In this document: positions 1 through 64,000 of the stretch, one piece after another
Layout of the letters: each line of letters starts with the position of its first letter
How positions within the stretch are numbered: position 1 is the first letter of the stretch
Assembly: GCA_037131105.1 (NCBI GenBank)
Contig: JBAXRQ010000001.1
Span: 637,465 to 701,464 of the forward strand
Direction: 5' to 3'
Length of the DNA stretch: 64,000 nt
Source: a bacterium
GTDB lineage: Bacteria > Patescibacteriota > UBA1384 > CAILIB01
Program-made: the position numbers and the translations under genes
The notes under the pieces: model-generated
The model's database searches: none
What the model saw: only the letters and a program-made list of their open reading frames with translations
Told to the model about the DNA's origin: nothing

Positions 1-618
1 CGTGGGATCGAACTCCATCTGGTGCGCCTTCTCCAAGCTGGACAGCTTCCATTCCAGGTCAGAGACGATCTGATCCTTGTACTGGTTATCGTGCTCCAGC
101 GCCTGAGCGAGCCCTAGCAGATCACCCAGCTTCTTCTGCCGTCGCACCGTGTCCTTGCGGTAGACAAACCAGTCTTCGTCCATGCTAAAGGCCAGAGCCG
201 GATAATCAGCCATAGCCAGCTGGATGTCGGCCAGCAGCTTCACCGAGTCCTCCAAAAGCTTCGGGGAGGCTTGGCACTGCTGAGCAGGAGTCCCCGTGAG
301 AAATGACTGGAGATTGACAGGGCAGCCCTCTAGGACCCAGGTCAGCTCGCCGGAGACGGTGGGATAGTACTGGCTGACCGGCAGGCCCTTCTTGTGCAGG
401 TGCACGACCAGCTCGGGCTCATGGGCTACCCGCTCAAGAGGAAAGGTCGAGGTGAACTCCTTGAGGATATATGTGGAGCCAGAACCAGTCTCCACTTTCC
501 AGACATGGCCGGTGGACGAGCCGGCAAGCTCTGTGGCGCCGGACACGTCAGAGATACCGTAGCGCTCGGCTAGGGTCTGGGCGATCTTTTCGGCGGTAAA
601 AATTGTAGGGACCCGCAT
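1..618 (-). CDS. N-terminal ~206 aa of a protein-kinase-like/phosphotransferase (APH or fructosamine-kinase-like) family protein; the gene runs out of the window at position 1
   Basis: Reverse-strand ATG at 616-618 opens a frame that stays open to position 1. My translation begins MRVPTIFTAEKIAQTLAERYG...GSTYILKEF, a Lys-containing motif typical of the kinase N-lobe. The catalytic HGD motif is not inside the window. Confidence 0.35.
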   Translation of the reverse strand, partial: MRVPTIFTAEKIAQTLAERYGISDVSGATELAGSSTGHVWKVETGSGSTYILKEFTSTFPLERVAHEPELVVHLHKKGLPVSQYYPTVSGELTWVLEGCPVNLQSFLTGTPAQQCQASPKLLEDSVKLLADIQLAMADYPALAFSMDEDWFVYRKDTVRRQKKLGDLLGLAQALEHDNQYKDQIVSDLEWKLSSLEKAHQMEFDPT

Positions 619-670
619 ATAGGCTATCTTAGCAAGATATCGCCACGGCGCGAATATGGATATATAATCG

Positions 671-1090
671 ATGCATATCACTAACCTCGTGCACATGGAC
701 GTAAACTACCTTGCAGTCGCCCTGGCCGCCCTATCAGCTTTCTTTCTAGGATTCCTTTGGTACACCGTCATCTTTGCCAAGCCCTGGATGGCTGAGATCG
801 GCATGAAGAACACCGACGGCAAGATGGAAGCACCGAACCTCGGTAAGCTGCTGGTCGGCTCATTCATCCTGGAGATCATCATGGCTTTCAACCTTGCCGC
901 CTTCATCGGCAAGGACGCCAGCTGGAGTTTTGGTCTGGGAGCCGGCCTTGCTGCGGGCCTTGGCTGGGTGGCACTGGCCTTCGGTGTTAACTATATGTTC
1001 GAAGGTAAGTCGTTCAAGCTCTGGCTGATCAACGCCGGCTACAACGTTGTGGTCTTTGCAGTCATGGGTCTGATCATCGGCGCCCTGTAA
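671..1090 (+). CDS. DUF1761-like small integral membrane protein
   Basis: 139 aa with 4 predicted TM helices and an LGFLWY motif typical of DUF1761 proteins. Confidence 0.45.
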   Translation: MHITNLVHMDVNYLAVALAALSAFFLGFLWYTVIFAKPWMAEIGMKNTDGKMEAPNLGKLLVGSFILEIIMAFNLAAFIGKDASWSFGLGAGLAAGLGWVALAFGVNYMFEGKSFKLWLINAGYNVVVFAVMGLIIGAL

Positions 1091-1091
1091 T

Positions 1092-1274
1092 ATGAACCCA
1101 CCAAGCCTCGCCGATGGTGACACCTGCACAGTCATAGGGGGTACACACAGAGGAAAATCCGGCGTCGTCAGAGACCTCAAGAAAAGCGCCACCGGCGCCA
1201 TAACCCTTACCGTGGTGCAGGCAGATGGCGAACGGTTCAAGACACTGGCAAGAAACGTTAGAGTAACCCGCTAG
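1092..1274 (+). CDS. small hypothetical protein with a KOW-like motif
   Basis: 60 aa containing GDTCTVIGGTHRGKSGVV. It starts 1 nt after the preceding stop and a terminator follows. Confidence 0.3.
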   Translation: MNPPSLADGDTCTVIGGTHRGKSGVVRDLKKSATGAITLTVVQADGERFKTLARNVRVTR

Positions 1275-1284
1275 AACCATCCGA

Positions 1285-1307
1285 AAACAGCCTCCCAGCT
1301 GTTTTTT
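1285..1307 (+). terminator. Rho-independent terminator
   Basis: aaaacagc-ctccca-gctgtttttt: 8-bp stem, 6-nt loop, T6 run. Confidence 0.6.
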
Positions 1308-1321
1308 GGTATAGTGCCACT

Positions 1322-2464
1322 ATGCATATCGACCGCCGTCTCAGAAAACTTGAGAAGCCATTCAAGACTCTTAACCGGGTCGAGGTCTCCCGTGCCGCCG
1401 TGCTTCATAATTTCGACATCTTTCAGTCATTGATGCCAAGTGGCAGCCTCATCCCCGTCCTCAAGGCCAACGCCTACGGCCACGGATTGGTGCAGATCGC
1501 CGAGATACTGAAGGGGCGCAGCTTTCCGTATATTGCGGTGGACGGGTATTTCGAGGCCTTGCACATACGACAGGTCTCTCCCCAGCCCATTCTGGTCATG
1601 GGGGCCATTATGCCTGAGAATTTTAAGAGTATTAGGTTCAAGGATTTTACTTTTGTGGTGCATGACCAGCAGACCATCCAGGCCCTGGCAGATACCGGCA
1701 AGAAGATGACCGTCCACATCGAGCTTGAGACCGGCATGTCCCGGCACGGAATTTCCCTTGAGAAATTACCTGGGATCTTGAACGTATTACAAAAGTATCC
1801 CAAGCTTCGGGTCGAGGGAGTCATGAGCCATCTGGCTGATTCGGACAATCCGGATGAAGGATTCACCAAGGCCCAAGCCACTCGCTTTGACGAAGGAGTC
1901 GAGATCATTTTGGCACACGGATTCACGCCGACTCTTTTCCACCTGGCCCAGACCGCAGGCAGCGCCAAGCCCTTCTCAAAGCATGCCAATGCCATTAGGC
2001 CAGGCATCGGGCTGTATGGGATGAATCCGCTGGAAGAATCTGATCCTCAGTATTCGAAGCTTACAGGCCTTAAACCAGCCCTCACTCTCAAGAGCACAGT
2101 TACCAAGATCGTCGAAGTAGAATCTGGTGAGACGGTCAGCTACAGCCGGACCTTCAAGGCCAAGAAATCCACCCGGATCGGCGTCATCCCGGTGGGATAC
2201 TATGAAGGTCTGCCGCGTGCGCTCAGCAACAAGGGTAGCGTACTATGTAAGGGCAAGCCCCTACCTATCGCCGGCAGGATCAATATGAACCATACGATGG
2301 TTGACCTTGGGGATCTGCCAGTTGAGGTTGGTGATGAGATAGCGGTATTGGGTGGAGATGCAGGTACCGCGAGCTCCATCCAGACGCTAACCAAGGATTT
2401 CGGCCTGTTCCCCTATGAGACACTGGTTCACATCAGCGAGAGCATCAGAAGGGTCATCGTATAA
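1322..2464 (+). CDS. alr: alanine racemase
   Basis: PLP-binding motif VLKANAYGHG, overall length of 380 aa, and a C-terminal beta domain. Confidence 0.9.
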   Translation: MHIDRRLRKLEKPFKTLNRVEVSRAAVLHNFDIFQSLMPSGSLIPVLKANAYGHGLVQIAEILKGRSFPYIAVDGYFEALHIRQVSPQPILVMGAIMPENFKSIRFKDFTFVVHDQQTIQALADTGKKMTVHIELETGMSRHGISLEKLPGILNVLQKYPKLRVEGVMSHLADSDNPDEGFTKAQATRFDEGVEIILAHGFTPTLFHLAQTAGSAKPFSKHANAIRPGIGLYGMNPLEESDPQYSKLTGLKPALTLKSTVTKIVEVESGETVSYSRTFKAKKSTRIGVIPVGYYEGLPRALSNKGSVLCKGKPLPIAGRINMNHTMVDLGDLPVEVGDEIAVLGGDAGTASSIQTLTKDFGLFPYETLVHISESIRRVIV

Positions 2465-2473
2465 TCGTCGGTT

Positions 2474-3061
2474 TTACCTCGTTACCCGTTTCTTAATATC
2501 GTCAAAAAATAGGCCATAGAGCTCCTGGATAACCGGATCGACTTTCACCAGCCGGTTAGTACTCTCAAACAGACTGTCGAGGACCGGCTGCTCTTCCTTG
2601 GTAAATACCCTCACATTCTCATTCAGGAACTGCAATTGCCCCTCTATCCGGTCCAAAGCTTTGAGTACCTTGGCCTCAACGGTCTTCTGCTCTTCAAACT
2701 CCATCCAGAGGGCATGTATCTCATCACTGTCGTTTCCTAGCGCGTTCCGGATGCTTTCCATGGCCTGGGATTCCTGCTCCTTTTTTTGGGTTCGCCTATC
2801 ATGATTGGCAATGTGCTCCAGCACCGAAACATCCTTCGCCTCGATCTCCACAAGGTCGTGGATAACCGCCATTTTCAACGTTTTCAAAAGATCGATGCGC
2901 ACCGACAGTTTCGACTCAATGAGAATCAGCAGTAGGCTGAGGCTCCAGCAATGTTCGGCCACACTTTCAGGCGTACCGTTACTCTTCGAGCTGCGGCGCA
3001 GCTCGGTCTTCAGCCCTTCGGCATAGCGCATGAAGTCGATGATTTTCTGGGTGTCGCTCAT
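2474..3061 (-). CDS. HD-domain hydrolase, YfbR/HDDC2-like 5'-deoxynucleotidase
   Basis: ESVAEHCW...AVIHDLVEIEAKD HD motif pattern of the YfbR family. Confidence 0.7.
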   Translation of the reverse strand: MSDTQKIIDFMRYAEGLKTELRRSSKSNGTPESVAEHCWSLSLLLILIESKLSVRIDLLKTLKMAVIHDLVEIEAKDVSVLEHIANHDRRTQKKEQESQAMESIRNALGNDSDEIHALWMEFEEQKTVEAKVLKALDRIEGQLQFLNENVRVFTKEEQPVLDSLFESTNRLVKVDPVIQELYGLFFDDIKKRVTR

Positions 3062-3069
3062 AACCTCTT

Positions 3070-3654
3070 CTAGCTACCGAATAGCTTCTTTAGAAAACGG
3101 TAGTCGCCCTCCATTTCCTGCTTCACCTCCTCAAACTGCAGCTTGTCATTCCAGTCGCGCTCAATTTTACTGAGAGCCCACGCCTTAATCTTCTGAAGCT
3201 CCTTCCCCTCCTTGCCACCGGAATATGTGGCAAACAAATAGAAATCCCCAGCCAGGTGCACGCATGAATCAGCCGTGGCTAGCACCTTACCTTCCGGACT
3301 TTTGGGCGCATTCCCGTCGTAGCACGAGTGGTTGGCTATGGCATCCCCGATCACGATTTCCATTTCCACTTCGGTAAAGCCTGCTTCCTCGAGGATTTCC
3401 TTTGCCATCTTGTCAGTCTCCTCCTCATGACGCTCATCGTCCCGCTTCATCACCGAATCAGCGAGATCATGTAGTAATGCAGCTGCTCGAGAGAGTTCCG
3501 CATTTGCTCCGAATCGTTCAGCCAGCTCGGTCGCCTTGTCGGCCACCAGGAACACATGTCCGGCATACATCCAGTCGGCCCAGTCAGCCCTGCCCGGATG
3601 CTTGGCCAGATACTGCTCTTTGACCCGCTCTTCTACCACTGAGATCCTGCTCAT
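3070..3654 (-). CDS. HD-domain phosphohydrolase
   Basis: His-Asp pair (GHVFLVADKA...LLHDLAD); 194 aa; in tandem with the preceding HD gene. Confidence 0.65.
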   Translation of the reverse strand: MSRISVVEERVKEQYLAKHPGRADWADWMYAGHVFLVADKATELAERFGANAELSRAAALLHDLADSVMKRDDERHEEETDKMAKEILEEAGFTEVEMEIVIGDAIANHSCYDGNAPKSPEGKVLATADSCVHLAGDFYLFATYSGGKEGKELQKIKAWALSKIERDWNDKLQFEEVKQEMEGDYRFLKKLFGS

Positions 3655-3802
3655 AGTGTGAAAGATTATGTTCTGCGCCTAATCTTACCTATTCTTTTAC
3701 CTTCCTGCTATACTCCCCACTGCCTGATGTCACTTTTTCCAACTGAAATGAAAGAAGGCCCGCCGATGCTATACGGCGAGCCTTCCCGGACTGTGTCCTT
3801 CC

Positions 3803-4225
3803 CTAGTTCCTTGCGACGATATCTTCACGGATTGGCGTCGAATCGCATCCTTCGCCTGTTAGCACGTTTACGCAAAGACCTGACTGGTTGTAGACGGCAT
3901 GTTCGAGCGTCCACTCCCATTGTTCACAGCGCAGCTTTCCAGAAACTGACACTCTGGGAAAGAAATTGCCATCTGGCCTAATAAGCACAGAGCCGTCTAT
4001 CCTTTGCTCACTCGAGGAATCCTCGGCCATGGTGACAACTACCCCCTCAAAAGCATACCGGTACTCACCAGCATCTGATTCGGCCTCCTCGTCCCTGCAA
4101 CGCACCTGGGTAAGCTTCAAAGAACTGAGATAACCCCTCTTATGCCTGTAGGCCAGTACCTGCGCCACTGCGTCATCGACAATCCGATGAGCCAACAGGA
4201 CGCCCTTAGTCAACTGAATCTTCAT
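3803..4225 (-). CDS. hypothetical protein, possibly a PUA/ASCH-like fold
   Basis: Start chosen at MKIQLTKG, preceded by a GGGAGGGAG Shine-Dalgarno. The longer ORF continues upstream only through non-coding-looking sequence. Confidence 0.45.
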   Translation of the reverse strand: MKIQLTKGVLLAHRIVDDAVAQVLAYRHKRGYLSSLKLTQVRCRDEEAESDAGEYRYAFEGVVVTMAEDSSSEQRIDGSVLIRPDGNFFPRVSVSGKLRCEQWEWTLEHAVYNQSGLCVNVLTGEGCDSTPIREDIVARN

Positions 4226-4653
4226 AACTCCCTCCCGTATCAGGAAGCGTACTGTGCAGTATGGATTTACACAACACGTCTGCCGTATCAGCAGAGAATT
4301 ACCAGGAGGATGTCCGGGCAATTCACTACTGAAAGCGATGGCTTATCATAGGCAATAGTAAGCGAACTGTCAAGATGGCCACCCTATCGGCATACCCTTC
4401 ACTTTTCTACATTTCTGATACCTTATCGCCCCGATTGCCGCGTGCAATAGGACCGTAAGCACGAAAACACCGGTTCTTTTGTCACTACATGAAAGTAACT
4501 GGGCCATAAACATGTCGCTAAGGATGAGCTTTCTGATCTGAAGATTCAATAATTGCTTCTGGGGAGATATCCGTAGAAAGGATTTCAAACAGAAACAGGA
4601 GGCACCTCTCGGTACCTCCTGCCACAATTACACCCTCACTTAATCGCTCGGTA

Positions 4654-5322
4654 TTAATCCCGCTCTCGCCAGTCCTTGCCCTGGGGCGGGACATACGTCA
4701 AGTACTCGCAAAACGCCTTCATCCACCGCCACGGGCCATACCCGCTACCAAGACTGACATGTCGGGCGCCATCCAAGATATACAGTTCGGCTCCCAGGCG
4801 CTCAGCAAATGCAGCGAAATGGTCTTCTCCGCCATAGAAGTCGTTTTCACCGCAGATCATCCACGTCTTGCCTCCGCCGCCCACGGCAGTACGGATCCAG
4901 CCCGCCTGAGCCTTGCTTGGCGGTATGAAGTCGCGCACGCAGGGAGGCATTCCACCCGGAACCATACCTGGGGAGATATAGCAGGGCGAGACAAAGATGA
5001 TCCGGTCGGCGACAAAACTTTGGCTTCTCAGCCTGGCGAGTGCGTGCATAAGGGCCACGGCACCGAGGCTGAATCCAATGATGGTGACATCTTTCCAGTG
5101 GGGCAGCCCCTTCAGGATGTTCACGATATCTGCAACCCATTTCTGGAGATTCGGATTCTTGGGTCGCACCAGGTTTGGATATATCACCGTATGCCCTGCT
5201 GCGATAAGTTCCGCCGCCAAATCGTTCAACCAGGTGTCGACGCCGTCATCGTTCGGCTTGCCCTTCCCACCGAGGCCATGAAGCAGGACATAGGTCCTTT
5301 TCTTCTCTGTGCTGATCGCCAT
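4654..5322 (-). CDS. alpha/beta-hydrolase, RBBP9/YdeN-like serine hydrolase
   Basis: GFSLG nucleophile elbow (G-x-S-x-G); ~220 aa, consistent with the YdeN/RBBP9 family. Confidence 0.65.
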   Translation of the reverse strand: MAISTEKKRTYVLLHGLGGKGKPNDDGVDTWLNDLAAELIAAGHTVIYPNLVRPKNPNLQKWVADIVNILKGLPHWKDVTIIGFSLGAVALMHALARLRSQSFVADRIIFVSPCYISPGMVPGGMPPCVRDFIPPSKAQAGWIRTAVGGGGKTWMICGENDFYGGEDHFAAFAERLGAELYILDGARHVSLGSGYGPWRWMKAFCEYLTYVPPQGKDWRERD

Positions 5323-5460
5323 ATTCTCTCACGCTCCATTCATATGATGTCAGCTAACATAGGTAAACCGATCACGACAGACAATACCAGATTATAATCA
5401 TTTTTCAACCCTGGCATAGTACTTTTGATATAGTGATAACGCCATACCTAACTTTTTCCC

Positions 5461-5826
5461 ATGAAACCCCATACCGGCCAGTGCCTCTGCGGATCCGTGA
5501 AATACACCCTTCCGGGTGAGCTTTCCGGCGTAATCAGCTGCCACTGCAAGGACTGCCAGCGCCTGCACGGCATCTACAACCCCATGGTAGTCGTCCCCCG
5601 GAACGATCTCATTCTTACTGAGGAGAAGGGACTGGCCTGGTATCCGAGCTCAGAGGAGAGTGAACGCGGCTTCTGCAAGAAATGCGGGTCAGCCCTGTTT
5701 ATGCGTACCGAGGCTAGGGCCCTGGTATCCGCCGGCAGCTTGGACGACCCGACGGGACTTAAAAATCTCAAAAATATCTTTACCGACGACGCAGGAGAAT
5801 ATTACGATCTTCCCGCCGAAGCGTAA
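5461..5826 (+). CDS. GFA (glutathione-dependent formaldehyde-activating enzyme-like/CENP-V) family zinc protein
   Basis: Cys ligands CLCGSV, CHCKDCQR and CKKCGS, as in GFA-domain proteins. Confidence 0.7.
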   Translation: MKPHTGQCLCGSVKYTLPGELSGVISCHCKDCQRLHGIYNPMVVVPRNDLILTEEKGLAWYPSSEESERGFCKKCGSALFMRTEARALVSAGSLDDPTGLKNLKNIFTDDAGEYYDLPAEA

Positions 5827-5897
5827 AGCGCTCATTCGCAAAACCGACGCCTGGCCAGAAGCCAGACGCCGGTCGACGGTTACCCCCCATAGCCAAT

Positions 5898-6620
5898 TTA
5901 ACCAAGCGGCGCTTCAATATACTGCCTGTGGCGTTCCTGGATGGCCAGGGTATTGGCGTCCTGCTGGGCCCGGCGCACCGGATCGGTAGATATCTGCTCC
6001 CCGTGCATGCGATAGACCATAAGTGGCTGATCAATATAAAGGAAGCTGCGACGACGATCGGACAGCGAGAGCCAGAGGTCATAGTCAACGGCTGACTGCA
6101 GCTCTTCATTGTATCCCACCTCTACCACCAACTCACGGCGGTACACCACCGACCCGTGCGGGATATGGTTCTTGGTATACAGAAGCTCACGGTCGTAGAC
6201 CTGCCAGGACTTCCAAATAAAGAAGTCGTAGGTCCCGTCATTCACGCAGTAGATAGTACTATAGAAAACGTCGACGTCGGGATTAGCCTCGATGGCTGCT
6301 GCCATAGTCTGAAGCCTGAGAGGCAGATTGATATCGTCCGAGTCTGCCACTGCCACCCAATCGGCCCGGGCCTCACGATTACCTAGGTTACGCGAGGCAG
6401 AGATCCCCGGCTTTCCCTCGTTCTTGATATATCTAAAACGCGGCTCATTGAACCCACCGACCGTCGCCGCGATATCCTCAGTGCTGTGGTCGTCGACAAT
6501 GACACACTCCCAGTCGGCAAAGGTCTGCCGCTGCAGCGACTTCAGGGCCTGGGCCAGAAAGTCCGGTCGGTTCTTCACACATATGACCACCGAGATACGC
6601 GGCTTCTCTGTTGATTCCAT
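5898..6620 (-). CDS. family 2 glycosyltransferase
   Basis: N-terminal ISVVICVKNR...DDHSTED GT-A/DxD signature. Confidence 0.8.
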   Translation of the reverse strand: MESTEKPRISVVICVKNRPDFLAQALKSLQRQTFADWECVIVDDHSTEDIAATVGGFNEPRFRYIKNEGKPGISASRNLGNREARADWVAVADSDDINLPLRLQTMAAAIEANPDVDVFYSTIYCVNDGTYDFFIWKSWQVYDRELLYTKNHIPHGSVVYRRELVVEVGYNEELQSAVDYDLWLSLSDRRRSFLYIDQPLMVYRMHGEQISTDPVRRAQQDANTLAIQERHRQYIEAPLG

Positions 6621-6739
6621 AGAAAAAGACTAGGTATGTACCGGCTCACCATACCGTAATCACTAGGAAATTGCATTAGATGCGTGCAACTGTCCCCACT
6701 CTTCCCTATAATGAAGGTCAATCGCGAACCGCACCGACT

Positions 6740-7801
6740 ATGAAGATCGCTCTCCTGGCCCCTGCCGAACACCTCGTCCCGCCCATTACCTACGGTGGGA
6801 AGGAGTTGGTGATAGCCGAACTAGCCAATGGGCTGGTGGAAGCCGGCCACGAGGTGCATCTGTACGCCGCTCAAGGCTCTCAAACCAAGGCTACGCTGCA
6901 TAGCATAGCGGAGCAGACCATTCCAGCCCTTCTTGCAGACCTGGGTGAGTCAGAGAATCATAAGCTACACCTGGCCTACAGCCAGTCTGTATGTGCTAGG
7001 ACAGTGGAGATGGTTCGCGGCGAATCATATGACATCATCCACAACCACCAGCACTGGCAGTACGCCACCCTGGCTCATCTTTTTGACTGTCCACTGGTCA
7101 CCACGTGGCATACCGACCTGCGGGAGCAGTACGCACGCATGCTGGAAGAAATGTATCCTCATGGCAATTATGTCTCTATATCCGACAGCCAGCGCCGCGC
7201 CCGTCCCGGCATGCATTTTCTGGCCACAGCCTATAACGGCATCGAGATGGATATCTACCCTTTCAATCCCGACCCGCAGGATTACCTGGCGTTTCTAGGA
7301 AGGATCTCACCTGACAAAGGCGTGGTGCAGGCAATAGACACGGCTATAGCTGCCAGTATCAGACTGAAGATCGGCGGCTACATCGCTCCAGCCGAACGGA
7401 CTTATTTTGAGAATGAAATCAGGCCTCGTATTGACGGCGACAGGATCCAGTTCCTGGGCGAGATGAACCATTCCCAAAAAGTGGAGCTGCTTGGTGGTGC
7501 GCAGGCGGTGCTCGGCCTGGTACAATGGGAGGAGCCCTTCGGTATGTTCGTGGTCGAGGCCCTGGCCTGCGGTACTCCGGTCATCGCCACCCGCCGCGGC
7601 GCCATTCCCGAGATACTAGAAGACCGCCGAAACGGGTTTATAGTAGAAAACACTATCGAAGCTGCAGTGGGAGCCATCAAGAGGATCGGCGAGATCAGTC
7701 GCCAAGAATGCCGCTCAAGCGTGGAGCAGCGTTTCAGCGCCTCCAGCATGACCACAGCCTACGAAGCAGTCTACCACTCACTGACCAGCCCTAACCGTTA
7801 G
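6740..7801 (+). CDS. family 4 (GT-B) glycosyltransferase
   Basis: EEPFGMFVVEALACGTPVIATRRGAIPEIL GT4 C-terminal motif. Start chosen at MKIALLAP; the ORF could begin 60 nt upstream at 6680. Confidence 0.8.
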   Translation: MKIALLAPAEHLVPPITYGGKELVIAELANGLVEAGHEVHLYAAQGSQTKATLHSIAEQTIPALLADLGESENHKLHLAYSQSVCARTVEMVRGESYDIIHNHQHWQYATLAHLFDCPLVTTWHTDLREQYARMLEEMYPHGNYVSISDSQRRARPGMHFLATAYNGIEMDIYPFNPDPQDYLAFLGRISPDKGVVQAIDTAIAASIRLKIGGYIAPAERTYFENEIRPRIDGDRIQFLGEMNHSQKVELLGGAQAVLGLVQWEEPFGMFVVEALACGTPVIATRRGAIPEILEDRRNGFIVENTIEAAVGAIKRIGEISRQECRSSVEQRFSASSMTTAYEAVYHSLTSPNR

Positions 7802-7803
7802 CC

Positions 7804-8598
7804 ATGCCCAGCATCAGCGCCATCCTGCCCTGCTACAACCAAGGAGCCTTCTTGGATGAGGCGGTGCAGAGCCTGTTGGCCCAGAGCCTGGTGCCTGATG
7901 AGATCATCATCATTGATGACGGCTCCACTGAACCTGAGACGCTAGCAGTACTGGAAAAATCCTCCTGGCCCAAGACCCGGGTCATCCGCCAGGACAATGC
8001 CGGAGTATCTGCCGCCCGCAATGCCGGCATATCTGACTCGAAGGGAGACTATATAGTAAACCTAGACAGTGACGACAGGTTCGACCCGACGTTCCTAGAA
8101 AAAGCCTCCCAAATCCTGGACTCAGACGAGAAGGTCGGTGCCGTGGGAAGCTGGGTAGAAGTATTCGGCTCCCGCACCGGCACCTGGAAGCCCGTCGGCG
8201 GAACGACGGCTGACTTTCTGAGTGAAAACCAGTGCACCTCAAACAACCTGTTCCGTCGCACTTTCTGGGAAAAAACCGGAGGCTTCGATGAGACTATGAA
8301 AAAGGGTTTTGAGGACTGGGAGTTCTGGCTACACGGTACTTCTCTAGGCTGGTCAGTGAGCATCATCCCCGAGGTCCTGACCTTTTACCGAAAAAAGGAC
8401 GTCAAGTCAGGTATGGCCGTTGCTTATGAGAACAAGCCTGAGATCGTCGCTTACATCGCCAAGAAGCATCTGGCCCTGTACCAGGAGCACGTAGTACGGG
8501 TGCTTAAGGAAAAAGAAGAGCTGGTGCAGCGGGTATATAACTCTCCAGTGTACACGGCAGGACTGGAAGTACTCGGCAAAAACCATCCCCTTTCTTGA
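7804..8598 (+). CDS. family 2 glycosyltransferase
   Basis: SAILPCYNQ...IIIIDDGSTE...DSDD GT2 motifs; starts 3 nt after the GT4 stop. Confidence 0.8.
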   Translation: MPSISAILPCYNQGAFLDEAVQSLLAQSLVPDEIIIIDDGSTEPETLAVLEKSSWPKTRVIRQDNAGVSAARNAGISDSKGDYIVNLDSDDRFDPTFLEKASQILDSDEKVGAVGSWVEVFGSRTGTWKPVGGTTADFLSENQCTSNNLFRRTFWEKTGGFDETMKKGFEDWEFWLHGTSLGWSVSIIPEVLTFYRKKDVKSGMAVAYENKPEIVAYIAKKHLALYQEHVVRVLKEKEELVQRVYNSPVYTAGLEVLGKNHPLS

Positions 8599-8602
8599 GG
8601 TC

Positions 8603-9325
8603 ATGCACCCCCTGTACCACGTCTCCCACCGTTCCGCCGGAAACATGTCCTACCACCTTGGTGACGAGAAGGAGACCTCCGCAAATCGCACAGCGTTCAT
8701 AGCCCTCCAAAAGGTCCCCGCAGAGCAGGTTGTGGCCGCCCATCTCTCGGGAAATCGGCGCGTTCACGAGGTAGGCAGGCACCAATGGGGCGCCGGTGTC
8801 TTCAAAGCCGAAGACGCCGTTCCGGCCGACATCTTGGTCAGCAAGGACCCGGAGACCTTTCTCTTCATCAATGTGGCTGACTGCCTGGCCCTAGGGTTTT
8901 TTGACCGTGAGAACCATATCTGCGCCCTCACCCATGCCGGCTACCGGGGAGTGAGCCGACATATGCCGCGGCAGACCGTGGAGTGGATGGTGGATCATTA
9001 CGGTTCCAATCCCCAGAAGATCCACGTCCGCGTGTCGCCGGCCATCCACAAGGAATGCTACGCCTTCCCCGACCGCACCCTGTTTAGGGCTACCGCTTGG
9101 GACGAGTACCTCTACCCCGCCCTGGGTGGTGGCTTTCATGCTGACTGGATACGCTTCGCTCTGGACGAGCTGGCCAAATGCGGCATCCACAGTAGAAACA
9201 TCCAGCAGTCCCATTTCAACACCTACACCAACCATTATTTCTATTCCCACCAGCGCCAGATTGAGCAGAAGGCACTGGAAGAGCCTGAGAAGGGAAACTA
9301 CGGGGTACTGGCCGGCTGGGAGTAA
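8603..9325 (+). CDS. YfiH/PgeF family (DUF152; purine-nucleoside phosphorylase/peptidoglycan editing factor)
   Basis: NVADCLALGF...ICALTHAGYRGV matches the conserved Cys/His core of the YfiH family. Confidence 0.7.
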   Translation: MHPLYHVSHRSAGNMSYHLGDEKETSANRTAFIALQKVPAEQVVAAHLSGNRRVHEVGRHQWGAGVFKAEDAVPADILVSKDPETFLFINVADCLALGFFDRENHICALTHAGYRGVSRHMPRQTVEWMVDHYGSNPQKIHVRVSPAIHKECYAFPDRTLFRATAWDEYLYPALGGGFHADWIRFALDELAKCGIHSRNIQQSHFNTYTNHYFYSHQRQIEQKALEEPEKGNYGVLAGWE

Positions 9326-9362
9326 CAAAAAGAGCCGGCCGTTGAAATGATCAACGACCGGC
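9326..9362 (-). terminator. Rho-independent terminator for the minus-strand amidase gene
   Basis: GC-rich 12-bp stem with 1 mismatch (gccggccgttga/tcaacgaccggc); on the minus strand it is followed by TCTTTTTGTT. Confidence 0.5.
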
Positions 9363-9393
9363 CCCCGGACTCAACAACCGTCCTTCGGAACTC

Positions 9394-9948
9394 TTACGCG
9401 CGCAAGGCCTGCAATATCCGGATGAGGTACTTCAGATGAACGTCTACCTTCCCGTTCATCTTAAGGCAGAAAGCATCGATCATCTGGTGAGTAGCCAAGC
9501 CGTGGAAGCGAATTTCCTCGGTGCCAAGGCCTGTCACCCGGAAGTCGAGCTCAATGTCGTACTTCTCAATCAGATACTTTGCAAGCGCCACTACCCGCTC
9601 AAACTGAAGCTCATTCCCATCAAGATCGGCAGCGTTCTGCCCTTGGATCTCAATGCCGATGCAACTTTCGTTGCCTTCAGCTTTGGCATGCCGGCACCAG
9701 GTATGCGGCTCAGGGACGCACTGGATTATGTCACCATCCGCCATTACGGCAAACTGAACCGACAAAGGCTCGACACCCTCCCGATACAACAGACGGGACA
9801 GGTGCTCAATGCCGCCTTTTTCAATGGGCTCTTGCCACCAGTGAAACACTAAACAGGTCGACTTGATCGTCCTGTCCGGATCCACCCAATGGCATATGGG
9901 CGCCACTTGAATGTCCAAGCCCTCTTTTGGAGTATCCAAATCCCTCAC
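9394..9948 (-). CDS. N-acetylmuramoyl-L-alanine amidase (Amidase_2/PGRP fold)
   Basis: HWW...DGDIIQCVPE...HA...NESCIGIEIQG fits the Amidase_2 profile. Confidence 0.5.
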   Translation of the reverse strand: MRDLDTPKEGLDIQVAPICHWVDPDRTIKSTCLVFHWWQEPIEKGGIEHLSRLLYREGVEPLSVQFAVMADGDIIQCVPEPHTWCRHAKAEGNESCIGIEIQGQNAADLDGNELQFERVVALAKYLIEKYDIELDFRVTGLGTEEIRFHGLATHQMIDAFCLKMNGKVDVHLKYLIRILQALRA

Positions 9949-10104
9949 CTCTTCCTCTTCTCTGCTCCTGGCTCGCCAGGCACCTGTTTTTCTTCAATCA
10001 GGAATTAATGGGTGACAGTACCATTTTTCAGGTGAAATGTCAATTCACTAGCCCCACTTCCCTACCTTTTTGCTATAGTCATCCTAGTACCCGCTAACCT
10101 CCTT

Positions 10105-10572
10105 ATGCATACCCGCTATATCGTCTCAGCCATTGTCCAGCAGAATGACAACATCCTTCTTGGTCGAAAGGCCAAGGGTAAGCCACCGTATCCTGACGCC
10201 TGGCACCTTCCCGGCGGAGGCATTGAGGAGCCTGAGCAAGCCGCAGCCCTCATTGAAAAGATGGAGCTCAACGACCCCTATCTCCATGCCGAGCTGCGTC
10301 GCGAGGTAATGGAAGAGCTCGGCATTGAGATCACAAATATCCGCTGCATCGTGCCGGAGTTCAGACCTACGGTCCGTCAAGCCGAGACCGTAAACAAAGA
10401 CGGTGAGCCAACTCATTACTATTTCCTCGAATATCTCTGCGACTTTGCAAGCGGAGAAGTAGTGCCCGGTGACGATCTGGCCGAAGCGCGTTGGTTCTCA
10501 AAGGACGAATTGAAGGGCCTCGTGCTTACCCCTCCCAGCCAAGAGATGTATCGCGAACTAGGCTGGATCTAA
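10105..10572 (+). CDS. NUDIX hydrolase
   Basis: Nudix box GGGIEEPEQAAALIEKMELNDPYLHAELRREVMEELGI. Confidence 0.8.
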   Translation: MHTRYIVSAIVQQNDNILLGRKAKGKPPYPDAWHLPGGGIEEPEQAAALIEKMELNDPYLHAELRREVMEELGIEITNIRCIVPEFRPTVRQAETVNKDGEPTHYYFLEYLCDFASGEVVPGDDLAEARWFSKDELKGLVLTPPSQEMYRELGWI

Positions 10573-10587
10573 CCTAATCAAGCGGCA

Positions 10588-11073
10588 ATGAGCAATGAGA
10601 TAGAACGTAAGTTTTTCCTCAAGGAAATGCCCGACATCAGTGGCATCACCAAGACTACACTTGAGCGCCATTTTCTGTTTGACGAGGACGGTGTTGAATT
10701 GCGTATCCAGAGTAATGGCAAGGACCACACCCTTCAGCGTAAGGTAACGCTCTCTGATAGCGAACACACCGTTGAAAAAATAGCCCTCAGCCAAAAAGAA
10801 TTCGATATTTTGAAGAAACTGTCTGTCGCCACCATCTCACGGGAAAGCTACCACCTTTCCGATGCTCCTCCGACTGATCTCCGCATCTATCACGGACCCT
10901 TCGAGAGATTGGTACGGGTGGAGTTTGAGTTTGAGAACGCCCCTGCCATGGAAGCCTTCCGGGCGCCCGACTGGGTCGGAAAGGAAATGACTGGCTCCCG
11001 CCTTTCCCGCGACTCCTGGCTTCTCAAACTAAGTAAGGAAGAGTTCGCCACCCTGCTCAGCCAACAGGCATAA
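10588..11073 (+). CDS. CYTH-domain protein (triphosphate tunnel metalloenzyme)
   Basis: N-terminal EIERKFFL (ExExK) signature; 161 aa. Confidence 0.7.
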   Translation: MSNEIERKFFLKEMPDISGITKTTLERHFLFDEDGVELRIQSNGKDHTLQRKVTLSDSEHTVEKIALSQKEFDILKKLSVATISRESYHLSDAPPTDLRIYHGPFERLVRVEFEFENAPAMEAFRAPDWVGKEMTGSRLSRDSWLLKLSKEEFATLLSQQA

Positions 11074-11138
11074 TGGTGCGTCCACGCCATCGCTGGGCGC
11101 CTGTGATATACTAAGTTTACAAACCTAAACATACCTGT

Positions 11139-12050
11139 ATGAGCCTCACCCTCCGTGAAATCCGCGAGAACTGCACCCGGGCCCGCAACCTGATGCAGCG
11201 CACCCATGACGAGAAGTACGCCGTCGGCGCCTTCAATATCGACAACCAGGAGACCCTCATCGCCGCCGTTGGCGCCGCCCAGAAGATGAACTCCCCCATC
11301 CTGGTTGAGGTGAGTGACGGCGAGGTCAAGGCCATGGGCCTGGATACTATCCGCGATATGGTGGACAACTATCGCCGCCAGTTCAACGTCGAGGTCTACG
11401 TCAACCTTGACCACAGCCCCAGCGTCGAGGCTGCCAAGGCCGGTATCGACGCCGGATTTGAGTTCATCCACATCGACGTTAGCCAGGCCAACCATGACGC
11501 CACTGACGAGCAGATCATTGCCGACACCCGTGAAGTCGTCGAATACGCCAAGTTCACCGGCGCCTCGGTAGAGAGCGAGCCACATTACTTCGGAGGCGGA
11601 TCCAACGTCTTCAAGGAGGCCATGGACTACGATGAGATCAAGAAGACCTTCTCCACACCTGACGGTTCCCGCGCCTTCCTGGAAGCCACCGGCATCGACA
11701 CCTTCGCCGCCGCCGTGGGCAACCTGCACGGCAAATACCCGGTACCGAAGGAGCTCGACCTTGAGCTCTTGCAGCAGATCCGCAACGTCATTTCCTGCAA
11801 CATCAGCCTACACGGCGGCAGCGGCACCCCCCTGCATTACTTTATCGACGCCGCCCGTATCGGGGTCAGCAAGATCAACATCAACACCGACATGCGCTTC
11901 GCCTTCAGGAAGACCCTGGAAAAGACCCTGGCTGAGCACCCTGACGAGTACGCAGTCATCAAGCTGATGCCCGAGGTTATCCAAAGCATCCAGCAGGTAG
12001 TCGAGGAAAAGATTGAGGCTTTCGGTTCCACCGGCAAGGCCCAGCTCTAA
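11139..12050 (+). CDS. fba: fructose-bisphosphate aldolase, class II
   Basis: GAFNIDNQETLIAAVGAAQKMNSPILVEVS and the LDHS zinc-ligand region. Confidence 0.9.
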   Translation: MSLTLREIRENCTRARNLMQRTHDEKYAVGAFNIDNQETLIAAVGAAQKMNSPILVEVSDGEVKAMGLDTIRDMVDNYRRQFNVEVYVNLDHSPSVEAAKAGIDAGFEFIHIDVSQANHDATDEQIIADTREVVEYAKFTGASVESEPHYFGGGSNVFKEAMDYDEIKKTFSTPDGSRAFLEATGIDTFAAAVGNLHGKYPVPKELDLELLQQIRNVISCNISLHGGSGTPLHYFIDAARIGVSKININTDMRFAFRKTLEKTLAEHPDEYAVIKLMPEVIQSIQQVVEEKIEAFGSTGKAQL

Positions 12051-12068
12051 GAACATCAGCGTTTCAGT

Positions 12069-12581
12069 GTGAACGCCCCGCCCCGCCTCTACTTCATCAC
12101 CGGCATTTCAGGTTCCGGTAAGACCAGTGTGGCTCGTAGGCTGCAAGAGCTGGGAGAAGTGACCCTGGATAGCAAGCTCCAAGAAGGCCTCTTTCTTTTC
12201 ACAGATAAGGATGGCAAGGCTCCCGAGGATTACCGCCCCCGTGACCAGGACTGGAAGGAGAACTATTCCTGGGTGCTAAACAAGCGTCTTTTTGATACCC
12301 TCATGGAGGAGAACCGCCGCGCTAAGCGCGTCTTTCTCTGTGGTGGGGCCGATGATCTTATGCGCTACTGGAGCGCCGGCGAAAAGGTATTTCTACTATG
12401 GATCGATCTTCCCACCATGCTGAAACGACTGGACCGACAAAATCTCGGCAAGGACGACGTGCTGCGCGAACGACTGGAACGCTACCAAAACACCAAGATC
12501 GAGGCAGGCGCCGTGCCCATTGACGCCATTCGTCCGGTAGAGGAAGTGGTCCAGCAGATCCTAGATCAGACAACCCCCTAA
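12069..12581 (+). CDS. P-loop kinase-like ATPase (AAA_33-like)
   Basis: Walker A GISGSGKTS. Confidence 0.5.
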   Translation: MNAPPRLYFITGISGSGKTSVARRLQELGEVTLDSKLQEGLFLFTDKDGKAPEDYRPRDQDWKENYSWVLNKRLFDTLMEENRRAKRVFLCGGADDLMRYWSAGEKVFLLWIDLPTMLKRLDRQNLGKDDVLRERLERYQNTKIEAGAVPIDAIRPVEEVVQQILDQTTP

Positions 12582-12590
12582 CCCATCCCT

Positions 12591-12992
12591 ATGGACGACT
12601 GTATTTTCTGCAAGATCGCCGCTGGCGAAGCCAAGTCCTGGAAAGTGAAGGAGAATGACACCGCCTACGCCTTCCTGGACATTCACCCAACCAATCCCTA
12701 CCACACCCTGGTCATCCCCAAGGCGCACTACCGGGACATCTTTGACATTCCCAAGGACGAACTGGCAGGGATTATGTCACTAGTCAAAGACATAACAGAC
12801 CTCTACAGCGCCAAGCTGGGCATCCAGAACGTGCAGATAGTAAACAGCTCCGGGGCCGAGGCTCAGCAGGATGTGTTTCATATTCATTTCCACATAGTTC
12901 CCCGCCACGAAGGCGACGGTCAGGACGTCACATGGACCACCCACCCTGAGCTTGCCGAGAAGTTCCCTGAGCTGCTGGCGAAGCTCAATTAA
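12591..12992 (+). CDS. HIT family (histidine triad) nucleotide hydrolase
   Basis: HIHFHIVPR histidine triad; N-terminal CIFCKI. Confidence 0.85.
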   Translation: MDDCIFCKIAAGEAKSWKVKENDTAYAFLDIHPTNPYHTLVIPKAHYRDIFDIPKDELAGIMSLVKDITDLYSAKLGIQNVQIVNSSGAEAQQDVFHIHFHIVPRHEGDGQDVTWTTHPELAEKFPELLAKLN

Positions 12993-12999
12993 AAAAGAA

Positions 13000-13024
13000 G
13001 GTGGGAGAGTCATGCTCTCCCACC
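13000..13024. terminator. bidirectional Rho-independent terminator between convergent genes
   Basis: Perfect 10-bp inverted repeat ggtgggagag-tcatg-ctctcccacc. It is flanked by aaaaaa on one side. On the other side only CCCCGTG follows, with no T-run, so bidirectionality is tentative. Confidence 0.6.
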
Positions 13025-13063
13025 CCCGTGATCTGACCAAAACCCCAACTGCTGGCTTTCCGA

Positions 13064-13459
13064 TCAATAGCCGCTTTTCCGTTCAGGAACGATGAACGGC
13101 ACCATCTGTGAGTAGGCCGAATACGCGCCATTGGCATTCTTGTAGCGCACCCGTACGTACCACGTCCCCGGTGAAAGCGTTGGCGGATTATAGGTGGCAA
13201 AATGCGACTTCTCGCTTTTTGTAACCAGCCGTTGCGAGTCAAACGTATCCACCGTATCAAGCTGCCACTGTGAGGAGACCTGCTTTACCGCGCCCGCATA
13301 CGCCGAGGCGGTAATGACAAGCTTCTTTGTGGAAACCACCGTGCCACTCGTGGGCGAGGTGATAGCCGGAGTATCGACCTCTGCCGAATGGACCGGCATA
13401 GTAACCGACATACCGGCAATGCCCAGTGCAGCAAGTAGCAACTTCCATCGAACCTTCAT
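13064..13459 (-). CDS. secreted hypothetical protein
   Basis: Start chosen at MKVRWKLLLAALGIAG, a signal peptide preceded by a GAGGAG Shine-Dalgarno. Confidence 0.5.
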   Translation of the reverse strand: MKVRWKLLLAALGIAGMSVTMPVHSAEVDTPAITSPTSGTVVSTKKLVITASAYAGAVKQVSSQWQLDTVDTFDSQRLVTKSEKSHFATYNPPTLSPGTWYVRVRYKNANGAYSAYSQMVPFIVPERKSGY

Positions 13460-13692
13460 ATAGACTCCTCTGCAGTCAGTGAGAGGAAAATACACGCACT
13501 ACGCGTGCGCCCACTGACCTTCGTAAACACGGCAATAATGCCCTAGGAAGGGCGACCTGTCAATGATCCAAGACAAGAAAGCACTGCGACTTGTTAGTGT
13601 CCATGCCGACAATCTACCAGGTTAGCACCCTGTAAGCAATCGCATTTTTCCCTGTACCTGAGATACTTTGCCTGTGTGAAAGGGGATGCATC

Positions 13693-14397
13693 ATGAGAGT
13701 AGTACAAGTCGTGATATTGGCGGGTGGCAAGAACGCCTTCCTTCCACGGGGGCTACATCCTACGTACCGGACAAGAGCAGCCACGGCCGCTCTAGCCGTT
13801 ACTTCTCGTAACAACATCTGGGTTGTGACAGATGGGGCTGAAACTAACTTTCAGAACGTACGGGCCGGCAAGAATGTAGGTGCCAGCCTAATCCAAGGCC
13901 TGGCAAAATGTAAAAAGCATGAGCCGGTCATGGTGATCGGGGCAGACCTACCCCATATCACGGGTGAGGCCTTGCAGGCGTTCATAGATGAGGCGAGAAG
14001 GAACGATGACTTAAAAACGAACAGGGAGTCGAAAAGCGATATCTTTGTCGGCTACAGCCTGATGTCTGACTGCCAAGCACTTGGCCACACCAGTAATCAT
14101 GCCGTGAGAATCAACGGCACCGCTGACGCCAAGCTGGCCAGCGTCCATATCCTGGGGCCGAAGGCATTGTCACAGAACTCACGGATACTGGGTCTACTCA
14201 AGAGCCGCAAGAACGTGCCGCTTATGGCATTCCAGCTGCTTGGTATCAGGTGGTTATGCAGAATGGCGTTTCATAGACCACTTTATGTAGCTCAGGCCGA
14301 AGCCGACGTAAAGAAACGCACCGGCCTCGTCATCACGGGAGTCCAGGTACCTGCCGAATTGGCAGTCGACGACGATACAAAGGAGAAACCGAAATGA
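13693..14397 (+). CDS. nucleotidyltransferase-fold protein (MobA/CofC-like)
   Basis: N-terminal VVILAGGK glycine-rich motif and an AAGGGGA Shine-Dalgarno. The family assignment is tentative. Confidence 0.4.
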   Translation: MRVVQVVILAGGKNAFLPRGLHPTYRTRAATAALAVTSRNNIWVVTDGAETNFQNVRAGKNVGASLIQGLAKCKKHEPVMVIGADLPHITGEALQAFIDEARRNDDLKTNRESKSDIFVGYSLMSDCQALGHTSNHAVRINGTADAKLASVHILGPKALSQNSRILGLLKSRKNVPLMAFQLLGIRWLCRMAFHRPLYVAQAEADVKKRTGLVITGVQVPAELAVDDDTKEKPK

Positions 14398-14405
14398 GTC
14401 CAGGA

Positions 14406-14439
14406 CTACCTGCACCGCGCAGGTAGGCCGCCCTTTTTT
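14406..14439 (+). terminator. Rho-independent terminator
   Basis: ctacctgc-accgc-gcaggtag followed by gccgcccTTTTTT; it overlaps the stop of the convergent minus-strand gene. Confidence 0.6.
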
Positions 14440-14833
14440 ATACTTCCCGGTCCCGCAGACTGATGTCGATAAGGGCGACTATACCCCAGGCAATTAACAG
14501 GTATACCGCTATGGCAAGGATTGATGCCGTGTCAAAGTAACCCGTATCACTTCCCGGTGAGGAAAAGATTCCTGCAAACGGCGCAATGAGCGGGTGAGTC
14601 ACTTGGTATAGACTGGCGGTAAAGCCAGTATTCTTGGCTCCTAGTAGCAAAAATACAAAGCGAAGGGCGATCAGTACGTTTAATACCCCTACCACATACC
14701 AGACATAGGCGCCGGCTTTGATGGCGTGATGTTCGCTGACCGCTGACTCAGACGGAACCTTCTCCTGAGTACGCACTGCCTCAGTATTTCCTGTTTGTGG
14801 ATCCTGGGTAACAGTCTCTCGTTCTATTTCCAT
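14438..14833 (-). CDS. YggT-family membrane protein
   Basis: Two TM segments bracketing a THPLIAPF...G.D.ASI pattern like YggT/Ycf19. Confidence 0.45.
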   Translation of the reverse strand: MEIERETVTQDPQTGNTEAVRTQEKVPSESAVSEHHAIKAGAYVWYVVGVLNVLIALRFVFLLLGAKNTGFTASLYQVTHPLIAPFAGIFSSPGSDTGYFDTASILAIAVYLLIAWGIVALIDISLRDREV

Positions 14834-14976
14834 ATGCCTCCTTGCTTAGGGTAGTTAGCTCATCAGTACTATCATTCCATAGTGCAAGGTATAAGGTTGT
14901 AACCTGTCGTGCAAAGCGCTGAAATCTGAGGAGCTTTATGCTACGATCTGACAGAACCTATACGTAACTGAGACCT

Positions 14977-15384
14977 ATGGCCAGCACCAAGCTTGACCCT
15001 TATCTGTTTTTTGCCGGAAACTGCCGCGAAGCAATGGAGTGTTACCACAGTATCTTCGGCGGCGAGCTGAAGATCACCACCATGGGCGAGGCCATGGGTG
15101 AACATGCCGGCGACCGCAAGGACCAGATCATGCACGCCGACCTTTCCGGCGGCGGCATCGAACTCATGGCCAGCGACAGCGACCGCAAGGAGTCCTACGA
15201 GACCAGCTGCATCAGCCTCTCGATCAGCGGTACCGACAGCGACACTATCACTGGCTACTTCAACGCCCTGGCCGAGGGCGGCAAGATCACGACCGAACTG
15301 AAGAAGGAGTCCTGGGGAGACATGTTCGGAACCGTTACCGACAAGTTCGGCATTGACTGGATGGTAAACATCGGCGAGGCCTAG
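14977..15384 (+). CDS. PhnB-like VOC/glyoxalase-superfamily protein
   Basis: LFFAGNCREAMECY...DKFGIDWMVN characteristic of the PhnB/YjdN family. Confidence 0.7.
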   Translation: MASTKLDPYLFFAGNCREAMECYHSIFGGELKITTMGEAMGEHAGDRKDQIMHADLSGGGIELMASDSDRKESYETSCISLSISGTDSDTITGYFNALAEGGKITTELKKESWGDMFGTVTDKFGIDWMVNIGEA

Positions 15385-15405
15385 TTGGGCCCAGCCAAAC
15401 GAAAC

Positions 15406-15436
15406 GCCCCCGCCTCTGCGGGGGCTTTCCGTATTT
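15406..15436. terminator. bidirectional Rho-independent terminator
   Basis: gcccccgc-ctct-gcgggggc followed by TTTCCGTATTT and preceded by aaacgaaac; it sits between convergent genes. Confidence 0.6.
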
Positions 15437-16964
15437 ATTCCCATTCTATAGTCCCCGGCGGTTTCGAAGTAATATCATATACCACCCGGTTTATCCCCTT
15501 CACCTCGCTAATGATTCGGCTGGCCATGGTTGCCAACAGATTATGCGGCAACCGAGACCAGTCTGCCGTCATGCCGTCACTGGATTCCACCACCCGGATG
15601 ACCGCCACCCGCTCATAGGTACGCCCGTCGCCCATCACCCCTACCGACTTTATCGGAAGCAAGACTGCGAAGAACTGCCAAAGTCCCCTGCGGTGCTCGG
15701 AAGCCCCAATCACCTCCCTCACTATGGCATCCGCCTCCTGCACCAAACGCACCGACTGTGGAGTGACCTCGCCGACTATGCGCACTGCCAGGCCGGGACC
15801 AGGAAACGGCTGCCGTCCTGTCATATCAGCTGAAAGCCCTAGTTCCCGCCCTATAATCCGCACCTCATCCTTGAATAGTTCCCTGAGCGGCTCCAGCAGC
15901 TTGAGTTTCATCTTCTTAGGCAAGCCGCCGACATTGTGGTGAGACTTAATGGTGACCGAAGGCCCGTTCACCGAGACCGACTCGATGACATCTGGGTAGA
16001 GTGTCCCCTGCACCAGGAAGGTGACGTCCTTGATCTTATGGGCTTCCTCGTCAAAGATTGAAATGAACTCGGCCCCGATAATTTTGCGCTTCTGCTCAGG
16101 ATCGGTCACCCCCTTTAGCTTAGCCATGAAGCGGCCCTTGGCCCGGATCGGACGCACATGCAAGCCAACCTCGCGGTACATGGCCAATACCTCGTCGTAC
16201 TCACCCTTCCGTAGCAAGCCGGTATCCACGAAAATGCAGGTCTGCTGAGCTCCCACTGCTTGGTTTACCAAGGTTGCCGCCACTGAGGAGTCCACCCCTC
16301 CAGACAGGGCGCAGACTATCTTCTTGGTCCCCACCAGCTCCTTAATCCTGGCGATCTCAGTATGGATGAAAGCCTGTGGGGTCCAGTCCCGCACAAAGCC
16401 GCTGATTTCTATTAGAAAACGCTCTAGGATGAGAGTGCCATTTTCCGAGTGACTTACTTCGGGATGAAACTGCAGTCCATAGATCCGCTTTTCGTGATCC
16501 TCAATAGCGCAGACCAGTCCCCCGCTCTTAGCAGTCACCTTGAACCCCTTAGGAGGGACCGACACATGGTCGCCATGACTCATCCAGACCTGACCGTTCT
16601 CAGCGCCGAGCAGAGTCGAACCCGTCATCGCCTTCATGCGAGCCAGGCCGTATTCGCGGGTCTTCGAGGCTTCTACCGTGCCGCCCAGCATCTGAGTTAG
16701 TAGCTGCAGACCGTAACAGATCCCCAGTACAGGAATCCCGAGCGTAAGCAGCTCGGGATCGATACTAGGCGCCTTCTTGGCATATACGGAGTTGGGACCG
16801 CCGGACAAAATGACGGCCAACGGCTTGTGCTTCTTTATATCGGCAAACGGAGTGCTAAAGGGCAGGATGATACAAAAAACACCCAGCTCGCGGGCGCGCC
16901 GGGCGATCAGCTGGGTATACTGGGAGCCGAAGTCGAGGATGAGGAGGGTCTGGTTTGTTTCCAT
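15435..16964 (-). CDS. guaA: GMP synthase (glutamine-hydrolysing)
   Basis: Class I glutamine amidotransferase N-terminus, ATP-PPase SGGVDS motif, and a C-terminus ending PPGTIEWE. Confidence 0.95.
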   Translation of the reverse strand: METNQTLLILDFGSQYTQLIARRARELGVFCIILPFSTPFADIKKHKPLAVILSGGPNSVYAKKAPSIDPELLTLGIPVLGICYGLQLLTQMLGGTVEASKTREYGLARMKAMTGSTLLGAENGQVWMSHGDHVSVPPKGFKVTAKSGGLVCAIEDHEKRIYGLQFHPEVSHSENGTLILERFLIEISGFVRDWTPQAFIHTEIARIKELVGTKKIVCALSGGVDSSVAATLVNQAVGAQQTCIFVDTGLLRKGEYDEVLAMYREVGLHVRPIRAKGRFMAKLKGVTDPEQKRKIIGAEFISIFDEEAHKIKDVTFLVQGTLYPDVIESVSVNGPSVTIKSHHNVGGLPKKMKLKLLEPLRELFKDEVRIIGRELGLSADMTGRQPFPGPGLAVRIVGEVTPQSVRLVQEADAIVREVIGASEHRRGLWQFFAVLLPIKSVGVMGDGRTYERVAVIRVVESSDGMTADWSRLPHNLLATMASRIISEVKGINRVVYDITSKPPGTIEWE

Positions 16965-17124
16965 AGTTTATTATAGCCCTTCGGACGCAGTATGGCAAAA
17001 GAACGAATAGCAGATCTTTGGGAAGATAATTGCTATAGTCGGTACATGAACGAAGCCTCCATCCACCTATTATCAACTTCCTGAGCCTCACTAAGGGAAG
17101 ATCACTCACTCCTTAAAAAATAGT

Positions 17125-17661
17125 ATGGAAAACATTACCTTCATAACTGGCAATACCGCCAAAGCCGAGCAGCTGGCCTTCCATCTCAAGGCCCCCATCG
17201 CCCACAAGAAGCTCGACCTCGTCGAGATCCAGTCGCTTGACCTGGAAGAGGTAGTCCGCGACAAAGCTGAGCGGGCCTATGCCATTATGCAGTCCCCAGT
17301 ACTAGTAGAAGACACCAGTCTTCGTTTTTCTGCTTTGGGCCGCTTGCCCGGACCGTTGATAAAATGGTTCCTTACCGACCTTGGCAATGACGGTCTGGCC
17401 CACCTCGTAGACGGAAAGGACCGCACCGCCACTGCCGAAGTGATGTTCGGACTGCATGACGGTACCACCTGTCATATTTTTACTGGATCCAAGAAGGGCC
17501 GCATCGCGGAAATACCGCGCGGCGAGAAAGGCTTCGGCTGGGACCCTGTCTTCATTCCAGAGGGGCACGACAAGACCTGGGCAGAAATGACCCTAGAAGA
17601 GCAGAGCGAAACCAGTATGCGCCGGATTGCCCTGGCCAAGCTGCAGGAGTTTTTGGCATGA
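17125..17661 (+). CDS. rdgB: non-canonical purine NTP pyrophosphatase (RdgB/HAM1)
   Basis: FITGN N-terminus and the GFGWDPVFIPEG signature. Confidence 0.9.
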   Translation: MENITFITGNTAKAEQLAFHLKAPIAHKKLDLVEIQSLDLEEVVRDKAERAYAIMQSPVLVEDTSLRFSALGRLPGPLIKWFLTDLGNDGLAHLVDGKDRTATAEVMFGLHDGTTCHIFTGSKKGRIAEIPRGEKGFGWDPVFIPEGHDKTWAEMTLEEQSETSMRRIALAKLQEFLA

Positions 17662-17706
17662 CAGGCATGCGCCCTTACAAAACCACAAAAAGCGTATAGT
17701 AGAGCC

Positions 17707-18198
17707 ATGAAACCCATCCCACCGGCTCGCAGAAACCCGCTTTTCCTCCTCCTAGGCCTGGTCGCCGTCGCCTTGGCTGTCATTTTTTTCCTTTTGCCCC
17801 GGATATTGTTCACCTATGAGGCTACCGTAGATGCACATATCTACAAATTCAACTGCCCGACCAAAGACACGGCTTTTTTTCAGATTAACTGGGAGGTCTA
17901 CCACGGTCCCGCCGCTATCGCCACCTACCCGGACGGGGGCTCAAGCAAGACAGTAAAGTCCGGCACTACCGTGTATCGCTGGAATCTCAAGGACAACACC
18001 GTTACCCAGATTGAAAATATGCCTGATTACAGTCCAAGTGACCAGGTATGTGACGTGAGCAACCGCGGACTCTTTTCTTCTCAGGCTACCTCTCCCACAA
18101 CGACAGCCGCCGAGGAGAACGACAGCGACCTGAATATTCCACCCCGGTATCTGACCTATAGCCAGCTTGGCTTACCGCTGCCGAGCGACTATGTATGA
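17707..18198 (+). CDS. membrane-anchored hypothetical protein
   Basis: N-terminal TM helix; no recognisable domain. Confidence 0.4.
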   Translation: MKPIPPARRNPLFLLLGLVAVALAVIFFLLPRILFTYEATVDAHIYKFNCPTKDTAFFQINWEVYHGPAAIATYPDGGSSKTVKSGTTVYRWNLKDNTVTQIENMPDYSPSDQVCDVSNRGLFSSQATSPTTTAAEENDSDLNIPPRYLTYSQLGLPLPSDYV

Positions 18199-18225
18199 TG
18201 GAGTGTATTATTAGCACTGATCCCT

Positions 18226-18504
18226 ATGACCCCCGTCTTTATCTTCAGTATCCTGGTCACTGTCTTTTCTCTAGCCCTCACTCTCCTGGGTATTCCCGCC
18301 CAGATCGCCAAGAACCACCGTGAAAAGCGTTCCGGCCAGCCGATCATGACCATTCTCATCGCCCTGGCATTCTACGCCTCCCAGATCGGCTTCTTCACCC
18401 TCACCCACGCCTACCTGCCGCTGACCTCGTTCATCATCGGGTTCTTCATGTGGGGGATCACCCTGGTCCAGTGGATTTTGTACCGAAAAAGTGCAGCATC
18501 ATAG
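18226..18504 (+). CDS. small 3-TM membrane protein, possibly PQ-loop/SemiSWEET- or LAB_N-like
   Basis: 92 aa with three predicted TM helices and PAQIAK...S.Q after TM1. Confidence 0.35.
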   Translation: MTPVFIFSILVTVFSLALTLLGIPAQIAKNHREKRSGQPIMTILIALAFYASQIGFFTLTHAYLPLTSFIIGFFMWGITLVQWILYRKSAAS

Positions 18505-18619
18505 ACTCTGGCCTCATTTGAGCTCGTGAAGCACCTCCACAGCAGATAGGCACACCTGTCTCTTGGTAGAACATGCTAGGTCTCGTATACTGAAAGCATC
18601 CTGAGCATTAACCCAATCC

Positions 18620-19702
18620 ATGGAAAAGCAACCCGAGCCTGAAGTTATTGAGAAGCCAGTTGAGACTACATCTCCCGTAGCTGTTAGTGAGCCAGGCAAA
18701 AAACCCATACTTGTTATCGTTGGTCTCGTAGCTGTTACCGCAGTTGGTGCGGGAGTAGCTTACGCCATACTCGGCCGCTCAAAAACCTCTGTCGCCCCTG
18801 TCGCCTCTAGTACTCCCGCACTCACTGCCACAACCAATGCTACGGCTGCGACGCCCACCGCCACCCCTACTCCTACACCTGCAGGCACCACCATCTCAGT
18901 AAAGGAAGAAGGCAAACTCATCCTTCCTGGTGGCTATGCCGACCCTACCGTCGTCCCCTATAGCGGCGGCTTCCGCATGTACGTCAACAGCTTTGGGCAC
19001 GGTCCTTCAGGCTATCTCACCTACACTTCACCCGACGGTGTGACCTGGACCAAGGAGAAAGGGATTATTATCTCAGGTGTTGCCACTGGTCGAGCCATCG
19101 TCCTACCCACCGGCATACGCTTCTACTATCCCGGCATGCAGCCCATCAAGCCTTCCGATCCTCAGGCCGACATGCTTAGCTCATTCAGTAGCGACGGTAT
19201 CACTTGGAAGAAAGACGCCGGCACCATCCTTTCACCCCGGAGCAACCTCTATTACGTAGAAGGTCCTACCGTCTTCCAGCTGCCTGACAAGACCTGGCGC
19301 ATGTACTTCAACGAGAACACTGTAGCCGCCGGTAACAACCGGGATGGCTCCATCTGGGGCGCCAGCTCAGCCGACGGGACCACCTGGAAGCGCGATGCCG
19401 CCCTCACCCTCGAAGCTGACGGCGTCACCGAGACCGGTACTACCACCTGGAAGCAGGCCCTGCACCCATTCGTGGTCACCAACCCCAAAGGCGGCTATAT
19501 CATGTTCTACAATGCCCATTCCGAGCTCTACGCTGCCACCTCCACCGACGGCCTGACCTGGAAGAAGATCGGAAAGATAGGGGTTCACGGGGCTGACGCT
19601 GACGGATATTTCCTTGCCGACGGGACGTTTAGACTGTTCTACGGCGGATTCAGCGAAAAGGACGGCGGCCTGATCTATATGGCGGTCCTAAACGTCAAGT
19701 AG
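18620..19702 (+). CDS. membrane-anchored BNR/Asp-box repeat beta-propeller protein (putative glycosidase-like)
   Basis: Four S-x-D-G-x-T-W Asp-box repeats (SPDGVTW, SSDGITW, SADGTTW, STDGLTW); N-terminal TM helix and a Thr/Pro linker. Confidence 0.6.
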   Translation: MEKQPEPEVIEKPVETTSPVAVSEPGKKPILVIVGLVAVTAVGAGVAYAILGRSKTSVAPVASSTPALTATTNATAATPTATPTPTPAGTTISVKEEGKLILPGGYADPTVVPYSGGFRMYVNSFGHGPSGYLTYTSPDGVTWTKEKGIIISGVATGRAIVLPTGIRFYYPGMQPIKPSDPQADMLSSFSSDGITWKKDAGTILSPRSNLYYVEGPTVFQLPDKTWRMYFNENTVAAGNNRDGSIWGASSADGTTWKRDAALTLEADGVTETGTTTWKQALHPFVVTNPKGGYIMFYNAHSELYAATSTDGLTWKKIGKIGVHGADADGYFLADGTFRLFYGGFSEKDGGLIYMAVLNVK

Positions 19703-19739
19703 ATATTCCTAGCCATATACAGCCCAGTAGTTCGCCCAC

Positions 19740-20651
19740 CTAGGCAAGCCGTGCCTTTGATCTGAGCAGGAAAAAGCCAACTATCGAAAGAGTCACCAAG
19801 GGCGAAAGCCACTCTGGCACATGCAGACCGGATGCGTGTAGGAGCATAATGACACCGAGTACTGCCATTGAGTACATGGCGCCGTTCTTCAGATAGACAT
19901 AGCGTTTGATCTGGGCAATGTTCCGCACAGTAAGCTGGCGCACCACCAAAGCGCCGATACCGTTACCAATGAGGATCAGAGGCACCGAAAGGGTGAAAGC
20001 AAAGGCCCCCAGCACCCCGTCTATCGAAAATGAGGCATCAATGATCTCCAGATAGAATATTTTCTGTATATCCGAGAGACGTTTGGCCTTATCCGCCGGA
20101 GTGCTCTCACTCCGCTCCGCCTTCCACTTTAAGGTATGAGCGACAAAAAACACTACGGTTCCGGCGGCGGCCCCATAGGCCATCAAAGGCGCGTCTCCGC
20201 TGGTTATCCACAGAATAAGGGCAAGAAACACGGCCACCGCTGCATAAAACCAGGCACCGTTACGCATAAAGAACCGCTCTGTAGCCGGAAGTCCGAACTG
20301 TTTCTTCTCTAGAAACAGCCATCGTAAGAACAGGAAGACCAGGAACGTCCCTCCCGCCGCCAGCAGAAGTGGAGACGTGCTTTCAATCGAGTCCCGAACC
20401 CCGGGATCGCCACTAAAGGTAGCAATAAGAGCACTGAGCGGTCCCAGATGCGGATTTACCAGCCAAATAATGGCCCAGGGAAGTACGCCCCGAACTACAA
20501 AGACCGCAAACAGTATGCCCCATAGGAGAAACCAGACCCTCCCCTTCTTGGTCATGGTAGAAAGCACCTCGGCATTAATCACAGCGTTTTCGACGCTGGT
20601 GACCACCTCAAAGACAGAAAGGCCTAGTACGGTAAGAAGAATTCCGATCAT
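19740..20651 (-). CDS. DUF475/TerC-like integral membrane protein
   Basis: FEVVTSVENAVINAEVL motif typical of DUF475; multiple TM helices. Confidence 0.5.
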   Translation of the reverse strand: MIGILLTVLGLSVFEVVTSVENAVINAEVLSTMTKKGRVWFLLWGILFAVFVVRGVLPWAIIWLVNPHLGPLSALIATFSGDPGVRDSIESTSPLLLAAGGTFLVFLFLRWLFLEKKQFGLPATERFFMRNGAWFYAAVAVFLALILWITSGDAPLMAYGAAAGTVVFFVAHTLKWKAERSESTPADKAKRLSDIQKIFYLEIIDASFSIDGVLGAFAFTLSVPLILIGNGIGALVVRQLTVRNIAQIKRYVYLKNGAMYSMAVLGVIMLLHASGLHVPEWLSPLVTLSIVGFFLLRSKARLA

Positions 20652-20699
20652 AGCTCCAGTGTAGCAAACCTACCGATATTACCGAAATAGGCTTAGGAC

Positions 20700-20728
20700 T
20701 TGACAAATCCATCTGATTATGGTACTAT
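20700..20728 (+). promoter_or_regulatory. candidate sigma70-type promoter (TTGACA-17-TACTAT)
   Basis: Perfect -35 hexamer, 17-nt spacer, 4/6 -10 hexamer; it lies in a 630-bp non-coding gap. Confidence 0.3.
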
Positions 20729-21283
20729 AGGGTTATTCGTTTCTGCTCTCCTGATCGTATTCGTACGATCCTCTCTGCTGAAAGAAAGCTGCCGGAACTA
20801 GCAGCACTGACGACCTTATGTCTTCACGACTACGGCGCAGGCCTTGTTCTAGCTCTCTATATTTTTAAACGTCGTTCTGACGTTTGCCGAATACCGCTCC
20901 CCACCCTTTCCCGAGAATCACCGCAATATGCGGGCTCGGAATGCGAAAGGCCTCCGGGACGGGCTTCCCACCGACTACATGTAGCGTCCGTGAGCGAAGC
21001 CGGCCAGAATTATTAGAACCAGATGCGAATAGATAGTCGGACACCTCGGTGCCCGGCTATCTTTTATTATTCAGCAAACAAATAACAGGATGGTGGAAAG
21101 TCGGTAGGCGATGAATTAGCATATGCCCTCTCAATGACTAGAACAACCAGCAAGATTAGATAGAACCGGGCTTTCACAAAGCAATAACTGAGATATCGCC
21201 TAAACAACCTCCCGTCCTCTGCTGGCCAATAGAAGAAGCCGGCTGTATACTCAATCTGAAACTCTATTGGATATATTCTCTTC

Positions 21284-22120
21284 ATGAAAAAGCGTCCTGC
21301 CTTTACCCTTCTGGAAGTACTCGTGGCTATGGTCATCATTCTTGCATTGGCCGGTACCGCCTACTGCCTAAAAAGTCGACCTGTAGCTAGCACTCCTACT
21401 CCCACTCCTACTACCTCACCTAAGGCCAAGGCCAGTGTGACCCCTACTACTACTGCAAGCCCGACTCCAACCCCGACACTTGATCCCAAACAGCTGATTT
21501 CGGTCACCCTGAAGGTCAAGTCATTTCCCACTACGAGCAGCAACACTGGCAAGGACGGTCTTGAGCCCACCGAAAAGCCATACCCTGCCACGGTCACCGT
21601 CTCGCTTCCCCGCTCACTCTCTACCGCAGTGGGAGCCTATGAGGCAGGCAACTTCGTCTTTCTCGCGCCAGCCGGCTGGACTGGCAAAGGTTCGATCGGT
21701 ACTGATGGAGGAACGTATGTAGCCGCCTACCCCGTCGGTGGCACAGATACCAGCGGCCCCCACTTTGCCATTTACGATGAAGAAGGCTGCATGACCTGCA
21801 TTTCAGACGACGCCGCCACCTATTTCCCTGACGGACCCAAGTGGCGATCGGATAACTGGCCGCCTCCTTACGCAGCATCAACCGTTATCTTCAAGAGTCG
21901 CACACTGCTTACTCCCCAGATTGTCAGCTACAGCCTACCTACCACTAAAGACGGACTTTCCCAGGATGGCATCGCCTATGTCGGAATGAGTGGAGGAAAA
22001 GTCGCCGCACCCCTGTACCATACTGAGATTACTCTTCCAGCTTCTCAACACGACCTAGCCAGTACCCTGCTCAATGACTTCATTGACCGCCAGAAGCTGA
22101 AGAGCAATCCAACCCATTAA
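21284..22120 (+). CDS. type IV pilin-like protein (prepilin N-terminal cleavage/methylation domain)
   Basis: MKKRPAFTLLEVLVAMVIIL class III signal/N-methylation motif, then a Thr/Pro-rich linker. Confidence 0.65.
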   Translation: MKKRPAFTLLEVLVAMVIILALAGTAYCLKSRPVASTPTPTPTTSPKAKASVTPTTTASPTPTPTLDPKQLISVTLKVKSFPTTSSNTGKDGLEPTEKPYPATVTVSLPRSLSTAVGAYEAGNFVFLAPAGWTGKGSIGTDGGTYVAAYPVGGTDTSGPHFAIYDEEGCMTCISDDAATYFPDGPKWRSDNWPPPYAASTVIFKSRTLLTPQIVSYSLPTTKDGLSQDGIAYVGMSGGKVAAPLYHTEITLPASQHDLASTLLNDFIDRQKLKSNPTH

Positions 22121-22128
22121 TTGATCGC

Positions 22129-23343
22129 ATGCCTTCCACCTCCTCTACCCCCAAGCTCATCTCACCCGTCGTAATAGCCGGCCTTGCAATTGTTCTCATG
22201 GCCGCAGGTATAGTCCTGTATTGGAACGGCAAAAAAGCCACTACGGTCGCAACGGTTGTGACCGCATCTCCCACTGCAAAGGCCACCGTTACGTCTTCTG
22301 CCACAACCGATCCAACGAGTAACTGGAAGACCTATACTGCCACGACCATTCATCTGAGTTTCAAATATCCATCGGGCAGCACGTATACACAGAAAGAAGC
22401 GATACCGCCCCCTGTTAAAACCGCAGGACATCAGATTTACTTCAGTGACTCCAGCAAAGCATACCCCTCCTTCTACGCCACTAGTACGGACTTTGTCGCC
22501 AGCGATACCATTCCCCACGACCTGATCAAGGGAGATCTTACTTCAGCCACGTCATTTACTGTCAACGGCTTCGACATGACCAAGAGCCTAGTGAAAGAAG
22601 TTACCCCAGGTGTCTACCTGTTTTCTGGCTACTCCACAGCCGAGTGCTCCCCCGGCACCTCTTCCCACCTGTTTATTGCAGCACCCAAGAACTCAGGACT
22701 GAAGTATATTGATTTCTATCTTGGCGCCGGAGCAGCATTTACGGATGCTGACAACGGCACCGAGCCCTGTGACATCAAGGCAGCCTCTATTACACAGCGC
22801 GTCAATGACCTTCAGAACGGCAAGGTGACTGATGTTAAGGCAAGCCTAGATAAGGCACTACTCATTACTACTACTTTCAAGGCCACAGAGCTGACTGCGA
22901 CCGAACTCCAAAACGAGACATACCCCAACGACGGCATCCCCCACGATTCCCAGACCATCATCCTTACCAAGGGCGCCTACACCTTCAAGGACCCTGCCTA
23001 CCCACTGTACGACTTCACGGCAGTCATCGATGACAAGCTCACCGCCTTTGGCGACCTGAACGCTGACGGCACCAAGGACGCCATTGTCACCATCACCAAG
23101 ACCGTGGGCAGCGGTGGCGGCCCACAAATCTTTTCAGTAGTGAATGACCATGGCAAAACAGTCAGCCATACTTCTGACCTTCCTGCCTTGCAAGATCGTG
23201 ACATCATCAACTCCATCACCATCAAGGACGGTATCGCCACCTTTGACCTCACCGTGCATGGCCCTAATGACTCACTAGCTACTCCCACCGTTCACGAGGT
23301 AGACCGTTACAAGCTCTCAGGAACCCAGCTCGTTAAGGCCTAA
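22129..23343 (+). CDS. membrane-anchored hypothetical surface protein
   Basis: N-terminal TM helix, Thr-rich linker, no known domain; starts 9 nt after the pilin-like gene. Confidence 0.45.
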   Translation: MPSTSSTPKLISPVVIAGLAIVLMAAGIVLYWNGKKATTVATVVTASPTAKATVTSSATTDPTSNWKTYTATTIHLSFKYPSGSTYTQKEAIPPPVKTAGHQIYFSDSSKAYPSFYATSTDFVASDTIPHDLIKGDLTSATSFTVNGFDMTKSLVKEVTPGVYLFSGYSTAECSPGTSSHLFIAAPKNSGLKYIDFYLGAGAAFTDADNGTEPCDIKAASITQRVNDLQNGKVTDVKASLDKALLITTTFKATELTATELQNETYPNDGIPHDSQTIILTKGAYTFKDPAYPLYDFTAVIDDKLTAFGDLNADGTKDAIVTITKTVGSGGGPQIFSVVNDHGKTVSHTSDLPALQDRDIINSITIKDGIATFDLTVHGPNDSLATPTVHEVDRYKLSGTQLVKA

Positions 23344-23442
23344 GTACCCTTCCCTAGCCCCTTCTCACTTACTGCGCTTGTCGTGGTTTGCCCCTGATCA
23401 GGTTCAGGCTGTATACTTAGTTCATCATTCGTCACACATCCC

Positions 23443-25131
23443 ATGGACCTCAAGGAAGAACTGAAGCCGTTACTGAAGGGTGAACTACATGACGACGCTG
23501 CCGCGCTTGACGCTGCCAGCCGTGACGCCAGCCTGTTCGAGGTACATCCACGCCTGGTAGTCGCTCCCGCTGACGCCAAGGATATCTGCGCCATCGTCGA
23601 GTACATCAACAAGCATCCCGACCAGGAACTTTCCGTCACTCCTCGCAGTGCCGGCACCGACATGTCCGGCGGCCCTTTGACCGAGTCCATCGTCCTAGAC
23701 ATGCTCCCCCACTTCAACAAGGTCATCAAGGTAGGTGACGGCTGGGCCGAGACCGAGCCAGGCGTATTCTACCGCGACTTTGAGAAAGAAACTCTGAAGA
23801 AGGACTTGCTACTACCTTGCTACACCGCCTCACGCGAGCTTAATACCATGGGCGGCATGGTCGCCAATAACTCCGGGGGCGAGAAAAGCCTGACCTTTGG
23901 TAAGACCGAAAACTTCATCGAGGAGCTGCACATGGTCCTGGCCGACGGCAAGGAATACGTCGTCAAACCCCTGAACAAGAAGGAGTTAGCCGATAAGATG
24001 AAGCTGGACGGCTTCGAAGGCGACCTCTACCGCGACATGTACCACCTCATTGAGAGCCACTACGACAAGATCAAGGCAGCCAAGCCCCATGTCTCTAAGA
24101 ACTCGGCAGGCTACTTCCTTTGGAATGTCTGGGACCGGGAGACCGGTGTATTCGACCTCTGCAAGCTTATCGCTGGATCTCAAGGTACGCTCGGCGTCGT
24201 TACCAAGGTCAAGTTCCGCCTGGTCAAGCCCAAGCCTCACTCTCGCCTGCTGGTCATCTTCCTAGCTAACTTCAACAACCTTGGTGACTTAGTTAATGAA
24301 GTGCTCGAGTTCAAACCTGAAAGCTTCGAGTCCTACGACGACCACACCTTAAAGCTAGCTATCAGGTTCGCCCCTGAGATGGCTAAGGCCATGAAGGGTT
24401 CGATGTTTGGCCTGGCCCTGGACTTCATTCCTGACGCCTTCACGGTCATGCAGATGGGACGCCTACCAAAGATGGTACTGATGGCGGAGTTCACCGCAGA
24501 CACCGAGGAAGAGGCCGACGCCACCGCCAAGGCCGCCCAGGAGCGCATCGCCCACCGAAACCTGCACACGCTCACCACCCGCAGCGAACATGACGGCAAG
24601 AAGTACTGGACCGTCCGTCGCGAAAGCTTCAGCCTGCTGCGTCACCATATCAAGGAGAAGCACACGGCTCCTTTCATTGACGATACCGCCGTCCTCCCTT
24701 CCCAGCTTCCTGAGTTCCTGCCTGCCCTGGATGCCATTATGGCTAAGTACGATCTGATCTATACCATTGCCGGCCATATCGGCGACGCCAACTTCCACAT
24801 CATCCCGCTGATGGACCTGGCCGACCCTAAGACCCAGGACATCATCCCGCAGCTGTCACGCGAGGTCTATGACCTTATCTACAAGTTCCACGGCACCATC
24901 ACGGCCGAGCACGGCGACGGCATGATCCACGGCCCCTTCCTGAAGGGCATGTACGGCGAGCAGATCTTCGGACTCTTTGAGCAGACCAAGAAGATCTTCG
25001 ACCCCAAGAACATCTTCAACCCCGGCAAGAAGATCCAGTCCAAGCTGACCTACTCAATGCATCACTTCATCGACGACAGCCACATCCTGTCCGACGAGAA
25101 GACCCGCTGGGCGGCCCCAAAGAAAGCCTAG
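23443..25131 (+). CDS. FAD-linked oxidase (GlcD/D-lactate dehydrogenase-like, FAD_binding_4 plus FAD-oxidase_C)
   Basis: LVVAPADAKDICAIVEYINKH...RSAGTDMSGG FAD-binding region and ITAEHGDG C-terminal motif. Confidence 0.8.
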   Translation: MDLKEELKPLLKGELHDDAAALDAASRDASLFEVHPRLVVAPADAKDICAIVEYINKHPDQELSVTPRSAGTDMSGGPLTESIVLDMLPHFNKVIKVGDGWAETEPGVFYRDFEKETLKKDLLLPCYTASRELNTMGGMVANNSGGEKSLTFGKTENFIEELHMVLADGKEYVVKPLNKKELADKMKLDGFEGDLYRDMYHLIESHYDKIKAAKPHVSKNSAGYFLWNVWDRETGVFDLCKLIAGSQGTLGVVTKVKFRLVKPKPHSRLLVIFLANFNNLGDLVNEVLEFKPESFESYDDHTLKLAIRFAPEMAKAMKGSMFGLALDFIPDAFTVMQMGRLPKMVLMAEFTADTEEEADATAKAAQERIAHRNLHTLTTRSEHDGKKYWTVRRESFSLLRHHIKEKHTAPFIDDTAVLPSQLPEFLPALDAIMAKYDLIYTIAGHIGDANFHIIPLMDLADPKTQDIIPQLSREVYDLIYKFHGTITAEHGDGMIHGPFLKGMYGEQIFGLFEQTKKIFDPKNIFNPGKKIQSKLTYSMHHFIDDSHILSDEKTRWAAPKKA

Positions 25132-25143
25132 GCCTAAGGAACT

Positions 25144-25172
25144 AAAAAGGAGCGGCATGAGCCGCTCCTTTT
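25144..25172. terminator. bidirectional Rho-independent terminator
   Basis: aaaaaggagcggc-atga-gccgctcctttt perfect hairpin with an A-run and a T-run. Confidence 0.65.
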
Positions 25173-25187
25173 GCTGTGCGCGATGAA

Positions 25188-25283
25188 TTATTTGCAGTCT
25201 TCGCAGGCGCAGTGATCAGCGCAGGCGCACTCAGCAGTGGTCTCGGCGTGCTTAGGGCATTCGACGCAGGTACATTCTTCCAT
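25188..25283 (-). CDS. candidate 31-aa Cys-rich metallothionein-like micro-protein
   Basis: My translation is MEECTCVECPKHAETTAECACADHCACEDCK, with 8 Cys and 2 His. It shows C-rich third positions like the neighbouring genes, and the terminator hairpin with a T-run lies immediately downstream on its own strand. It is below the ORF-track length cutoff and overlaps the antisense track ORF 25176-25391. Confidence 0.35.
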   Translation of the reverse strand: MEECTCVECPKHAETTAECACADHCACEDCK

Positions 25284-25472
25284 ATGATGGTGTTACTGGT
25301 AGGCAGAATCATACTCTCACCCCGCCCGGCAAGACGTCAACCTCTGCTAGTCTTAGCCAGGTTCAAGCCAAATCTCAGATTCCTGGCGTAGGCTAAAGCC
25401 ATAACCATTAAACCAAGGAGGTTCATGAGATAGCCGTTCCACAATCTGCATTTCACCCATTAATACCTACCC

Positions 25473-25874
25473 ATGATCAGTAAGCGCACGGTCCTCTTCG
25501 CGAGTCTAGCCCTAGCGGCCACCGCAGGCAGCGGCCTTCTCACACCGACAGGATTTGCCAAGGCAAGTAGCGGAGAACCCAACAGTGGGGACCATCCCCC
25601 AAGCCACCACCAGCGTGAAGCCAGGCCCCCACTCATCGACAGCCTTGATTCAGCGGTCGCCAGGGGCTCACTTACCACATCCCAGCATGATCTCATTGAG
25701 GCAAAACGAGCCGAGACCAAGACTTCGCTTGATGCCATCAGGAAGCTCTCCACGGTTACAGAGCGGAAAGCGGCCATCCAGAAACTCCGGACTTCCCTCT
25801 CCGACTGGGCCAAGCAAAACAATATCGATGAACAGTGGATACGAATCCCCGTCTTACACCCTAGGCACAGATAA
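25473..25874 (+). CDS. secreted hypothetical protein
   Basis: Signal peptide MISKRTVLFASLALAATAGSG. Confidence 0.45.
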   Translation: MISKRTVLFASLALAATAGSGLLTPTGFAKASSGEPNSGDHPPSHHQREARPPLIDSLDSAVARGSLTTSQHDLIEAKRAETKTSLDAIRKLSTVTERKAAIQKLRTSLSDWAKQNNIDEQWIRIPVLHPRHR

Positions 25875-25890
25875 CGACTAAAGATTGACT

Positions 25891-25919
25891 CCGGCCCCAT
25901 CTAGGGGCCGGTTTTTTTT
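25891..25919 (+). terminator. Rho-independent terminator
   Basis: ccggcccc-atcta-ggggccgg followed by T8. Confidence 0.7.
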
Positions 25920-25925
25920 GCCGAC

Positions 25926-26249
25926 TTGAGCCGACTTACTATTAGACGTAGACTGAGAGCGTCTATCCGTCATTATTTATCTATGCTCTTCCAGGAATTT
26001 GAACACGAGGCATTTTACTATGGTAAGGGCAGCGCCGTCATGAAGGTTGGCGACATCCTGGAAACCATGGTCGGCAGCGAACCGCATTATCTCAAAGTAG
26101 CTAGAAATCCCACCACTGACCTGATCCATCTTATCGACGGTGCAACCCATGAGGTCAGGGATATCAGTCCCAGTGACAGGGAGTTCTTCGACCAGGAATG
26201 CTATGCACCCATGAACCCCAATAGCATCCCCAGCTTTCCTGAGTACTAG
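25926..26249 (+). CDS. hypothetical protein (start uncertain)
   Basis: ORF begins immediately after a terminator; alternative starts at 25983 or 26040. Confidence 0.3.
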   Translation: MSRLTIRRRLRASIRHYLSMLFQEFEHEAFYYGKGSAVMKVGDILETMVGSEPHYLKVARNPTTDLIHLIDGATHEVRDISPSDREFFDQECYAPMNPNSIPSFPEY

Positions 26250-26756
26250 GTGCCGCCCGTGACCGTCTCACAGGCCCGATCCGAGTTCAGTCATCTACTC
26301 TTTGACGTCACCATTTGTTTTTTAGTACGGGCTGACGAGATCCTTCTTGCCCGCAAGGCACAGAAGATAGGGGCAGGCTTCTGGAACGGCGTTGGAGGAA
26401 AGGTAGAGCCAGGTGAGACGGTAGAAAAGGCCATGGTGCGCGAAACCGAGGAGGAGCTCTGCGTTACGCCCCTTACTTACCGCCAAGCGGTCGTCGCAGA
26501 ATTCTATAACCTGGGGAAGCCCGAATGGACCATGCGCTGTCACATGTACTTTGCTGACTCCTGGGATGGCACCCCTACCGCTACCGTTGAAGCCATACAT
26601 CCGACCTGGTTTAAGCTGGACTCGCTCCCTTGGGAAGAGATGTGGGAGGACGATAGCCACTGGCTGCCGCCGGCACTCGAAGGCAAAACCGTTACGGCTG
26701 CCTTTGTCATCGGCGAGGACAAGCGTATTAAGGACCTGGAGATAAACGCTAGCTAA
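26250..26756 (+). CDS. NUDIX hydrolase (MutT-like)
   Basis: Nudix box GGKVEPGETVEKAMVRETEEELCV; GTG start directly after the upstream stop. Confidence 0.75.
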   Translation: MPPVTVSQARSEFSHLLFDVTICFLVRADEILLARKAQKIGAGFWNGVGGKVEPGETVEKAMVRETEEELCVTPLTYRQAVVAEFYNLGKPEWTMRCHMYFADSWDGTPTATVEAIHPTWFKLDSLPWEEMWEDDSHWLPPALEGKTVTAAFVIGEDKRIKDLEINAS

Positions 26757-26802
26757 CCCCGGCCTGACACGTTACGATAGAGACACTACATAATCAATCC
26801 CT

Positions 26803-28485
26803 ATGAATACTCTCCGCGGCAACCGCTGGGCCAGCCTGGCCATTCTCTCCATTGGATTCCTGATGATCCTGTTGGACACCACCATCGTCAACGTCTCCAT
26901 CCCTACCATTATCCGCGACCTCAGCGCCTCGCTCAGCGATCTTGAATGGGTCATCAGCGGCTATGCCCTCAGCTTCGCCGCTCTTCTGATCACTTTCGGA
27001 CGTCTGGGAGATCTCTACGGTCGCCGCAACCTCTTCGTAGGGGGACTGGCAGTCTTTACCATCGCTTCCTTCTTCTCAGGTGAGGCAACCAGCAGCAGTA
27101 CCTTGATCATCGCCCGGCTCTTCCAGGGGGTCGGTGGCGCCATGATCTCCCCTGCTACTCTTTCCATCATTTCCTCTACCTTCAAGGGTCGAGAGCGGGC
27201 TACCGCCTTCGGCATCTGGGGAGCAACCGCCGGTATCGCCGTGGCGCTCGGACCCATCCTGGGTGGCTACTTTACCACTTATCAGACGTGGCGCTGGATC
27301 TTCCGGGTAAACATACCTATCGGCATCCTGGCCATCATAGCTACGTATCTCATCGTCGAGGAATCGAAGGAGCCGAAAGACCATAGGATCGACGTTCCCG
27401 GCATGGTCACATCTACCCTGGGCTTCTTCTTCCTGGTATTCGCCCTTATCGAGGGACAGACCTACGGCTGGTGGTCGCAAGCCAAGGCTTTCTCTGCAGG
27501 CGGCTTCGGCTGGGACCATAGCGGACTGTCGATCATCGGCCTTTCATTTATCCTGAGCGCTGTCTTCCTGGCCATCTTCGGGATTATCGAATACATCAAG
27601 ACCAAGGCAAAGCTGGGACCGGCCATCAACATCGACTTCTTCAAGCTCGCCTCCTTCCGCTATGGACTGGTAGCCATCGCCGTCATTTCGCTGGGAGAAT
27701 TCAGCTCGCTCTTCACCCTTCCCATCTTCCTGCAGTCCATCAAGGGAATGACCCCGCTGCATTCCGGCATAGCCACGCTGCCCCTGGCAGTGGCTGTCAT
27801 GATCGCCGCACCGCTTTCCGCCAAGCTGGTAAACCGCATAGGTAGCAAGTGGGTGATCACCACCGGTATCAGCGCTGAGTTTTTAGGTATCTTCCTACTG
27901 AGCCGTCTGAACCTGGACACTGAGTACACCAGCCTACTCCTGCCATTGGCAATTCTTGGCGCCGGCATCGGTCTAGCCATCTCCCAGAACACCCAAGTAA
28001 TCCTCTCTGAGATCAATCCTCAGGAAGCCGGCAGCGCCTCTGGCATCCTAAATACGGTCCGCCAGGTGGGCTCAGCTCTGGGCATCGCCGTTATCGGAGC
28101 CGTGCTGGCCCACCAGTTCAATGCCAACCTCCCCGGACGCGTCAACGCCGTCCCCAATCTTCCCGAAGCCGCCAAGCAGTCCATCGTCAGTCAGGTAGCA
28201 GCAAGAGGAACCGGTGACACGGGACAAGCCCAGGAAGCCACCGCGATCTTCCCGGCCCCATCGGAAGAAGTGGCAAACAACTCAGTGGCCCTGGCTGAAT
28301 ACCAACGCCAGGCCAGGAAAGTCTCCGACGACCTCACTACCGCTTTTCACGGTGCCTTAGCCGACGCTATCGCCTCAGCTATGCGGGTAGGCTCGCTCTT
28401 CGTACTGCTCGGGGCCCTCTGCTCACTACTTATCCCCAACGTCAAACAGCGACGCGAGGAAGAGGCTCAGGCTAGCGCACACTAG
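26803..28485 (+). CDS. MFS transporter, DHA2 (EmrB/QacA, 14-TMS) family
   Basis: 14 predicted TM helices; motif-A-like GRLGDLYGRR; 560 aa. Confidence 0.8.
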   Translation: MNTLRGNRWASLAILSIGFLMILLDTTIVNVSIPTIIRDLSASLSDLEWVISGYALSFAALLITFGRLGDLYGRRNLFVGGLAVFTIASFFSGEATSSSTLIIARLFQGVGGAMISPATLSIISSTFKGRERATAFGIWGATAGIAVALGPILGGYFTTYQTWRWIFRVNIPIGILAIIATYLIVEESKEPKDHRIDVPGMVTSTLGFFFLVFALIEGQTYGWWSQAKAFSAGGFGWDHSGLSIIGLSFILSAVFLAIFGIIEYIKTKAKLGPAINIDFFKLASFRYGLVAIAVISLGEFSSLFTLPIFLQSIKGMTPLHSGIATLPLAVAVMIAAPLSAKLVNRIGSKWVITTGISAEFLGIFLLSRLNLDTEYTSLLLPLAILGAGIGLAISQNTQVILSEINPQEAGSASGILNTVRQVGSALGIAVIGAVLAHQFNANLPGRVNAVPNLPEAAKQSIVSQVAARGTGDTGQAQEATAIFPAPSEEVANNSVALAEYQRQARKVSDDLTTAFHGALADAIASAMRVGSLFVLLGALCSLLIPNVKQRREEEAQASAH

Positions 28486-29518
28486 CTGCACTAATATTAA
28501 CGGTTCCGGCTCCGACAGTAAGAACGATTGTGATCTTCTTGCTTGCATTACTATATGAAGGAGTGGCGTAGCCAAAGGTGCCGTCACCGTGAAGGATAGT
28601 GCCATCAGCCTTTATCAGGCCCAGGCCCACATGGTAGACAAGGTTGATTCCTATGCCGTCGGGTACGACGAGATCAAGGGTACCCGTACCGACCTTAAGA
28701 TTAATGGCGCCGGTAGGTACGCTCTCCTTACCCAACTTGATAGCAGCAGAACCGGCTCCCATATCAAAACCAAGGGAGCCTACCTTCAGCGTGTTGAACT
28801 GTACGCCGGCACTCCCTGCCCCCAGCCTAAGGTTCAGGTCGGTCACTAACTCGGTCTGACCCAGGCTCAGGTCATATTCAGGCTGAGCCGGACTAAACGA
28901 AATCGAGTTCTGGTCAACCGTGAGATCAATTACCGTCTTGCCATTCGTAGTGTTCTGGGTGAGCGTAGGCGAGCCACCCATCCCAGTGGCATAAGACTTT
29001 AGACTGGCAGACTTGTCACCACCCAAGTCATCAAGCTGAAGCTTGCCATAACCAGTGGAAACATTGAGAGTACGGCTGCTTGCCGCCGGGGAAGCAGTAG
29101 GGACTGGAAGCTGTACCTGCTTCGTCTCGGTCTTTGGGGTGAACCACTCACCTACCCGTGACGGCACCTGGCCCAGGCCCAGCAAAATGACTCCGCAGAT
29201 AAGCAGCAGTCCAATGAGAAAGACCAGGAAGCTACCCACGCGAGACCTCCCAACAGCCGCCTGAAGTCCCCAGAGCACTAGCAGCAAAGGCCAGAGGCGC
29301 CAGAGCTGCACAGCAAGGCCCAGGTCAAGCGCCCCGTAGTTATTGAGCAGGAAGAGTATGCCTGCACCGATGAGAATAACGGCGAACACTGGCCGGCCAT
29401 GATGACGACGATACCGGTACGCATAAGTCGGCCGCACCGGGTCTTGTTCTGGTGCCGCCTTGATAGGTTCTTCGGAAGTGGTCATGGCTATCTCCTTGAG
29501 CGGGTTAGGATTTGCCAA
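28472..29518 (-). CDS. LiaF-like membrane protein with an N-terminal LiaI/LiaF-type TM region and a C-terminal toastrack (DUF2154/DUF4097) domain
   Basis: PVFAVILIGAGILFLLNN...LWRLWPLLLVLWGL TM region, then a Gly/Thr-rich beta-rich C-terminal domain. Confidence 0.65.
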   Translation of the reverse strand: MANPNPLKEIAMTTSEEPIKAAPEQDPVRPTYAYRYRRHHGRPVFAVILIGAGILFLLNNYGALDLGLAVQLWRLWPLLLVLWGLQAAVGRSRVGSFLVFLIGLLLICGVILLGLGQVPSRVGEWFTPKTETKQVQLPVPTASPAASSRTLNVSTGYGKLQLDDLGGDKSASLKSYATGMGGSPTLTQNTTNGKTVIDLTVDQNSISFSPAQPEYDLSLGQTELVTDLNLRLGAGSAGVQFNTLKVGSLGFDMGAGSAAIKLGKESVPTGAINLKVGTGTLDLVVPDGIGINLVYHVGLGLIKADGTILHGDGTFGYATPSYSNASKKITIVLTVGAGTVNISAASVR

Positions 29519-29949
29519 CCGATAATAATAAGAATTATGGGCCAGAGACGACCCAGTAGACTAAATGAAAAGAGTCCGAAGTTTACCAGTAGAAAGAATA
29601 TGCCGATGCCCACCAGCCAGAGTCCGGCCTGTGAACGGCCCCGGCCATAGCCATGGTCGATCTTTTTCCAGCTATCTTTGATCTCCTGGGCGAACTGCTC
29701 GGCATTGCGGTGCAATGACTCCTGCGATACTGTGCGCTCCTTTTCGGTCTCACTGGGCAAGAGCAGCCAGCATATGCCGTACAGAAGTATTCCGCTCCCC
29801 CCTACAAACGTAAGTAGCAAAAAGAGAAGCCTCACCAAGGTGGGGTCGGTCTCGAAGTATTCGGCAAGTCCGGCGCAGACGCCGGCAATCATTCGGTCGC
29901 TCTCGGAGCGGTAGAGGCGGTGCGGTTTTGGAGATTCAGGATCAGGCAT
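29488..29949 (-). CDS. PspC-domain protein (phage shock protein C family)
   Basis: RLYRSESDRMIAGVCAGLAEYFETDPTLVRLLF canonical PspC motif; C-terminal LiaI/LiaF-like TM hairpin. Confidence 0.85.
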   Translation of the reverse strand: MPDPESPKPHRLYRSESDRMIAGVCAGLAEYFETDPTLVRLLFLLLTFVGGSGILLYGICWLLLPSETEKERTVSQESLHRNAEQFAQEIKDSWKKIDHGYGRGRSQAGLWLVGIGIFFLLVNFGLFSFSLLGRLWPIILIIIGWQILTRSRR

Positions 29950-29969
29950 GGCGGTGACTTACTGATAAG

Positions 29970-30719
29970 CTACCTGCGGATCATCGTCTTATGGGCCTTT
30001 TTCTTTTCTATTGATTCGTTCAGCAGGTCTTTGTACTCCATCTCAGCCGGAGCCAGCTTCAGGGCCTTCTTGAATGAGGACTCGGCCTTGGCGTACTGGC
30101 GCATGGCCATATAGGCCATCCCTAAGTTTGCCTGCCGAGCGGCGTTCAGCTCATCCTGACGGACTGCCTGCTCGAACTGACGAATAGCGTCAGCATAGCG
30201 GTCCTGGTGGTACAGAACGAGACCTAGATTGTTGAGGATGAACCCGTTCTGGGCGTCGGTCTTAAGGGCCTGGCGGAAGGCTGCCTCGGCATCCTCCCAG
30301 TTGTCTCCGTTCTCCAGGTAGATGACACCCAGGCGGCTATAGGCCTTGCTACAGCGGGGATCCTTGGCAGCAGCCTGCAGGTAGAACTGCTCGGCGGCCT
30401 TCATCTCACCCTTACGGAAACAGACGTCTGCCTCGGCCAGCAGTCCCATTACCTCTGAGTCAGACTCATAGGCAGGCTCCTCCACCTCCTCTACCACCAC
30501 CTGGTCCACCGCCTCCTCTTCCTCAGCGGTCATGTCAAAATCAAAATGTCCGCCTGGCTCTTCCTTCTTTGTAGCAGACTTTCCTTTGAACTGCAGTAAG
30601 GAAGCTTTGGCTGGCTTGGAATGAGAATTCTGCTTGGACTTCTGCTTAAGCAGCTTGGGCCAATCAATTAAAAGACCGGCGAAGATGACTACGAGAAGGA
30701 CAAGGATGATTGCAATCAT
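29970..30719 (-). CDS. membrane-anchored TPR-repeat protein
   Basis: N-terminal TM helix, acidic linker, 4-5 TPR-like repeats. Confidence 0.65.
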   Translation of the reverse strand: MIAIILVLLVVIFAGLLIDWPKLLKQKSKQNSHSKPAKASLLQFKGKSATKKEEPGGHFDFDMTAEEEEAVDQVVVEEVEEPAYESDSEVMGLLAEADVCFRKGEMKAAEQFYLQAAAKDPRCSKAYSRLGVIYLENGDNWEDAEAAFRQALKTDAQNGFILNNLGLVLYHQDRYADAIRQFEQAVRQDELNAARQANLGMAYMAMRQYAKAESSFKKALKLAPAEMEYKDLLNESIEKKKAHKTMIRR

Positions 30720-30721
30720 GG

Positions 30722-31285
30722 TTAGCGAGGAGACGTGAATGGCTTAATGAGAAGATCGCTCTTGATTCCCGAATGGGCCAGGGCTTGCAGATGCAATAGG
30801 TTTCTTGCTTCCTGGCGCTGCTTGGGGTCCGTGAGGTCAAAGCTAGTGAAGGCCTGACGCCAGGCTTCGTAGTCTGAGCCTGCCTTACCTTCCAGTGTAG
30901 CATATTCCTGGTCTGAGGATAGTCTGGTAAGCCGAGAGCGCAGCGTAGGAAGCAGATGGTCGCTTTCCGATAGTAGTATCAGAAAAAACCCCGGAGGTGG
31001 TTCTTCCAGGATCTTGAGTAACGCATTAGCCGGCTCCATCTTGAGCTGGTCAGCACCGCGAATAATAGCGAGCTTCATCTCACCTACCCGGCTTCGGGCG
31101 GCAAACTGCCTAAGTAGACGTACTTCGGCGATAGCCAGCGGCTTCTCCTCGCCGGCAGACCATAGATCAGCTGGGTGAACCTGGACAGAGAGCTCAGTAG
31201 CTAGAGCAGACCATTCGGCTATAGGAGCCACAATGAGACTACTCGGTGCGAGGGGCTGAGAATAGGTAGAAAGGGTAAGTGGCAT
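30722..31285 (-). CDS. DNA polymerase III delta-prime-like protein lacking a P-loop
   Basis: KLAIIRGADQLKMEPANALLKILEEPP, the HolB/DnaX-type xNALLKxLEEPP motif. The protein is only ~187 aa with no Walker A. Start chosen at MPLTL. Confidence 0.5.
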   Translation of the reverse strand: MPLTLSTYSQPLAPSSLIVAPIAEWSALATELSVQVHPADLWSAGEEKPLAIAEVRLLRQFAARSRVGEMKLAIIRGADQLKMEPANALLKILEEPPPGFFLILLSESDHLLPTLRSRLTRLSSDQEYATLEGKAGSDYEAWRQAFTSFDLTDPKQRQEARNLLHLQALAHSGIKSDLLIKPFTSPR

Positions 31286-31475
31286 AGTACATTTACTATA
31301 TCCAATTAATACCGAAAAAACAGGGTACCAACCGATTGCGTAGGCGCTCCGGACAGGAACTCCCGCTTTCCGCAGGATTTCATCCTGCAAGTCGACCGGC
31401 TAGCTCCCATCCAAAGCTTTTAGCATTGTAGGGAGTCAAGTTGCACGTGAGCTGACCATCGAGTACACTCAGCCT

Positions 31476-31883
31476 ATGAGCGATACCGACACACCCCAGG
31501 TCCCCAGCGTACCAAACTTCCAGGACGTCACCCTGTACGACAAAGACACGGGCGAGCCGTTTATCTTTACCGCCAAGGAACAGGAGTTCTTCGCCCGCCA
31601 AGGCTTTACCCATGTGCCCGCCCACAGTCCGGAGCGGCGTAAACTACTCCGTGAGCAACGTTACAAGGGCAAGCCGATATTCAATGTAAAATGTATGTCG
31701 TGTGGCCGGGTTGGCAAAGTCACCCAGGAGCCACCCTATCCCCGCCAGATACTGTGCGAGTATTGTTTCGACGAAAAATGGAACGCTTTCCTAGAAGCGA
31801 ACCCTGAGAAACGAGCCCTCTATGAGGACGCAGCGGCTATTGAGCCGTTGCAAGGGCAGGCTGAGCCTGAGCTACCCGCTTAA
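31476..31883 (+). CDS. zinc-ribbon protein with a degenerate zf-trcl-like N-terminal segment
   Basis: PFIFTAKEQEFFARQGFTHVPAHSPERR resembles the conserved core of PF13451-type probable zinc-binding domains but the flanking CxxC ligands are replaced. An intact CMSCG...CEYC ribbon lies downstream. The 3' end overlaps rpmB by ~47 nt. Confidence 0.4.
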   Translation: MSDTDTPQVPSVPNFQDVTLYDKDTGEPFIFTAKEQEFFARQGFTHVPAHSPERRKLLREQRYKGKPIFNVKCMSCGRVGKVTQEPPYPRQILCEYCFDEKWNAFLEANPEKRALYEDAAAIEPLQGQAEPELPA

Positions 31884-32025
31884 GAGTACGCAGGCACCGG
31901 GTGCACATGCGAATACCATCCACTTTCTGGATGTTGGGCTGGATCGTGCGACGGGTCTTGTGCTGGGACTTCGGAACGTTGTTACCAGCGTGAGGACCTT
32001 TTGTGCAGAGCATGCATTTCGCCAT
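31837..32025 (-). CDS. rpmB: 50S ribosomal protein L28
   Basis: MAKCMLCTKGPHAGNNVPKSQHKTRRTIQPNIQK matches the L28 consensus (M-x-K/R-x-C-x-x-T-G-K...GNN-SH-K-T-RR---PN-QK). Confidence 0.85.
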   Translation of the reverse strand: MAKCMLCTKGPHAGNNVPKSQHKTRRTIQPNIQKVDGIRMCTRCLRTLKRVAQAQPALATAQ

Positions 32026-32101
32026 GGCAATCGGAGAGAGAATTGATATGATAGACTTTGCTTACCTTACCAGAATCTCCTTACAGGGTCAACTATAACC
32101 A

Positions 32102-32740
32102 ATGAGTTCTATATACTTACTCAACCTCCTGCAGGAATCCCTCCCCACTGCCGTTGTGTTCATAGTATCTCTGGTCGCGGCTATTTCCGTACACGAGTGC
32201 GCCCACGCCTGGACCGCCTATCGGCTTGGTGATGACACCCCCCACCTCCAGGGTCGCGTTACTCTTAATCCTGCCGCACACCTCGATCCACTTGGGAGCA
32301 TTGTCTTCCTAGTATTTGGTATGGGCTGGGGTCGTCCGGTCGTCTACAATCCCATGCGGCTCTCTCGTAAAGTGGACGAATTACTGATCGCCCTGGCCGG
32401 GCCAGCCAGTAACCTGGTATTTGCCCTCTTCTTGAATATATTGGCCTATGCAGTAGCCGGACCCGCTCCTTTTTACTCTGAAATACTCAGACAGGCCGCC
32501 GCCATCAACGTCATCCTGGCCGCCTTCAATATGGTCCCCATCCCACCTCTCGACGGATCTTCCATAGTGGCCTATTTCTGGCCTCCCTATCGCTCGCTTA
32601 TCGGCGGGCAGATTGGACTCATCATCCTGCTGGCGATAGTATTCGTACCTGTCGGCCCACACGGCGGCATTATCGGGACGATCATTCCTCCCGTTATCAA
32701 TCTATTCGACCTGGTCACCCACCTCTTCGGCCTTATTTAG
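32102..32740 (+). CDS. site-2 protease family zinc metalloprotease (peptidase M50)
   Basis: HECAHA (HExxH), NPAAHLDPLG and the NMVPIPPLDG motif. Confidence 0.8.
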   Translation: MSSIYLLNLLQESLPTAVVFIVSLVAAISVHECAHAWTAYRLGDDTPHLQGRVTLNPAAHLDPLGSIVFLVFGMGWGRPVVYNPMRLSRKVDELLIALAGPASNLVFALFLNILAYAVAGPAPFYSEILRQAAAINVILAAFNMVPIPPLDGSSIVAYFWPPYRSLIGGQIGLIILLAIVFVPVGPHGGIIGTIIPPVINLFDLVTHLFGLI

Positions 32741-32741
32741 G

Positions 32742-32927
32742 CTAGTAGCGGGTCCTGAGGTAGTCCTCAATGCGTGAGGTCAGGTTTACTGGCCGCTTGG
32801 ATGACCCCCTAGCCCCAGCGTCACGCTTATCCAGCAGCCGCTCCAACTCAGCATCACCAAAGATGTCCATCTCTTCCATTCCCCCATTTCGTTCCCAGGG
32901 TCGTCCCCTTCGGTTCTTGTCTGGCAT
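32742..32927 (-). CDS. small hypothetical protein
   Basis: 61-aa ORF abutting the M50 gene end; no recognisable domain. Confidence 0.2.
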   Translation of the reverse strand: MPDKNRRGRPWERNGGMEEMDIFGDAELERLLDKRDAGARGSSKRPVNLTSRIEDYLRTRY

Positions 32928-33076
32928 ACCGTCTCCTTTCTACTTGGTTATGGTTTGATCACCCTGCCTTTGCCCCATGCTACGGCCTGACACCTCGGAC
33001 GTCCGTAAACCAGAAAACAAATGATCTGTAACCTGGCACACATTGCATAGCTCAGCCGCTGTGCTATCCTTGCCCT

Positions 33077-33733
33077 ATGACTCCAAGTCCAGCCACCCAA
33101 CAGCTCGAGGAGTTCTTCTCCCACTACACCACTGTCAGCTTTGACAAAGGCGAGAGGATCCTGCGCGAATACGACTCACCAAACGGCGTCTTTTATATCA
33201 AGAAAGGCGTTGCCCGCATCTACCTGATCTCCGAAGAGGGCAACGAGCTTACCGCCCTACTACACTCACCCAAGAGCATACTGCCCTTGCGCTGGGCCAT
33301 GACTGGCTTACCTAACATCTACAACTACCAGGCCATGACCGCCGTGGAGATGTACCGGGCTCCCCGCGAGGGCTTCCAGGACTTCTTGAAGCACCATCCC
33401 GAGGCCTGCTTCCAGGTCTCCCAGCAGCTGGTGGCCGACTGTAGTGCCCTAGTGTACCGCATGCAGCACATCGTCTTCGGCAACGCCCACTCCAAAGTCT
33501 CCTCAGTGGTCCTTACCGCCGCCAAGCGCTTCAGCGTTAAGAACGAGAAGAACGGTGACATGATAGTGGAAGTTCCCTTCACCCACCAGCAGATCGCTGA
33601 TTCGGCAGGTATCACCCGTGAGACCGCCAGCCTGGAGATGAAGAAACTGAAGGAAGAAGGCCTAATCAGCTATAAGGGTCGTTCGCTTATCATTCACGAC
33701 ATGGAAAGCCTAGCCAAAGCTTCGTTCCTATGA
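33077..33733 (+). CDS. Crp/Fnr family transcriptional regulator
   Basis: cNMP-binding-like N-terminal domain and C-terminal HTH (THQQIADSAGITRETASLEMKKLKEEGLI). Confidence 0.8.
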   Translation: MTPSPATQQLEEFFSHYTTVSFDKGERILREYDSPNGVFYIKKGVARIYLISEEGNELTALLHSPKSILPLRWAMTGLPNIYNYQAMTAVEMYRAPREGFQDFLKHHPEACFQVSQQLVADCSALVYRMQHIVFGNAHSKVSSVVLTAAKRFSVKNEKNGDMIVEVPFTHQQIADSAGITRETASLEMKKLKEEGLISYKGRSLIIHDMESLAKASFL

Positions 33734-34044
33734 GCATTCAGAGATTCATCACCAGTCTCATGGAAGAAGACACTGCTCCTGGTGAGGCAGTGGCCCGTGA
33801 GGTAAAGGCCGGACTGGCTCCGGTCAGCTCGTACCTGCGCCGGGCAAGTGCCGGTATGGTCGTAGTACTCAGCAGTGCCATCGCCTGGCTGGGAGGAGTA
33901 TTCTGCCTGCTCATGGCCCTCTTTTTCTATCTCGCCAAGCTGGACAGCTTCGTAGTGCCCGCCATCCTTACCGCCGGCTTCAGCTGGCTGCTGGGACTAA
34001 TTATGGTCATCATCGGGTTCTGGCTGCTGCGACGGCCACGCTAA
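33730..34044 (+). CDS. small 2-TM membrane protein (holin-X-like topology)
   Basis: ATGA overlap with the crp-like gene; charged N-terminus then two TM helices and RRPR at the C-terminus. Confidence 0.4.
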   Translation: MSIQRFITSLMEEDTAPGEAVAREVKAGLAPVSSYLRRASAGMVVVLSSAIAWLGGVFCLLMALFFYLAKLDSFVVPAILTAGFSWLLGLIMVIIGFWLLRRPR

Positions 34045-34064
34045 TATATCACTAACGTACACTG

Positions 34065-34271
34065 ATGAGAGAATGGTCAATCCTCTTCCCCGATAAAGAA
34101 AAAGATCCTAAAGATGACCTGGAAGGGGAGATAATCTCCCATGATCTTCCGCCCCTGACTGAGAATCCTTTCGGCAAGAAGAATCCAGGTACTGATACTC
34201 CTCCCCACCATGTCCCTGAAGTACCCCCAGCAAGTGACCGGCCGACTTACCAAGAGCCTCCCCAGGATTAA
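34065..34271 (+). CDS. hypothetical Pro/acidic small protein
   Basis: ORF only; low complexity. Confidence 0.15.
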   Translation: MREWSILFPDKEKDPKDDLEGEIISHDLPPLTENPFGKKNPGTDTPPHHVPEVPPASDRPTYQEPPQD

Positions 34272-34834
34272 TCCTTTCGGAAATCATAGACTCGGATCTC
34301 TTTCTGCCAGCTCTTTAGCGGGATAATTTCTTTTGGCCTAATTCCCTTTATCTCAAAGGTAAGGCAGATAACCAGGCAACCCCGAAATATCCCCCGCTGG
34401 TACATCTTGTCTAATATAGTCCCGGTAAGGTAGCAGTACACGACGGTCGGCTTGGTGGGACGATAACTAAGTAGATCCTCGCGCCGCCACTGCATGGGAA
34501 GATTTCGATGTTTCAGATATGATCGGAGACGACCGGCCCAGTAGACACTGGTGCGCAGCTCCACGGCGACTATGCTCTTCCAGGAAAAGCGTTGACCAAG
34601 AAACGTTGCCACCGTGGCAATGCCGGATCCCGGCTCGTACAGCTCGTACTCCTCAGTGTCTTTGACATAGCGGCTGACGACGTCCTCCAAAATGGGGCCT
34701 TGTTCACCAAGGTCTGAACCCATGTACACCACCCGGTCAGACTTCTGATAACGAGTACCCTCAACCAAATAAAAAATCCCACCAAGGGTAATGGGTAGGA
34801 GAAGGATGATAATGATAATCTGGAGGATAAGCAT
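34268..34834 (-). CDS. membrane-anchored hypothetical protein, possibly SAM-methyltransferase-like
   Basis: Start chosen at MLILQIIIIILLLP (TM helix). LYEPGSGIATVA resembles the MTase motif I. The gene is AT-richer than its neighbours, and a TATAAT box lies ~6 nt upstream of the ATG. Confidence 0.35.
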   Translation of the reverse strand: MLILQIIIIILLLPITLGGIFYLVEGTRYQKSDRVVYMGSDLGEQGPILEDVVSRYVKDTEEYELYEPGSGIATVATFLGQRFSWKSIVAVELRTSVYWAGRLRSYLKHRNLPMQWRREDLLSYRPTKPTVVYCYLTGTILDKMYQRGIFRGCLVICLTFEIKGIRPKEIIPLKSWQKEIRVYDFRKD

Positions 34835-35076
34835 AGTACTATAATAGCATCTAGAAGCCACCCAATAACTACCCTGCTGCCTGCAAAGCAGGCTAACCAA
34901 GTTGTAAGGGAAGTGTGCCTCGTCAAGGTATCTTCGGATACCCTTCCTCCGCACTCTCCCCTTTCACTGCGGTTATCTGCTTTTCGGATCAAGGATAATT
35001 ATGTGATGACTTCTGGAAACGACTAAGGGCGCGCAGCAGTTGCTGCGCGCCCTTTGCGAAATACAAACGGCGTTTC

Positions 35077-35910
35077 CTAGGCGCCTTCCAATGGTTCGGT
35101 ACGATAGCAGAGTGCCCTCATGAGCATGTCGACTTGCTCGGGAGTGTCCGTACAGGCGGGAATCCTCTCCCAAAGGTCATGGTCAGCCCGGCAGATGGCT
35201 TGAAGGGTAGAGTTTTCTACTCCCACAGCCGGAGCCAACAGACGGGGATGACCTACCACCATGTTGGGGCTAAATCGCTCCTGAACCATCTTATAAGCTC
35301 CTACAAAATGCTCAGCCGTTAGTCCCCTGGGAAAGTACATGTTGACGCCCTTACCTGCACAGTCGTTGTGCTTGCAGGTATAGACTTCTCTAACCTCTAA
35401 GCGACGTCTGTGCAATAGGGCCTTGCGAACAAGGATGGTCAAGGCTCGTGGGACCATGAATGGACCCACCCCTGGTGGCCCAGCGATATAGAAGATTGGG
35501 AAGTTTTCGCTTCCGGGAGCCGTCAGCGAGTGCGTACACAACTCCTGAACAATCTTTTGCTGCACCAACCGTGAGTCCATACATCCGGTCAGGAGTCCGA
35601 TGACCAGATTAGGCTGCTCCGACTCAAGTACCCTTTGCCGGATTGCCTCCAGCATCGTGCACCCAAATTCTTTACGAGCCCACTCATCGTCATTCAAAAT
35701 TTCGTGTACAGCACCGTTAGGGCCGTATATAAAGTAGGCCAGAAGGTCCAGGTCCACCTGGAGGCCACCCACAACATCCTGTTCCATACCAGTCCCCACC
35801 CGGGCAATCCTGCCACATTCTGAAGCGGCATCATCTACCCCGCTTAGATCCTCTTCAGCCAATTGCTCACTTCCTTTCTTTTCCCCTGTCCTCAGCATTA
35901 CAGCATGCAC
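35077..35910 (-). CDS. hypothetical protein with beta-carbonic-anhydrase-like zinc motifs
   Basis: Hydrophobic strand plus CMDSR (LVIGLLTGCMDSRL), then ~70 aa later HNDCAG (VYTCKHNDCAGKG), which is the CxDxR...HxxC(G/A) pattern of beta-CAs. The start is uncertain, at 35910, 35898 or 35787. Confidence 0.4.
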   Translation of the reverse strand: MHAVMLRTGEKKGSEQLAEEDLSGVDDAASECGRIARVGTGMEQDVVGGLQVDLDLLAYFIYGPNGAVHEILNDDEWARKEFGCTMLEAIRQRVLESEQPNLVIGLLTGCMDSRLVQQKIVQELCTHSLTAPGSENFPIFYIAGPPGVGPFMVPRALTILVRKALLHRRRLEVREVYTCKHNDCAGKGVNMYFPRGLTAEHFVGAYKMVQERFSPNMVVGHPRLLAPAVGVENSTLQAICRADHDLWERIPACTDTPEQVDMLMRALCYRTEPLEGA

Positions 35911-36050
35911 GGACCCTTAGATATGTAGACTATCTTTTGTAATATGTCAAGATGCTTCTTCATTTCCCCCATGTAGATCTTTACGTTTTCCAGGGAAAAG
36001 GCTAGGCTGGAGAATGTGAACCTCACCTATCTCTAACCTCATTCATACCT

Positions 36051-37109
36051 ATGGCTTCCACCCGCTCCACCGGTGCCTCGTCACTGCTTACCCTTAACAA
36101 AGAGCAGAGCGCCCTGTTTTGCTCACCTGATGCCCACAACGCCCGCCGGCTTTACCGCGCCAAGCACCCCACCGCCGTGGCCGCCTTTAAGTGTATGGAC
36201 GGGCGCCTGAATCTTTCAGTCATCACCAAGACCCAAGCGGGACTAATCCAGCCGTTCCGAAATCTGGGTGGCAAGTTCGACCTTGGCTGGCCCTACTTTG
36301 GCAAGATGGTAAAGGACTGGGTAGATTCCTCCATTTCCCAGGGACGTGACTGTCTGATCCTGGTCACCTATCATTTCTCAAAGGGAGACACCCACCGCGG
36401 CTGCCGGGGATTCAACTATGACGTGGACAAGGCCCAGGAAAGCACTTCACACCTCAAAAAGCAGGTCGAGGATATCTTTGGCAGCCATCACAGCGTCATT
36501 TATCCCATCCAGGTTGGCATTGAGACCGATGAGGACGCCCTGCTTATCCATGGCGAAAATGGCGAGATCCTCGATCTGGGCAAGGAAAGTGACCTTTCCG
36601 AGTCCGATCTGCTAATCCGACTTGCCAAGCTTTTCCCAAGCATGAAGCAGCGGGTACGCCAGGATCTGCTTCGACTCCTCGTTGGTAACCAGCGCCATAT
36701 CCATGACATTCGCGAGGAGAACCGTCCCATCGCCGATGCTGAGCACAAGGAGTGGGTATTGGCGGTTGGCCGTGGTTTCGACTGGCTACATACGCTAAAT
36801 ACTGCCCTAATCGTCGGCCCTTACAGTCCTGATCTAGCCGATCCTATCCGGGTAGCCGCCGGTCTGCTCTGGGACAATATCGCCAGTGGGCGCATTCCCA
36901 AGACTACCGAGATGGTACTCCTAGCCTCTAGTCCTAGCTATGAGCTGGGTGGTACCGAGTGGCAGATCGCCGTGGAAAAATCCAACTTCATGGCCCACTT
37001 CGCCATGGACGTGGTAGCCGAACACGCGCCCGAGCTTGCCAAGATTATCAAGCCGGTAGTCGGTGTGGTGGATATGCATACGCTCCTCTTCCATCCCCAG
37101 AAATACTAA
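36051..37109 (+). CDS. hypothetical protein with an N-terminal beta-carbonic-anhydrase-like domain
   Basis: AVAAFKCMDGRLN, then QPFRNLGG (like beta-CA FVxRNxGN), then ILVTYHFSKGDTHRGCRG; an unassigned ~150-aa C-terminal extension follows. Confidence 0.4.
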   Translation: MASTRSTGASSLLTLNKEQSALFCSPDAHNARRLYRAKHPTAVAAFKCMDGRLNLSVITKTQAGLIQPFRNLGGKFDLGWPYFGKMVKDWVDSSISQGRDCLILVTYHFSKGDTHRGCRGFNYDVDKAQESTSHLKKQVEDIFGSHHSVIYPIQVGIETDEDALLIHGENGEILDLGKESDLSESDLLIRLAKLFPSMKQRVRQDLLRLLVGNQRHIHDIREENRPIADAEHKEWVLAVGRGFDWLHTLNTALIVGPYSPDLADPIRVAAGLLWDNIASGRIPKTTEMVLLASSPSYELGGTEWQIAVEKSNFMAHFAMDVVAEHAPELAKIIKPVVGVVDMHTLLFHPQKY

Positions 37110-37196
37110 GGCACGTCAATCCCCATGCTGATTGACTGATCTGGCGGTGACTGGTACGCTGACCCTGAACTTAGTTCGTCTATTTTTGTTTCGCCT

Positions 37197-38003
37197 GTGA
37201 CTCCGAATATTTCTTTGGCCGCGGAAGTCGTCTTCCACATCGGCCCGTTTGCCATCACCAATAGCATCTTCACGGCCTGGCTGGTCAGCCTCGGCCTACT
37301 ACTCTTTGGTGCCTTCATACGGTTCAATCTAAAAAAGATGGGCGGAAAGCTCCAGACCGGTTTGGAGCTCATCTACGACTGGCTAATCGAGACCGCTAAC
37401 GGCATCATCGGTAACCGTGCAGCCACCGCTGAGGTACTTCCCTATCTGCTGACCATCTTTCTCTTCATTCTCTTCTCGAACTGGTCCGGCCTACTACCTG
37501 GCTTTAACTCGGTTGGCTTCCACGAGATGAAGGAGGGACACGAAATCCTAGTACCTCTGCTGCGCGCACCTACCAGCGACCTGAACATGGTGGCGGTACT
37601 TGCCCTCTTCTCCATGGGCTACGTCCAATACCTGGGCTTCAAGTACGCTGGCTTCAAGGGCTACGCCGGCAGATTCGTCAACATCAGTAACCCCATCGGT
37701 TTCTTTGTTGGAGTCCTAGAGCTGCTTGGAGAGTTCACCAGGATCATCAGCTTTACCTTTCGACTATTCGGCAACGTCTTTGCAGGAGAGGTACTGATTA
37801 TGGTAATGTTCTACCTGACGATGACGCTATTACCCTATATAGCCATCATTCCGCTGCCATTCTTCCTCTTGGAAATGTTCGTAGGTCTGATCCAGGCCTT
37901 TATCTTCACCTTCCTTACCATCATCTTCGTCTCCCTGGCCGTCATCTCGCATGATACCGAGGGGCACGCACATGGCGGAGAAGAGCTTCACCTTACTACC
38001 TAA
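37197..38003 (+). CDS. atpB: ATP synthase F0 subunit a
   Basis: GTG start; ISFTFRLFGNVFAGEVL conserved Arg region; 5-6 TM helices. Confidence 0.9.
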   Translation: MTPNISLAAEVVFHIGPFAITNSIFTAWLVSLGLLLFGAFIRFNLKKMGGKLQTGLELIYDWLIETANGIIGNRAATAEVLPYLLTIFLFILFSNWSGLLPGFNSVGFHEMKEGHEILVPLLRAPTSDLNMVAVLALFSMGYVQYLGFKYAGFKGYAGRFVNISNPIGFFVGVLELLGEFTRIISFTFRLFGNVFAGEVLIMVMFYLTMTLLPYIAIIPLPFFLLEMFVGLIQAFIFTFLTIIFVSLAVISHDTEGHAHGGEELHLTT

Positions 38004-38028
38004 TCTATAGCCGTAACCCGGAGACCGT

Positions 38029-38256
38029 ATGAATCCAGAGACCCTGAAACTTATCGCCATGGGTGCCACCATCGCTGTCGGCGCTATCGCACCTGGCATC
38101 GCCATGGGCATGATCGGAAGCAAGAGCGTTGAGGCCATCGGCCGCAACCCAGAGACTGAGAACGCCGTCCGTACCGCCATGGTGCTTGGTCTGGCCTTCG
38201 TGGAGTCACTGGCCATCTTCTCCCTGGTCGTCGCCCTGATCATCCGCTTCGTCTAA
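38029..38256 (+). CDS. atpE: ATP synthase F0 subunit c
   Basis: 75 aa, two TM helices, GRNPE loop, carboxylate in FVESLAIF; GGAGACC Shine-Dalgarno. Confidence 0.9.
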   Translation: MNPETLKLIAMGATIAVGAIAPGIAMGMIGSKSVEAIGRNPETENAVRTAMVLGLAFVESLAIFSLVVALIIRFV

Positions 38257-38259
38257 CCA

Positions 38260-38742
38260 ATGGAAGCACTCGGCATAAATCTGACTTGGTTCCTGTTCCA
38301 GCTTGGCAACTTTATCGTGCTGCTGGGCGGACTTACCTTTCTTCTGCACAAGCCAATCATGAAGCTCCTGGCGAGCCGGCAGCATGAGATCAAGGAAGGT
38401 CTGGAGAATGCCGAGAAAGTGCGTCTAGAGATGGAGATCGCCCGCCGCCAGCAGGAAGAACTACTGGAAGAGGCTCGCATGGAAAGTGCCGCCCTCCTGA
38501 AGGAGACCCGCGAGCAGTCCAAGAAGCTGGAGGAAGAGCTGCGCAAGGACGCTGCCGCCCACAGCGAGGAGCTGCGCAAGAAAGCCATGCAGGAGCTGGC
38601 CTCCGAGCAGGAGCAGTTGCGCAAGGAACTGAAAGGAGAGCTTGCCGGCATGGTCATCCAAGCCACTGAGAAAGTACTCGGCCATGAAGTGAAGTCAGCC
38701 GACAAGGAACAGGGCGTCAAGAAGCAGATTGAAAACCTATAG
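38260..38742 (+). CDS. atpF: ATP synthase F0 subunit b
   Basis: N-terminal TM helix then a long charged helix. Confidence 0.8.
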   Translation: MEALGINLTWFLFQLGNFIVLLGGLTFLLHKPIMKLLASRQHEIKEGLENAEKVRLEMEIARRQQEELLEEARMESAALLKETREQSKKLEEELRKDAAAHSEELRKKAMQELASEQEQLRKELKGELAGMVIQATEKVLGHEVKSADKEQGVKKQIENL

Positions 38743-39073
38743 CACTGCCATGACCTTACCTGAATCCACCGCCCAGACCATCGTAAAGTTCCTCAAGGAC
38801 AACGGTCAGTACGACCAGCTGCCCGCCATTACCGAGATCCTACAGAAAGAGGCCATCCGCAGCCAGCGCATTTCCATTATCTCCGCTGTCGCTGTCCCTG
38901 AAAAAGAGCGTAAGGAACTGGAGGCCACTCTCTTCAAGAAATGGGGTGAGCATGAAACCGGTTACACGGTGGACGAAAGCTTGCTTTCCGGCATGCTTAT
39001 CCGCTACCAGAACCAGCTGCTCGACCTTACCGGCAAAGGCAGCCTTACCCAGCTGTCACAGGCCCTGAAATAA
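38729..39073 (+). CDS. atpH: ATP synthase F1 subunit delta (short form)
   Basis: Operon position between b and alpha. The C-terminal region resembles OSCP/delta, but at 114 aa it is only ~60% of the usual length. Confidence 0.55.
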
Positions 39074-39086
39074 TCGTAACCCCGCC

Positions 39087-40604
<1,518 letters not shown>

Positions 40605-40606
40605 CA

Positions 40607-41470
40607 ATGCCCGCTCCTCGCGAACTTCGCCAGCGCATCCGGTCGGTAACCTCGACCAAGCAGATCACCAAAGCTATGGAGCTGGTGTCGGCTTCACGTA
40701 TGCGTCGGGCCACCGAGGCTACCCTAGCTAATCGCCCCTACGCCACCCAGTTGGAGGTCATGGTACAGCGGATTATTAGCTCGTCCAGTGACCAACCTCT
40801 TAGCCACCCCCTCCTTGAAGAGCAGAAGGGAGACAAAACCCTGCTCATTGTTATCGCTTCTGACCGGGGCCAGGCAGGTGCTTATAATTCAAATCTGGGA
40901 AAACTGGCCAGTCAGTTTGCAAGCGATGAAAAGGCAGCCGGTCGCACCGTAACCTCGATTACGCTTGGAAAGAAGGCCGAACAGGCCATGAGTAAAGCCG
41001 GTATCGACGTTCTGCAGCGGTTTCCTCTTCCCAGTGGGCAGATCGAACTTTCCGATATGCACGCCCTCAATCGCTACGTTGTGGAGCGCTTTCTCCATCA
41101 CGGTATCAGCAAGGTGAGCGTTCTTTACACCGAGTTTCATTCCATGCTTATTCAGAAGGCGGTTATCCAGCCCCTGCTTCCCCTTACTCCCCCCAACCCG
41201 TATCCAGCCAGCGGGGAGCTTATCTTTGAGCCGGACCCTCTGACCGTATTGTCAGAGCTTCTGCCATACCTGGTGGAGATACGGCTGTTCCATTCCGTTC
41301 TAGAGGCAGGTGCTTCTGAGCACTCCGCCCGCCGCATGGCCATGAAGAGCGCCACCGACAATGCCAACTCCATTATCGACCGCCTGACCCTTACCTACAA
41401 CCGTCTGCGCCAGAGCGCTATCACCCAGGAGATCGCTGAGATCACTTCGGGTGCTGCCGCTTTAGAGTAG
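40607..41470 (+). CDS. atpG: ATP synthase F1 subunit gamma
   Basis: LRQRIRSVTSTKQITKAMELVSASRMRRA N-terminus. Confidence 0.9.
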   Translation: MPAPRELRQRIRSVTSTKQITKAMELVSASRMRRATEATLANRPYATQLEVMVQRIISSSSDQPLSHPLLEEQKGDKTLLIVIASDRGQAGAYNSNLGKLASQFASDEKAAGRTVTSITLGKKAEQAMSKAGIDVLQRFPLPSGQIELSDMHALNRYVVERFLHHGISKVSVLYTEFHSMLIQKAVIQPLLPLTPPNPYPASGELIFEPDPLTVLSELLPYLVEIRLFHSVLEAGASEHSARRMAMKSATDNANSIIDRLTLTYNRLRQSAITQEIAEITSGAAALE

Positions 41471-41489
41471 TCACGGACCAGCCACGTAA

Positions 41490-42877
<1,388 letters not shown>

Positions 42878-42878
<1 letters not shown>

Positions 42879-43132
42879 TGCTCAAGATCACCATCACCAC
42901 TCCTGACGGGCTGCTGTTCCAGGGCGAGGCCGACGAGGTCGTCGTCCCCACAAAGAGTGGCATGATCGGCGTGCGCACCAACCACCTGCCCCTTGTAAGC
43001 CTGCTGAAGCCGGGCCAGCTCGAGGCCAAGAAGGACGGTGGCCCAAGTCATAAGTTCCAGGTACGGGAAGGGTATGTGAAGGTAGGACCACAGGAAGTCT
43101 CGGTCATAGCGAGAAGCGCCAGGAAGGCTTAG
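42878..43132 (+). CDS. atpC: ATP synthase F1 subunit epsilon (beta-sandwich domain only)
   Basis: MLKITITTPDG... N-terminal domain typical of epsilon; 84 aa, lacking the C-terminal helical hairpin. Confidence 0.7.
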
Positions 43133-43140
43133 AACAAATG

Positions 43141-43422
43141 TTAATTGCCTTTTCTTACTCTCAGCCTCAAGACATAGTAGATGAGACTGAATAGAGGCAC
43201 TAACACTGCATTCAACGAAAGCACAATAAGAAATAATACGTAGGCTATTAGAAGAAGATCGCCAGCGTAGCTTTTCGATAGTTCGCTATAGGTATAATCC
43301 ACATGCACCCAAGGTGGAGCAAGCCACAGTACCGCACCCAGATACAAGAACACTGAGATGAAGAAAGTGACGACAATCCACCGCTGGAAGTACCAATAAA
43401 GGGACTGGTCAGTTAGGGCCAT
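43141..43422 (-). CDS. small membrane protein
   Basis: 93 aa with 2-3 TM helices. Confidence 0.35.
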   Translation of the reverse strand: MALTDQSLYWYFQRWIVVTFFISVFLYLGAVLWLAPPWVHVDYTYSELSKSYAGDLLLIAYVLFLIVLSLNAVLVPLFSLIYYVLRLRVRKGN

Positions 43423-43431
43423 ATGAAGGGG

Positions 43432-43881
43432 CTAGCGAAGCTCTTCCAGATCCTTCAGTATCTGCTCCGCATGCTTGTCCGGGGTGACCTTGGGGTATTC
43501 CTTGGCGATTTCTCCTTCCGGGCTGATCAGGTATGTCTTCCTGATGATCCCCTCGAATAGCTTGCCGTACATGCTCTTCTCGCCCCAGGAGCCGTAAGCC
43601 CTGATAGTCTCTTTGGTTGGATCGCTGAGCAAGGTAAAGGTCAGGTGGTACTTCTCGGCGAACTTCGCATGCGAAGCCACAGAGTCAGCTGAAATCCCGA
43701 CCACTGCCACGTCCTGTTCAGCAAACACGGCGCCGCTGTCGCGAAACGAGCAGGCCTCCTTGGTGCAGCCCGGGGTATCGTCCTTAGGGTAGAAGTAGAC
43801 CACTAGCCACTTGCCGGCGTAGTCGGAAAGCTTTCGGGTCGTGTCTGTCTGGTCCTGCAGGGAAAAGTCTGGTGCCTTCAT
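43432..43881 (-). CDS. bcp: peroxiredoxin, Bcp type (AhpC/TSA family)
   Basis: YFYPKDDTPGCTKEAC peroxidatic Cys motif. Confidence 0.85.
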   Translation of the reverse strand: MKAPDFSLQDQTDTTRKLSDYAGKWLVVYFYPKDDTPGCTKEACSFRDSGAVFAEQDVAVVGISADSVASHAKFAEKYHLTFTLLSDPTKETIRAYGSWGEKSMYGKLFEGIIRKTYLISPEGEIAKEYPKVTPDKHAEQILKDLEELR

Positions 43882-43882
43882 G

Positions 43883-44704
43883 TCAGTGGCTTAGCTGGTA
43901 AGTATCATCGTCACGACTGAGGAATCCCTCGTCTTCGAGCTGGCTCAATCCTTTCTCTATCTTAGCAGGATCCAGGCCCAGCACTGCCTGCAGGGTTACA
44001 AGGGTAGCCTTGCCATTGTCAACCAGATAGGCCAGTATCCGTCCCCTGGCCTGGCGGCCGGAACCTTCGAACTTCGATTGCACTGAGTAATGCTTGCTGC
44101 GCCGATTGGGGTTGGCCACCCGCTTTGGCAGCTGGGCGCCGTAGTCCATCAGCGCATAATACCACTCACGGGGATTCTCGGGATCTACCGTGGCCTCAAT
44201 GAGAGGCATCAGCTCCTTGTCAGACACCGCCTCGGCATCAGGAAAAAAGAAGTGCAGGTAGACCCGGCGGATATTGGTCTCAATGAAGGTGACCGGCCGG
44301 TTAAAGGCGAAGGCAGAGATGGCGCCGGCCGTGTAGGGACCGATACCAGGGAGGCTTACCATGTCAGCCGGATTCTGCGGTACAACGCCTCCAAAGTTAT
44401 CCACTATCACCTTCGCCGCCTTCTGCAGGTTCAGGGCCCGCCGGTTATATCCCAGCCCTTGCCACAACGTCAGAACCTGGGAAACCGGCGCAGCAGCCAA
44501 GGACTCCACCGTAGGCAGCTCCTCCAGCCAGGCATTGTACTTATCCACCACCCGGGCAGTCTGGGTCTGCTGCAACATAAGCTCTGAGAGCATGATGCGG
44601 TACGGGTCATGGGTCTCCCGCCACGGGAATGTTCGGGGATGCTCACGATAAAAGGCCCAGATAAGGGCCTTAAAATCGGCAAGCTCTGCTTGAGTACTAT
44701 TCAT
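43883..44704 (-). CDS. HhH-GPD superfamily DNA glycosylase (MutY/Nth-like, no Fe-S cluster cysteines)
   Basis: FPWR...MLQQTQ...LGYNRRALNL...LPGIGPYTAGAI HhH-GPD motifs; there is no Cys-x6-Cys-x2-Cys-x5-Cys cluster. Confidence 0.7.
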   Translation of the reverse strand: MNSTQAELADFKALIWAFYREHPRTFPWRETHDPYRIMLSELMLQQTQTARVVDKYNAWLEELPTVESLAAAPVSQVLTLWQGLGYNRRALNLQKAAKVIVDNFGGVVPQNPADMVSLPGIGPYTAGAISAFAFNRPVTFIETNIRRVYLHFFFPDAEAVSDKELMPLIEATVDPENPREWYYALMDYGAQLPKRVANPNRRSKHYSVQSKFEGSGRQARGRILAYLVDNGKATLVTLQAVLGLDPAKIEKGLSQLEDEGFLSRDDDTYQLSH

Positions 44705-44723
44705 ATACCCAGCCTAGCAGAAA

Positions 44724-45011
44724 CTAGGGCTGGAGGTCGTGGCGGGCAGCCTGGGCGGCCTGCTCTTCAAGATCCTTCTTGATGTCGGCCTCGGCGAGGT
44801 CAATCTCTGACTCAAGCTTAGTCATCTCCTCGTCGCCCTGCTTGACTGCAGCCAGAACGCTATCGTCAAATTCCTTAATCAAAGCGTCGGCGTCTCTTGC
44901 CTCGTCCCCAAGAACCTTCTCAAGAATCTCAAGCTCTTCGTTGCTCAGCTCCTGCAGATTGGCGTTAGCCGGTGCAGATGTTGAAACCGGTGCGGTGGTT
45001 ACATCGTCCAT
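44724..45011 (-). CDS. acidic hypothetical protein
   Basis: 95 aa, Glu/Asp-rich, helical. Confidence 0.35.
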   Translation of the reverse strand: MDDVTTAPVSTSAPANANLQELSNEELEILEKVLGDEARDADALIKEFDDSVLAAVKQGDEEMTKLESEIDLAEADIKKDLEEQAAQAARHDLQP

Positions 45012-45032
45012 AATCCCTCTTTTAGATAATAA

Positions 45033-45923
45033 TTAGGCCGGCTGCTGGCTCTGTCTCCGACGAGCCTGCTCTGCATGTACGGCTTCAAGCTGCTTACCAA
45101 TCTGCTGCCTCTGCTCATGTGCCTGTGACCGCAACTCGGTCATCTTAGCTTCAAGAGCCGCCTGCTCACTGGCTTGAATTTGTTGGAAATGTGATTCGTC
45201 GGGGACAGCCTGATATTGTGCCTCAAGAGCGTCCCGAGTAACCTGTAACTTAGCATTCTGACGAGCCTCAATAGCTGCTTTGGCCCTTCCTGGAAGTGAG
45301 CGGAAGCCATTTACCAGCTTGTTGCTAGCGCCGACGATGCTCTCAGTGGTGCGATTGCCGATATCGTCAATACGCTTTCCAGCCTCGACAGCCACCATAC
45401 CGGTACGCTCAGCCGCCCGGTGTCCCTTACCGATGGTCTCCAAGGCAATGCCTGGTGCTCGTTCTGCGACGGTATGCATATCATTCATGGTTCTACTGAG
45501 ATCGTTTCGTGCAAATTCGCCCGCTTTCGCAACCCCGCTCATAACCCTCTCCCCGACATAGTCCCTGGCATTGGCACCAAACTCCTTGGCAGCAGCGGCC
45601 GCTTGTACACCAGCCTCAATGTTGCCTCTTGAAGTCTCAACTACTTCGTTCTTCATAGTTCCGGCCGTCTGCTTGGCGTTGTCCCATTCTGCGGATACGG
45701 CTTGACCTAGACCCCTGGCATGGTCACCCATGCGCTGCATGAGGCCACCTATCTTGGTGCCGGCAATAGCTCGCTTCCGAGCAAAGAATCCACTTACGGC
45801 CTCGACTACTTGCTGCCCACGCTCAAGGTCGCTTAGACCTTCCTGGGCTACTGGTGCGGCTTCGACGGCAGCGATCGGCTGCTCCTCAATGATATGACCG
45901 ACAGCTTCTTCTGAATAGCTCAT
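45033..45923 (-). CDS. Ala/Gln-rich coiled-coil hypothetical protein
   Basis: 296 aa of low-complexity helical repeats; phasin- or apolipoprotein-like composition. Confidence 0.4.
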   Translation of the reverse strand: MSYSEEAVGHIIEEQPIAAVEAAPVAQEGLSDLERGQQVVEAVSGFFARKRAIAGTKIGGLMQRMGDHARGLGQAVSAEWDNAKQTAGTMKNEVVETSRGNIEAGVQAAAAAKEFGANARDYVGERVMSGVAKAGEFARNDLSRTMNDMHTVAERAPGIALETIGKGHRAAERTGMVAVEAGKRIDDIGNRTTESIVGASNKLVNGFRSLPGRAKAAIEARQNAKLQVTRDALEAQYQAVPDESHFQQIQASEQAALEAKMTELRSQAHEQRQQIGKQLEAVHAEQARRRQSQQPA

Positions 45924-46067
45924 GGCGTAGGATTCTTATAGTTAGCCTTATAATGAGCCCAGGCCGAGAGGTTGTCAAGCAAACGTATGACGCAATCCAC
46001 AAGGCTCAATGGTTTGAGCATTCTGGGTTGCGGGCAGGGGAGGCTAGCTCCCCGTGCCCTTGATGCC

Positions 46068-46919
46068 TCAGCCAGCAACGGCTTTGGCCAGTAATTGCTG
46101 CAGCAAAGGCGGATTCGCCATCAGCCTGTCGTGCATGCCGAGGTCGGCGTACACTGCGCGCCCGGTGATCCTACAAACTGGAGAAAGCAGCTCACAGGCG
46201 CCCTCGCCAATCACCTCCCTCGCACGCTCCTGGGTCCACCCGACTTCCTGTTCGTACACTGTGCACATCGCGTCGAAGCCTTCAATGACCCGGCCGGCCA
46301 TACTCTTGACCGGTCCTGTTATTAAGACATTGAAACGGAAGCCCGGGGCCGGCGGCTGCCGGGCACAGTCTAGCGTCCATTTCTCCAAAGCTGCCTTCAT
46401 GGGACCCATGGCGCCATAACCGGGCCAGGTAAAGGCATTGTCAGAACCAAGAGCAAGGAATGAGGCGTTGTCCGCCCACACCTTATGCCCGATCCCCGCT
46501 TCGATCATGTTCCGGAAACCGAGTACGTTCACCTTAAACCCTTCAAGGTACTCTTCTGGGGTGGCATGAAACATGTCTCCCCCGATAATCGACTTGGGGC
46601 CGCCGGCGACGGCAAAGACGTACCCACCAAGAACCACTCCCTGTGCCGCCAAGCCTGCGAAAAGCGCATCAACGCTCTCCTCGTTGGCAACGTCGCATTC
46701 CAGAACGGTGGAATCAAGCAGATGCTGCGCATCTTGCACGGTACCCGCCCACCGGTCAGTCCGTTCTGGCTTCCGGGCCGTTCCCATAACGAGGCCCGGT
46801 CGGGTGGAGGTATACATCACTGTTTTTCCATTTTTCACCTCACGATGCCCGATGATCAGCCCAAGACCACCACCGCGGCAGCCGCTAATCAAAGTGACCC
46901 CATTACTAACGCTTTTCAT
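46068..46919 (-). CDS. enoyl-ACP reductase-like SDR (FabI family)
   Basis: VLECDVANEESVDALFAG, YGAMGPMKAALE (the Y-x6-K catalytic pair of FabI) and RFNVLITGPVKSMAG. Confidence 0.65.
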   Translation of the reverse strand: MKSVSNGVTLISGCRGGGLGLIIGHREVKNGKTVMYTSTRPGLVMGTARKPERTDRWAGTVQDAQHLLDSTVLECDVANEESVDALFAGLAAQGVVLGGYVFAVAGGPKSIIGGDMFHATPEEYLEGFKVNVLGFRNMIEAGIGHKVWADNASFLALGSDNAFTWPGYGAMGPMKAALEKWTLDCARQPPAPGFRFNVLITGPVKSMAGRVIEGFDAMCTVYEQEVGWTQERAREVIGEGACELLSPVCRITGRAVYADLGMHDRLMANPPLLQQLLAKAVAG

Positions 46920-46997
46920 GCCTGTCTCCTTTCTAATCGAACAGGCAGATACTAGCAGGTTTCCCTACTCTTTGAAAGCACTTATGGAAGCTTACTA

Positions 46998-47669
46998 TCA
47001 TTGAAAGACATGCTCCCCGAAGAACAGCTCTTCAGGCGAGGTGCGTTCCAGTTGCTCCACCACCTTAGCCAAGGCTGGGAAATACTCAGACTTGGCCAGC
47101 TCGGCCTGGTCCAGCTTCTTCCAGAACGCCTGGCCATGGTACTCACCCGGACGTAACTCGCCTCCTTTCACTATTCCGCGATACACCAGGCTCAGCACCG
47201 CATTACTAACCCCGTCGTCCTCAAGAGTCGTGGAGATCACCGTCCCGGCATAGTGAAGACTAGCAGTCAGACCTGTCTTGGCCATCAGCTCCCCCTGGGC
47301 CTGCTCTAGCACCGGCTCCCCGGCCCGCACTAGTCCCGAAGGGAAGCCCACCAACCCGTCAAAGGGCTGCCTGCCCTGCCTGAACAGCAGCCACTCGCCG
47401 GACTCATTCTTGCAGGCGATGTCTACCAATATATAGGGCTGCTCGTGGGGCTGCAGGGTCTCGCTGCTCAGCGCCTCGACGTACTTCTTCCCGCCAGAAG
47501 TCAGGCCGTAGCCTCCCTCCACCTTCTCCACCAGTCCCGCTGCCATCACCTCGCGCAAATGGTACATGAAGACATTGCCCTCCACATCCTTGGGACGCAG
47601 CTCCGAATAGCGCCGGGGCGAGCGCTTGAGCAGTGAGGTCATAATGCCGTGCTGGGTGGGATGTGTCAT
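46998..47669 (-). CDS. winged-HTH plus degenerate NUDIX-fold fusion protein
   Basis: N-terminal MarR/ArsR-like wHTH (SLLKRSPRRYSELR...VEKVEGG). C-terminal GLVGFPSGLVRAGEPVLEQAQGELMAKTGL is Nudix-box-like with substitutions. Start chosen at MTHPTQ. Confidence 0.45.
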   Translation of the reverse strand: MTHPTQHGIMTSLLKRSPRRYSELRPKDVEGNVFMYHLREVMAAGLVEKVEGGYGLTSGGKKYVEALSSETLQPHEQPYILVDIACKNESGEWLLFRQGRQPFDGLVGFPSGLVRAGEPVLEQAQGELMAKTGLTASLHYAGTVISTTLEDDGVSNAVLSLVYRGIVKGGELRPGEYHGQAFWKKLDQAELAKSEYFPALAKVVEQLERTSPEELFFGEHVFQ

Positions 47670-47782
47670 TATCTCCAGGTTAGCAGATGGGAGATATTCG
47701 TCGAGTCGAGAACTGTCGACTAGATGGGCCGGACCTATGGCGACTAGGGTGAATGTATCCGATCGGAACAAAGGAGCACACC

Positions 47783-48340
47783 ATGTGGAAGACAGTCATT
47801 ACACAGGCAGGGTTTTTCGGAAAGAAGCGGGCGGATATCTATGCAGGTTATGACGATCAGTTTGGCGCCGGGAAGTGGCGAGTGGCTTGGGAGATCCCTA
47901 CGGATGCCAGCAGCGTCATTACCGACATGGCAGGCGTCATGGCCCTTTACGAAGACGCCTACTTCGCCCATTTGCAGAGTAATCCGGAATTGTTGGCCGA
48001 GCTGACCGCCGCCGCCAGCAACGTCTACGACGACGCGTCCAGCAACGTGGGCTCCGGATTCGACTATACGATCCAGGAGACGAACCTGAACCATCTGCAC
48101 GACATCGCCATCCGGCGATCAGTGCTCCGCCTTGGAACCTGGTTCCACGGCGAGGAATTAATCCAGATCCGCGGCTCCAAGAGCCAGCATCCGTTAAGCA
48201 AAGAACTTTCGCCTGGAGTGGTGCCGTTTCATCTGTCGCGTCTCATCCGGAAGCCGGAGGTAATTGGCTGGTGGAAGGAAGGGTCTATCGAGGCTTTCTA
48301 CCAGTCTGGGAAGATCGTCCAGCAGTGGACTGAAGAGTAA
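47783..48340 (+). CDS. hypothetical protein
   Basis: AAGGAG Shine-Dalgarno 6 nt upstream of the MWKTVITQ start; no recognisable domain. Confidence 0.4.
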   Translation: MWKTVITQAGFFGKKRADIYAGYDDQFGAGKWRVAWEIPTDASSVITDMAGVMALYEDAYFAHLQSNPELLAELTAAASNVYDDASSNVGSGFDYTIQETNLNHLHDIAIRRSVLRLGTWFHGEELIQIRGSKSQHPLSKELSPGVVPFHLSRLIRKPEVIGWWKEGSIEAFYQSGKIVQQWTEE

Positions 48341-48444
48341 AGGAGAAAAGATTTGAGAGAGGGGGCAGCAATGCCCTCTCTTTCCCGTGGCCACCAACCC
48401 CTGATTCTGTTAGGATAAGTGCAGGAAATGAAGGGGGATTTAAC

Positions 48445-49041
48445 ATGTCGAAAGAGTTACAGATGCGTGTCGGACACGGTGCGCAACCTGAAGTAGGACC
48501 TGCCTGGGCGCCAGTGTGGGTAGCAGAGAACGTTGCAATGCTTCCTTTCCAGTACGCTGCCCAAGCAGGGCACGTACACTGGATCTTTGACCTTGACCGA
48601 GTGCTACTCCCTGCCCCACAGCTGGTGGGACTCAGATGGAGAGTATGCCAGGACTTTTGCCAGGCAATTCATGATGCACAGGTAGCAGGATACATACAGA
48701 ATGCCGCCATTGTCACCAACGTAGCCTTTCCGTTGCCCCAGCTCGTACTTCGCACGAAGTCGGTGGGACGTCAGCTTGGTATTGAGAACATAGTCCGGCT
48801 CTACCTCTACAAAGGAAATATGAAGCCGCATCCCTGGGGTGGTATGCGGGCCATGGAAATGATGGGCTCTACGCCGGATACCACCATATTCTGCGGCGAC
48901 ATGATCAGCAAAGATGGTCTGTGCGCCAAGAGCTGTGGCATTCCATTCGTGCACGTCCAGCCATATGGGCCTAATCCCCTCTGGAAGCAAGCTATCGAGC
49001 AGCTTCCCAGACTGCTACCCGCCCGACGGCGTTCAGCATGA
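48445..49041 (+). CDS. HAD-superfamily hydrolase-like protein
   Basis: WIFDLDRVLL (motif I DxD) and TIFCGDMISKDGLCAKSCG (motif IV GD...D). Confidence 0.5.
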   Translation: MSKELQMRVGHGAQPEVGPAWAPVWVAENVAMLPFQYAAQAGHVHWIFDLDRVLLPAPQLVGLRWRVCQDFCQAIHDAQVAGYIQNAAIVTNVAFPLPQLVLRTKSVGRQLGIENIVRLYLYKGNMKPHPWGGMRAMEMMGSTPDTTIFCGDMISKDGLCAKSCGIPFVHVQPYGPNPLWKQAIEQLPRLLPARRRSA

Positions 49042-49325
49042 CATCGACGCACTAAATGAGCGTCACCAACAAGAACTTCTGGGAAGAGGCACGCACCTGC
49101 GGCCTCTTCTTTCAGTTAAGCCCCTGGTAATAAAATAGTGCTCAGAGAGGCTTGACGGTCGCTTCCGCCGCCTTTCGCTTCGTATTGAAGCGGCGTCGGA
49201 GCGCTGCGCTAACCCCGCTCTTTGCTCCGCAAAGTTTGGTTTTGGCGTGGTGCTCGTGCTCCTGGTATTTCCAGGAAGCGGTGGAGCAGGGCGGAACTCC
49301 TCGGGTTCAAACCTCCTTCACGGAC

Positions 49326-49361
49326 AAACAAAAAGACCCACTAAAGTGGGTCTTTTTGTTT
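49326..49361. terminator. perfect 16-bp-stem hairpin (A/U-rich) followed by a copy of the tRNA-Pro 3' terminal 16 nt
   Basis: aaacaaaaagacccac-taaa-gtgggtctttttgttt, then tggtcggggagagagg, which is the same sequence as the 3' end of the tRNA at 49523. Confidence 0.5.
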
Positions 49362-49486
49362 GGTCGGGGAGAGAGGCCAAACGGTTAGTCCTCGCTGCCG
49401 CGCCGACAGCACGGGTTGATCCGCTCGGACACTAGCCGCCCCTCCCGGACCGGCGTCGCCTACGGTTCAAATCCTCTTACCGTTAC

Positions 49487-49523
49487 AGAGAAAAAGAACC
49501 AACATAGTTGGTTCTTTTTCTCT
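49487..49523 (-). terminator. perfect 17-bp-stem hairpin abutting the CCA end of tRNA-Pro(GGG)
   Basis: agagaaaaagaaccaac-ata-gttggttctttttctct; identical to the copy at 56108-56144. Confidence 0.6.
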
Positions 49524-49599
49524 GGTCGGGGAGAGAGGATTTGAACCTCCGGTCTCAGGACCCCCAGCCCTGCGCATTAGGCCACTATGCTACTCCCCG
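49523..49599 (-). tRNA. tRNA-Pro (anticodon GGG), CCA encoded
   Basis: Manual cloverleaf: acceptor CGGGGAG/CTCCCCG, D-arm GCAT-AGTGGCCTA-ATGC, anticodon arm CAGGG-CTGGGGG-TCCTG, variable loop AGACC, T-arm GGAGG-TTCAAAT-CCTCT, discriminator A, then CCA. Confidence 0.8.
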
Positions 49600-49846
49600 A
49601 GGTGAACGCAGACGAAAACGTGTTTTCGGCTATGTGAGCCGAGGGGTCTTGCATACAGAGTATGCTACTCCCCGAAGCGAGATAGAAAAGAAAGCTAGCT
49701 TTCTTTTCTGTGAGCGAGGGGATCCGCCGTGCGAAGCACGGTGCTACTCCCCGCTGTTTGTCATTGGCGTTTCGACGAGGGGATGCTTATCCGTAGGATA
49801 AGTCCCCCGAGCCTGTTTAACACCTTTAAGAGTAGCCGTTTTTCCT

Positions 49847-50767
49847 TTATTTGGCAATTATATCCTTCAACTCCTCCGCCCTGGCCTTCATAATCTTCCT
49901 CTGCCCCTCTACCTGCGCCTTTTGCTCCTCCACCAGTTCCAGCCTCTCCCTCTCATTCTTCTCCAAGATACCTATTTTCTCCGCCAACTCCTCGTGCCCG
50001 CTCACCCGCCGGAAATCATCCGCTTTCATAAGGACCTCGAACCTGTCGTAGCGTCGATCAGTAAACGCCACCATCCCGTTCAGGCAGTATTCCCAATACC
50101 GCTGTGACAGCATTCCCGCCTCATAGTAACTGGGATCCGAGATCACCAAGCCGTATTTAGCCTGCGCATAAAGCTCCTGCAATTCGTTAAAGGTAAGTCG
50201 TCCCCGCATCTTGGGGCCCTCGCCAAACACCGGCGACGAGCTGACGATGGCCGAAACGTACGCATTCTCAGGATTAAGGTAGTCAAGGTAATCGATATCC
50301 CGGCTCCCGTCTCGCTTACCGCCGCCGTAGACCAACTGCAACGCCTTGGTCTCGCCTGAGTGATCCAGAAGATAGAGCACCACCGCCCCCTCAAAGCCCG
50401 CATACAGAAAGTCGGACCGATCTGACTGGGGAATCTGGGTTAGCTTGAGGTGCGGCCCCAGTACACTGTCTGGGATGACCAGGTTAAGGTCGGAGACCAT
50501 TTGAAAGATCTTGACTCCCCGCTCAATCAGACCTTCTGCCTGCCCATGAAAGCTGGGGTTACAGTTGTTAATGAGCACCGTGTCCCCGGATCGTAGCTCC
50601 TCCGCCCCGTCGATGGGTTCGGCACCCAGATAGTCCACACAGTAGCGCAGCTCGCTCATTCCCCCGAACGTGGTAACATCCCCCTTTGACTGCAAAAGCT
50701 CGCGCAGCTTAGCGCCGGGCTTCCAGATTTTAAGACTCATAGTCGTATGAATAGGTATGCTTGGCAT
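49847..50767 (-). CDS. hypothetical protein with a C-terminal coiled coil
   Basis: 306-aa ORF (alternative start at 50740, MSLKIW); no confident family. Confidence 0.4.
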   Translation of the reverse strand: MPSIPIHTTMSLKIWKPGAKLRELLQSKGDVTTFGGMSELRYCVDYLGAEPIDGAEELRSGDTVLINNCNPSFHGQAEGLIERGVKIFQMVSDLNLVIPDSVLGPHLKLTQIPQSDRSDFLYAGFEGAVVLYLLDHSGETKALQLVYGGGKRDGSRDIDYLDYLNPENAYVSAIVSSSPVFGEGPKMRGRLTFNELQELYAQAKYGLVISDPSYYEAGMLSQRYWEYCLNGMVAFTDRRYDRFEVLMKADDFRRVSGHEELAEKIGILEKNERERLELVEEQKAQVEGQRKIMKARAEELKDIIAK

Positions 50768-50839
50768 TTAGTCTAGCATATACGAAAAGCACATCCGGAC
50801 CGGCTGGATGTGCTTTGTCGACCGCTCCCCGAGGGGAAG

Positions 50840-51112
50840 CTATTGAAATGCATGGCCGTGAGGCTGACCATAGTCCATCGGCTGATTTGGGGTAAAACTC
50901 AGGGCAGCATACTTCTGCCTTAGCCGAGAATAGGTCTCGTGGTCCATTCTGACGATACAGCAGTCGTCGCCCCTCATCTCAACCTGGATGACGTCTGTCT
51001 CGTGAAACAGCCTCGAGACCATTGCCTCTTGGCCCTTCTTACCGGTGACCAGATGCTCCTGCAGACTGGTCGGGACGAACAAGCTAAAAAAATTACGCAA
51101 CCATTGCCACAT
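50840..51112 (-). CDS. small protein with a Phd/YefM-antitoxin-like core
   Basis: QEAMVSRLFHETDVIQVEMRGDDCCIVRMDHETYSRLRQ resembles the Phd/YefM N-terminal pattern; no toxin partner nearby. Confidence 0.3.
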   Translation of the reverse strand: MWQWLRNFFSLFVPTSLQEHLVTGKKGQEAMVSRLFHETDVIQVEMRGDDCCIVRMDHETYSRLRQKYAALSFTPNQPMDYGQPHGHAFQ

Positions 51113-51170
51113 GCTGCAACCTCCTCGAAAGTAGAACTTGCCTGAAGAGTACCGTTTATTATCCTTCCAG

Positions 51171-52067
51171 TCAATCCGCTACTCGAATGAGTGCGGCAAT
51201 AAACTCCTCATAACTGATCCCCGCCTGGGGCAGCTCCATGGGCAGCAGCGAGGTCTTGGTCATGCCTGGTAGGGTATTGATCTCAATGAAATACGGCGTC
51301 CCGTCCTCGGAAAGCATCCAGTCAGCCCGGGCATACTGCCTCAGTCCCATTTCCTTGTATATAGTAGCCGTCTCCTGCTGGACCCGGTCGGAGACTTCCT
51401 TTGATACCGGCGCTGGACAGATGTCCTCGCTCTCGCCAGGAGTATACTTAGCTTCGAAATTGAAGAACTCATGCTTGGGCCGGATCTCTACTAACGGTAA
51501 GGCCTGCAAAGTACCAAACACGTCTATGACGCCACAGGTAAGCTCCGTGCCTTTGATGAATTCCTCCACCAAGATATCGACGCCAAAGCTCCTGGCAAAC
51601 TTCACAGCCTCATCCAGGGCCGAGGCGTCCTTAACGATAGTAACGCCAAAGCTGGAGCCCTCTCGGTCCGGCTTTACCACCGCCGGAAAGCCGTGCTCCC
51701 AGGTAACAGGCTCATCTCCGCTATAGGCGACCGAAAACGGGACCTTGATCCCCAGCTTCTCCACCACCTTTTTGGTGGCCGTCTTGTCTATGGCAAACCT
51801 CGAGGAGGCAGAGTCCGATCCGGTGAACGCTATTCCCTTCTCAGCTAGCAGACCCTGGACGGTGCCATCCTCACCAAAAGGACCGTGCAAGGCGATGACT
51901 ACAATCCGGGGCTTCAGGGCCACCACCTGCTCCAGCCAGTCAGTATCAGCAGCATCGATCTCTCTGTATTCCTCACCCAGCTGGATAAGTACCGTGGCAA
52001 CTGACTGGGCCGTCCATAATGAGACTTGGCGCTCGGACGAGTTTCCCCCCTTGAGAATGATGACCAT
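51171..52067 (-). CDS. ddl: D-alanine--D-alanine ligase
   Basis: ATP-grasp fold; HGPFGEDGTVQGLLE, the C-terminal FIEINTLPGMT motif, and LPMELPQAGISYEEF. Confidence 0.9.
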   Translation of the reverse strand: MVIILKGGNSSERQVSLWTAQSVATVLIQLGEEYREIDAADTDWLEQVVALKPRIVVIALHGPFGEDGTVQGLLAEKGIAFTGSDSASSRFAIDKTATKKVVEKLGIKVPFSVAYSGDEPVTWEHGFPAVVKPDREGSSFGVTIVKDASALDEAVKFARSFGVDILVEEFIKGTELTCGVIDVFGTLQALPLVEIRPKHEFFNFEAKYTPGESEDICPAPVSKEVSDRVQQETATIYKEMGLRQYARADWMLSEDGTPYFIEINTLPGMTKTSLLPMELPQAGISYEEFIAALIRVAD

Positions 52068-52183
52068 GTGCTGAAGTTAGGACTGGTGGGTCGTATCGGA
52101 GTCCCCATGGTACCACGCCAAAGGCTTGAGGGACAGGCCGGCCCCTGCTACCATCAATGCAACGACGAAAAAGGAGAGCTGCC

Positions 52184-52447
52184 GTGAAGATCGCCCTACT
52201 GTTAGTGTCGTACCCCATCCTGCTGGCCGGACTGACGGTTGAGCTGCGCTTGGTAAGCGAACTTGGTCAATATTCAATTGTCGTCGCCGCCCTGCTTCTT
52301 GCCTTTGGCACCGTGATTGCCTATGGCAATGACCAGGACTGCAAAGCCCCCGCCGAAAAGAAGCCTCCTCTGGCTGTGCGATTTCAATCCCTATCTCCGA
52401 AACGGCTTCTCACGAGGCTGTCCCCGACCCGACTCGGCCACCCATAG
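52184..52447 (+). CDS. small membrane protein
   Basis: GTG start 5 nt after an AAGGAGAG Shine-Dalgarno; two TM helices. Confidence 0.35.
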   Translation: MKIALLLVSYPILLAGLTVELRLVSELGQYSIVVAALLLAFGTVIAYGNDQDCKAPAEKKPPLAVRFQSLSPKRLLTRLSPTRLGHP

Positions 52448-52516
52448 CGGTGGCCGACCTGTTTTTGTGAGCATCGTATTGGAATATGTGTGTGAGAGGC
52501 GTATGGTCTACCTATC

Positions 52517-52807
52517 ATGATCACCGTCTATTCCTCCCCCCACTCTGACGAGCTCAACCTTCTAAAGGGCTTTCTTGAAGCGCATGGCATTGTCACCCTC
52601 AAAAAGGGTGGCGGAAGAGACGATCCGACTCCTTATCTGTGCCTAGTGAACGACGCGGACGCTGAGAAGGCCGCCGACCTGGTGGCCAGCTGGAAGGAAC
52701 GGGAAAAGAATTCGGCGCCATCGAATCCGCGCCGGTCGCCTCTTCGTATGTATCTTCCTTATTTCGTACTCATCATTGCTCTGGCCGCCATAGCCTATTT
52801 TCTTTAG
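52517..52807 (+). CDS. DUF2007-like small protein with a C-terminal TM helix
   Basis: VYSSPHSDELNLLKGFLEAHGIVTLKKGG resembles DUF2007 (putative signal-transducing) proteins. Confidence 0.35.
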   Translation: MITVYSSPHSDELNLLKGFLEAHGIVTLKKGGGRDDPTPYLCLVNDADAEKAADLVASWKEREKNSAPSNPRRSPLRMYLPYFVLIIALAAIAYFL

Positions 52808-53379
52808 ACGGCTTGCTTCTTTATTTGTTTCTCAAAGGTAAGCAGGTCAAAGGACAACTCATCGATGCCATTCATCTCATAGACCTGGAAGGCTGAACAG
52901 ATCTTCTTATCGTTGGGATCCAAGCCGAGTAGTCCGATCGCCTCATCGACCTGTTCCCAGGTTGTGGCCTCAATCTCCAGGTACGGCTTAAGCAGCGGCC
53001 AGTGGTCGATGTCAAACTCAATCTCTCCCAGCGTGTAGCAGGTGCGCCGGTTCTCTTCATAGAACTTCTGCTTCATGCCGATCTTCTCAAGAAAGGTCCA
53101 AGCGGCATCGAAGTCACTGACTGTCATTTCTACCTCGTCCATGCCGGCGTCGTTGCCGTTCTTATCAGGCTCCAGACGCTGTTTGAACCCCATGGTCACC
53201 TTGTCGCCCTCGTCGCGCACCCGGATCCAGGCGCTAGCCTCGTTGAGACGCAGGTCTGGGTAGTCGTAGACCTTGCGACGATAGAGGCGCTCGAACTGCT
53301 TCACAGCGCCGATAGCCACCAGCTTGGCCTCCATGGCAGACTCATCAATGTCGAGGAATTTTACTTCAATTTCTTGCAT
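52804..53379 (-). CDS. CYTH-domain protein
   Basis: N-terminal MQEIEVKFL ExExK signature; 191 aa. Confidence 0.7.
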   Translation of the reverse strand: MQEIEVKFLDIDESAMEAKLVAIGAVKQFERLYRRKVYDYPDLRLNEASAWIRVRDEGDKVTMGFKQRLEPDKNGNDAGMDEVEMTVSDFDAAWTFLEKIGMKQKFYEENRRTCYTLGEIEFDIDHWPLLKPYLEIEATTWEQVDEAIGLLGLDPNDKKICSAFQVYEMNGIDELSFDLLTFEKQIKKQAV

Positions 53380-53420
53380 CTCGTTAAAATTAACCTGCTA
53401 TTTCCAGGATTTGAAAAGAG

Positions 53421-53849
53421 TTATTGTTTTCTAGTACCACGGCAGGAAGGATAGCCAACACAACCCCAAAATGCTCCTCGTTTACCCGTCCTTCTAACCA
53501 TTGGCCGTCTACAGGTAGGGCATAAAGGCGTAACGCCAGTACTCTTTTTGTCTTTTTTATCCCCAAACATCGAGGCAATACCTATCCATCCCAGATATCC
53601 GCCGCCCAGTATTGCCCACCAGTAATCTTCCCAAAAAGTGTGCTCTTTTTTAGCAACAGTCACACCTGAGCTTTCAGACCCACAATAATTGCTATGCCCG
53701 GTATCTCCACAGACGTAGCTACCTGAATCCGAGGGACATGAATGCCAACGATGGCACCCTGATCGGTGAGCTTCAACTGATAGTACTCCTACAGAAAATA
53801 TATAAACGAGTGGCAAAAAGACAATCAGGTACCAATATATTCTTTTCAT
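53421..53849 (-). CDS. secreted/membrane-anchored protein with a Cys/His-rich module and a C-terminal topoisomerase-type C4 zinc finger
   Basis: Signal peptide MKRIYWYLIVFLPLVYIFSVGVLSVEA; HRSGCHRWHSCPSDSGSYVCGDTGHSNYCG; C-terminal CPTCRRPMVRRTGKRGAFWGCVGYPSCRG (zf-C4_Topoisom pattern). Confidence 0.5.
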   Translation of the reverse strand: MKRIYWYLIVFLPLVYIFSVGVLSVEAHRSGCHRWHSCPSDSGSYVCGDTGHSNYCGSESSGVTVAKKEHTFWEDYWWAILGGGYLGWIGIASMFGDKKDKKSTGVTPLCPTCRRPMVRRTGKRGAFWGCVGYPSCRGTRKQ

Positions 53850-53917
53850 CAGTAAACTGTAACAACTAAGCACCCCCCCTTACAACCAACCATAGAGCAA
53901 CAATCTAGACCTAGGGC

Positions 53918-55387
53918 CTAGCGGGCAACGAATACAATGGCGTTCGGCAGCGCCCGGCCCGGGCCCACTTTATAGGCTCCCTGGTAATACAGCGCGCTGG
54001 AGCCGCCCCCGTCGAGGTTCATGGCGCTGTCCACGCCTAGGGCGTCCATGATAGCGGCCAGATCCGGGACAGTGGCAGAAGAAGCGACCACCGCGTAGAC
54101 TGTCTGCCCCTTCAGGCCAAGGGCTCCGCGGTTGGACTTGGTGCTGCGCTGTTTGTCATCCATCTCGCTGTCCTGCAGAGTGATGCTGCCGCCTTCCACC
54201 AGACGCGGGCCAGAGTTTACGCCGGCATAGGCCGCGAAACCCGATGACTTGTACGAGGTCCAACTGGAGAAATAACGGGCGGTGCCGCTCGAGTCAAAGC
54301 CGATGAACGGTTCAGGCTCAAAGGACCCGTTGTTCTGGTTGATCATGACCCCCACCCGGGTATTCTTCACCTTATAGAGGAACGAATTGGTCTTGCCCGA
54401 GCAGTCGGCGTAATCCGGCGGACAGAAATAGGTGCCATTTATTCCTCCGAAGCCACCGTTTGCCTGGACGTAGGACTGCAGAGACTTGGCGGCGCAGCCG
54501 TTGCTGCAGTCACTGTCATTGCCGGTGTCGGTAGCCACCTTGGCCTTGCCGCTGCCGAGATCTACGGTAAGCAAGCTGATGCTGAAGCTCCCCCGGCTGG
54601 TGGCCACGGTCTTTCTCTCATAAGAGCTGAACCCGTTGGACTGGGTGACGGCAGGAGTAGGAGTGGCAGTGGGCCGAGGCGTAGCCGGCGGGGTCTTGGT
54701 AATGGCGATATCCTTGCTGAGCTGCTGGGTGGCGGCCAAGGCAACCGTCTGTTTGACGCTCACATAGCCGGACTTGGAAACGGTCAGAGCATAGGTTCCG
54801 GCCGGTATCCTTGCCGTATAGGTTCCGTCCACCGCGGTGGTAGCGGTAGTGGCAACAGAGTCTAGCACCAGTGAAAGGGTCACGCCCTCTACCGGCTTGG
54901 CCGATTCAGTCACCTTGCCGGAAAGCACTGCCTTCTGGGCTTCCAAAGCGCCTGCAGCCGCGGCGTCTTGCTCGGCTTTGGCGGTTACTGCGGCGTCATC
55001 GGCTTTCTTGGCAGTAAGCGCAGTTTCCAGAGTTGCCAGTATATGTGCCGAGGCCGCGTCCTGCCCCTTGTAGTCACCTTTCTTGAGAAGTGCCTTGACC
55101 ACCGGTTCTTGGGCAGTGGCCTCAGACACCTCTATCCCCTGGGCGGCATAGGCGTCGATCGAAGCGACAAAGGCGCGGTACTTTTTAGAGGCGTCCGCGT
55201 AGGCGCTAAAGGCGACTTGGTCCGAGGCGACCTTCTTCTGGGCAGCATCATTCTGGTGGCGAGCGTAGATGACAAGTGAGACTGAGCCGGCACAGAGAAG
55301 GAGCAGAAGGAAGTAGACGGCGAAACGAAGCCGCTGGCGGACCAGAAAGGCTAACAACGGCGAGTGCGATGGGTGAGAGGTGGCCAT
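53918..55387 (-). CDS. membrane-anchored phosphodiester glycosidase family protein (NAGPA/DUF2233) with a carboxypeptidase-regulatory-like domain
   Basis: Start chosen at MATSHPSHS, followed by a TM helix. CarbopepD_reg-like GVTLSLVLDS...DGTYTARIPAGTYALTVSKSGY. C-terminal NLDGGGSSALYY typical of DUF2233. Confidence 0.6.
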   Translation of the reverse strand: MATSHPSHSPLLAFLVRQRLRFAVYFLLLLLCAGSVSLVIYARHQNDAAQKKVASDQVAFSAYADASKKYRAFVASIDAYAAQGIEVSEATAQEPVVKALLKKGDYKGQDAASAHILATLETALTAKKADDAAVTAKAEQDAAAAGALEAQKAVLSGKVTESAKPVEGVTLSLVLDSVATTATTAVDGTYTARIPAGTYALTVSKSGYVSVKQTVALAATQQLSKDIAITKTPPATPRPTATPTPAVTQSNGFSSYERKTVATSRGSFSISLLTVDLGSGKAKVATDTGNDSDCSNGCAAKSLQSYVQANGGFGGINGTYFCPPDYADCSGKTNSFLYKVKNTRVGVMINQNNGSFEPEPFIGFDSSGTARYFSSWTSYKSSGFAAYAGVNSGPRLVEGGSITLQDSEMDDKQRSTKSNRGALGLKGQTVYAVVASSATVPDLAAIMDALGVDSAMNLDGGGSSALYYQGAYKVGPGRALPNAIVFVAR

Positions 55388-55479
55388 GGATCTACAGTAT
55401 ACGGGATCCAGGGATATACGCCTAAAGCAGTGTGACGAATGTGGTATTGTGGCGTTAATAGGCAATCCTAAGACCATAC

Positions 55480-55983
55480 ATGAACTACACCTACTGCCCC
55501 CAGTGCAAACACCCCCTGGAAACCCGCAAGAATTCATTCTACTGCCCCAGCTGTGACCTGGAGATATATCAGAACTCCAAGCCGTGCGTGTCGGTGCTTA
55601 TCGTCAAGGACGGGAAGGTACTATTGGCCAAACGCGGGATTGAGCCATATAAGGGGAGCTACGATACGGTAGGCGGGTTCCTCAAGTATGGCGAACCAGC
55701 CGAAGTCGGCGCCTTACGCGAGACCAAGGAAGAGACCGGACTTGACGTGCGTCTCATTGAAATACTGGGGACCTACATCAACCAATACGGCGAGAACGGC
55801 GTCTACACACTCGATGTGGACTTTATCGCCGAAATAACCGGCGGTGAGATGCAGGCGCAGGACGATGTGGCAGAACTAGAATGGGTGGACATCCACGACA
55901 TTCCGTTTGAGGAGATCAGGTTTGCCTCAGCGAAGAAGGGGTTAGAGGATTTGCAGAAATGGTACGAGGCAAAAAATAGCTAA
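55480..55983 (+). CDS. NUDIX hydrolase with an N-terminal zinc ribbon (NudC-like)
   Basis: CPQC...CPSC ribbon, then Nudix box GGFLKYGEPAEVGALRETKEETGL. Confidence 0.75.
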   Translation: MNYTYCPQCKHPLETRKNSFYCPSCDLEIYQNSKPCVSVLIVKDGKVLLAKRGIEPYKGSYDTVGGFLKYGEPAEVGALRETKEETGLDVRLIEILGTYINQYGENGVYTLDVDFIAEITGGEMQAQDDVAELEWVDIHDIPFEEIRFASAKKGLEDLQKWYEAKNS

Positions 55984-56107
55984 TAGTGGGAATAGATTAA
56001 TCGGTTAATCCTCGCTGCAGCGCCGACAGCGCTGATGGCTTCCGCTCGGACACTAGGACCGCCTCCCGGCGGGCCGTCGCCTGCGGTTCAAACCCTCTTA
56101 CCGTTAC

Positions 56108-56144
56108 AGAGAAAAAGAACCAACATAGTTGGTTCTTTTTCTCT
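56108..56144 (-). terminator. perfect 17-bp-stem hairpin abutting the CCA end of tRNA-Pro(CGG)
   Basis: Identical sequence to 49487-49523. Confidence 0.6.
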
Positions 56145-56220
56145 GGTCGGGGAGAGAGGATTTGAACCTCCGGTCTCGGGAACCCGAATCCCGCGCATTA
56201 GGCCGCTATGCTACTCCCCG
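56144..56220 (-). tRNA. tRNA-Pro (anticodon CGG), CCA encoded
   Basis: Same acceptor, D- and T-arms as the GGG copy; anticodon arm CGGGA-TTCGGGT-TCCCG. Confidence 0.8.
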
Positions 56221-56826
56221 GAGAGAACGTCGGGGAAAGCTTGCTTTCACCGATGTGAGCGAGGGGAGGTGCCCACCGAAGGTGGGTGCTACTCCCCGAG
56301 GAGAAATGATGGCGGCCATGCTTGCATGGACATCAGCATTTCGACGAGGGGATGCTCGTCCGTAGGACGAGTCCCCCGAAGCGAGTTGTATTCGGGAAGG
56401 TGGGTGCTACTCCCCGACATTGTATTTTGAAGGATAAGTCCCCCGAGGCGATATTAGAAAGAAGGACTATTTACTCGAGGTACTCGTCTGCCCCGTGGCG
56501 CTACTCATAGACAACAGCAGCGAAGCACCCATTAACCAAATGGAAACTATTACCACCAAAATAATAACCAGCGCCTTTTTCATAATCCCGGCGACATAAA
56601 ATAAAAAGAAGGTGGCTTATCGCTAGAGCGTAGGCGGCCCTAATGGCCAAGTGGGTACTCTCACGCCCGCTCCACGGAGCCGGCAAATATCGAGTTCCCG
56701 TAATACATGAATTGATGACCACCTACGACAGGATAAGCCGCTTATAGAGTACCCTATTTACCCCTCTGTGGCAATCGATCAATACACTGTGTTTACCCCT
56801 TCCCTGGCACTTGCTATACTTATGGA

Positions 56827-59151
56827 ATGAATCACGGTTTCGCTATACAACATTGTCGTATCGTTGCGCCCGAGAGGCTTTCTGACCGCTTTTTAGCCTC
56901 CGGAGTCTTTTTTCAACAGGAGAGCGACAGCGGTCTTGACGACCAGGTCATGCTGGCTTATGTCCTGGAGATCAGTAAACCATGGTTTCCCTCTTCGAAA
57001 GTCCTCCCCTCCTTACTTGAGACCCTGCACACCCAGCACATAGCCCTCAGCTCCAAGCGCGACCTCGGCGACCAATTCGAACTCCTGCTGCGCTCTATCA
57101 ACCAGCAGCTCAACGCCATTTCCGAGCAGGGTGAGACCGACTGGATAGGAAACCTGAACGGCCTAATCATGGTGGCCAGTGGCGATGAGATTCACTTCTC
57201 CCAGACCGGACAAAGCCCCGCCTATCTTCTGCAAAAAAACCGTATTCGCCAGATCACTGACGACACCGGCCACGAGCGCGAGCCCCATCCTCTTAAGACC
57301 TTTGCCAACCTTGCCTCCGGCAACCTGAAAGCCGACGATTATATCCTCGTCTCAAACCGCGAGCTCTATAACGAAGTCTCCCTCGATGCCTTGCGCCGGG
57401 TAATGAACAACAACACTCCTACCGCCGCCTGCCAGTCTATTGTCAAAGAACTCAAGCGCGACAAGAACCTGGCTGTCTCTACCATCATCCTCAAGGTTGC
57501 CTCAAAAGCGGAGGCCAGCCACAAGCACGCCGCCGAGATACATGAGATTATTCTTGAGGATGAGATGCAGAGTAGCTTTAGAAAGGCCCAAAAACGGATA
57601 ATGCCCTGGGTCCAGGTGGGCAAGCGACATTCAGCCACCATTGGCAGGGCCGGACTGAAGGCAGCCAAGACTACCGGCACCGTCATGAAGGAGAAAGTTG
57701 CTCCCAAAGCCGCCGACCTGCTCAACAAAGGCGCGGATCATGCCGTCCAGCTTAAGGGACAGATCGCCGAACGGCGTCAGCATCGTCGTGAGGCTCCTGA
57801 AGAAGAACTTCCCGTAGTCGAGATCATCCTGCCAAAGGCCCAGCGCGAAGCAGCTGCAGAGGCTTCTGTTGCTCGCTTTGAAGCTCCCCGGCTTATCCCT
57901 GATGAAGAGCTGGCTCTGAGCTCATCACATAAGCTCAAGCGGGCACCAGGGGTACCCCTTCCCACCCGCATCCTCAGCTTCTCACGCAATTGGCTGCGCT
58001 CACCCCAGCACAAGCGGCTGGCCGCCTTAACCGTCGCAGTCCTGCTGGTTGCCTTCACCGTGCTTACCGCCATTTCCCGCAGGCAGCCCAGCGCCTCAAC
58101 TACCCCCGACAACCAAATTTCCAAGCAATTAGCCCAGGCCGCTGATCTCCAGAAAAAAGCTGCCAATGCCCAGAAGCTCAACCAACTAGTCGAAGCAAGC
58201 AAAGAGATAAAGCAGGGCGAGGACATTATCAATGGTCTGACCGGACTGACCGCCGATCAGAAGAAAGAAGCTGACGCTACCTGGAAGCTACTAAGCGACG
58301 TAGGAGACTCTCTCAGCACCACTACCCGTCTAGCAGGTACAGCGACCACCTACAAGTTCACTACTGCCAGCCAAAACCTGGTGGCAAGCCTTCCCTTCTT
58401 CTACGGCTCTTCTTCTACGGTAAACGGTCTGCTGCAGACCGGGCAGGGCGATGCCAAGACCATACAACAAACTATTTCCCTGCCCGAAAGTGACGACAGC
58501 ATCGTGAGCATTGCCTCCAGTAGCGAAAGCGATACCGCCGGCTACGCCCTAACCAAGAAGGACAAGGTTTACCGTATCGCCCAGAGCGGAAGCACCACCT
58601 CACTCCACGTCATTGCACCCACCTCTGGAAGCTTCGCCCCTGGGGACGACATCGCTAGCTATAACGGCAATGTCTATATTCTCGACGGTACTACCGGCCT
58701 GCTCTGGAAATACACCAACGGAGGCACTACCTACAGCAAGGGGGTCAGCATCATCGATACTACCAAATATGACATTAAGAAAAGCGTGTCGGTGGCTATC
58801 GACGGTTCGATATATATCCTGAAGCAGGACGGCAGCCTGATGAAGTTCACCAGCGGCGCAGAGGACACCTCATTCAAGATCAAGAGTCTACCTACCCTTT
58901 CGGCAACGCTCACCCAGCCGGTCCAGGTGATCACCAGCGTCGACATGGATGAGATCTACGTTTTGGACGCAGGCGTCAGCAGTGGGAATCATTCTACAGT
59001 ACGGATACTAGTCTTCGACAAGACCGGTCTCTTCCTACGCCAATATGCCTTCCCAGACAGTATGCTACAGGTCCAGGCCTTTGCCGTGGACGCCAGCGCC
59101 AAGAAGATCTGGCTTCTCAGTGGATCAACAATAAGTGAATTCCCCTTTTAG
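56827..59151 (+). CDS. large single-pass membrane protein: N-terminal cytoplasmic PP2C/SpoIIE-like domain (tentative), TM helix, extracellular beta-propeller-like repeat domain
   Basis: TM helix LAALTVAVLLVAFTVLTAI near aa 395. The N-terminal region ...MVASGDEIHFSQTGQSPAYLL...DDYILVSNRELY resembles the SpoIIE-type phosphatase core. The C-terminus has repeated VYILDG/IYILKQDG/IYVLDAG strands. Confidence 0.45.
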   Translation: MNHGFAIQHCRIVAPERLSDRFLASGVFFQQESDSGLDDQVMLAYVLEISKPWFPSSKVLPSLLETLHTQHIALSSKRDLGDQFELLLRSINQQLNAISEQGETDWIGNLNGLIMVASGDEIHFSQTGQSPAYLLQKNRIRQITDDTGHEREPHPLKTFANLASGNLKADDYILVSNRELYNEVSLDALRRVMNNNTPTAACQSIVKELKRDKNLAVSTIILKVASKAEASHKHAAEIHEIILEDEMQSSFRKAQKRIMPWVQVGKRHSATIGRAGLKAAKTTGTVMKEKVAPKAADLLNKGADHAVQLKGQIAERRQHRREAPEEELPVVEIILPKAQREAAAEASVARFEAPRLIPDEELALSSSHKLKRAPGVPLPTRILSFSRNWLRSPQHKRLAALTVAVLLVAFTVLTAISRRQPSASTTPDNQISKQLAQAADLQKKAANAQKLNQLVEASKEIKQGEDIINGLTGLTADQKKEADATWKLLSDVGDSLSTTTRLAGTATTYKFTTASQNLVASLPFFYGSSSTVNGLLQTGQGDAKTIQQTISLPESDDSIVSIASSSESDTAGYALTKKDKVYRIAQSGSTTSLHVIAPTSGSFAPGDDIASYNGNVYILDGTTGLLWKYTNGGTTYSKGVSIIDTTKYDIKKSVSVAIDGSIYILKQDGSLMKFTSGAEDTSFKIKSLPTLSATLTQPVQVITSVDMDEIYVLDAGVSSGNHSTVRILVFDKTGLFLRQYAFPDSMLQVQAFAVDASAKKIWLLSGSTISEFPF

Positions 59152-59284
59152 GAAGTCTTAGTCCGGCGCCTTTCGGCGTTAAAAGCTCCGTCTTTCGATC
59201 AACGTACCCACAAGTACGTCTCACTCAAGTACTCGCTTTTCTCTTGAAATGCGCTCGACCGAAGCCTTCCTATGGTGCGGAAGT

Positions 59285-60487
59285 TTAAACGAGGCGGATA
59301 AAGCGCCGCTTGCCGACCTGAAGTACTAGGCCGGTTGTTAGTTCTATCTCTTCATTAGTATCAGTAATGGTACGATCGTTCACCCGTACGCCTCCCCCAT
59401 CAATAAGACGGCGGGCCTCTGAACGGCTCGGAGCAAGCCCAGTAGTAACCAATAGGTCGACGATGGCCGTAGCACCTTGTAACTGTTCGATAGAAAAATC
59501 AGGGATTTCCTCAGGCTTGTTGCCCTCACTAAATTGGCTAATGAATGCCTCGCGCTGGTGGGCAGCCTCATCATCGCCATGGTAGAGAGCTACGACAGTC
59601 TGGGCGAGCTCAAGCTTGAGGTCACGCGGGTTCTCACCTGAAGCAACGCGCTTTTCAATCTCCTCCTTGGAAAATGGCCGGGCTGAGAGTGGAATGATCT
59701 GAAGGTATTCGCCCATCAGCTCATCAGCCACCCGCATCAGCTTACCGAACTTGTCCTGTGGTGTATCAAGGAGAGAGATTATATTACCCCAGCTTGAGCT
59801 CATCTTGCGTCCATCAGTACCAGCAATAAGAGGATTGGTGATGACCGCCTGGGCTGGCTGTCCTGCCTGCTCCTGGAGCGTACGCCCAGCCAACAAGTTA
59901 AAGCGCTGATCGGTGCCACCAAGCTCGACGTCTGCCTTGACCATGACCGAGTCATAGCCTTGCATGAGAGGGTAGAGCATTTCACGAAGACTGACCCGAG
60001 AGCCACCCTCAAGACGACGGGCGATAAGCTCGCGCTTAATAAAGGTGTTGACTGAAAAGGCGTCAGCCAGGTGACCCAGAGTACCCAGCGAGAGCGTGCC
60101 AAGCCATTCACTGTTGTAATGGATGTGTACTTGGTCCTTGCGAGCCGGATTCAGGATCATCCAGAGCTGCTCAAGGTACTTCTCAAGGTTCTTTTGTATG
60201 GTGGCTTCTTCCAGCATGGGGCGCTCGGCATCCTTGTCTGACGTATCGCCGATCTGGCCGGTAAAGTCACCGATGATAAGGTGGATCTCATGGCCGAGCT
60301 CCTGGAAGGCACGCAGACGCCAGACCGGAATGGAGCGGCCGAGATGGATATTGGGACTAGTAGGGTCGATACCAAGCTTAACTCGAAGAGGTCGGCCCGA
60401 CTTCAGGCCCGCCATCAAGCTCTCTGCGCCGATAATTTCATCGACACCGGCCTCTAGAATATCTTCCTGGGTAAAGGTGAGTTCCAT
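59285..60487 (-). CDS. tyrS: tyrosine--tRNA ligase
   Basis: GIDPTSPNIHLGR (HIGH-type), KMSSS (KMSKS), and a C-terminal S4 domain. Start chosen at MELTFTQEDIL; the track ORF uses an upstream TTG. Confidence 0.9.
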   Translation of the reverse strand: MELTFTQEDILEAGVDEIIGAESLMAGLKSGRPLRVKLGIDPTSPNIHLGRSIPVWRLRAFQELGHEIHLIIGDFTGQIGDTSDKDAERPMLEEATIQKNLEKYLEQLWMILNPARKDQVHIHYNSEWLGTLSLGTLGHLADAFSVNTFIKRELIARRLEGGSRVSLREMLYPLMQGYDSVMVKADVELGGTDQRFNLLAGRTLQEQAGQPAQAVITNPLIAGTDGRKMSSSWGNIISLLDTPQDKFGKLMRVADELMGEYLQIIPLSARPFSKEEIEKRVASGENPRDLKLELAQTVVALYHGDDEAAHQREAFISQFSEGNKPEEIPDFSIEQLQGATAIVDLLVTTGLAPSRSEARRLIDGGGVRVNDRTITDTNEEIELTTGLVLQVGKRRFIRLV

Positions 60488-60527
60488 ATCTGTTACATTA
60501 CACATTATTCTGCTATGCTTCAATCAT

Positions 60528-63485
60528 ATGAAATCGACCCCGCCGCGTAAGCGCAAGCCCGTAAAGGGCGGCAGCCCCCTGCAGCTCCGACAGGTTCCTG
60601 ATAGGCCCCTACCTAAGAGCGGCAGCTCTCTTCGCAAGTCCTCAAAGCCTACCTCAGGTTGGCGGCGTTATAATCCTTTAAGGAAGTTTCGATTTACCTG
60701 GAAGCGCTTCTTCATCGGCCTGGCAATATTTGTTGGTGTCTTCGTACTCGGCATTGCCGGCGTCTTTGCCTATTATGTCCGAGACCTGCCGAACCCTAAA
60801 AAAATTGAAACCCGCTCAGTCAGCCAGTCCACCCAGATCCTGGACCGCAACGGCACCTTACTTAACAATATCCATGGCGACGAGAACCGCACCATCGTCA
60901 CCAATGACCAGATAAGCACTTATCTTAAGAATGCATCAGTAGCAGTAGAGGATCAGAGTTTCTATACCAACCACGGATTCGATCTCCGCGGTATCGCCCG
61001 GGCCGTTGGCGTACGTCTACACTTGGTCCACGGCGAGCTGGCTGGCGGAGGCTCCACTATCACCCAGCAGTATATCAAGGTAGCCCTGGTTGGCGACGAC
61101 CACAGCCTCAGCCGCAAGATCAAGGAGCTGATCCTAGCTATCGAGGTGGACCAGACCTACAGCAAGTCTGATATTCTCACTGGCTATCTGAACCAAATCA
61201 ACTACGGCGGTACCATTTACGGTATCCAGACCGCCTCTCAAACCTATTTCGGAGTCAATGCTAAGGATCTCACTCTTTCCCAGTCAGCCACCCTAGCTGC
61301 CATACCGAACGAACCTACCTATTACTCCCCGTACGGCAACCACACCGACGACTTAATCATACGAAAGAACTACATTCTCGACCGCATGGTCACTGAGAAG
61401 ATGATTACCCAGTCTCAGGCTGACGCTGCTAAAAAAGAAGCGCCCACCACCGACAACCTTGGCTTCAAGAAGCCTACCGACCTGGTAGCACCCCAGTTTG
61501 TCTTCTATATCAAAGAGCAGATGGCTAAGATGCTTGACCCTGATCCTCAAATTGCTCAGAAGATGCTGAATGAAGGAGGGTATACCGTAACGACATCTTT
61601 GGACCTTCCTACTCAGAAGATGGCTGAGGGTATTGTTTCCAGTATGGGTCCTGACGTAGTCAAAAAGTACCATGCCACCAATGCCTGCCTTACCTCTGTC
61701 GATCCAAAGACCGGACAGGTCTTAGCCATGGTAGGTAGCATCAGCTATACCGACTCCATCTCAGGAAATACCAACTTCTGCACCGCTCAGCTGCAGCCAG
61801 GATCATCCTTCAAGCCCTTCGTATACGCCACCGCCTGGAGCCAGCCAAATACCTACTCCCCGAGCAGCATCACTTACGACCTGAAGACCGATCTCGGCGG
61901 GGGCTACTCCCCTAACGACTACGACGGAAAGAACCGCGGCCCCATTACCAACCGTCTAGCCCTAGCCGGCTCACTGAACATCCCTGCCGTCAAGAACCTC
62001 GCTCTCGTAGGCGTCACGAATGCATTGACTACTGCAAGCAACCTTGGCATCACTACCCTGACCCAGCCGGCCAGCGACTATGGTCTTTCCTTAGTACTCG
62101 GAAGTGGGAGCGTGAAGGCCGTTCAGATGGCTGGCGCATACGCCACCTTTGCCAATAACGGCAACAACATGCCTCTCATGCCTATCCTGCAGATCAAGCA
62201 GGGCGGCAAGGTCATCAAGGATTACACTACTATCAACAAACCAAAGCAAGTACTGGCGCCTGAGGTAGCCTACGAGATAAGTAGCGTACTCTCTGATGCG
62301 AGCGCCAAGCAACCAGTCTTTGGAGCACTGACCAAAAACCTGACCCTACCTGACCGCCCGGTAGCCGCAAAGACCGGTACCACTGAGAACTGGCGTGACG
62401 GCTGGACCATCGGCTACACTCCTTCCATTGTGACGGCCGTCTGGGTAGGTAATAACAACCCAAACCAGACTATGACAAAAGGCGCCGACGGCTCAATAGT
62501 GGCTGCTCCGATCTGGAACAAGTTTATGAGCGAGTATCTTAAGGGTAAGCCGGTCGAGCAGTTCAACCGCCCTGACACGGTAAAGGACCTTACTGTAGAC
62601 AAGCTTTCAGGCAAACTTCCTACCGACCAGACGCCTCCCGACGACCTGATCAAGGATATCTTCGCGCCGTGGCAGATGCCCAAGGACAAGGACGACGTGC
62701 ATGTAAAGGTGACCATCGCCAAGGGCAGCGGCCTGCTTGCCACCGCGCTCACGCCTGACGACCAGAAGCAGGATGTAACCTACATCACCATCCATTCGGA
62801 GATGCCCAAGAACCCCGCCTGGGAGGGACCGGTCCAGGCCTGGGCCAAGGGCACCTTCGGGGCGCTGCTCGGTAGTCCGCCAACCCAATCGGACACACTC
62901 TACACCGATGCCAATCGTCCAACTATAAGCTTTACCTCGCCTACTGATGGGACCAGTGTCAGCGGCACCGTCACCCTTTCAGCTTCTCCTGGCGGCTCAC
63001 AGCCCATCTCCCAGGTAGAATACTTCGTAAACAACGTATCGGTAGGCAAGGTGACCAGCGCCCCCTGGAGTCTCTCCTACGATACCAGCGGCCTACCCGC
63101 AGGCAGTCAGGTCATCCAGGCGGTAGCCACCAACTCCCTGGGCCTCACCCAGACCACTCAGGTAAGCGTGACCACCAATACTGATACCTCCCCCCCTGGA
63201 AACGTCATAGGGACTAGCGCCTCCCTCGGCACCCACAGCGTGACCCCCATACATCTGACCTGGATCAATCCCAGTGACTCTGACCTGACTTCGGTTGCTA
63301 TCTACCAGTCCACCGACCTGACCCAACTAGGTACCAAAGTGGCCACGGTAAGTGCGACACCAAATTCCAGCTCAAGCTATGACCTGACCCCTCCAGTAGG
63401 AACCTATTACTACACGCTCCACCCTATCGACGCAACCGGGAACGAGAACCAGTCCACGGTCCGAGTCCAAGGCAAGATGAAATAG
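60528..63485 (+). CDS. mrcA: class A penicillin-binding protein (PBP1A, transglycosylase plus transpeptidase) with a C-terminal Ig/FN3-like extension
   Basis: GT51 motifs VEDQSFYTNHGFD and GGSTITQQY; TPase SSFKPF, SLN and KTGTT. Start chosen at MKSTPPRKRKP, because the upstream part of the track ORF is antisense to tyrS. Confidence 0.9.
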   Translation: MKSTPPRKRKPVKGGSPLQLRQVPDRPLPKSGSSLRKSSKPTSGWRRYNPLRKFRFTWKRFFIGLAIFVGVFVLGIAGVFAYYVRDLPNPKKIETRSVSQSTQILDRNGTLLNNIHGDENRTIVTNDQISTYLKNASVAVEDQSFYTNHGFDLRGIARAVGVRLHLVHGELAGGGSTITQQYIKVALVGDDHSLSRKIKELILAIEVDQTYSKSDILTGYLNQINYGGTIYGIQTASQTYFGVNAKDLTLSQSATLAAIPNEPTYYSPYGNHTDDLIIRKNYILDRMVTEKMITQSQADAAKKEAPTTDNLGFKKPTDLVAPQFVFYIKEQMAKMLDPDPQIAQKMLNEGGYTVTTSLDLPTQKMAEGIVSSMGPDVVKKYHATNACLTSVDPKTGQVLAMVGSISYTDSISGNTNFCTAQLQPGSSFKPFVYATAWSQPNTYSPSSITYDLKTDLGGGYSPNDYDGKNRGPITNRLALAGSLNIPAVKNLALVGVTNALTTASNLGITTLTQPASDYGLSLVLGSGSVKAVQMAGAYATFANNGNNMPLMPILQIKQGGKVIKDYTTINKPKQVLAPEVAYEISSVLSDASAKQPVFGALTKNLTLPDRPVAAKTGTTENWRDGWTIGYTPSIVTAVWVGNNNPNQTMTKGADGSIVAAPIWNKFMSEYLKGKPVEQFNRPDTVKDLTVDKLSGKLPTDQTPPDDLIKDIFAPWQMPKDKDDVHVKVTIAKGSGLLATALTPDDQKQDVTYITIHSEMPKNPAWEGPVQAWAKGTFGALLGSPPTQSDTLYTDANRPTISFTSPTDGTSVSGTVTLSASPGGSQPISQVEYFVNNVSVGKVTSAPWSLSYDTSGLPAGSQVIQAVATNSLGLTQTTQVSVTTNTDTSPPGNVIGTSASLGTHSVTPIHLTWINPSDSDLTSVAIYQSTDLTQLGTKVATVSATPNSSSSYDLTPPVGTYYYTLHPIDATGNENQSTVRVQGKMK

Positions 63486-63490
63486 CAGCC

Positions 63491-64000
63491 CTAGCTGCGA
63501 CCTGCCAGAAGTTTCGAAAGCATACCTGCCAAACTTTTTTCTTTGGGTGGCAACACATAGCCCAGCGCCTTGATCTCTTTGGCGCGACGTTCCTGCTGCT
63601 GGACCTGGCGGACTTCGCCTGCCAGTCCCACCTCACCGATGACACAGAGGTTTTCGGCCAGAACCTTATCCTTAAAGGCTGAGGCGAGCGCCACGCAGAC
63701 AGCTGCGTCGACAGCTGGATCCTTCACTTTGAGACCCCCGACAATATTTACAAAGACGTCATGGGAAGAAAGATCGATATGGGCCCGACGCTCTAAGACA
63801 GCTAGAAGCAGGTTAAGTCGATTTGGATCAAAGCCCGAGGCCGTCCTTCTAGGATAACCGAAAACACTCTTAGTCGTCAGGGCCTGCACCTCGATAAGCA
63901 TAGGACGAGTCCCCTCGATCACCGCCGATAATACCGATCCCGGTACCTGGACCCGTTCTGCCAAAAGGAAACTGCCAGGATTATCCACTTCGACGAGGCC
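63491..64000 (-). CDS. radA: DNA repair protein RadA/Sms, C-terminal Lon-like domain (partial; the 5' end lies beyond the window)
   Basis: HDVFVNIVGGLKVKDPAVDAAVCVALASAFKD...GEVGLAGEVRQV typical RadA C-terminus. Confidence 0.7.
   Translation of the reverse strand, partial: GLVEVDNPGSFLLAERVQVPGSVLSAVIEGTRPMLIEVQALTTKSVFGYPRRTASGFDPNRLNLLLAVLERRAHIDLSSHDVFVNIVGGLKVKDPAVDAAVCVALASAFKDKVLAENLCVIGEVGLAGEVRQVQQQERRAKEIKALGYVLPPKEKSLAGMLSKLLAGRS

Follow-up and report, generated by a model that had tools for sequence, protein, structure and literature searches.

A predicted compact CsoSCA2-type carbonic anhydrase encoded beside the ATP synthase operon of a CPR-type bacterium, and its divergently transcribed, fast-diverging neighbor

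Two divergently transcribed genes were analyzed in a 64,000-nt stretch of bacterial DNA (hereafter, the window). The reading that we consider probable is that one of them, P2, encodes CsoSCA2, that the other, P1, is a separate, real gene, that the two do not form an obligate pair, and that the locus belongs to a loose arrangement that recurs in CPR (Patescibacteria) genomes. On the basis of profile matches and a structural model, P2 is CsoSCA2, the compact, non-carboxysomal form of the carboxysome-shell β-class carbonic anhydrase (CA). This family was defined in 2022 as the non-carboxysomal homologues of CsoSCA, with CPR phyla already among its hosts ('Atypical Carboxysome Loci: JEEPs or Junk?', PMC9164163), and the locus is mostly explained by what was already known of it. 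What goes beyond that study is the repeated linkage of CsoSCA2 to atp genes, together with unannotated families carrying metal-site signatures around CsoSCA2 and the atp operon.

P1 (35077..35910, minus strand, 277 aa from a GTG start at 35910) has no annotated family, and P2 (36051..37109, plus strand, 352 aa from an ATG start) is of the CsoSCA2 type. They are separated by a 140-bp divergent spacer (35911..36050, assigned to neither strand), and the F1Fo ATP synthase operon atpB-E-F-H-A-G-D-C (37197..43132, plus strand) begins 87 bp 3′ of P2, on the same strand. The ORF listing confirmed these ORF coordinates, the spacer, and the adjoining atp operon, as they had been given in a preliminary description of the locus. 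The product of atpB, which starts at 37197, matched Pfam ATP-synt_A (E 3.5e-43), the remaining atp subunits of the window matched Pfam-annotated atp genes in related loci, and the operon ends with an atpC-like ORF of 84 aa (42878-43132). A terminator scan found no terminator-like site on the plus strand between P2 and atpB, and P2 is probably transcribed together with the atp operon. A Crp-family regulator and small genes of no known family make up the other surroundings of P2, and no carboxysome genes flank it.

The likelier start of P1 is a TTG codon at 35862, with a Shine-Dalgarno-like AAGGAAGTGAG upstream; the ENA gene call for P1 (P0121) has this same start and gives a protein of 261 aa. 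With a start at 35862, the spacer is therefore 188 bp and not 140 bp. On its minus strand, the spacer contains a perfect TTGACA (35950-35945) and, separated from it by 17 nt, a poor −10 element (TACATA), and a promoter scan reported no site between P1 and P2.

P2 passed the threshold of Pfam PF20686 (CsoSCA_cat) narrowly (22.2 bits for a cutoff of 21.5, E 1.1e-4), and many of its more than 2216 homologues carry a precomputed PF20686 match. P2 had been described as otherwise unrecognisable beyond its motifs, as had P1; this holds for P1, but not for P2, which CsoSCA_cat recognises. A profile built from the P2 family matched the CsoSCA chains of the PDB with E-values from 2.4e-7 to 2.2e-6 (8thm, 2.4e-7; 2fgy, 4.9e-7). 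An AlphaFold (AF2) model of P2 was obtained with a pLDDT of 93.7 and a pTM of 0.91, and a Foldseek search of the PDB with this model placed 8thm, 9g4t, and 2fgy on top (E 3.6e-16 to 2e-15, TMq 0.75-0.77). The best five matches were all CsoSCA, with about 386 aligned columns covering both domains, and canonical β-CAs followed with weaker scores (E 2e-3 to 2e-2). The modeling and structure search suggested in the preliminary description thus bear out its proposal that P2 is a candidate metalloenzyme of the β-CA fold, with CsoSCA as the closest structures. P2 fell well below the cutoff of the NCBIfam equivalog for the carboxysomal enzyme (TIGR02701, 31.7 bits versus 241), which sets it apart from carboxysomal CsoSCA proper. 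Neither P2 nor P1 matched the canonical β-CA family Pro_CA (PF00484), P2 giving no match at E ≤ 1, whereas a true β-CA from locus L060, used as a positive control, scored 158.8 bits. The codon usage of P2 is typical of the genome (coding score 0.278).

According to the model, P2 would be a single polypeptide with two β-CA-like domains, that is, a fused pseudo-dimer. Its N-terminal ~40 residues (36051..36170, plus strand) are predicted to form two short helices (residues 9-24 and 26-38), where carboxysomal CsoSCA has a long N-domain that binds Rubisco. The catalytic β-CA domain (36171..36575, plus strand) holds C48, D50, R52, H108, and C118 (codons of C48-M-D50-G-R52 at 36192-36206, H108 at 36372-36374, and C118 at 36402-36404, plus strand). 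The C-terminal, defunct β-CA-like domain (36576..37106, plus strand) is predicted to supply H232 (36744-36746, plus strand) and E234 (36750-36752, plus strand). In an HMM alignment to 2fgy, the five residues of the first domain correspond to CsoSCA C173, D175, R177, H242, and C253, and the two of the second domain to H397 and E399, which together make up the reported CsoSCA active site in Halothiobacillus neapolitanus numbering (PMC9164163, Table 2; PMC12646314). All seven predicted active-site residues were invariant in 86/86 homologues, a set that includes sequences from CPR, Nitrosomonas, Nitrospira, Thiobacillus, and others.

H115 and C118 had initially been taken as an HxxC ligand pair in P2. 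This assignment was not upheld: H115 is retained in 66 of the 86 homologues, whereas H108, within Y-H-F-S, is present in all of them. Judging from this conservation, the predicted zinc histidine of P2 is H108, not H115, and the ligand spacing is therefore of the CsoSCA type, H-x9-C, and not HxxC. A single zinc site would be built in the first domain from C48, H108, and C118, next to the D50-R52 dyad, and the second domain, having lost its own site, would contribute H232 and E234 to the active site. The C-terminal domain of ~150 aa noted earlier does exist, but is not an extra one, as it represents the defunct duplicated β-CA domain that defines CsoSCA.

P2 is like the compact CsoSCA2 variant of PMC9164163 in its size of ~350 aa, its 40-residue two-helix N-terminus, and its combination of an active and a defunct domain. 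As in CsoSCA2, all CsoSCA active-site residues are present and the gene lies outside a carboxysome locus. P2 is 49% identical to the homologue of Nitrosomonas oligotropha, a species included in the alignment of that study, and no difference from CsoSCA2 was seen in the protein itself. The P2 model has the same fold over both domains as the carboxysomal CsoSCA of H. neapolitanus (2FGY/9G4T) and Cyanobium (8THM), and its sequence has the same predicted Cys/His/Cys ligands (H-x9/10-C), Asp-Arg dyad, and domain-2 His/Glu. However, P2 is only 16-18% identical to these proteins, has shorter loops, and is without their ~144-residue N-terminal domain with its Rubisco-binding peptide. The catalytic domain of P2 superposes weakly on canonical β-CAs (E. 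coli Can/CynT, pea CA 1EKJ, and CcaA 5SWC), in which the His stands 2 residues before the Cys, versus 9 in P2.

The most likely function of P2 is the cytoplasmic interconversion of CO2 and bicarbonate/H+. Hydrolases of CS2 and COS also share the β-CA fold, and the CPR hosts are non-autotrophic, so that their physiological need for a CA is not evident. It is thus conceivable, although very unlikely in our opinion, that P2 uses the CsoSCA fold for another reaction, such as COS/CS2 hydrolysis, or for the non-catalytic sensing of CO2 or bicarbonate. The authors who defined the CsoSCA2 proteins note that these still await study, and ask why they are so widespread (PMC9164163). On the other hand, the strict invariance of the seven CsoSCA active-site residues across 86 sequences, from CPR to Nitrosomonas, Nitrospira, and Thiobacillus, argues for one conserved chemistry in common with the characterised enzyme.

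P1 had no match in Pfam (even at E ≤ 10), NCBIfam, or the PDB. An exhaustive phmmer search of 1.84e9 representatives returned only P1 itself and three homologues, P0122, P0123, and P0124 (E 2.2e-8, 8e-6, and 2.1e-5, respectively), all aligned over residues ~100-270, and word-indexed homologue searches with P1 and with the P1-family alignment A3 returned only P1 itself and P0123. The P1 family is very small, with members only in this CPR-type bacterium and its close relatives. Its genes occupy syntenic positions, the window sharing the order delta′, TPR, zf_Tbcl, M50 with both L085 and L082. The conserved downstream neighbor of P1, orf228 (34268..34954, minus strand), is 40% identical (E 3e-41) to a 197-aa gene adjoining P0122 in L085; an orf228 homologue was found beside the P1-family gene in L085 only, and not in L082. 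P1 has diverged much faster than the genes around it, with 26% identity versus 40-68% for these.

The coding score of P1 is the lowest in the window (0.058, for a training minimum of 0.072) and its GC3 is low (0.57 versus 0.66). Together with the near absence of homologues, these values could indicate that P1 is not functional, being either a chance ORF or a decaying pseudogene. We regard this as extremely improbable: the ORF runs for 277 codons without interruption, where no other ORF exceeds 66 aa, and shows a coding-like GC1>GC2 pattern. The TTG start has a Shine-Dalgarno-like site upstream, and three syntenic homologues conserve the Cys/Asp/His/Cys residues. A chance ORF was rejected because of the existence of these homologues and of the synteny. 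P1 is a separate, real, and rapidly diverging gene. A recent import of P1 and orf228, considered in view of their lower GC content and odd codon usage, was also ruled out, since L085 shows the same gene order.

The motifs listed in the preliminary description were found in the translations at the expected positions, namely CMDSRL at 110 and HNDCAG at 181 in P1 (codons of CMDSR at 35569-35583 and of HNDC at 35359-35370, minus strand), and CMDGRL at 48, HRGCRG at 115, and QPFRNLGG at 67-74 in P2. Their chance level was estimated from all stop-to-stop segments of 80 aa or more in the six frames of the 64,000-nt window, 257 in total. Only P1 and P2 contained CxDxR followed 55-85 residues on by HxxC(xG), and the H..C.G motif was also restricted to these two segments. 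When P1 was shuffled 200,000 times, the motif pair had a probability of 6.8e-4 (HxxC) or 5.5e-5 (HxxCxG). The motif pair of P1 and P2 is thus beyond chance, because it is limited to 2/257 segments and is rare in shuffled P1, and its retention in the three distant homologues further indicates that the pair reported for P1 is real. A BLASTP comparison of P1 with P2 gave nothing significant.

The four sequences of the P1 family, in which the homologues are only 23-26% identical, keep C-M-D-x-R/K, P-G-G, and H-x-x-C-A; C110, M111, D112, P145, G147, H181, C184, and A185 are invariant, and position 114 is R, R, K, and R in P1, P0122, P0123, and P0124, respectively. The family plan would comprise a hydrophobic strand with C-M-D-x-R/K, a second strand with P-G-G(N), the Asn of which is missing in P1, and a third strand with H-x-x-C-A. 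P1 has the C-x-D-x-R and H-x-x-C spacing of canonical β-CAs. Our best guess, toward which we lean only slightly, is that P1 is a single-domain, β-CA-like zinc protein with a Cys/His/Cys(+Asp) site. A real, if clearly lesser, possibility is that it is a metal-binding or thiol protein of unrelated fold, not a carbonic anhydrase, that acquired β-CA-like motifs by convergence.

Several results bear on this choice. The AF2 model of P1, computed from the single sequence with no alignment, was unusable (pLDDT 34); at this low confidence, it alternates strands and helices (beta-alpha-beta-alpha-beta), and each motif lies at the end of a strand. Among Pfam families, only Pro_CA_2 (PF20393, 'putative carbonic anhydrase', a 125-position model), for which no paper was found in the literature searched, was reached by relatives of P1. 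P0124 matched it with 18.0 bits (E 0.0035), below the 30-bit cutoff, residues 49-123 (CMDAR to HTDC) aligning with profile positions 11-86, and P0122 reached 12.6 bits (E 0.17), also below the cutoff; P1, P0123, and the P1-family consensus gave no match to PF20393. Profile searches of PDB sequences with the P1-family profile (A3) and with profile A4 yielded no relevant match, nor did Pfam searches with the consensus sequences of A3, A4, and pairB reveal any match to a CA. With hhalign, P1 or alignment A3 aligned with CsoSCA2 with P-values of 0.059 down to 0.007 and colinear motifs; the P1 family aligned with the CsoSCA2 catalytic domain at P 0.007, both motifs being colinear, and with canonical β-CA over 47 columns of the H-x-x-C region at P 0.006, but the HHalign probabilities were only 3-7%. 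As a genuine pair, CsoSCA2 versus canonical β-CA, gave P 0.018, and one reversed-sequence control gave P 0.0016, these comparisons are not decisive at this alignment depth.

An unrelated fold of P1 would be in line with the absence of significant matches to CA family profiles, with the non-decisive hhalign results, and with the Arg to Lys replacement in P0123. In addition, a 186-aa family found next to CsoSCA2 elsewhere has C-x-D-x-D-H instead of C-x-D-x-R, so that such motifs vary. Against it, the three motif blocks follow one another as in β-CAs, with the same spacing, and a hydrophobic strand precedes each of them; the Pro_CA_2 match spans both motifs, and P1 adjoins a genuine β-CA gene in the window. 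Should P1 and the other small families described below turn out to have the β-CA fold, this enzyme class would span a wider sequence space, and these proteins could be regulatory or catalytic partners.

The preliminary description had further raised the possibility that P1 and P2 form a specific heteromeric pair, and co-occurrence in other genomes does not support it. No CsoSCA2 gene was found in the flanks of the P1-family genes, taken as ±10 kb or as far as the contig reached, at the three other loci (L082-L084, L085, and L086). Conversely, no P1-family gene was found at about 85 other CsoSCA2 loci (L001-L081 and L087-L090), including all the proteobacterial ones. In this sample P1 and P2 are thus not a family-specific conserved pair, and they are probably not an obligate heteromer. 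That they are the two subunits of one heteromeric β-CA-fold enzyme, with a divergent promoter serving both genes, is suggested by their adjacent, divergent genes and common motifs, by other CPR loci that also have a small C-x-D...H-x-x-C gene beside CsoSCA2, and by the P1 homologues of L082 and L086, which are preceded by yet another CxDxR/HxxC gene. We nevertheless consider this quite unlikely, given the separate occurrence of the two families, the faster divergence of P1 relative to its neighbors, and the nature of CsoSCA2, a pseudo-dimer by fusion whose predicted active site is complete and whose carboxysomal counterpart is active by itself (PMC9164163).

Rather than a conserved pair, the window appears to exemplify a looser arrangement, recurrent in CPR genomes, that combines CsoSCA2, a small C-x-D...H-x-x-C protein, and the atp operon. 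Same-strand atp genes were located within 10 kb of CsoSCA2 in 14 CPR-type genomes of the sample and also in two of five CPR loci examined individually; the proteobacterial and Nitrospira loci had none. Many contigs of the loci surveyed were short. The family of ~186 aa, with a C-x-D...H-x-P-C-G signature, adjoins CsoSCA2 in 12 genomes, and homology between it and P1 was not detectable (P 0.53). An NCBIfam search of the small proteins returned nothing. ORFs with a relaxed version of the motif were more frequent near CsoSCA2 (11/233) than further off (17/2367; Fisher p 1.3e-5, the loci not being phylogenetically independent). PMC9164163 makes no mention of a linkage to the ATP synthase operon or of an adjoining small C-x-D...H-x-x-C gene, and neither this arrangement nor a combination of CA, CPR, and ATP synthase was found in the literature searched.

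The repeated adjacency to atp genes in tiny, largely fermentative CPR genomes leads to the hypothesis that CsoSCA2 is linked to proton or bicarbonate handling at the membrane. A bolder version, unlikely at present, is that CsoSCA2, a small β-CA-like metal-site protein, and the ATP synthase form a CPR module in which CO2/bicarbonate/proton chemistry is coupled to the ATP synthase. The small, fast-evolving protein would be a member of the P1 family here, of the ~186-aa family elsewhere, or one of further variants of 255-277 aa, and would be either a new minimal β-CA-like enzyme or a regulatory partner. Such coupling might consist, for instance, in supplying protons locally or in buffering pH in cells that ferment and respire little. 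DabA of the DAB inorganic-carbon pumps, reportedly a divergent β-CA-like protein of ~800-1000 aa, is said to depend for its function on a cation/proton-translocating membrane partner, the DabB subunit encoded alongside it. Nothing like a protein of DabA size with a DabB partner is encoded at the P1/P2 locus, and the DAB pump is a functional analogy only, as a precedent for CA chemistry coupled to membrane energetics.

Finally, orf228 itself had no match in Pfam and its homologue in L085 showed a faint match to DOT1 (E 0.23); orf228 may encode a membrane-anchored methyltransferase-like protein.

Protein 1 (P1; 35077..35910, minus strand, 277 aa from a GTG start) and protein 2 (P2; 36051..37109, plus strand, 352 aa from an ATG start) are divergent genes separated by a 140-bp spacer. 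They adjoin the atp operon (37197..43132, plus strand, by ORFs and Pfam), in which atpB (Pfam ATP-synt_A, E 3.5e-43) starts at 37197, 87 bp after P2, and which runs via atpD to a short atpC-like ORF (42878-43132). This layout and all motif positions of the preliminary description were recovered in the translated ORFs. Six-frame translation of the window yields 257 segments of 80 aa or longer; of these, P1 and P2 alone have CxDxR followed by HxxC 55-85 residues further on, and they alone have H..C.G. The motif pair arose in shuffled P1 with a probability of 6.8e-4 (5.5e-5 with the trailing Gly). Being unique in the window and rare in shuffles, the motif pair is non-trivial; the sequence observation is thus confirmed, and its interpretation as a divergent beta-carbonic anhydrase (CA)-fold metalloenzyme pair is partly supported. 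An alternative P1 start, TTG at 35862, gives the 261-aa ENA gene call (P0121) and is preceded by AAGGAAGTGAG, while GTG 35910 has no comparable site.

P2 had been described as unrecognisable, but it is a CsoSCA2, a new member of a family already defined in PMC9164163. It scored 22.2 bits against Pfam CsoSCA_cat (PF20686; cutoff 21.5), matched the NCBIfam carboxysomal equivalog far under its cutoff, and has more than 2216 homologues. A profile of 51 P2-family sequences (A1) gave significant E-values among solved structures for CsoSCA chains only (8thm, 2.4e-7; 2fgy, 4.9e-7). The expected beta-CA-type fold was borne out by an AlphaFold model built on A1 (pLDDT 93.7, pTM 0.91), whose best Foldseek matches in the PDB were three CsoSCA structures (E 3.6e-16 to 2e-15, TM 0.75-0.77), canonical beta-CAs ranking after them with much weaker scores. 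The alignment to CsoSCA spans about 386 columns and thus covers both P2 domains. Compact CsoSCA2 proteins are described as having ~350 aa, an active and a defunct domain, all catalytic residues, and an N-terminus of 40 residues with two short predicted helices (PMC9164163); P2 shares both domains and the two helices, found at residues 9-24 and 26-38 of the model. Nitrosomonas oligotropha, an example used for CsoSCA2 in that paper, has P2 homologues with 49% identity in a genome scan, and CPR (Patescibacteria-type) phyla are already given as hosts in the footnote of its Table 1.

The active site of CsoSCA comprises C173, D175, R177, H242, C253, H397, and E399 (PMC9164163, PMC12646314). Counting positions in a HMMER alignment of the P2 family to 2fgy (chain numbering offset 28), the P2 equivalents are C48, D50, R52, H108, C118, H232, and E234, and all seven were invariant in 86/86 CsoSCA2 ORFs (81 loci and the window). 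This mapping and invariance show that C48, D50, R52, and C118 had been correctly assigned, and that the predicted histidine ligand is H108, in Y-H-F-S with the CsoSCA-type H-x9-C spacing, rather than H115 of the HxxC motif, which was kept in 66 of the 86 ORFs. The extra C-terminal domain noted in P2 is present; it is a defunct second beta-CA domain that provides H232 and E234. Together, these results demonstrate the fold of P2 and its complete, invariant CsoSCA catalytic set.

P1 had no match in Pfam, NCBIfam, or the PDB, and a word-indexed homologue search returned P1 alone. An exhaustive phmmer search of 1.84 billion representatives yielded three homologues, P0122 (E 2.2e-8), P0123 (8e-6), and P0124 (2.1e-5), all aligning to P1 residues ~100-270. 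The four members are 23-26% identical and share 16 invariant columns, including C110-M111-D112, P145, G147, H181, C184, and A185; the R114 position is occupied by R, R, K, and R. At the P0122 locus (L085), genes for TPR, delta', zf_Tbcl, and M50 proteins precede a 197-aa gene 40% identical to orf228, P0122, and divergent atpB-E-F-H. The same order is found at 29970-38000 of the window, with a Crp regulator, two small ORFs, and CsoSCA2 in addition, and the P0123 loci (L082-L084) carry delta', TPR, zf_Tbcl, M50, a 255-aa gene, and P0123. This synteny shows that the family members are positional orthologues. Within the block, P1 diverges fastest (26% identity versus 40-68% for its neighbours), and its coding score (0.058) is the lowest in the window, with a coding-like GC1>GC2 pattern. 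We conclude that P1 is a genuine, rapidly evolving, and nearly orphan gene.

Between the M50 peptidase gene and orf228 (33077-34271, plus strand) are ORFs for a Crp/Fnr-family regulator (cNMP_binding and HTH_Crp_2), a membrane protein of 104 aa, and a Pro-rich protein of 68 aa. The three are missing in the otherwise syntenic L085 block and, like CsoSCA2, look like insertions relative to it. The product of orf228 (34268-34954, minus strand), downstream of P1, is hydrophobic at the N-terminus and contains E-P-G-S-G; methyltransferase-like signals were no more than faint, its L085 homologue matching DOT1 with E 0.23 and tblastn giving a weak match to a GCGD-motif ORF in locus L007. Among 2-kb bins of the window, GC content is lowest at 34001-36000 (0.510 versus ~0.55), which coincides with P1 and orf228, whose codon-usage scores are atypical (0.058 and 0.108 versus a mean of 0.24), both genes being syntenic with relatives.

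The P1 family shows three motif blocks in beta-CA order and spacing, with a hydrophobic stretch before each. P0124 matched Pfam Pro_CA_2 ("putative carbonic anhydrase") with an E-value of 0.0035, the match (residues 49-123) extending precisely from CMDAR to HTDC, and P0122 with 0.17; neither P1 nor the family consensus matched any CA model, and the family profile retrieved nothing relevant from the PDB. In hhalign, the family aligned to the CsoSCA2 catalytic domain with both motifs colinear (P 0.007) and to canonical beta-CA over 47 columns around H-x-x-C (P 0.006), with controls mostly at P 0.08-0.66 and one reversed control at 0.0016; at such alignment depth, the genuine pair of CsoSCA2 and canonical beta-CA reached only P 0.018. 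A single-sequence model of P1 was useless (pLDDT 34); it showed a beta-alpha-beta-alpha-beta pattern in which the two motifs fall at the ends of strands. On balance, we lean slightly towards a beta-CA-like fold for P1, which would then be a small zinc protein of that architecture; actual CA activity is less probable.

It had also been suggested that the two proteins form a pair, possibly heteromeric. No CsoSCA2 gene was found within the fetched flanks of the other P1-family loci, no P1-family ORF was found at the other ~85 CsoSCA2 loci, and Nitrosomonas, Nitrospira, Thiobacillus, and others have CsoSCA2 alone. This unconserved pairing, together with the fused pseudo-dimer architecture of P2, argues against an obligate heteromer.

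In a species-representative sample, an atp operon lay on the same strand within 10 kb of CsoSCA2 in 14 CPR-type genomes (L001, L006, L010, L012-L015, L017, L019, L020, L023, L027, L052, L063, and L088 are listed as atp-linked, with 36051-43132 of the window), and in 2/5 further CPR homologues looked up individually, but in no proteobacterial or Nitrospira locus, including Nitrosomonas and Thiobacillus. In a neighbour-joining tree, the linked loci were spread over six or more separate clusters; CsoSCA2 lies upstream of atpB in some, downstream of atpC/atpD in others, and after atpB-E(-F) in L020 and L023. The linkage is not mentioned in PMC9164163, and a search of the available literature library retrieved no paper that links CPR, ATP synthase, and either CsoSCA or CA. 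P2 would be a cytoplasmic zinc carbonic anhydrase that is probably co-transcribed with the operon; no terminator-like site was found between P2 and atp. Speculatively, CA chemistry may be linked to proton/bicarbonate handling around ATP synthase in these small-genome bacteria. In L063, a 465-aa polytopic membrane ORF (7029-8426, plus strand) between the atp operon and CsoSCA2 looks, by eye, like a cation/proton antiporter.

Other small C-x-D...H-x-x-C proteins are encoded beside CsoSCA2 or P1 homologues. An unannotated family of ~186 aa (alignment A4), without Pfam or PDB match, abuts CsoSCA2 in 12 CPR genomes (minus strand, L088:8124-8681, L015:11095-11655, L017:11122-11682, L006:3561-4121, and L007:4628-5251; plus strand, L077:1-654, L010:11108-11680, L090:6337-6894, L052:7769-8353, L063:10142-10726, and L001:7348-7896). 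The family shows the motifs C-x-D-x-(D/R)-H, N-G-G, and H-x-P-C-G; C41, H69, H117, and C120 are invariant, and D43, G76, and P119 are almost invariant. In L006, L015, L017, and L088, the gene lies divergently upstream of atpB, the place of the P1 homologue in L085. A 277-aa gene (VRCMDTR...AGGSG...HERCA; L004:9029-9862 and L005:9028-9861, plus strand) immediately precedes CsoSCA2 in the same orientation; it had no Pfam match and aligned to the 186-aa family with P 0.012 over 108 columns (hhalign). Directly upstream of P0123 and P0124 are genes of 255 aa (L082:9136-9903, plus strand; KCIDERV...YHEGCGAA) and 263 aa (L086:9121-9912, plus strand; VCIDGRI...HSNGCGAA), without Pfam or PDB matches or mutual similarity in BLASTP. 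In the latter, an H-Q-E...F-S-G..F stretch recalls CsoSCA H397-x-E399.

The relaxed motif C.D.{50,95}H..C was present in 11/233 ORFs within 400 nt of CsoSCA2 versus 17/2367 further off (Fisher p 1.3e-5; 2.4e-4 once the case in the window itself and one overlapping ORF are excluded), counts drawn from phylogenetically non-independent loci. Because of this non-independence, and because the small families have no detectable homology to one another, the recurrent CsoSCA2/small-protein/atp arrangement is a lead and not a result; with the P1 gene, it is the part that merits attention beyond the published family.

CPR and Nitrosomonadaceae CsoSCA2 are ~50% identical, and the Nitrosomonadaceae clade was nested among CPR sequences in a midpoint-rooted neighbour-joining tree of L001-L081, which hints at transfer between phyla. 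Two neighbouring CsoSCA2 paralogues are present in several genomes of the CPR as well as the Nitrosomonas/Nitrospira type, in tandem (L014:8730-9836 and 9938-11020; L026:9818-11035 and 11067-12248; L066:9881-11017 and 11691-12845) or divergent (L051:1086-2189, minus strand, and 2356-3426, plus strand). For several MAGs, the TPA titles ("uncultured Gammaproteobacteria", "Saccharibacteria") seem inconsistent with gene content. The sole RNA genes detected in the window were tRNA-Pro genes at 49523-49599 and 56144-56220 (both minus strand), with anticodons GGG and CGG.

Follow-up and report, generated by a model that had tools for sequence, protein, structure and literature searches.

What are the tandem hairpin units that precede a tRNA-Pro gene in this Patescibacteria genome: genes in their own right, remnants of duplication, DNA-level elements, or part of the tRNA transcript? 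The window analysed here is a stretch of 64,000 nucleotides from one contig, in which an earlier note had described three tandem units re-using the 5′ end of a tRNA-Pro(GGG). We lean towards reading the block as the transcription unit of a tRNA-Pro whose 5′ leader is unusually elaborate, derived from the tRNA, under selection and co-transcribed with it. The units, called modules below, are probably selected leader RNA rather than junk, as judged from their sequences.

Modules upstream of two tRNA-Pro genes

The minus-strand tRNA-Pro(GGG) of the earlier note was called by ARAGORN and Rfam with the same boundaries (Table 1), and the two palindromes that it quoted were both found in place. A tRNA-Pro(CGG) locus (locus 2), absent from that note, displayed an architecture near-identical to that of the tRNA-Pro(GGG) locus (locus 1). 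No modules were detected elsewhere in the 64-kb window besides these two loci. The 12-mer CGGGGAGTAGCA occurred exactly at the tRNA-Pro(GGG) 5′ end (49588-49599), at 49663-49674 and at 49742-49753, and three more times at locus 2; with at most one mismatch allowed, seven matches were counted in the window against 0.42 expected. The first 12-14 nt of the tRNA were repeated upstream at a spacing of 75-79 nt, the identity reaching 14 nt in the proximal module U1.

Table 1 Features of the two tRNA-Pro loci (positions in the window).
Feature	Position	Strand	Remarks
Element X-C	49140-49325	-	Diverged third copy; shares with X only the start UGUCCGUGAAGGAGGUUUGAACC and the end GACCGUCAAGCCUCUCU
Hairpin A	49326-49361	.	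Paralogous to the hairpin at 49486-49524; -27.3 kcal/mol, z = -8.0
16-nt copy of the tRNA 3′ end	49361-49376	-	CCTCTCTCCCCGACCA, direct orientation
Element X-A	49377-49485	-	Conserved downstream element of ~110 nt; 83% identical to X-B; strand inferred solely from G.U pairs
Perfect 18-bp hairpin with A and U tracts	49486-49524	.	Directly after tRNA-Pro(GGG); -28.8 kcal/mol, z = -9.4
tRNA-Pro(GGG)	49523-49599	-	CCA encoded; ARAGORN; Rfam RF00005, 60.7 bits
Module U1 (W1_U1)	49600-49674	-	Type I, proximal; adjoins tRNA-Pro(GGG)
Module U2	49675-49753	-	Type I; HP1, tail and HP2
Module U3	49754-49809	-	Type II, distal; without second hairpin
Promoter-like TTGCCA-17 nt-TACTCT	49829-49857	-	Regex scan; 17 nt upstream of U3
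Element X-B	56003-56106		Beyond the locus 2 terminator hairpin
Terminator hairpin	56107-56145		After tRNA-Pro(CGG); identical to that of locus 1
tRNA-Pro(CGG)	56144-56220	-	ARAGORN, Rfam
Module W2_U1	56221-56298	-	Type I; upstream of tRNA-Pro(CGG)
Module W2_U2	56299-56378	-	Type II
Truncated module start	56396-56416	-	CGGGGAGTAGCACCCACCTTC
Truncated module start	56431-56445	-	CTCGGGGGACTTATCC

A two-hairpin plan was common to eight modules from three genomes, with U3, which has no second hairpin, as the exception. The first hairpin (HP1) comprised a GGGG/CCCC clamp, a perfect inner stem of 6-8 bp and a 3-nt loop, giving 10-12 bp in total, and its helix was interrupted by an internal loop of 1-7 × 2-5 nt. 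In type I modules, HP1 began with the first 12-14 nt of the tRNA, which take in the 5′ strands of the acceptor and D stems together with U8-A9. The 3′ closing strand was CCCC(U), its 3′ side ending in UCG, and a conserved single-stranded tail, UCG(G)CUCACA, followed. The second hairpin (HP2) was short and A/U-rich, with a stem of 5-6 bp and a loop that was mostly CAAG, and the linkers between modules or between module and tRNA measured 10-17 nt. U1 read CGGGGAGUAGCAUAC-UCU-GUAUGC-AAGA-CCCC in HP1, followed by the tail UCGGCUCACAUAGCC, the HP2 GAAAAC-AC-GUUUUC and the linker GUCUGCGUUCACCU. U2 consisted of CGGGGAGUAGCA, CCGUGC-UUC-GCACGG and CGGAU-CCCC, the tail UCGCUCACA, and an HP2 that formed a perfect A/U-rich palindrome of 26 nt (49684-49709, -12.2 kcal/mol). 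Of the three units, only these two open with the tRNA 5′ sequence and close with TCG(G)CTCACA and a palindrome, as the earlier note had stated for all of them; U3 (C-GGGG-GA-CUUAUCC-UAC-GGAUAAG-CAU-CCCC-UCGUCGAAACGCC...) starts with CGGGGGACTTATCC and ends with CCCCTCGTCGAAACGCC, with no second palindrome.

Each module folded into the GGGG...CCCC hairpin that had been described, with z-scores from -2.6 to -3.2. The fold of the 343-nt putative transcript (z = -8.3) was dominated by the drawn hairpins, each module being an independent domain and the tRNA cloverleaf remaining intact; an attenuator working by register shift, in which a C-run pairs with the next G-run, was rejected on this fold. 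UNCG tetraloops (UUCG/UACG) were also discarded, since exact segmentation gave the 3-nt loops UUC, UAC, UCU, AGA and UAU, and the RNA-specific argument built on them was dropped.

Four of the six type I modules, from three of the four loci, resembled a tRNA-Pro minus about positions 26-67, in which an acceptor clamp and a D-arm-like hairpin are left. The inner stem GCAU.../...AUGC corresponded to the tRNA D-stem in W1_U1 and in both modules of the relative L070 (L070_a and L070_b), and appeared as GUAU/AUGC in L065_a of the relative L065, while the W2_U1 clamp GGGGAG/CUCCCC equalled 6 bp of the tRNA acceptor stem. ARAGORN and Rfam called only the two full tRNA-Pro genes, and no module as a tRNA or tRNA pseudogene. 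In an Rfam search of 48800-50100 (E <= 10), the sole RF00005 match was the tRNA itself and the modules matched no family. The corresponding search of locus 2 (E <= 5) returned no significant match to the modules, with a sub-threshold Tymo_tRNA-like match (14.4 bits against a gathering threshold of 40, E = 3.3) on the plus strand at 56351-56441, overlapping the module region. This anatomy suggests that partial tandem duplication of the tRNA gene and its flanks gave rise to the one to three modules of ~75 nt.

Relatives and base pairing

Homologues, which the earlier note had proposed to look for, were found in two relatives, likewise 5′ of tRNA-Pro(GGG); the 774-aa marker protein of these two is 52-55% identical, and modules were absent in relatives at 47-49%. 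L070 (55%) carried two modules upstream of tRNA-Pro(GGG), of which module a was 94% identical to W1_U1 over 70 nt. They differed in an additional base pair, in an HP2 pair changed from G-C to A-U and in loop positions, whereas the tails UCGGCUCACAUAGCC and GUCUGCGUUCACCU were identical. When 49100-49900 and 55950-56800 were compared with L070, only the tRNA, one module and ncRNA segments aligned. Peptide coding was rejected, as the substitutions that separate W1_U1 from L070_a in the single AUG frame were, by eye, all non-synonymous and coincided with compensatory stem changes. L065 (52%) carried one module; its tRNA 5′ end reads CGGAGAG, and the module clamp was changed to GGAGA/UCUCC. Three pairs of this module were G.U, which would be A.C if read on the other strand.

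In a structure-guided alignment of the eight modules, all 130 of 130 stem cells held standard pairs and 13 of 20 pairs were changed on both sides, with none of 500 shuffles reaching any of the measures and slid controls pairing at 34-64%; the sample is eight modules from three genomes, several of them paralogues and so non-independent, and the statistics are inflated because the alignment had been fitted to the structure by hand, with N-padding and artificial anchors. Within the window, W2_U2 and its paralogue U3 differed by two double compensatory stem changes (UA to CG). The alignment shows pairing to be kept in the sequence of the tRNA-sense strand, for which the three G.U pairs of one module are the only strand-specific evidence; palindromes acting at the DNA level would show perfect stems with 3-nt loops just as well. 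The view that the block is neither random intergenic DNA nor decaying debris was borne out by these homologues with compensatory stem changes in two other Patescibacteria.

Neutral debris, in the form of decaying, functionless partial tRNA-Pro pseudogenes that slippage or unequal crossing-over had left behind at a locus prone to repeats, is nevertheless the strongest rival, though an unlikely one. Its origin in duplicated tRNA sequence is evident, truncated copies lie at 56396-56445, module number (1-3) and order vary among genomes, and modules are missing at 47-49% marker identity; truncation, variability and absence point to continuing turnover and together indicate that the modules are dispensable for tRNA-Pro as such. 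Debris would, however, hardly keep every stem position paired in eight of eight modules, let the L065 clamp co-vary with the changed tRNA 5′ end, or leave one module 94% identical between genomes where otherwise only tRNA and ncRNA segments align, although this last identity could instead reflect recent horizontal transfer or gene conversion.

Searches beyond the relatives returned no further modules. In the genome contig collection, the pattern CGGGGAGTAGCAN{6,36}CCCCTCG gave 50 matches, all of which lacked both the CTCACA tail and a good inner stem, and none resembled a genuine copy. The four inspected (L014, L015, L017 and L037) had no tRNA nearby, and that in L037 lay in an apparent coding region. 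A scan of metagenome contigs that required the CTCACA tail returned only the same organism (L057) and two chance matches. As the patterns of these two scans were exact, they would pass over diverged copies. Three scans of viral contigs, with two module tails and with the tRNA itself, gave 0 matches, and neither the array nor the X region matched any of 50,697 phage records in blastn. Homologues of the glycosyltransferase-like neighbour (47-57% identity), followed for synteny, did not adjoin a tRNA.

Probable transcription of the modules with the tRNA

The promoter-like site of locus 1 overlaps the stop of the glycosyltransferase-like ORF, and the same hexamers occur 5′ of a conserved ncRNA, at 56746-56774. 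A related site, TTGTCA-17-TACTGT, stands 24 nt before module a in L070, and in the module-less relatives L062 and L067, TTGAAA/TTGATT-17-TAGTGT was found 16-29 nt before the tRNA itself. At locus 1 and in L070, this motif class (TTGnnn-17-TAsTsT) was situated upstream of the first module only; no promoter-like motif was detected between modules by regex and generic scans, nor beside the modules at locus 2 and in L065. The -10 hexamers match the consensus at three of six positions, and the generic promoter scan, whose threshold the locus 1 site does not reach, found nothing. A promoter inside the modules was rejected by eye, as the TAGCAT hexamer derived from the tRNA lacks a suitable -35 at a spacing of 16-18 nt.

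As a side observation, the type II hairpin and the upstream ncRNA both contain CUUAUCC/GGAUAAGC, and U3 follows the same promoter hexamers. A single 8-nt match makes it a lead that the type II hairpin may be a collapsed copy of this ncRNA.

The HP2s did not resemble intrinsic terminators, being A/U-rich and, by inspection, mostly without a U tract. Two of the three that were measured were weak (-4.7 and -9.9 kcal/mol), and the extended HP2 of U2 was the exception, with its lower energy and a partial U run, so that some transcripts could terminate there. The position of the promoter-like site, the short linkers and the weak HP2s make co-transcription as one leader the better reading. Modules and tRNA would thus share a single sigma-70-like promoter, situated ahead of the first module. 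Since every module opens with a mimic of the acceptor stem, RNase P might cleave at the start of each one just as it cleaves at the tRNA, which would yield hairpin RNAs and free the tRNA. The benefit, on which we speculate, would most likely be cis-acting, the modules insulating or stabilising the pre-tRNA or separating it from the upstream genes on the same strand.

If this leader is selected, partial tRNA duplications can become structured, evolving RNA modules instead of decaying, and even Patescibacteria genomes of ~1 Mb retain elaborate non-coding architecture around tRNA genes. The modules would be candidates for a new Rfam motif, and they offer a compact natural test case for acceptor-stem mimics in pre-tRNA processing.

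Release by RNase P might also produce stable 'mini-tRNA-Pro' RNAs of ~75 nt that act in trans, a rather improbable extension in our estimation. If an enzyme, a toxin or a phage factor recognises the acceptor/D-arm region of tRNA-Pro, such RNAs could, for instance, serve as its decoys or regulators. The modules would then constitute a class of small-RNA genes that is new, tRNA-derived and confined to a Patescibacteria clade, and their 5′ strand would owe its identity with the tRNA to selection for mimicry and not to gene conversion.

The earlier note had favoured miniature transcription units with terminator-like stems of their own, each module being an independent gene whose tRNA-5′-half-like small RNA ends at its second hairpin. 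The modules are indeed discrete, similar in size and structurally autonomous, and the 26-nt perfect palindrome of U2 is flanked by A and U runs like those of genuine tRNA terminators. This proposal was not supported by the distribution of signals: the sole promoter-like motif precedes the first module, the linkers leave no room for a promoter, U3 is without any second hairpin, and the two weak HP2s have, by inspection, no U tract. Moreover, efficient termination at the HP2s would leave the tRNA without a promoter. We regard separate genes as improbable.

The downstream side, integration and known systems

The hairpins at 49486-49524 and 49326-49361 are stable stem-loops with U tracts, as expected of intrinsic terminators, and their U-rich 3′ arms and tails together with A-rich 5′ arms suggest bidirectional action. 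Both went unlisted by a simple terminator scan, probably owing to the position of the T run inside the long stem. Hairpin A and the 16-nt duplicate of the tRNA 3′ end were present as the earlier note had described them. The 16-mer CCTCTCTCCCCGACCA matched three times in the window against 0.07 expected, and the copy lies in a direct repeat (D1) of 47 nt with 79% identity and 162-nt spacing. A 162-bp segmental duplication of the tRNA 3′ end, the terminator and element X accounts for it. The first letters of X-A, AGAGGAUUUGAACC, are exactly reverse-complementary to the T-arm/acceptor 3′ segment of the tRNA. X-A differs from X-B by four compensatory pairs, with a fold no better than that of shuffles. 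A plus-strand tRNA-like gene at X was rejected: the T-stem would have just 2 bp, ARAGORN and Rfam at gathering thresholds made no call, and E-value searches gave nothing significant.

The resemblance of the 16-nt copy to an att-type partial duplication was half right. In contigs of a sibling strain (L051 and L059), the sequence breaks at CGACCA into foreign DNA, where the abutting ORF end is 75% identical to a large serine recombinase of L067 with Resolvase, Recombinase and Zn_ribbon_recom domains, and recombinase genes abut the tRNA in L067 and L070. The junctions in L051/L059, L067 and L070 have only CGACCA in common. With variants that carry a recombinase-bearing insertion exactly at this site, as attB would require, the contig junctions show the tRNA-Pro 3′ end to be a large-serine-recombinase attachment site in the sibling strain and two relatives of this lineage. 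The site is pinned down to CGACCA at the tRNA 3′ end, and the locus accounts for the breaking of metagenome assemblies of this lineage at tRNA-Pro. The tRNA 3′ end is thus a real integration hot spot, but the 16-nt copy itself belongs to the segmental duplication, since the duplicate extends through the terminator into X (D1). Like the att repeats of tRNA genes, the window has its copy of the tRNA 3′ end downstream in direct orientation; unlike them, the two copies enclose only 146 bp, consisting of the terminator and X-A, with no gene that would mark the scar of an integrative element.

This proven integration site, the perfect palindromes with centres of 2-3 nt and a GTAG beside the palindrome, as in REP elements, could favour DNA-level elements for the modules, namely att-like or recombination sites, protein operators, or REP/MITE repeats tied to tRNA-targeting recombinase elements. 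Integration, however, occurs on the opposite, 3′ side of the tRNA, with nothing but CGACCA shared among junctions, and the G.U pairs of L065 would turn into A.C if the other strand were read. In the window, both loci are without a neighbouring recombinase or transposase gene, and no dispersed copies of the modules, as REP/RAYT or MITE-type repeats would have, occur elsewhere in these 64 kb of a ~0.95-Mb genome. Stem sequences are wholly different between modules while pairing is kept, which argues against a sequence-specific protein site. We consider such elements quite improbable.

A guide-RNA or antitoxin array processed by a dedicated protein (TIGR-Tas-like or a type III toxin-antitoxin RNA repeat) is highly improbable: although a Patescibacteria genome with tandem hairpin units, conserved at their edges and variable inside, recalls the variable palindromic stems known in TIGR arrays (PMC12045711), the neighbours at both loci are housekeeping genes, with no Nop-domain, nuclease or toxin gene among them, the four module-bearing loci have differing neighbours, the variable part is self-complementary, and the units number only one to three and always abut a tRNA. 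TIGR-Tas systems are stem-loop arrays of phages and parasitic bacteria, with variable palindromic stems, whose units hold two 8-12 nt spacers flanked by box C/D motifs and which carry a Nop-domain Tas gene (PMC12045711). The window modules share the tandem stem-loop units and variable stems, whereas dual spacers, box C/D motifs and a Tas gene are absent, no Nop domain was found by Pfam scans of 20 neighbouring ORFs, and the array is tied to a tRNA gene; for want of a partner gene near either locus, both array types were rejected.

The leader reading has closer parallels. Bacterial RNase P also accepts hairpin substrates of minihelix type, such as pre-4.5S RNA and the C4 RNA precursors of phages P1 and P7. 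In geometry only, HP1 is like them, with its 10-12 bp, the acceptor strand of a real tRNA on its 5′ side and a single-stranded linker before it, a form open to RNase P; unlike them, its helix is interrupted by the internal loop, and its 3′ side is UCG and not RCCA.

The E. coli tyrT operon contains 178-bp repeat units that include the last ~19 nt of tRNA-Tyr and are the source of rtT RNA (RF00391); they arose from partial duplication, are co-transcribed, and are processed at their tRNA-like ends. No homology to rtT RNA was detected in the Rfam searches, at gathering thresholds or by E-value (E <= 10 for locus 1, E <= 5 for locus 2). In both systems, tandem repeats inside a tRNA unit each carry a terminal fragment of the adjacent tRNA, which in the window amounts to 12-14 nt upstream and 16 nt downstream. 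The direct analogue of the tyrT repeats is the downstream 162-bp duplication. Unlike the tyrT repeats, the window modules lie upstream of the tRNA, measure ~75 nt, carry the tRNA 5′ end and a D-arm-like stem closed into a clamp hairpin, and exhibit compensatory evolution across genomes.

Layout and folding of the tRNA-Pro modules

Tandem modules of about 75 nt precede tRNA-Pro(GGG) (locus 1) and tRNA-Pro(CGG) (locus 2), and no similar architecture was found elsewhere within the 64-kb window. Both loci lie among housekeeping genes, including D-Ala-D-Ala ligase, TyrRS, NUDIX and HAD genes, and their terminator hairpins are identical. Segments of the tRNA block recurred far above chance: in the 64-kb window, the 12-mer CGGGGAGTAGCA had seven matches at ≤1 mismatch (0.42 expected) and a 16-mer of the tRNA 3' end had three (0.07 expected).

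Features of the two tRNA-Pro loci; locus 1 was read on the minus strand of 49100-49900, 5' to 3' on that strand
Feature	Positions	Strand	Remark
Promoter-like site TTGCCA-17-TACTCT	49829-49857	minus	17 nt before U3
Module U3	49754-49809	minus	Most upstream of three tandem modules
Module U2	49675-49753	minus	Middle module
Module U1	49600-49674	minus	Adjoins tRNA-Pro(GGG)
tRNA-Pro(GGG)	49523-49599	minus	ARAGORN; Rfam 60.7 bits
A-tract/U-tract hairpin, perfect, 18 bp	49486-49524		Terminator-like; directly after tRNA-Pro(GGG)
14-nt inverted T-arm/acceptor copy, locus 1	49464-49477 vs 49534-49547		Perfect; just beyond terminator
Element X-A, ~110 nt	49377-49485		
16-nt copy of tRNA-Pro(GGG) 3' end	49361-49376		
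Second hairpin ("hairpin A")	49326-49361		Paralogous to the 49486-49524 hairpin
X-C	49140-49325		Diverged X-like stretch
Diverged copy of 14-nt inverted segment	49303-49316		Starts X-C
Promoter-like site of ncRNA	56746-56774	minus	
ncRNA, ~130 nt, structured, unannotated	56610-56745	minus	Between 774-aa gene and tRNA-Pro(CGG) block
Hydrophobic ORF, 38 aa	56467-56583	minus	Between ncRNA and locus 2 modules
Two truncated module starts	56396-56445		Upstream of locus 2 full modules
Module W2_U2, type II	56299-56378	minus	
Module W2_U1, type I	56221-56298	minus	
tRNA-Pro(CGG)	56144-56220	minus	Layout same as locus 1
14-nt inverted T-arm/acceptor copy, locus 2	56085-56098 vs 56155-56168		One mismatch; just beyond terminator
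X-B	56003-56106		83% identical to X-A

The palindromes quoted in the earlier note were located where it had placed them, and the modules fold into hairpins as it had described (z = -2.6 to -3.2 each). Its claim that all three locus 1 units begin with the tRNA 5' end and carry a second palindrome held for U1 and U2, the identity of U1 to the tRNA 5' end extending over 14 nt, but U3 lacks both the 12-mer start and the second palindrome and has a different tail. By exact segmentation, a module begins with a pre-nt and an outer 5' strand (GGGG or GGGGAG), followed by an internal loop, which reads AGUA or AGUAGCA in type I modules and GA in type II ones, and a perfect inner stem of 6-8 bp with a 3-nt loop. 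After a further 2-5 nt come the outer 3' strand (CCCC or CUCCCC), a tail (UCG(G)CUCACA in type I, UCGUCGAAA in type II), a second hairpin whose 5-6 A/U-rich pairs enclose a CAAG, CACG or CUAG loop, and a linker of 10-17 nt. In a fold of the 343 nt between the putative start and the terminator (z = -8.3), every module formed an autonomous domain and the tRNA a cloverleaf.

The first hairpin would most simply be described as tRNA-Pro minus its interior (approximately positions 26-67), because the inner stem GCAU...AUGC of four type I modules is the tRNA's own D-stem in the tRNA alignment and the outer stem of W2_U1 (GGGGAG/CUCCCC) equals six acceptor-stem pairs. The type II inner stem (CUUAUCC/GGAUAAGC; 49770-49800 and 56340-56370) was found to equal the closing helix of the ncRNA upstream of locus 2 (56737-56745 / 56610-56618), and the promoter hexamers before U3 recur immediately before this ncRNA. 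Together these suggest that the type II module may be a collapsed copy of the ncRNA, the support being a single 8-nt match and weak.

Distribution of the modules and conservation of their pairing

Two large contig-collection scans with exact patterns gave no true module copies outside the same organism, and relatives were therefore sought through the 774-aa gene adjoining locus 2, whose protein ("marker protein") has homologues carrying Patescibacteria names. Module homologues in related genomes, which the earlier note had proposed to look for, were present upstream of tRNA-Pro(GGG) in L070 (two modules; marker protein 55% identical) and L065 (one module; 52%). No modules stood upstream of tRNA-Pro(CGG) in L061 (49%), and tRNA-Pro(GGG) of L067-69 (48%) and L062 (47%) had neither modules nor the downstream element X. 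Since the relatives without modules have tRNAs almost identical to the window's, the modules appear to be a subclade innovation. Short-read contigs of this lineage (L061, L064, L065, L066, L051 and L052) repeatedly end in the tRNA-Pro/ncRNA region or within ~150-470 nt of it, which is consistent with assembly breaks caused by the repeats and near-identical tRNA-Pro paralogues.

Module a of L070 was 94% identical to U1 over 70 nt, and two queried stretches gave no alignment between the window and L070 beyond that module, the tRNA and ncRNA segments. Between these two modules, the inner stem has gained one base pair, G-C at the foot of the second hairpin is swapped for A-U and the loops have changed; their single-stranded tails are identical. 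The L065 tRNA starts with CGGAGAG and its module clamp is correspondingly GGAGA/UCUCC; inner-stem pairing is kept there via two U.G wobbles that, read from the opposite strand, would be A.C. Two double compensatory changes distinguish the type II paralogues. In a structure-guided alignment that was fitted by hand, N-padded and held in register by artificial anchors, and that has eight rows only (several of them paralogues, from three genomes), 130/130 stem cells were paired and 13 of 20 pairs had changed on both sides. None of 500 shuffles came up to any of the measures, and pairing in slid controls was 34-64%. We conclude that the modules are real and structured, apparently selected, narrow in distribution and visibly in flux.

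The ncRNA (in order, GGCUUAUCC...GUGGUCAUC...CCCACUUGGCC...GAUAAGCC) was found in seven relatives, with a consensus fold of 40 pairs, 13 of them with compensatory changes, and a terminal helix followed by a U run. The invariance of its U.G pairs favours the minus strand. No match was obtained in Rfam, even at E ≤ 5. In L061, tRNA-Pro(CGG) lies within 35 nt after the ncRNA. The 38-aa ORF of the window reads MKKALVIILVVIVSIWLMG...; a similar small membrane ORF, read from the sequence, follows the ncRNA in L065, and in L070 the ncRNA precedes a 115-aa gene called at 9408-9755.

Transcription and candidate processing

To the earlier note the units looked like separate miniature transcription units, a reading that is not supported: the space between modules contains no promoter-like motif, the linkers have no room for one, and the second hairpins are weak in two of three measured and mostly without U tracts. 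The window has five sites with the motif TTGnnn-17-TA[C/G]T[C/G]T; besides those before U3 and the ncRNA, two of the three remaining sites lie upstream of ORFs by inspection. TTGTCA-17-TACTGT is found 24 nt before the first module of L070, and in L062 and L067, which lack modules, TTGAAA/TTGATT-17-TAGTGT precedes the tRNA itself by 16-29 nt. We infer an insertion of the modules between the promoter and the tRNA, with which they would be transcribed as its leader. At locus 2 and in L065 no promoter motif adjoins the modules, which come after the small conserved membrane-peptide ORF and may depend on upstream transcription.

The modules are duplication-derived, tRNA-mimicking and structurally constrained. 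Because each start mimics the acceptor strand within an interrupted helix of 10-12 bp, every module start is a candidate RNase P site; such cuts would release the tRNA and take the leader apart. Such a leader might insulate or stabilise the precursor, or separate it from upstream same-strand genes; a same-strand ORF ends shortly upstream at all four module-bearing loci, and L062 and L067, which lack modules, have a divergent upstream gene. That released "mini-tRNAs" would act in trans appears improbable.

Downstream duplication, integration site and known repeats

The 16-nt copy of the tRNA 3' end, which the earlier note had likened to an att-type duplication, lies within a 47-nt direct repeat (79% identity, 162-nt spacing) and is evidently part of a duplicated 162-bp segment that comprises tRNA 3' end, terminator and X. 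At locus 1, X opens with a 14-nt sequence exactly reverse-complementary to part of the tRNA T-arm/acceptor, so the terminator can be extended into a long hairpin; tRNA 3' end, terminator and X start gave a ~90-nt hairpin of -55.5 kcal/mol (z = -9.6). X-A and X-B have four compensatory pairs in common; their folds were not better than shuffles, and no X homologues were found in the relatives examined, phages or Rfam.

In a sibling strain (sample ERZ27300165, contigs L051/L059), foreign DNA absent from the window lies exactly between ...CCCCGACCA and the terminator, a strain-level polymorphism of a mobile element versus an empty site (49486-49530). By our reading the insert carries an XRE-like HTH ORF at one end. 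At its other end, the part of an ORF that adjoins the tRNA shares 75% identity with the C-terminus of the large serine recombinase of L067; in L067 and L070, too, recombinase genes directly adjoin the tRNA. The insertion and these recombinases indicate that the tRNA 3' end is a real attB, and the 16-nt copy belongs to the segmental duplication. A serine-recombinase event does not account for this copy, since 146 bp lie between the copies and the element junctions share CGACCA only. The tRNA-Pro(GGG)-integrated large serine recombinases (L051 4197-4406; L067 1603-3150; L070 3293-4888) all end in ...GRGERI*. Their last codons, GGT CGG GGA GAG AGG ATT TGA, are by our reading the antisense of the tRNA 3' end (49523-49547), so the C-terminus of the integrated recombinase is supplied by the host tRNA across the junction.

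Among known systems, tyrT/rtT-type tRNA-terminal repeats, RNase P hairpin substrates and att repeats are closest to the modules. The modules belong neither to the rtT family nor to the tRNA family, they are not att scars, and their likeness to TIGR stem-loop arrays is superficial, without membership. Rfam gave the modules no match at gathering thresholds and, with E-value cut-offs of ≤ 10 at locus 1 and ≤ 5 at locus 2, one sub-threshold opposite-strand match only; no comparable modules were found in the literature searched. The modules have the defining feature of partial-duplication repeats and are regarded here as a variant of them.

Follow-up and report, generated by a model that had tools for sequence, protein, structure and literature searches.

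Two long direct repeats, each carrying a tRNA-Pro gene, bracket about 6.2 kb of the small genome of an uncultured patescibacterium, and the locus raises the question of whether the bracketed DNA is unstable, is foreign, or simply lies between two similar genes. The locus was analysed within a 64,000-nt stretch of DNA (the window). A sequence-only reading had proposed the repeats as substrates for RecA-mediated deletion or duplication of the interval or, alternatively, as bounds of a tRNA-targeted island remnant, and had predicted that the locus is structurally polymorphic. The repeats themselves were confirmed: ARAGORN, Rfam, a repeat search and alignment agree on two long blocks in the same orientation, with tRNA-Pro genes of anticodons GGG and CGG. 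The elements that make up or adjoin the tRNA genes are:

49523-49599, minus strand: tRNA-Pro, anticodon GGG (copy A; ARAGORN; Rfam tRNA RF00005, 60.7 bits)
56144-56220, minus strand: tRNA-Pro, anticodon CGG (copy B; ARAGORN; Rfam tRNA RF00005, 61.9 bits)
49473-49556 and 56094-56177, no strand: 84 bp of perfect identity (longest common substring)
49486-49524, no strand: terminator hairpin T1, copy A (inverted repeat I1 of 39 nt; a palindrome that includes an A-run and a T-run)
56107-56145, no strand: terminator hairpin T1, copy B (identical to copy A)
49377-49485, minus strand: trailer, copy A (~100 nt; alignment, folds)
55996-56106, minus strand: trailer, copy B (alignment, folds)
49361-49376, minus strand: orphan fragment of 16 nt that copies the 3′ end of tRNA-Pro; plus-strand sequence TGGTCGGGGAGAGAGG (exact-match search; repeat family D2)
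49330-49360, no strand: second terminator hairpin, T0 (repeat family D2; sequence)

Both tRNA-Pro genes form a cloverleaf with an anticodon and score above the curated Rfam gathering threshold for RF00005 (29), as expected of bacterial tRNA genes. Each lies within a block of ~440 bp, the blocks being 6621 bp apart in direct orientation. The repeat search returned a direct repeat of 220 nt with 86% ungapped identity (49420-49639 versus 56041-56260), upstream of which more repeat pieces occur in a shifted register. Gapped alignment enlarged the blocks to about 49377-49812 and 55996-56446, with 77-86% identity and indels outside the 84-bp core. This core, which takes in the trailer start, T1 and 34 nt of the tRNA 3′ end, is the only long homologous recombination substrate of the two blocks. 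Each block is made up of tandem leader modules of ~78 nt, the tRNA with the identical 39-nt T1, and the trailer. The 11-mer at the tRNA 5′ end, CGGGGAGTAGC, occurs nine times in the window at no more than one mismatch (1.3 expected), and all six exact copies fall within the two blocks.

The trailer of copy A opens with 14 nt of the tRNA T arm in inverted form (49464-49477 versus 49534-49547), and folds better on the minus strand (-45.7 vs -32.0 kcal/mol), with weak z-scores. T0 is a paralogue of T1, with 79% identity over 47 nt including the 16-mer, and the changes in its stem are compensatory. Both hairpins are missed by a terminator consensus scan because their A- and T-runs pair; a consensus scan revealed no promoter. 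A T1-like hairpin also follows the tRNA-Pro(CGG) gene of a relative (contig L131). Searches of the flanks with the Rfam 15 covariance models matched the tRNA alone at gathering score, and nothing credible was found at E ≤ 10 over 49050-49860 and 55980-56830, where the miRNA and sRNA “matches” were the terminator hairpins. Proposals made by eye that the trailer is SRP RNA, tmRNA, RNase P RNA or 5S rRNA were dropped for want of a model match, and a small arginine-rich ORF was dropped because the spacing from Shine-Dalgarno sequence to start is too short. A trailer profile gave a weak nhmmer match in contig L090 (5729-5792, E 2.6e-4), which is not relied on; single-sequence searches of that region gave E values of 0.02-0.8 only, with no Rfam match there. 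The conserved RNA that neighbours the locus (56612-56738) has good support as a candidate new family of RNAs for this clade.

The interval between the blocks spans about 6.2 kb (49813-55995, no strand; delimited from ORFs, Pfam and composition), and its genes lie within 49847-55983:

49847-50767, minus strand: glycosyltransferase-like gene (Pfam Glyco_trans_1_2, E 4e-9)
within the interval: a 90-aa ORF (ORF list)
51171-52067, minus strand: ddl (ORF list and domain search)
within the interval: two 96-aa ORFs (ORF list)
52804-53379, minus strand: CYTH gene (Pfam)
53421-53873, minus strand: Zn-ribbon protein gene (Pfam)
53918-55537, minus strand: NAGPA-family gene (Pfam)
55480-55983, plus strand: Nudix gene with an N-terminal zinc ribbon (Pfam)

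The earlier gene list was correct for ddl and for the CYTH, NAGPA, Nudix and zinc proteins. The label “coiled-coil” gave way to the glycosyltransferase match, and “Phd/YefM-like” was not upheld for the 90-aa ORF, which has no Pfam match at E ≤ 0.01. No integrase, phage or transfer gene was detected in the interval (Pfam scan of 8 of the 9 ORFs; the domains of ddl were found in a separate search). The GC content of the interval is 54.75%, compared to 54.80% for the window, and its tetranucleotide distance ranks 15 of 58, under the median. The ddl gene, normally essential, is the only one within the 64-kb window, and deletion of the interval is therefore expected to be counter-selected. A search of genome contigs with ddl returned distant relatives only, at no more than 43% identity, and was uninformative on synteny. 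Its match to the window in composition and the presence of ddl argue against an island remnant; the interval is best read as ordinary chromosome, part of the core genome.

The arrangement in the population was judged on assembled contigs, not reads, from six other assemblies, whose contigs match the window at 100% identity; deletion or duplication alleles at low frequency could escape such data. One contig (L086, assembly ERZ27300165) equals window positions 49523-64000 and spans both repeats and the interval. Contigs L002-L004 span copy B, L139 covers 49527-54523 and L140 covers 49574-50921. Two further contigs of ERZ27300165 depart from the window at the same point. The first (L134) equals window 38445-49528 and then runs into foreign DNA with an ORF for an XRE repressor (HTH_3, E 7.6e-14), while the second (L001) begins in foreign DNA with an ORF ending in TFGRGERI and a stop codon and equals the window from 49523 onward. 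The two share only:

49523-49528, no strand: TGGTCG at the tRNA 3′ end, the core of the inferred attB (L134 and L001 versus the window)

The site is occupied in a co-occurring strain of ERZ27300165 and empty in the window, with a shared core of 6 bp, as expected of an integrative element with a large serine recombinase. The 60 nt around TGGTCG are identical at copy B (core 56144-56149). We take the junction between T1 and the tRNA 3′ end to be the attB of an integrative element whose two ends encode, respectively, a Cro/C1-type repressor and a serine-type integrase. Each junction contig holds just 190-250 bp of foreign DNA, so the size and unity of this element, and the membership of both ends in one element, are things that we infer.

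The putative integrase fragment on L001 comprises the last 69 residues; it has no Pfam match and no BLASTP similarity to the integrase of L088, a contig from a relative, except for the tail encoded by the tRNA. L088 carries a complete large serine recombinase of 531 aa with Resolvase, Recombinase and Zn_ribbon_recom domains, which matches PHROG 95 (integrase) at E 4e-47 and ends in GRGERI and a stop codon inside tRNA-Pro(GGG), at the same TGGTCG. The reading frame closes within the tRNA sequence in both L001 and L088. A 70%-identical homologue of the L001 ORF on contig L133, read further upstream, matches PHROG 95 at a weak E of 4.6e-4; this truncated copy runs off the contig, and its last residues (TLGR) fit the same insertion point. 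The PHROG 95 match of this homologue, together with the position shared with L088, weakly suggests that the L001 fragment belongs to the serine recombinase family. The integrase would then catalyse the insertion. The reconstructed attP appears to lie within the 3′ end of the integrase gene, and integration would therefore replace its last ~26 codons. No second tRNA fragment marking the far end of the L088 element was found within 4.8 kb of L088 sequence, and no description of serine integrases at tRNA-Pro in Patescibacteria was found in the literature.

That the ~450-bp repeats act as RecA substrates, such that the population holds alleles with the interval deleted or tandemly duplicated, is improbable. 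The orientation is direct and the 84-bp core provides long uninterrupted identity, a length sufficient for RecA-dependent exchange; however, the recombinant junctions that would identify a recombinogenic repeat in the population, whether of deletion or of duplication, are absent from the contigs of the six other assemblies, L086 runs intact through both copies, the blocks beyond the core are diverged and broken by indels, and loss of the interval would remove the only ddl of the window. Short assemblies do break at the repeat, and Logan contigs end inside the 84-bp core, but a contig that ends at a repeat is expected assembler behaviour and is uninformative on alleles. The predicted polymorphism survived in part, as an element at the 3′ end of tRNA-Pro(GGG) in ERZ27300165, while neither the proposed mechanism nor the 6.2-kb segment is involved. 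It is scarcely credible that the interval is what remains of a genomic island targeted to a tRNA, with tRNA-derived repeats as its bounds. Such an origin would accord with the use of tRNA-Pro genes as integration sites in this clade, and gene content between the HhH-GPD gene and the 774-aa gene does vary among distant relatives. Against it, the interval does not differ in composition from the rest of the window, the content is housekeeping, the bounds are two complete and different tRNA genes with leaders rather than a tRNA and a 3′ fragment, both tRNAs are needed isoacceptors conserved in relatives, and the interval does not contain the one real att-like fragment (49361-49376). It is also very improbable that the ERZ27300165 insertion, instead of being a site-specific integration, reflects chimeric assembly or a transposon that duplicated a 6-bp target. 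Both contigs stop shortly past the junction, and a 6-bp direct repeat at both ends is also compatible with target-site duplication. Yet two independent contigs of one sample leave the reference at the same 6 bp and run into typical lysogeny-module genes, the integrase gene of L088, from an unrelated sample, reaches the same base of the same tRNA, and the truncated L133 copy and the frames closing in the tRNA agree with that point.

Upstream of each tRNA lie the leader modules, of which copy A has three and copy B two and two halves:

49600-49674, minus strand: module A1 (CGGGGAGTAGCA, hairpin, CCCCTCG, two small hairpins; fold z -3.71)
49675-49753, minus strand: module A2, type 2 (fold z -4.11)
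49754-49812, minus strand: module A3, type 3 (fold z -2.2)
56221-56298, minus strand: module B2, type 2 (fold z -3.50)
56299-56379, minus strand: module B3, type 3 (fold z -4.42)
56380-56446, minus strand: half modules B4h (5′ half of the B2 type) and B5h (5′ half of the A3 type)

The modules are about the length of a tRNA and start with tRNA nucleotides 1-12. Fold z-scores range from -2.2 (A3) to -4.4, and are at or below -3.5 in the other four full modules. B5h is identical to 49795-49811 over 17 nt. Two modules are present in L088 and one each in L131 and L136; within the 64 kb, modules occur upstream of the two tRNA-Pro genes only. The structure varies in a compensatory manner. The type-2 stem is CCGTGC/GCACGG in A2, CCCACC/GGTGGG in B2 and TATCGC/GCGATA in L131, so that five of the six pairs are doubly substituted with pairing fully kept, and the type-3 stem is CTTATCC/GGATAAG in A3 versus CTCGTCC/GGACGAG in B3. 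The arrangement expected of an RNase P substrate or tRNA-like processing element, an acceptor-like helix stacked on a hairpin, is found, with an outer stem GGGG(A)/(U)CCCC and an inner stem of 6-8 bp. A T-loop or elbow and a 3′ RCCA, also expected of such an element, are absent; the modules have triloops (UUC, UAC, UCU, AGA) and the 3′ sequence UCGCUCACA. A metagenome search for CGGGGAGTAGCA followed by CCCCTCG returned 40 loci, of which those in L119 (same genome) and L131 are real and the remaining 38 are chance matches in unrelated GC-rich DNA. In viral contigs, neither the module pattern nor the trailer core was found, apart from a chance match (L092), and no description of such leader modules was found in the literature.

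In form, each module resembles a minihelix, copying the acceptor stem of the tRNA and adding a single hairpin. Whether they do anything was weighed against the possibility, which we consider unlikely, that the flanks are functionless and the modules are decayed tandem tRNA-Pro copies (pseudo-tRNAs) or recombination scars, their perfect stems owed to unequal crossing-over and templated quasi-palindrome correction rather than to selection. The stems are nearly all Watson-Crick (0-2 G-U per ~25 pairs in 8 of 9 modules), and neither G-U pairs nor minimum free energy indicates a consistent strand bias; since either strand folds equally, DNA palindromes or templated quasi-palindrome mutation fit as well as an RNA function. 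The varying number and order of modules, the half modules, and the tRNA-like length and start are likewise in keeping with such an origin. Unconstrained decay should, however, have erased several features, which counts against it: the 3′ part of A1 is identical to its counterpart X2 in L088 at 44 of 47 nt (94%) whereas the protein neighbouring the L088 modules is only 55% identical to that of the window, the stems vary around a conserved TTC loop and conserved flanking motifs, and the outer stem in L136 (GGAGA/TCTCC) tracks the acceptor stem of its own tRNA (CGGAGAG). At the other extreme, the modules might constitute an undescribed class of tRNA-linked RNA element, in which co-evolving minihelix mimics are co-transcribed with the tRNA and act in its maturation or control, the cassette doubling as a phage landing pad. 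This we regard as quite unlikely. Were it so, the modules could offer RNase P further entry sites or decoys, or could be an alternative partner for the tRNA 5′ strand, and together with T1 and the inverted T-arm copy of the trailer could form a self-contained tRNA-Pro cassette on which serine-integrase phages land.

The two tRNA genes are best read as old paralogues. The tRNA-Pro(CGG) of L089 equals that of the window over 72 nt, where the contig ends, and the tRNA-Pro(GGG) of L090 differs from that of the window by one base; neither contig has leader modules. Because these distant relatives carry the same two sequences without repeated flanks, the two tRNA-Pro genes are not recent duplicates. 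The CGG gene adjoins a homologue of the 774-aa gene in L089 and L131 too. The blocks are best viewed as the genes of two old isoacceptors that share one cassette in this lineage of Patescibacteria, in the order of tandem leader modules, tRNA, bidirectional terminator T1 and trailer. The likeness of the flanks most likely arose when the identical tRNA 3′ halves seeded a partial duplication or a gene conversion, and the orphan 16-nt fragment with T0 (49330-49376) may have been left as a scar when the same site was rearranged earlier. As a best guess, and the weakest step, the tRNA transcript may include the modules as hairpins that aid its processing or stability. We consider this overall explanation probable: old isoacceptor cassettes flanking an ordinary ddl-bearing interval, a T1/tRNA junction that serves as attB, and leader modules that may act as processing or stabilising hairpins.

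For genome scanning, these findings indicate that long direct repeats around genes do not alone mark a segment as unstable; what repeats here is a pair of isoacceptor tRNA genes whose flanks have been homogenised, and the interval belongs to the core genome. Of positive use is a defined pair of empty and occupied attB sites for a serine-type integrase in Patescibacteria, a group with, to our knowledge, few described temperate elements and no genetic tools. With a 50-bp attB, an attP that can be reconstructed and the integrase family, the components for an integration vector are in place. The leader modules add a small unexplained structure with clear compensatory variation.

Several known systems resemble parts of this locus. 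As in REP/BIME elements, the modules are short near-perfect palindromes with a conserved head containing GTAG, in tandem in intergenic DNA; unlike those elements, they occur in the 64 kb only upstream of the two tRNA-Pro genes, their GTAG is tRNA positions 7-10, and no RAYT-type transposase was seen nearby. tRNA-like processing signals include plant mitochondrial t-elements, the mascRNA of MALAT1, and acceptor/T-arm minihelix substrates of RNase P. The modules resemble these in having the acceptor 5′ strand and a matching 3′ strand around a short hairpin, giving a helix of ~12-13 bp, and most are preceded, as the tRNA is, by a pyrimidine-rich leader with U at -1. They differ in lacking a T-loop, discriminator and CCA, in their unpaired C1, and in standing in tandem upstream of the tRNA that they imitate, and there is no such family in Rfam 15.

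The orphan 16-nt tRNA-Pro 3′ fragment, 146 bp downstream of the intact tRNA in the same orientation, recalls islands targeted to tRNA genes by tyrosine integrases, although only those 146 bp (T1 and the trailer) separate the two, with no integrase. In a mycobacterial survey, the integrases whose attB overlapped a tRNA gene were of the tyrosine type, and those of the serine type used other sites (PMC10654092). Compared with temperate phages and integrative elements of the large serine recombinase type (phiC31, Bxb1, TP901-1), the target here is different, being a tRNA 3′ end with a terminator, and the reconstructed attP would lie inside the 3′ end of the integrase gene. Several features are shared: the L088 protein has the Resolvase, Recombinase and Zn-ribbon domains, the integrase gene stands at the element end beside the att site while the opposite end carries a Cro/C1-type repressor, and a short core alone is common to the occupied and empty sites.

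Two contigs from sample ERZ27300165 agree perfectly with the window as far as a single position, beyond which they diverge. One of them (L134, 391 kb) corresponds to window positions 38445-49528 and continues into foreign DNA, CCCTGATGCAAG..., that contains a Cro/C1-type HTH ORF (PF01381, E 7.6e-14). The other (L001/L086) is foreign over its first 188 nt and matches the window from 49523 on. The 6 bases common to both contigs, TGGTCG, are the complement of the tRNA 3′ CGACCA; therefore, the ERZ27300165 strain carries an element between the terminator hairpin T1 and the tRNA 3′ end, and the window is the empty site. One tRNA-Pro gene was shown to be an integration site for a putative serine-integrase element, carried by some cells of the population. 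The sequence-only reading had predicted a structurally polymorphic locus, which held for the insertion at tRNA-Pro(GGG) in ERZ27300165, but not for deletion or duplication of the bracketed interval, neither of which was present in the contigs. The features concerned are:

49523-49599, minus strand: tRNA-Pro(GGG), in repeat copy A
56144-56220, minus strand: tRNA-Pro(CGG), in repeat copy B
49464-49477: inverted T-arm copy in copy A (T arm at 49534-49547)
56085-56098: inverted T-arm copy in copy B (T arm at 56155-56168)
9830-10245 of JBBTYZ010000017.1 (GCA_038061595.1), another Patescibacteria MAG: truncated homologue of the foreign ORF (L133)

The attB site would span the right arm of T1 and the acceptor/T-arm 3′ strand of the tRNA (~49505-49552), a stretch with GGTTC...GAACC dyad symmetry centred beside the core. 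Copy B is a second potential attB, because the same 60 nt are present there; it was unoccupied in every contig examined. A second terminator hairpin in copy A, T0, forms a partial third copy of the putative site together with a neighbouring 16-mer.

The foreign ORF of L001 ends in ...TFGRGERI*, with the final seven codons coming from the tRNA sequence. Three results suggest that it belongs with the serine-type integrases. In a relative (L088) whose neighbouring protein is 55% identical, a 531-aa protein that combines Resolvase, Recombinase, and Zn_ribbon_recom domains ends in ...SIGRGERI* at the matching base of its own tRNA-Pro(GGG). The L133 homologue shares 70% identity with the L001 fragment. 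It is what is left of a serine-integrase C-terminal region, no more than ~135 codons preceded by a stop codon, and it runs off the contig end at ...TLGR, which matches the start of the tRNA-Pro-encoded tail in L001 and L088. Read further upstream, this homologue matches the PHROG integrase family of the L088 protein (E 4.6e-4, versus 4e-47 for the latter). The remnant suggests that decayed elements may lie at the tRNA-Pro site in other Patescibacteria.

The interval between the repeats (~6.2 kb) was examined for the instability and the foreign origin that had been proposed for it. Its gene labels were confirmed for ddl, CYTH, NAGPA, the Nudix gene with a zinc ribbon, and the Zn-ribbon protein, whereas the "coiled-coil" protein was found to be Glyco_trans_1_2-like and the "Phd/YefM-like" ORF was without a family match. 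The composition check revealed no deviation from the window: GC content is 54.75% versus 54.80%, and among 6.1-kb slices the interval ranks 15/58 in tetranucleotide distance from the window average, closer than most. Same-genome contigs in six other assemblies were retrieved by exact-protein look-ups. L086 (ENA ERZ27300165) runs from 49523 to past 64000 at 100% identity, through both repeats and the interval; three further contigs cross copy B, and two others cover 49527-54523 and 49574-50921. Joins of a B leader to an A trailer, or of an A leader to a B trailer, numbered zero among these contigs, which are assembled, so that rare events would be visible in reads only. Short Logan contigs stop within the 84-bp identical core, but their ends are not evidence of alleles, because assemblers stop at repeats. 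RecA-mediated deletion or duplication is thus unsupported, and so is a tRNA-targeted island remnant, given the host-like composition, the housekeeping-type genes besides ddl, and the lack of mobility genes in the interval. The locus is an ordinary isoacceptor tRNA gene pair with homogenised flanks.

The direct repeats holding the two tRNAs, as the sequence-only reading had described them, were borne out. They are spaced 6621 bp apart, with an ungapped core (49420-49639 and 56041-56260) of 86% identity and, upstream of it, more matching pieces in a shifted register; gapped alignment extends the blocks to ~49377-49812 and ~55996-56446. The longest perfect identity is 84 bp (49473-49556 and 56094-56177). 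In the tRNA sense, on the minus strand, each block consists of leader modules, tRNA, T1, and trailer. T1 is a 39-nt palindromic terminator of the same sequence in both copies. The ~100-nt trailer is ~80% identical between copies, with weak folding z-scores and no match in Rfam. At its start stands the 14-nt T-arm sequence of the tRNA, GGTTCAAATCCTCT, in inverted orientation (matching at 14/14 positions in copy A and 13/14 in copy B), so that T1 lies in the middle of an imperfect palindrome with ~45-bp arms. If transcription reads through, the trailer could base-pair with the 3′ half of the tRNA.

Past the trailer, copy A alone contains a 16-nt orphan copy of the 3′ end of the tRNA (49361-49376) and T0 (49330-49360), a diverged paralogue of T1. 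Between T0 and the terminator of a 198-aa gene lies a ~230-nt GC-rich non-coding stretch (49100-49329), which opens on the minus strand with the trailer motif GAAGGAGGTTTGAACC and was without a match in an Rfam search. Within the PBP1A gene, the tRNA 5′ 11-mer recurs twice on the minus strand, each time with one mismatch and 51 nt apart (61852-61862 and 61903-61913); chance or a repeat in the protein is the probable cause.

The leader modules are tandem units of ~57-81 nt: three in copy A (A3, A2, and A1), and two full modules (B3 and B2) with two 5′ halves in copy B. Each starts with CGGGGAGTAGCA, equal to tRNA nt 1-12, or with CGGGGGA, followed by a 6-8-bp hairpin with a triloop and by (U)CCCCUCG, whose pairing partner is the GGGG(A); the rest of the unit is another small palindrome plus a spacer rich in pyrimidines. 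The modules fold much better than shuffled sequence (z from -2.2 for A3 to -4.4). In the inner stem of A2 (CCGTGC/GCACGG), B2 (CCCACC/GGTGGG), and the relative L131 (TATCGC/GCGATA), 5/6 pairs are altered on both sides and 0 broken, with the TTC loop and flanking motifs constant; comparisons of A3 with B3 and of A1 with X2, a module of L088, revealed the same compensatory pattern. The module of another relative, L136, follows its tRNA, since its outer stem (GGAGA/TCTCC) agrees with the tRNA acceptor (CGGAGAG). The 3′ part of A1 is identical to X2 at 44/47 positions, yet the adjacent protein is just 55% identical.

The compensated stems, the tRNA-matched stem, and the A1-X2 identity are evidence that the modules may be constrained. 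A tentative reading, to which we give somewhat more weight than to the others, is that they are transcribed processing or stabilising hairpins imitating the tRNA acceptor helix. Against a simple RNA reading stand the symmetry of the stems, nearly all Watson-Crick, such that either strand folds equally well, as well as the variable copy number and order and the half modules. The modules might instead be functionless decayed tRNA copies, with their palindromes maintained through templated mutation, which seems slightly less likely, or DNA-level protein-binding sites, which is more doubtful still. The modules and the conserved RNA beside them are the parts worth follow-up.

This candidate, a ~125-nt conserved structured RNA (56612-56738, minus strand), lies between a divergent 774-aa gene and the tRNA-Pro(CGG) leader, and adjoins the homologue of that gene in seven relatives (L088, L089, L090, L131, L135, L136, and L137). 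RNAalifold, run on a set of seven sequences that left out L089, yielded 40 pairs, with compensatory changes in 14; Rfam gave no match at gathering score or E<=10. Between the candidate and the leader modules lies a 38-aa hydrophobic ORF (56467-56583, minus strand), MKKALVIILVVIVSIWLMGASLLLSMSSATGQTSTSSK, and L136 has a comparable small ORF, MKKGVVVAFVVIVILFLSGIFSLLAVTSTAP, in the same position.

Comparison with relatives bears on the origin of the cassette. The tRNA-Pro(CGG) of L089, which adjoins the same 774-aa gene, equals that of the window over 72 nt, where the contig ends, and the tRNA-Pro(GGG) of L090 differs by one base; judged from these sequences, both tRNAs are old. Modules are absent at both of these genes, and the L090 terminator differs. 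The closer relatives have modules (one type-2 module with tRNA-Pro(CGG) and a T1-like terminator in L131, a single one ahead of tRNA-Pro(GGG) in L136, and two in L088), and thus the cassette arose within a subclade; the window lineage has it at both tRNA-Pro loci. A perfect core of 84 bp amid flanks of 77-86% identity would fit gene conversion that started from the tRNA 3′ halves, which are identical, and either a partial duplication or an insertion since decayed would fit the 146 bp separating the two 16-mers of copy A. In four relatives (L089, L135, L136, and L137), the contig breaks off 156-465 bp upstream of the 774-aa gene, in two of them inside the tRNA-Pro gene (L089, 1-72; L136, 1-60) and in two before any tRNA; therefore, repetition or polymorphism of the region may extend to at least some of these genomes.

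When L001:1-194 is joined to L134:11085-11337, the putative attP falls within the 3′ end of the integrase gene. In the excised form the ORF would end in ...GRPDASYLEHLLTWIDQIMKAYEQEDQT*, and in the integrated form it ends in ...GRGERI*, such that integration would swap the last ~26 codons for 5 codons from the tRNA antisense strand, which could tie the form or stability of the integrase to the integration state. A serine-integrase element at tRNA-Pro belongs to a known kind of system. In a survey of mycobacterial prophages, attB sites overlapping tRNA genes were those of tyrosine integrases, whereas serine integrases had short cores and integrated elsewhere than in tRNA genes (PMC10654092). 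The ERZ27300165 element targets a tRNA gene instead, and its target is, by that comparison, somewhat unusual for a serine integrase.
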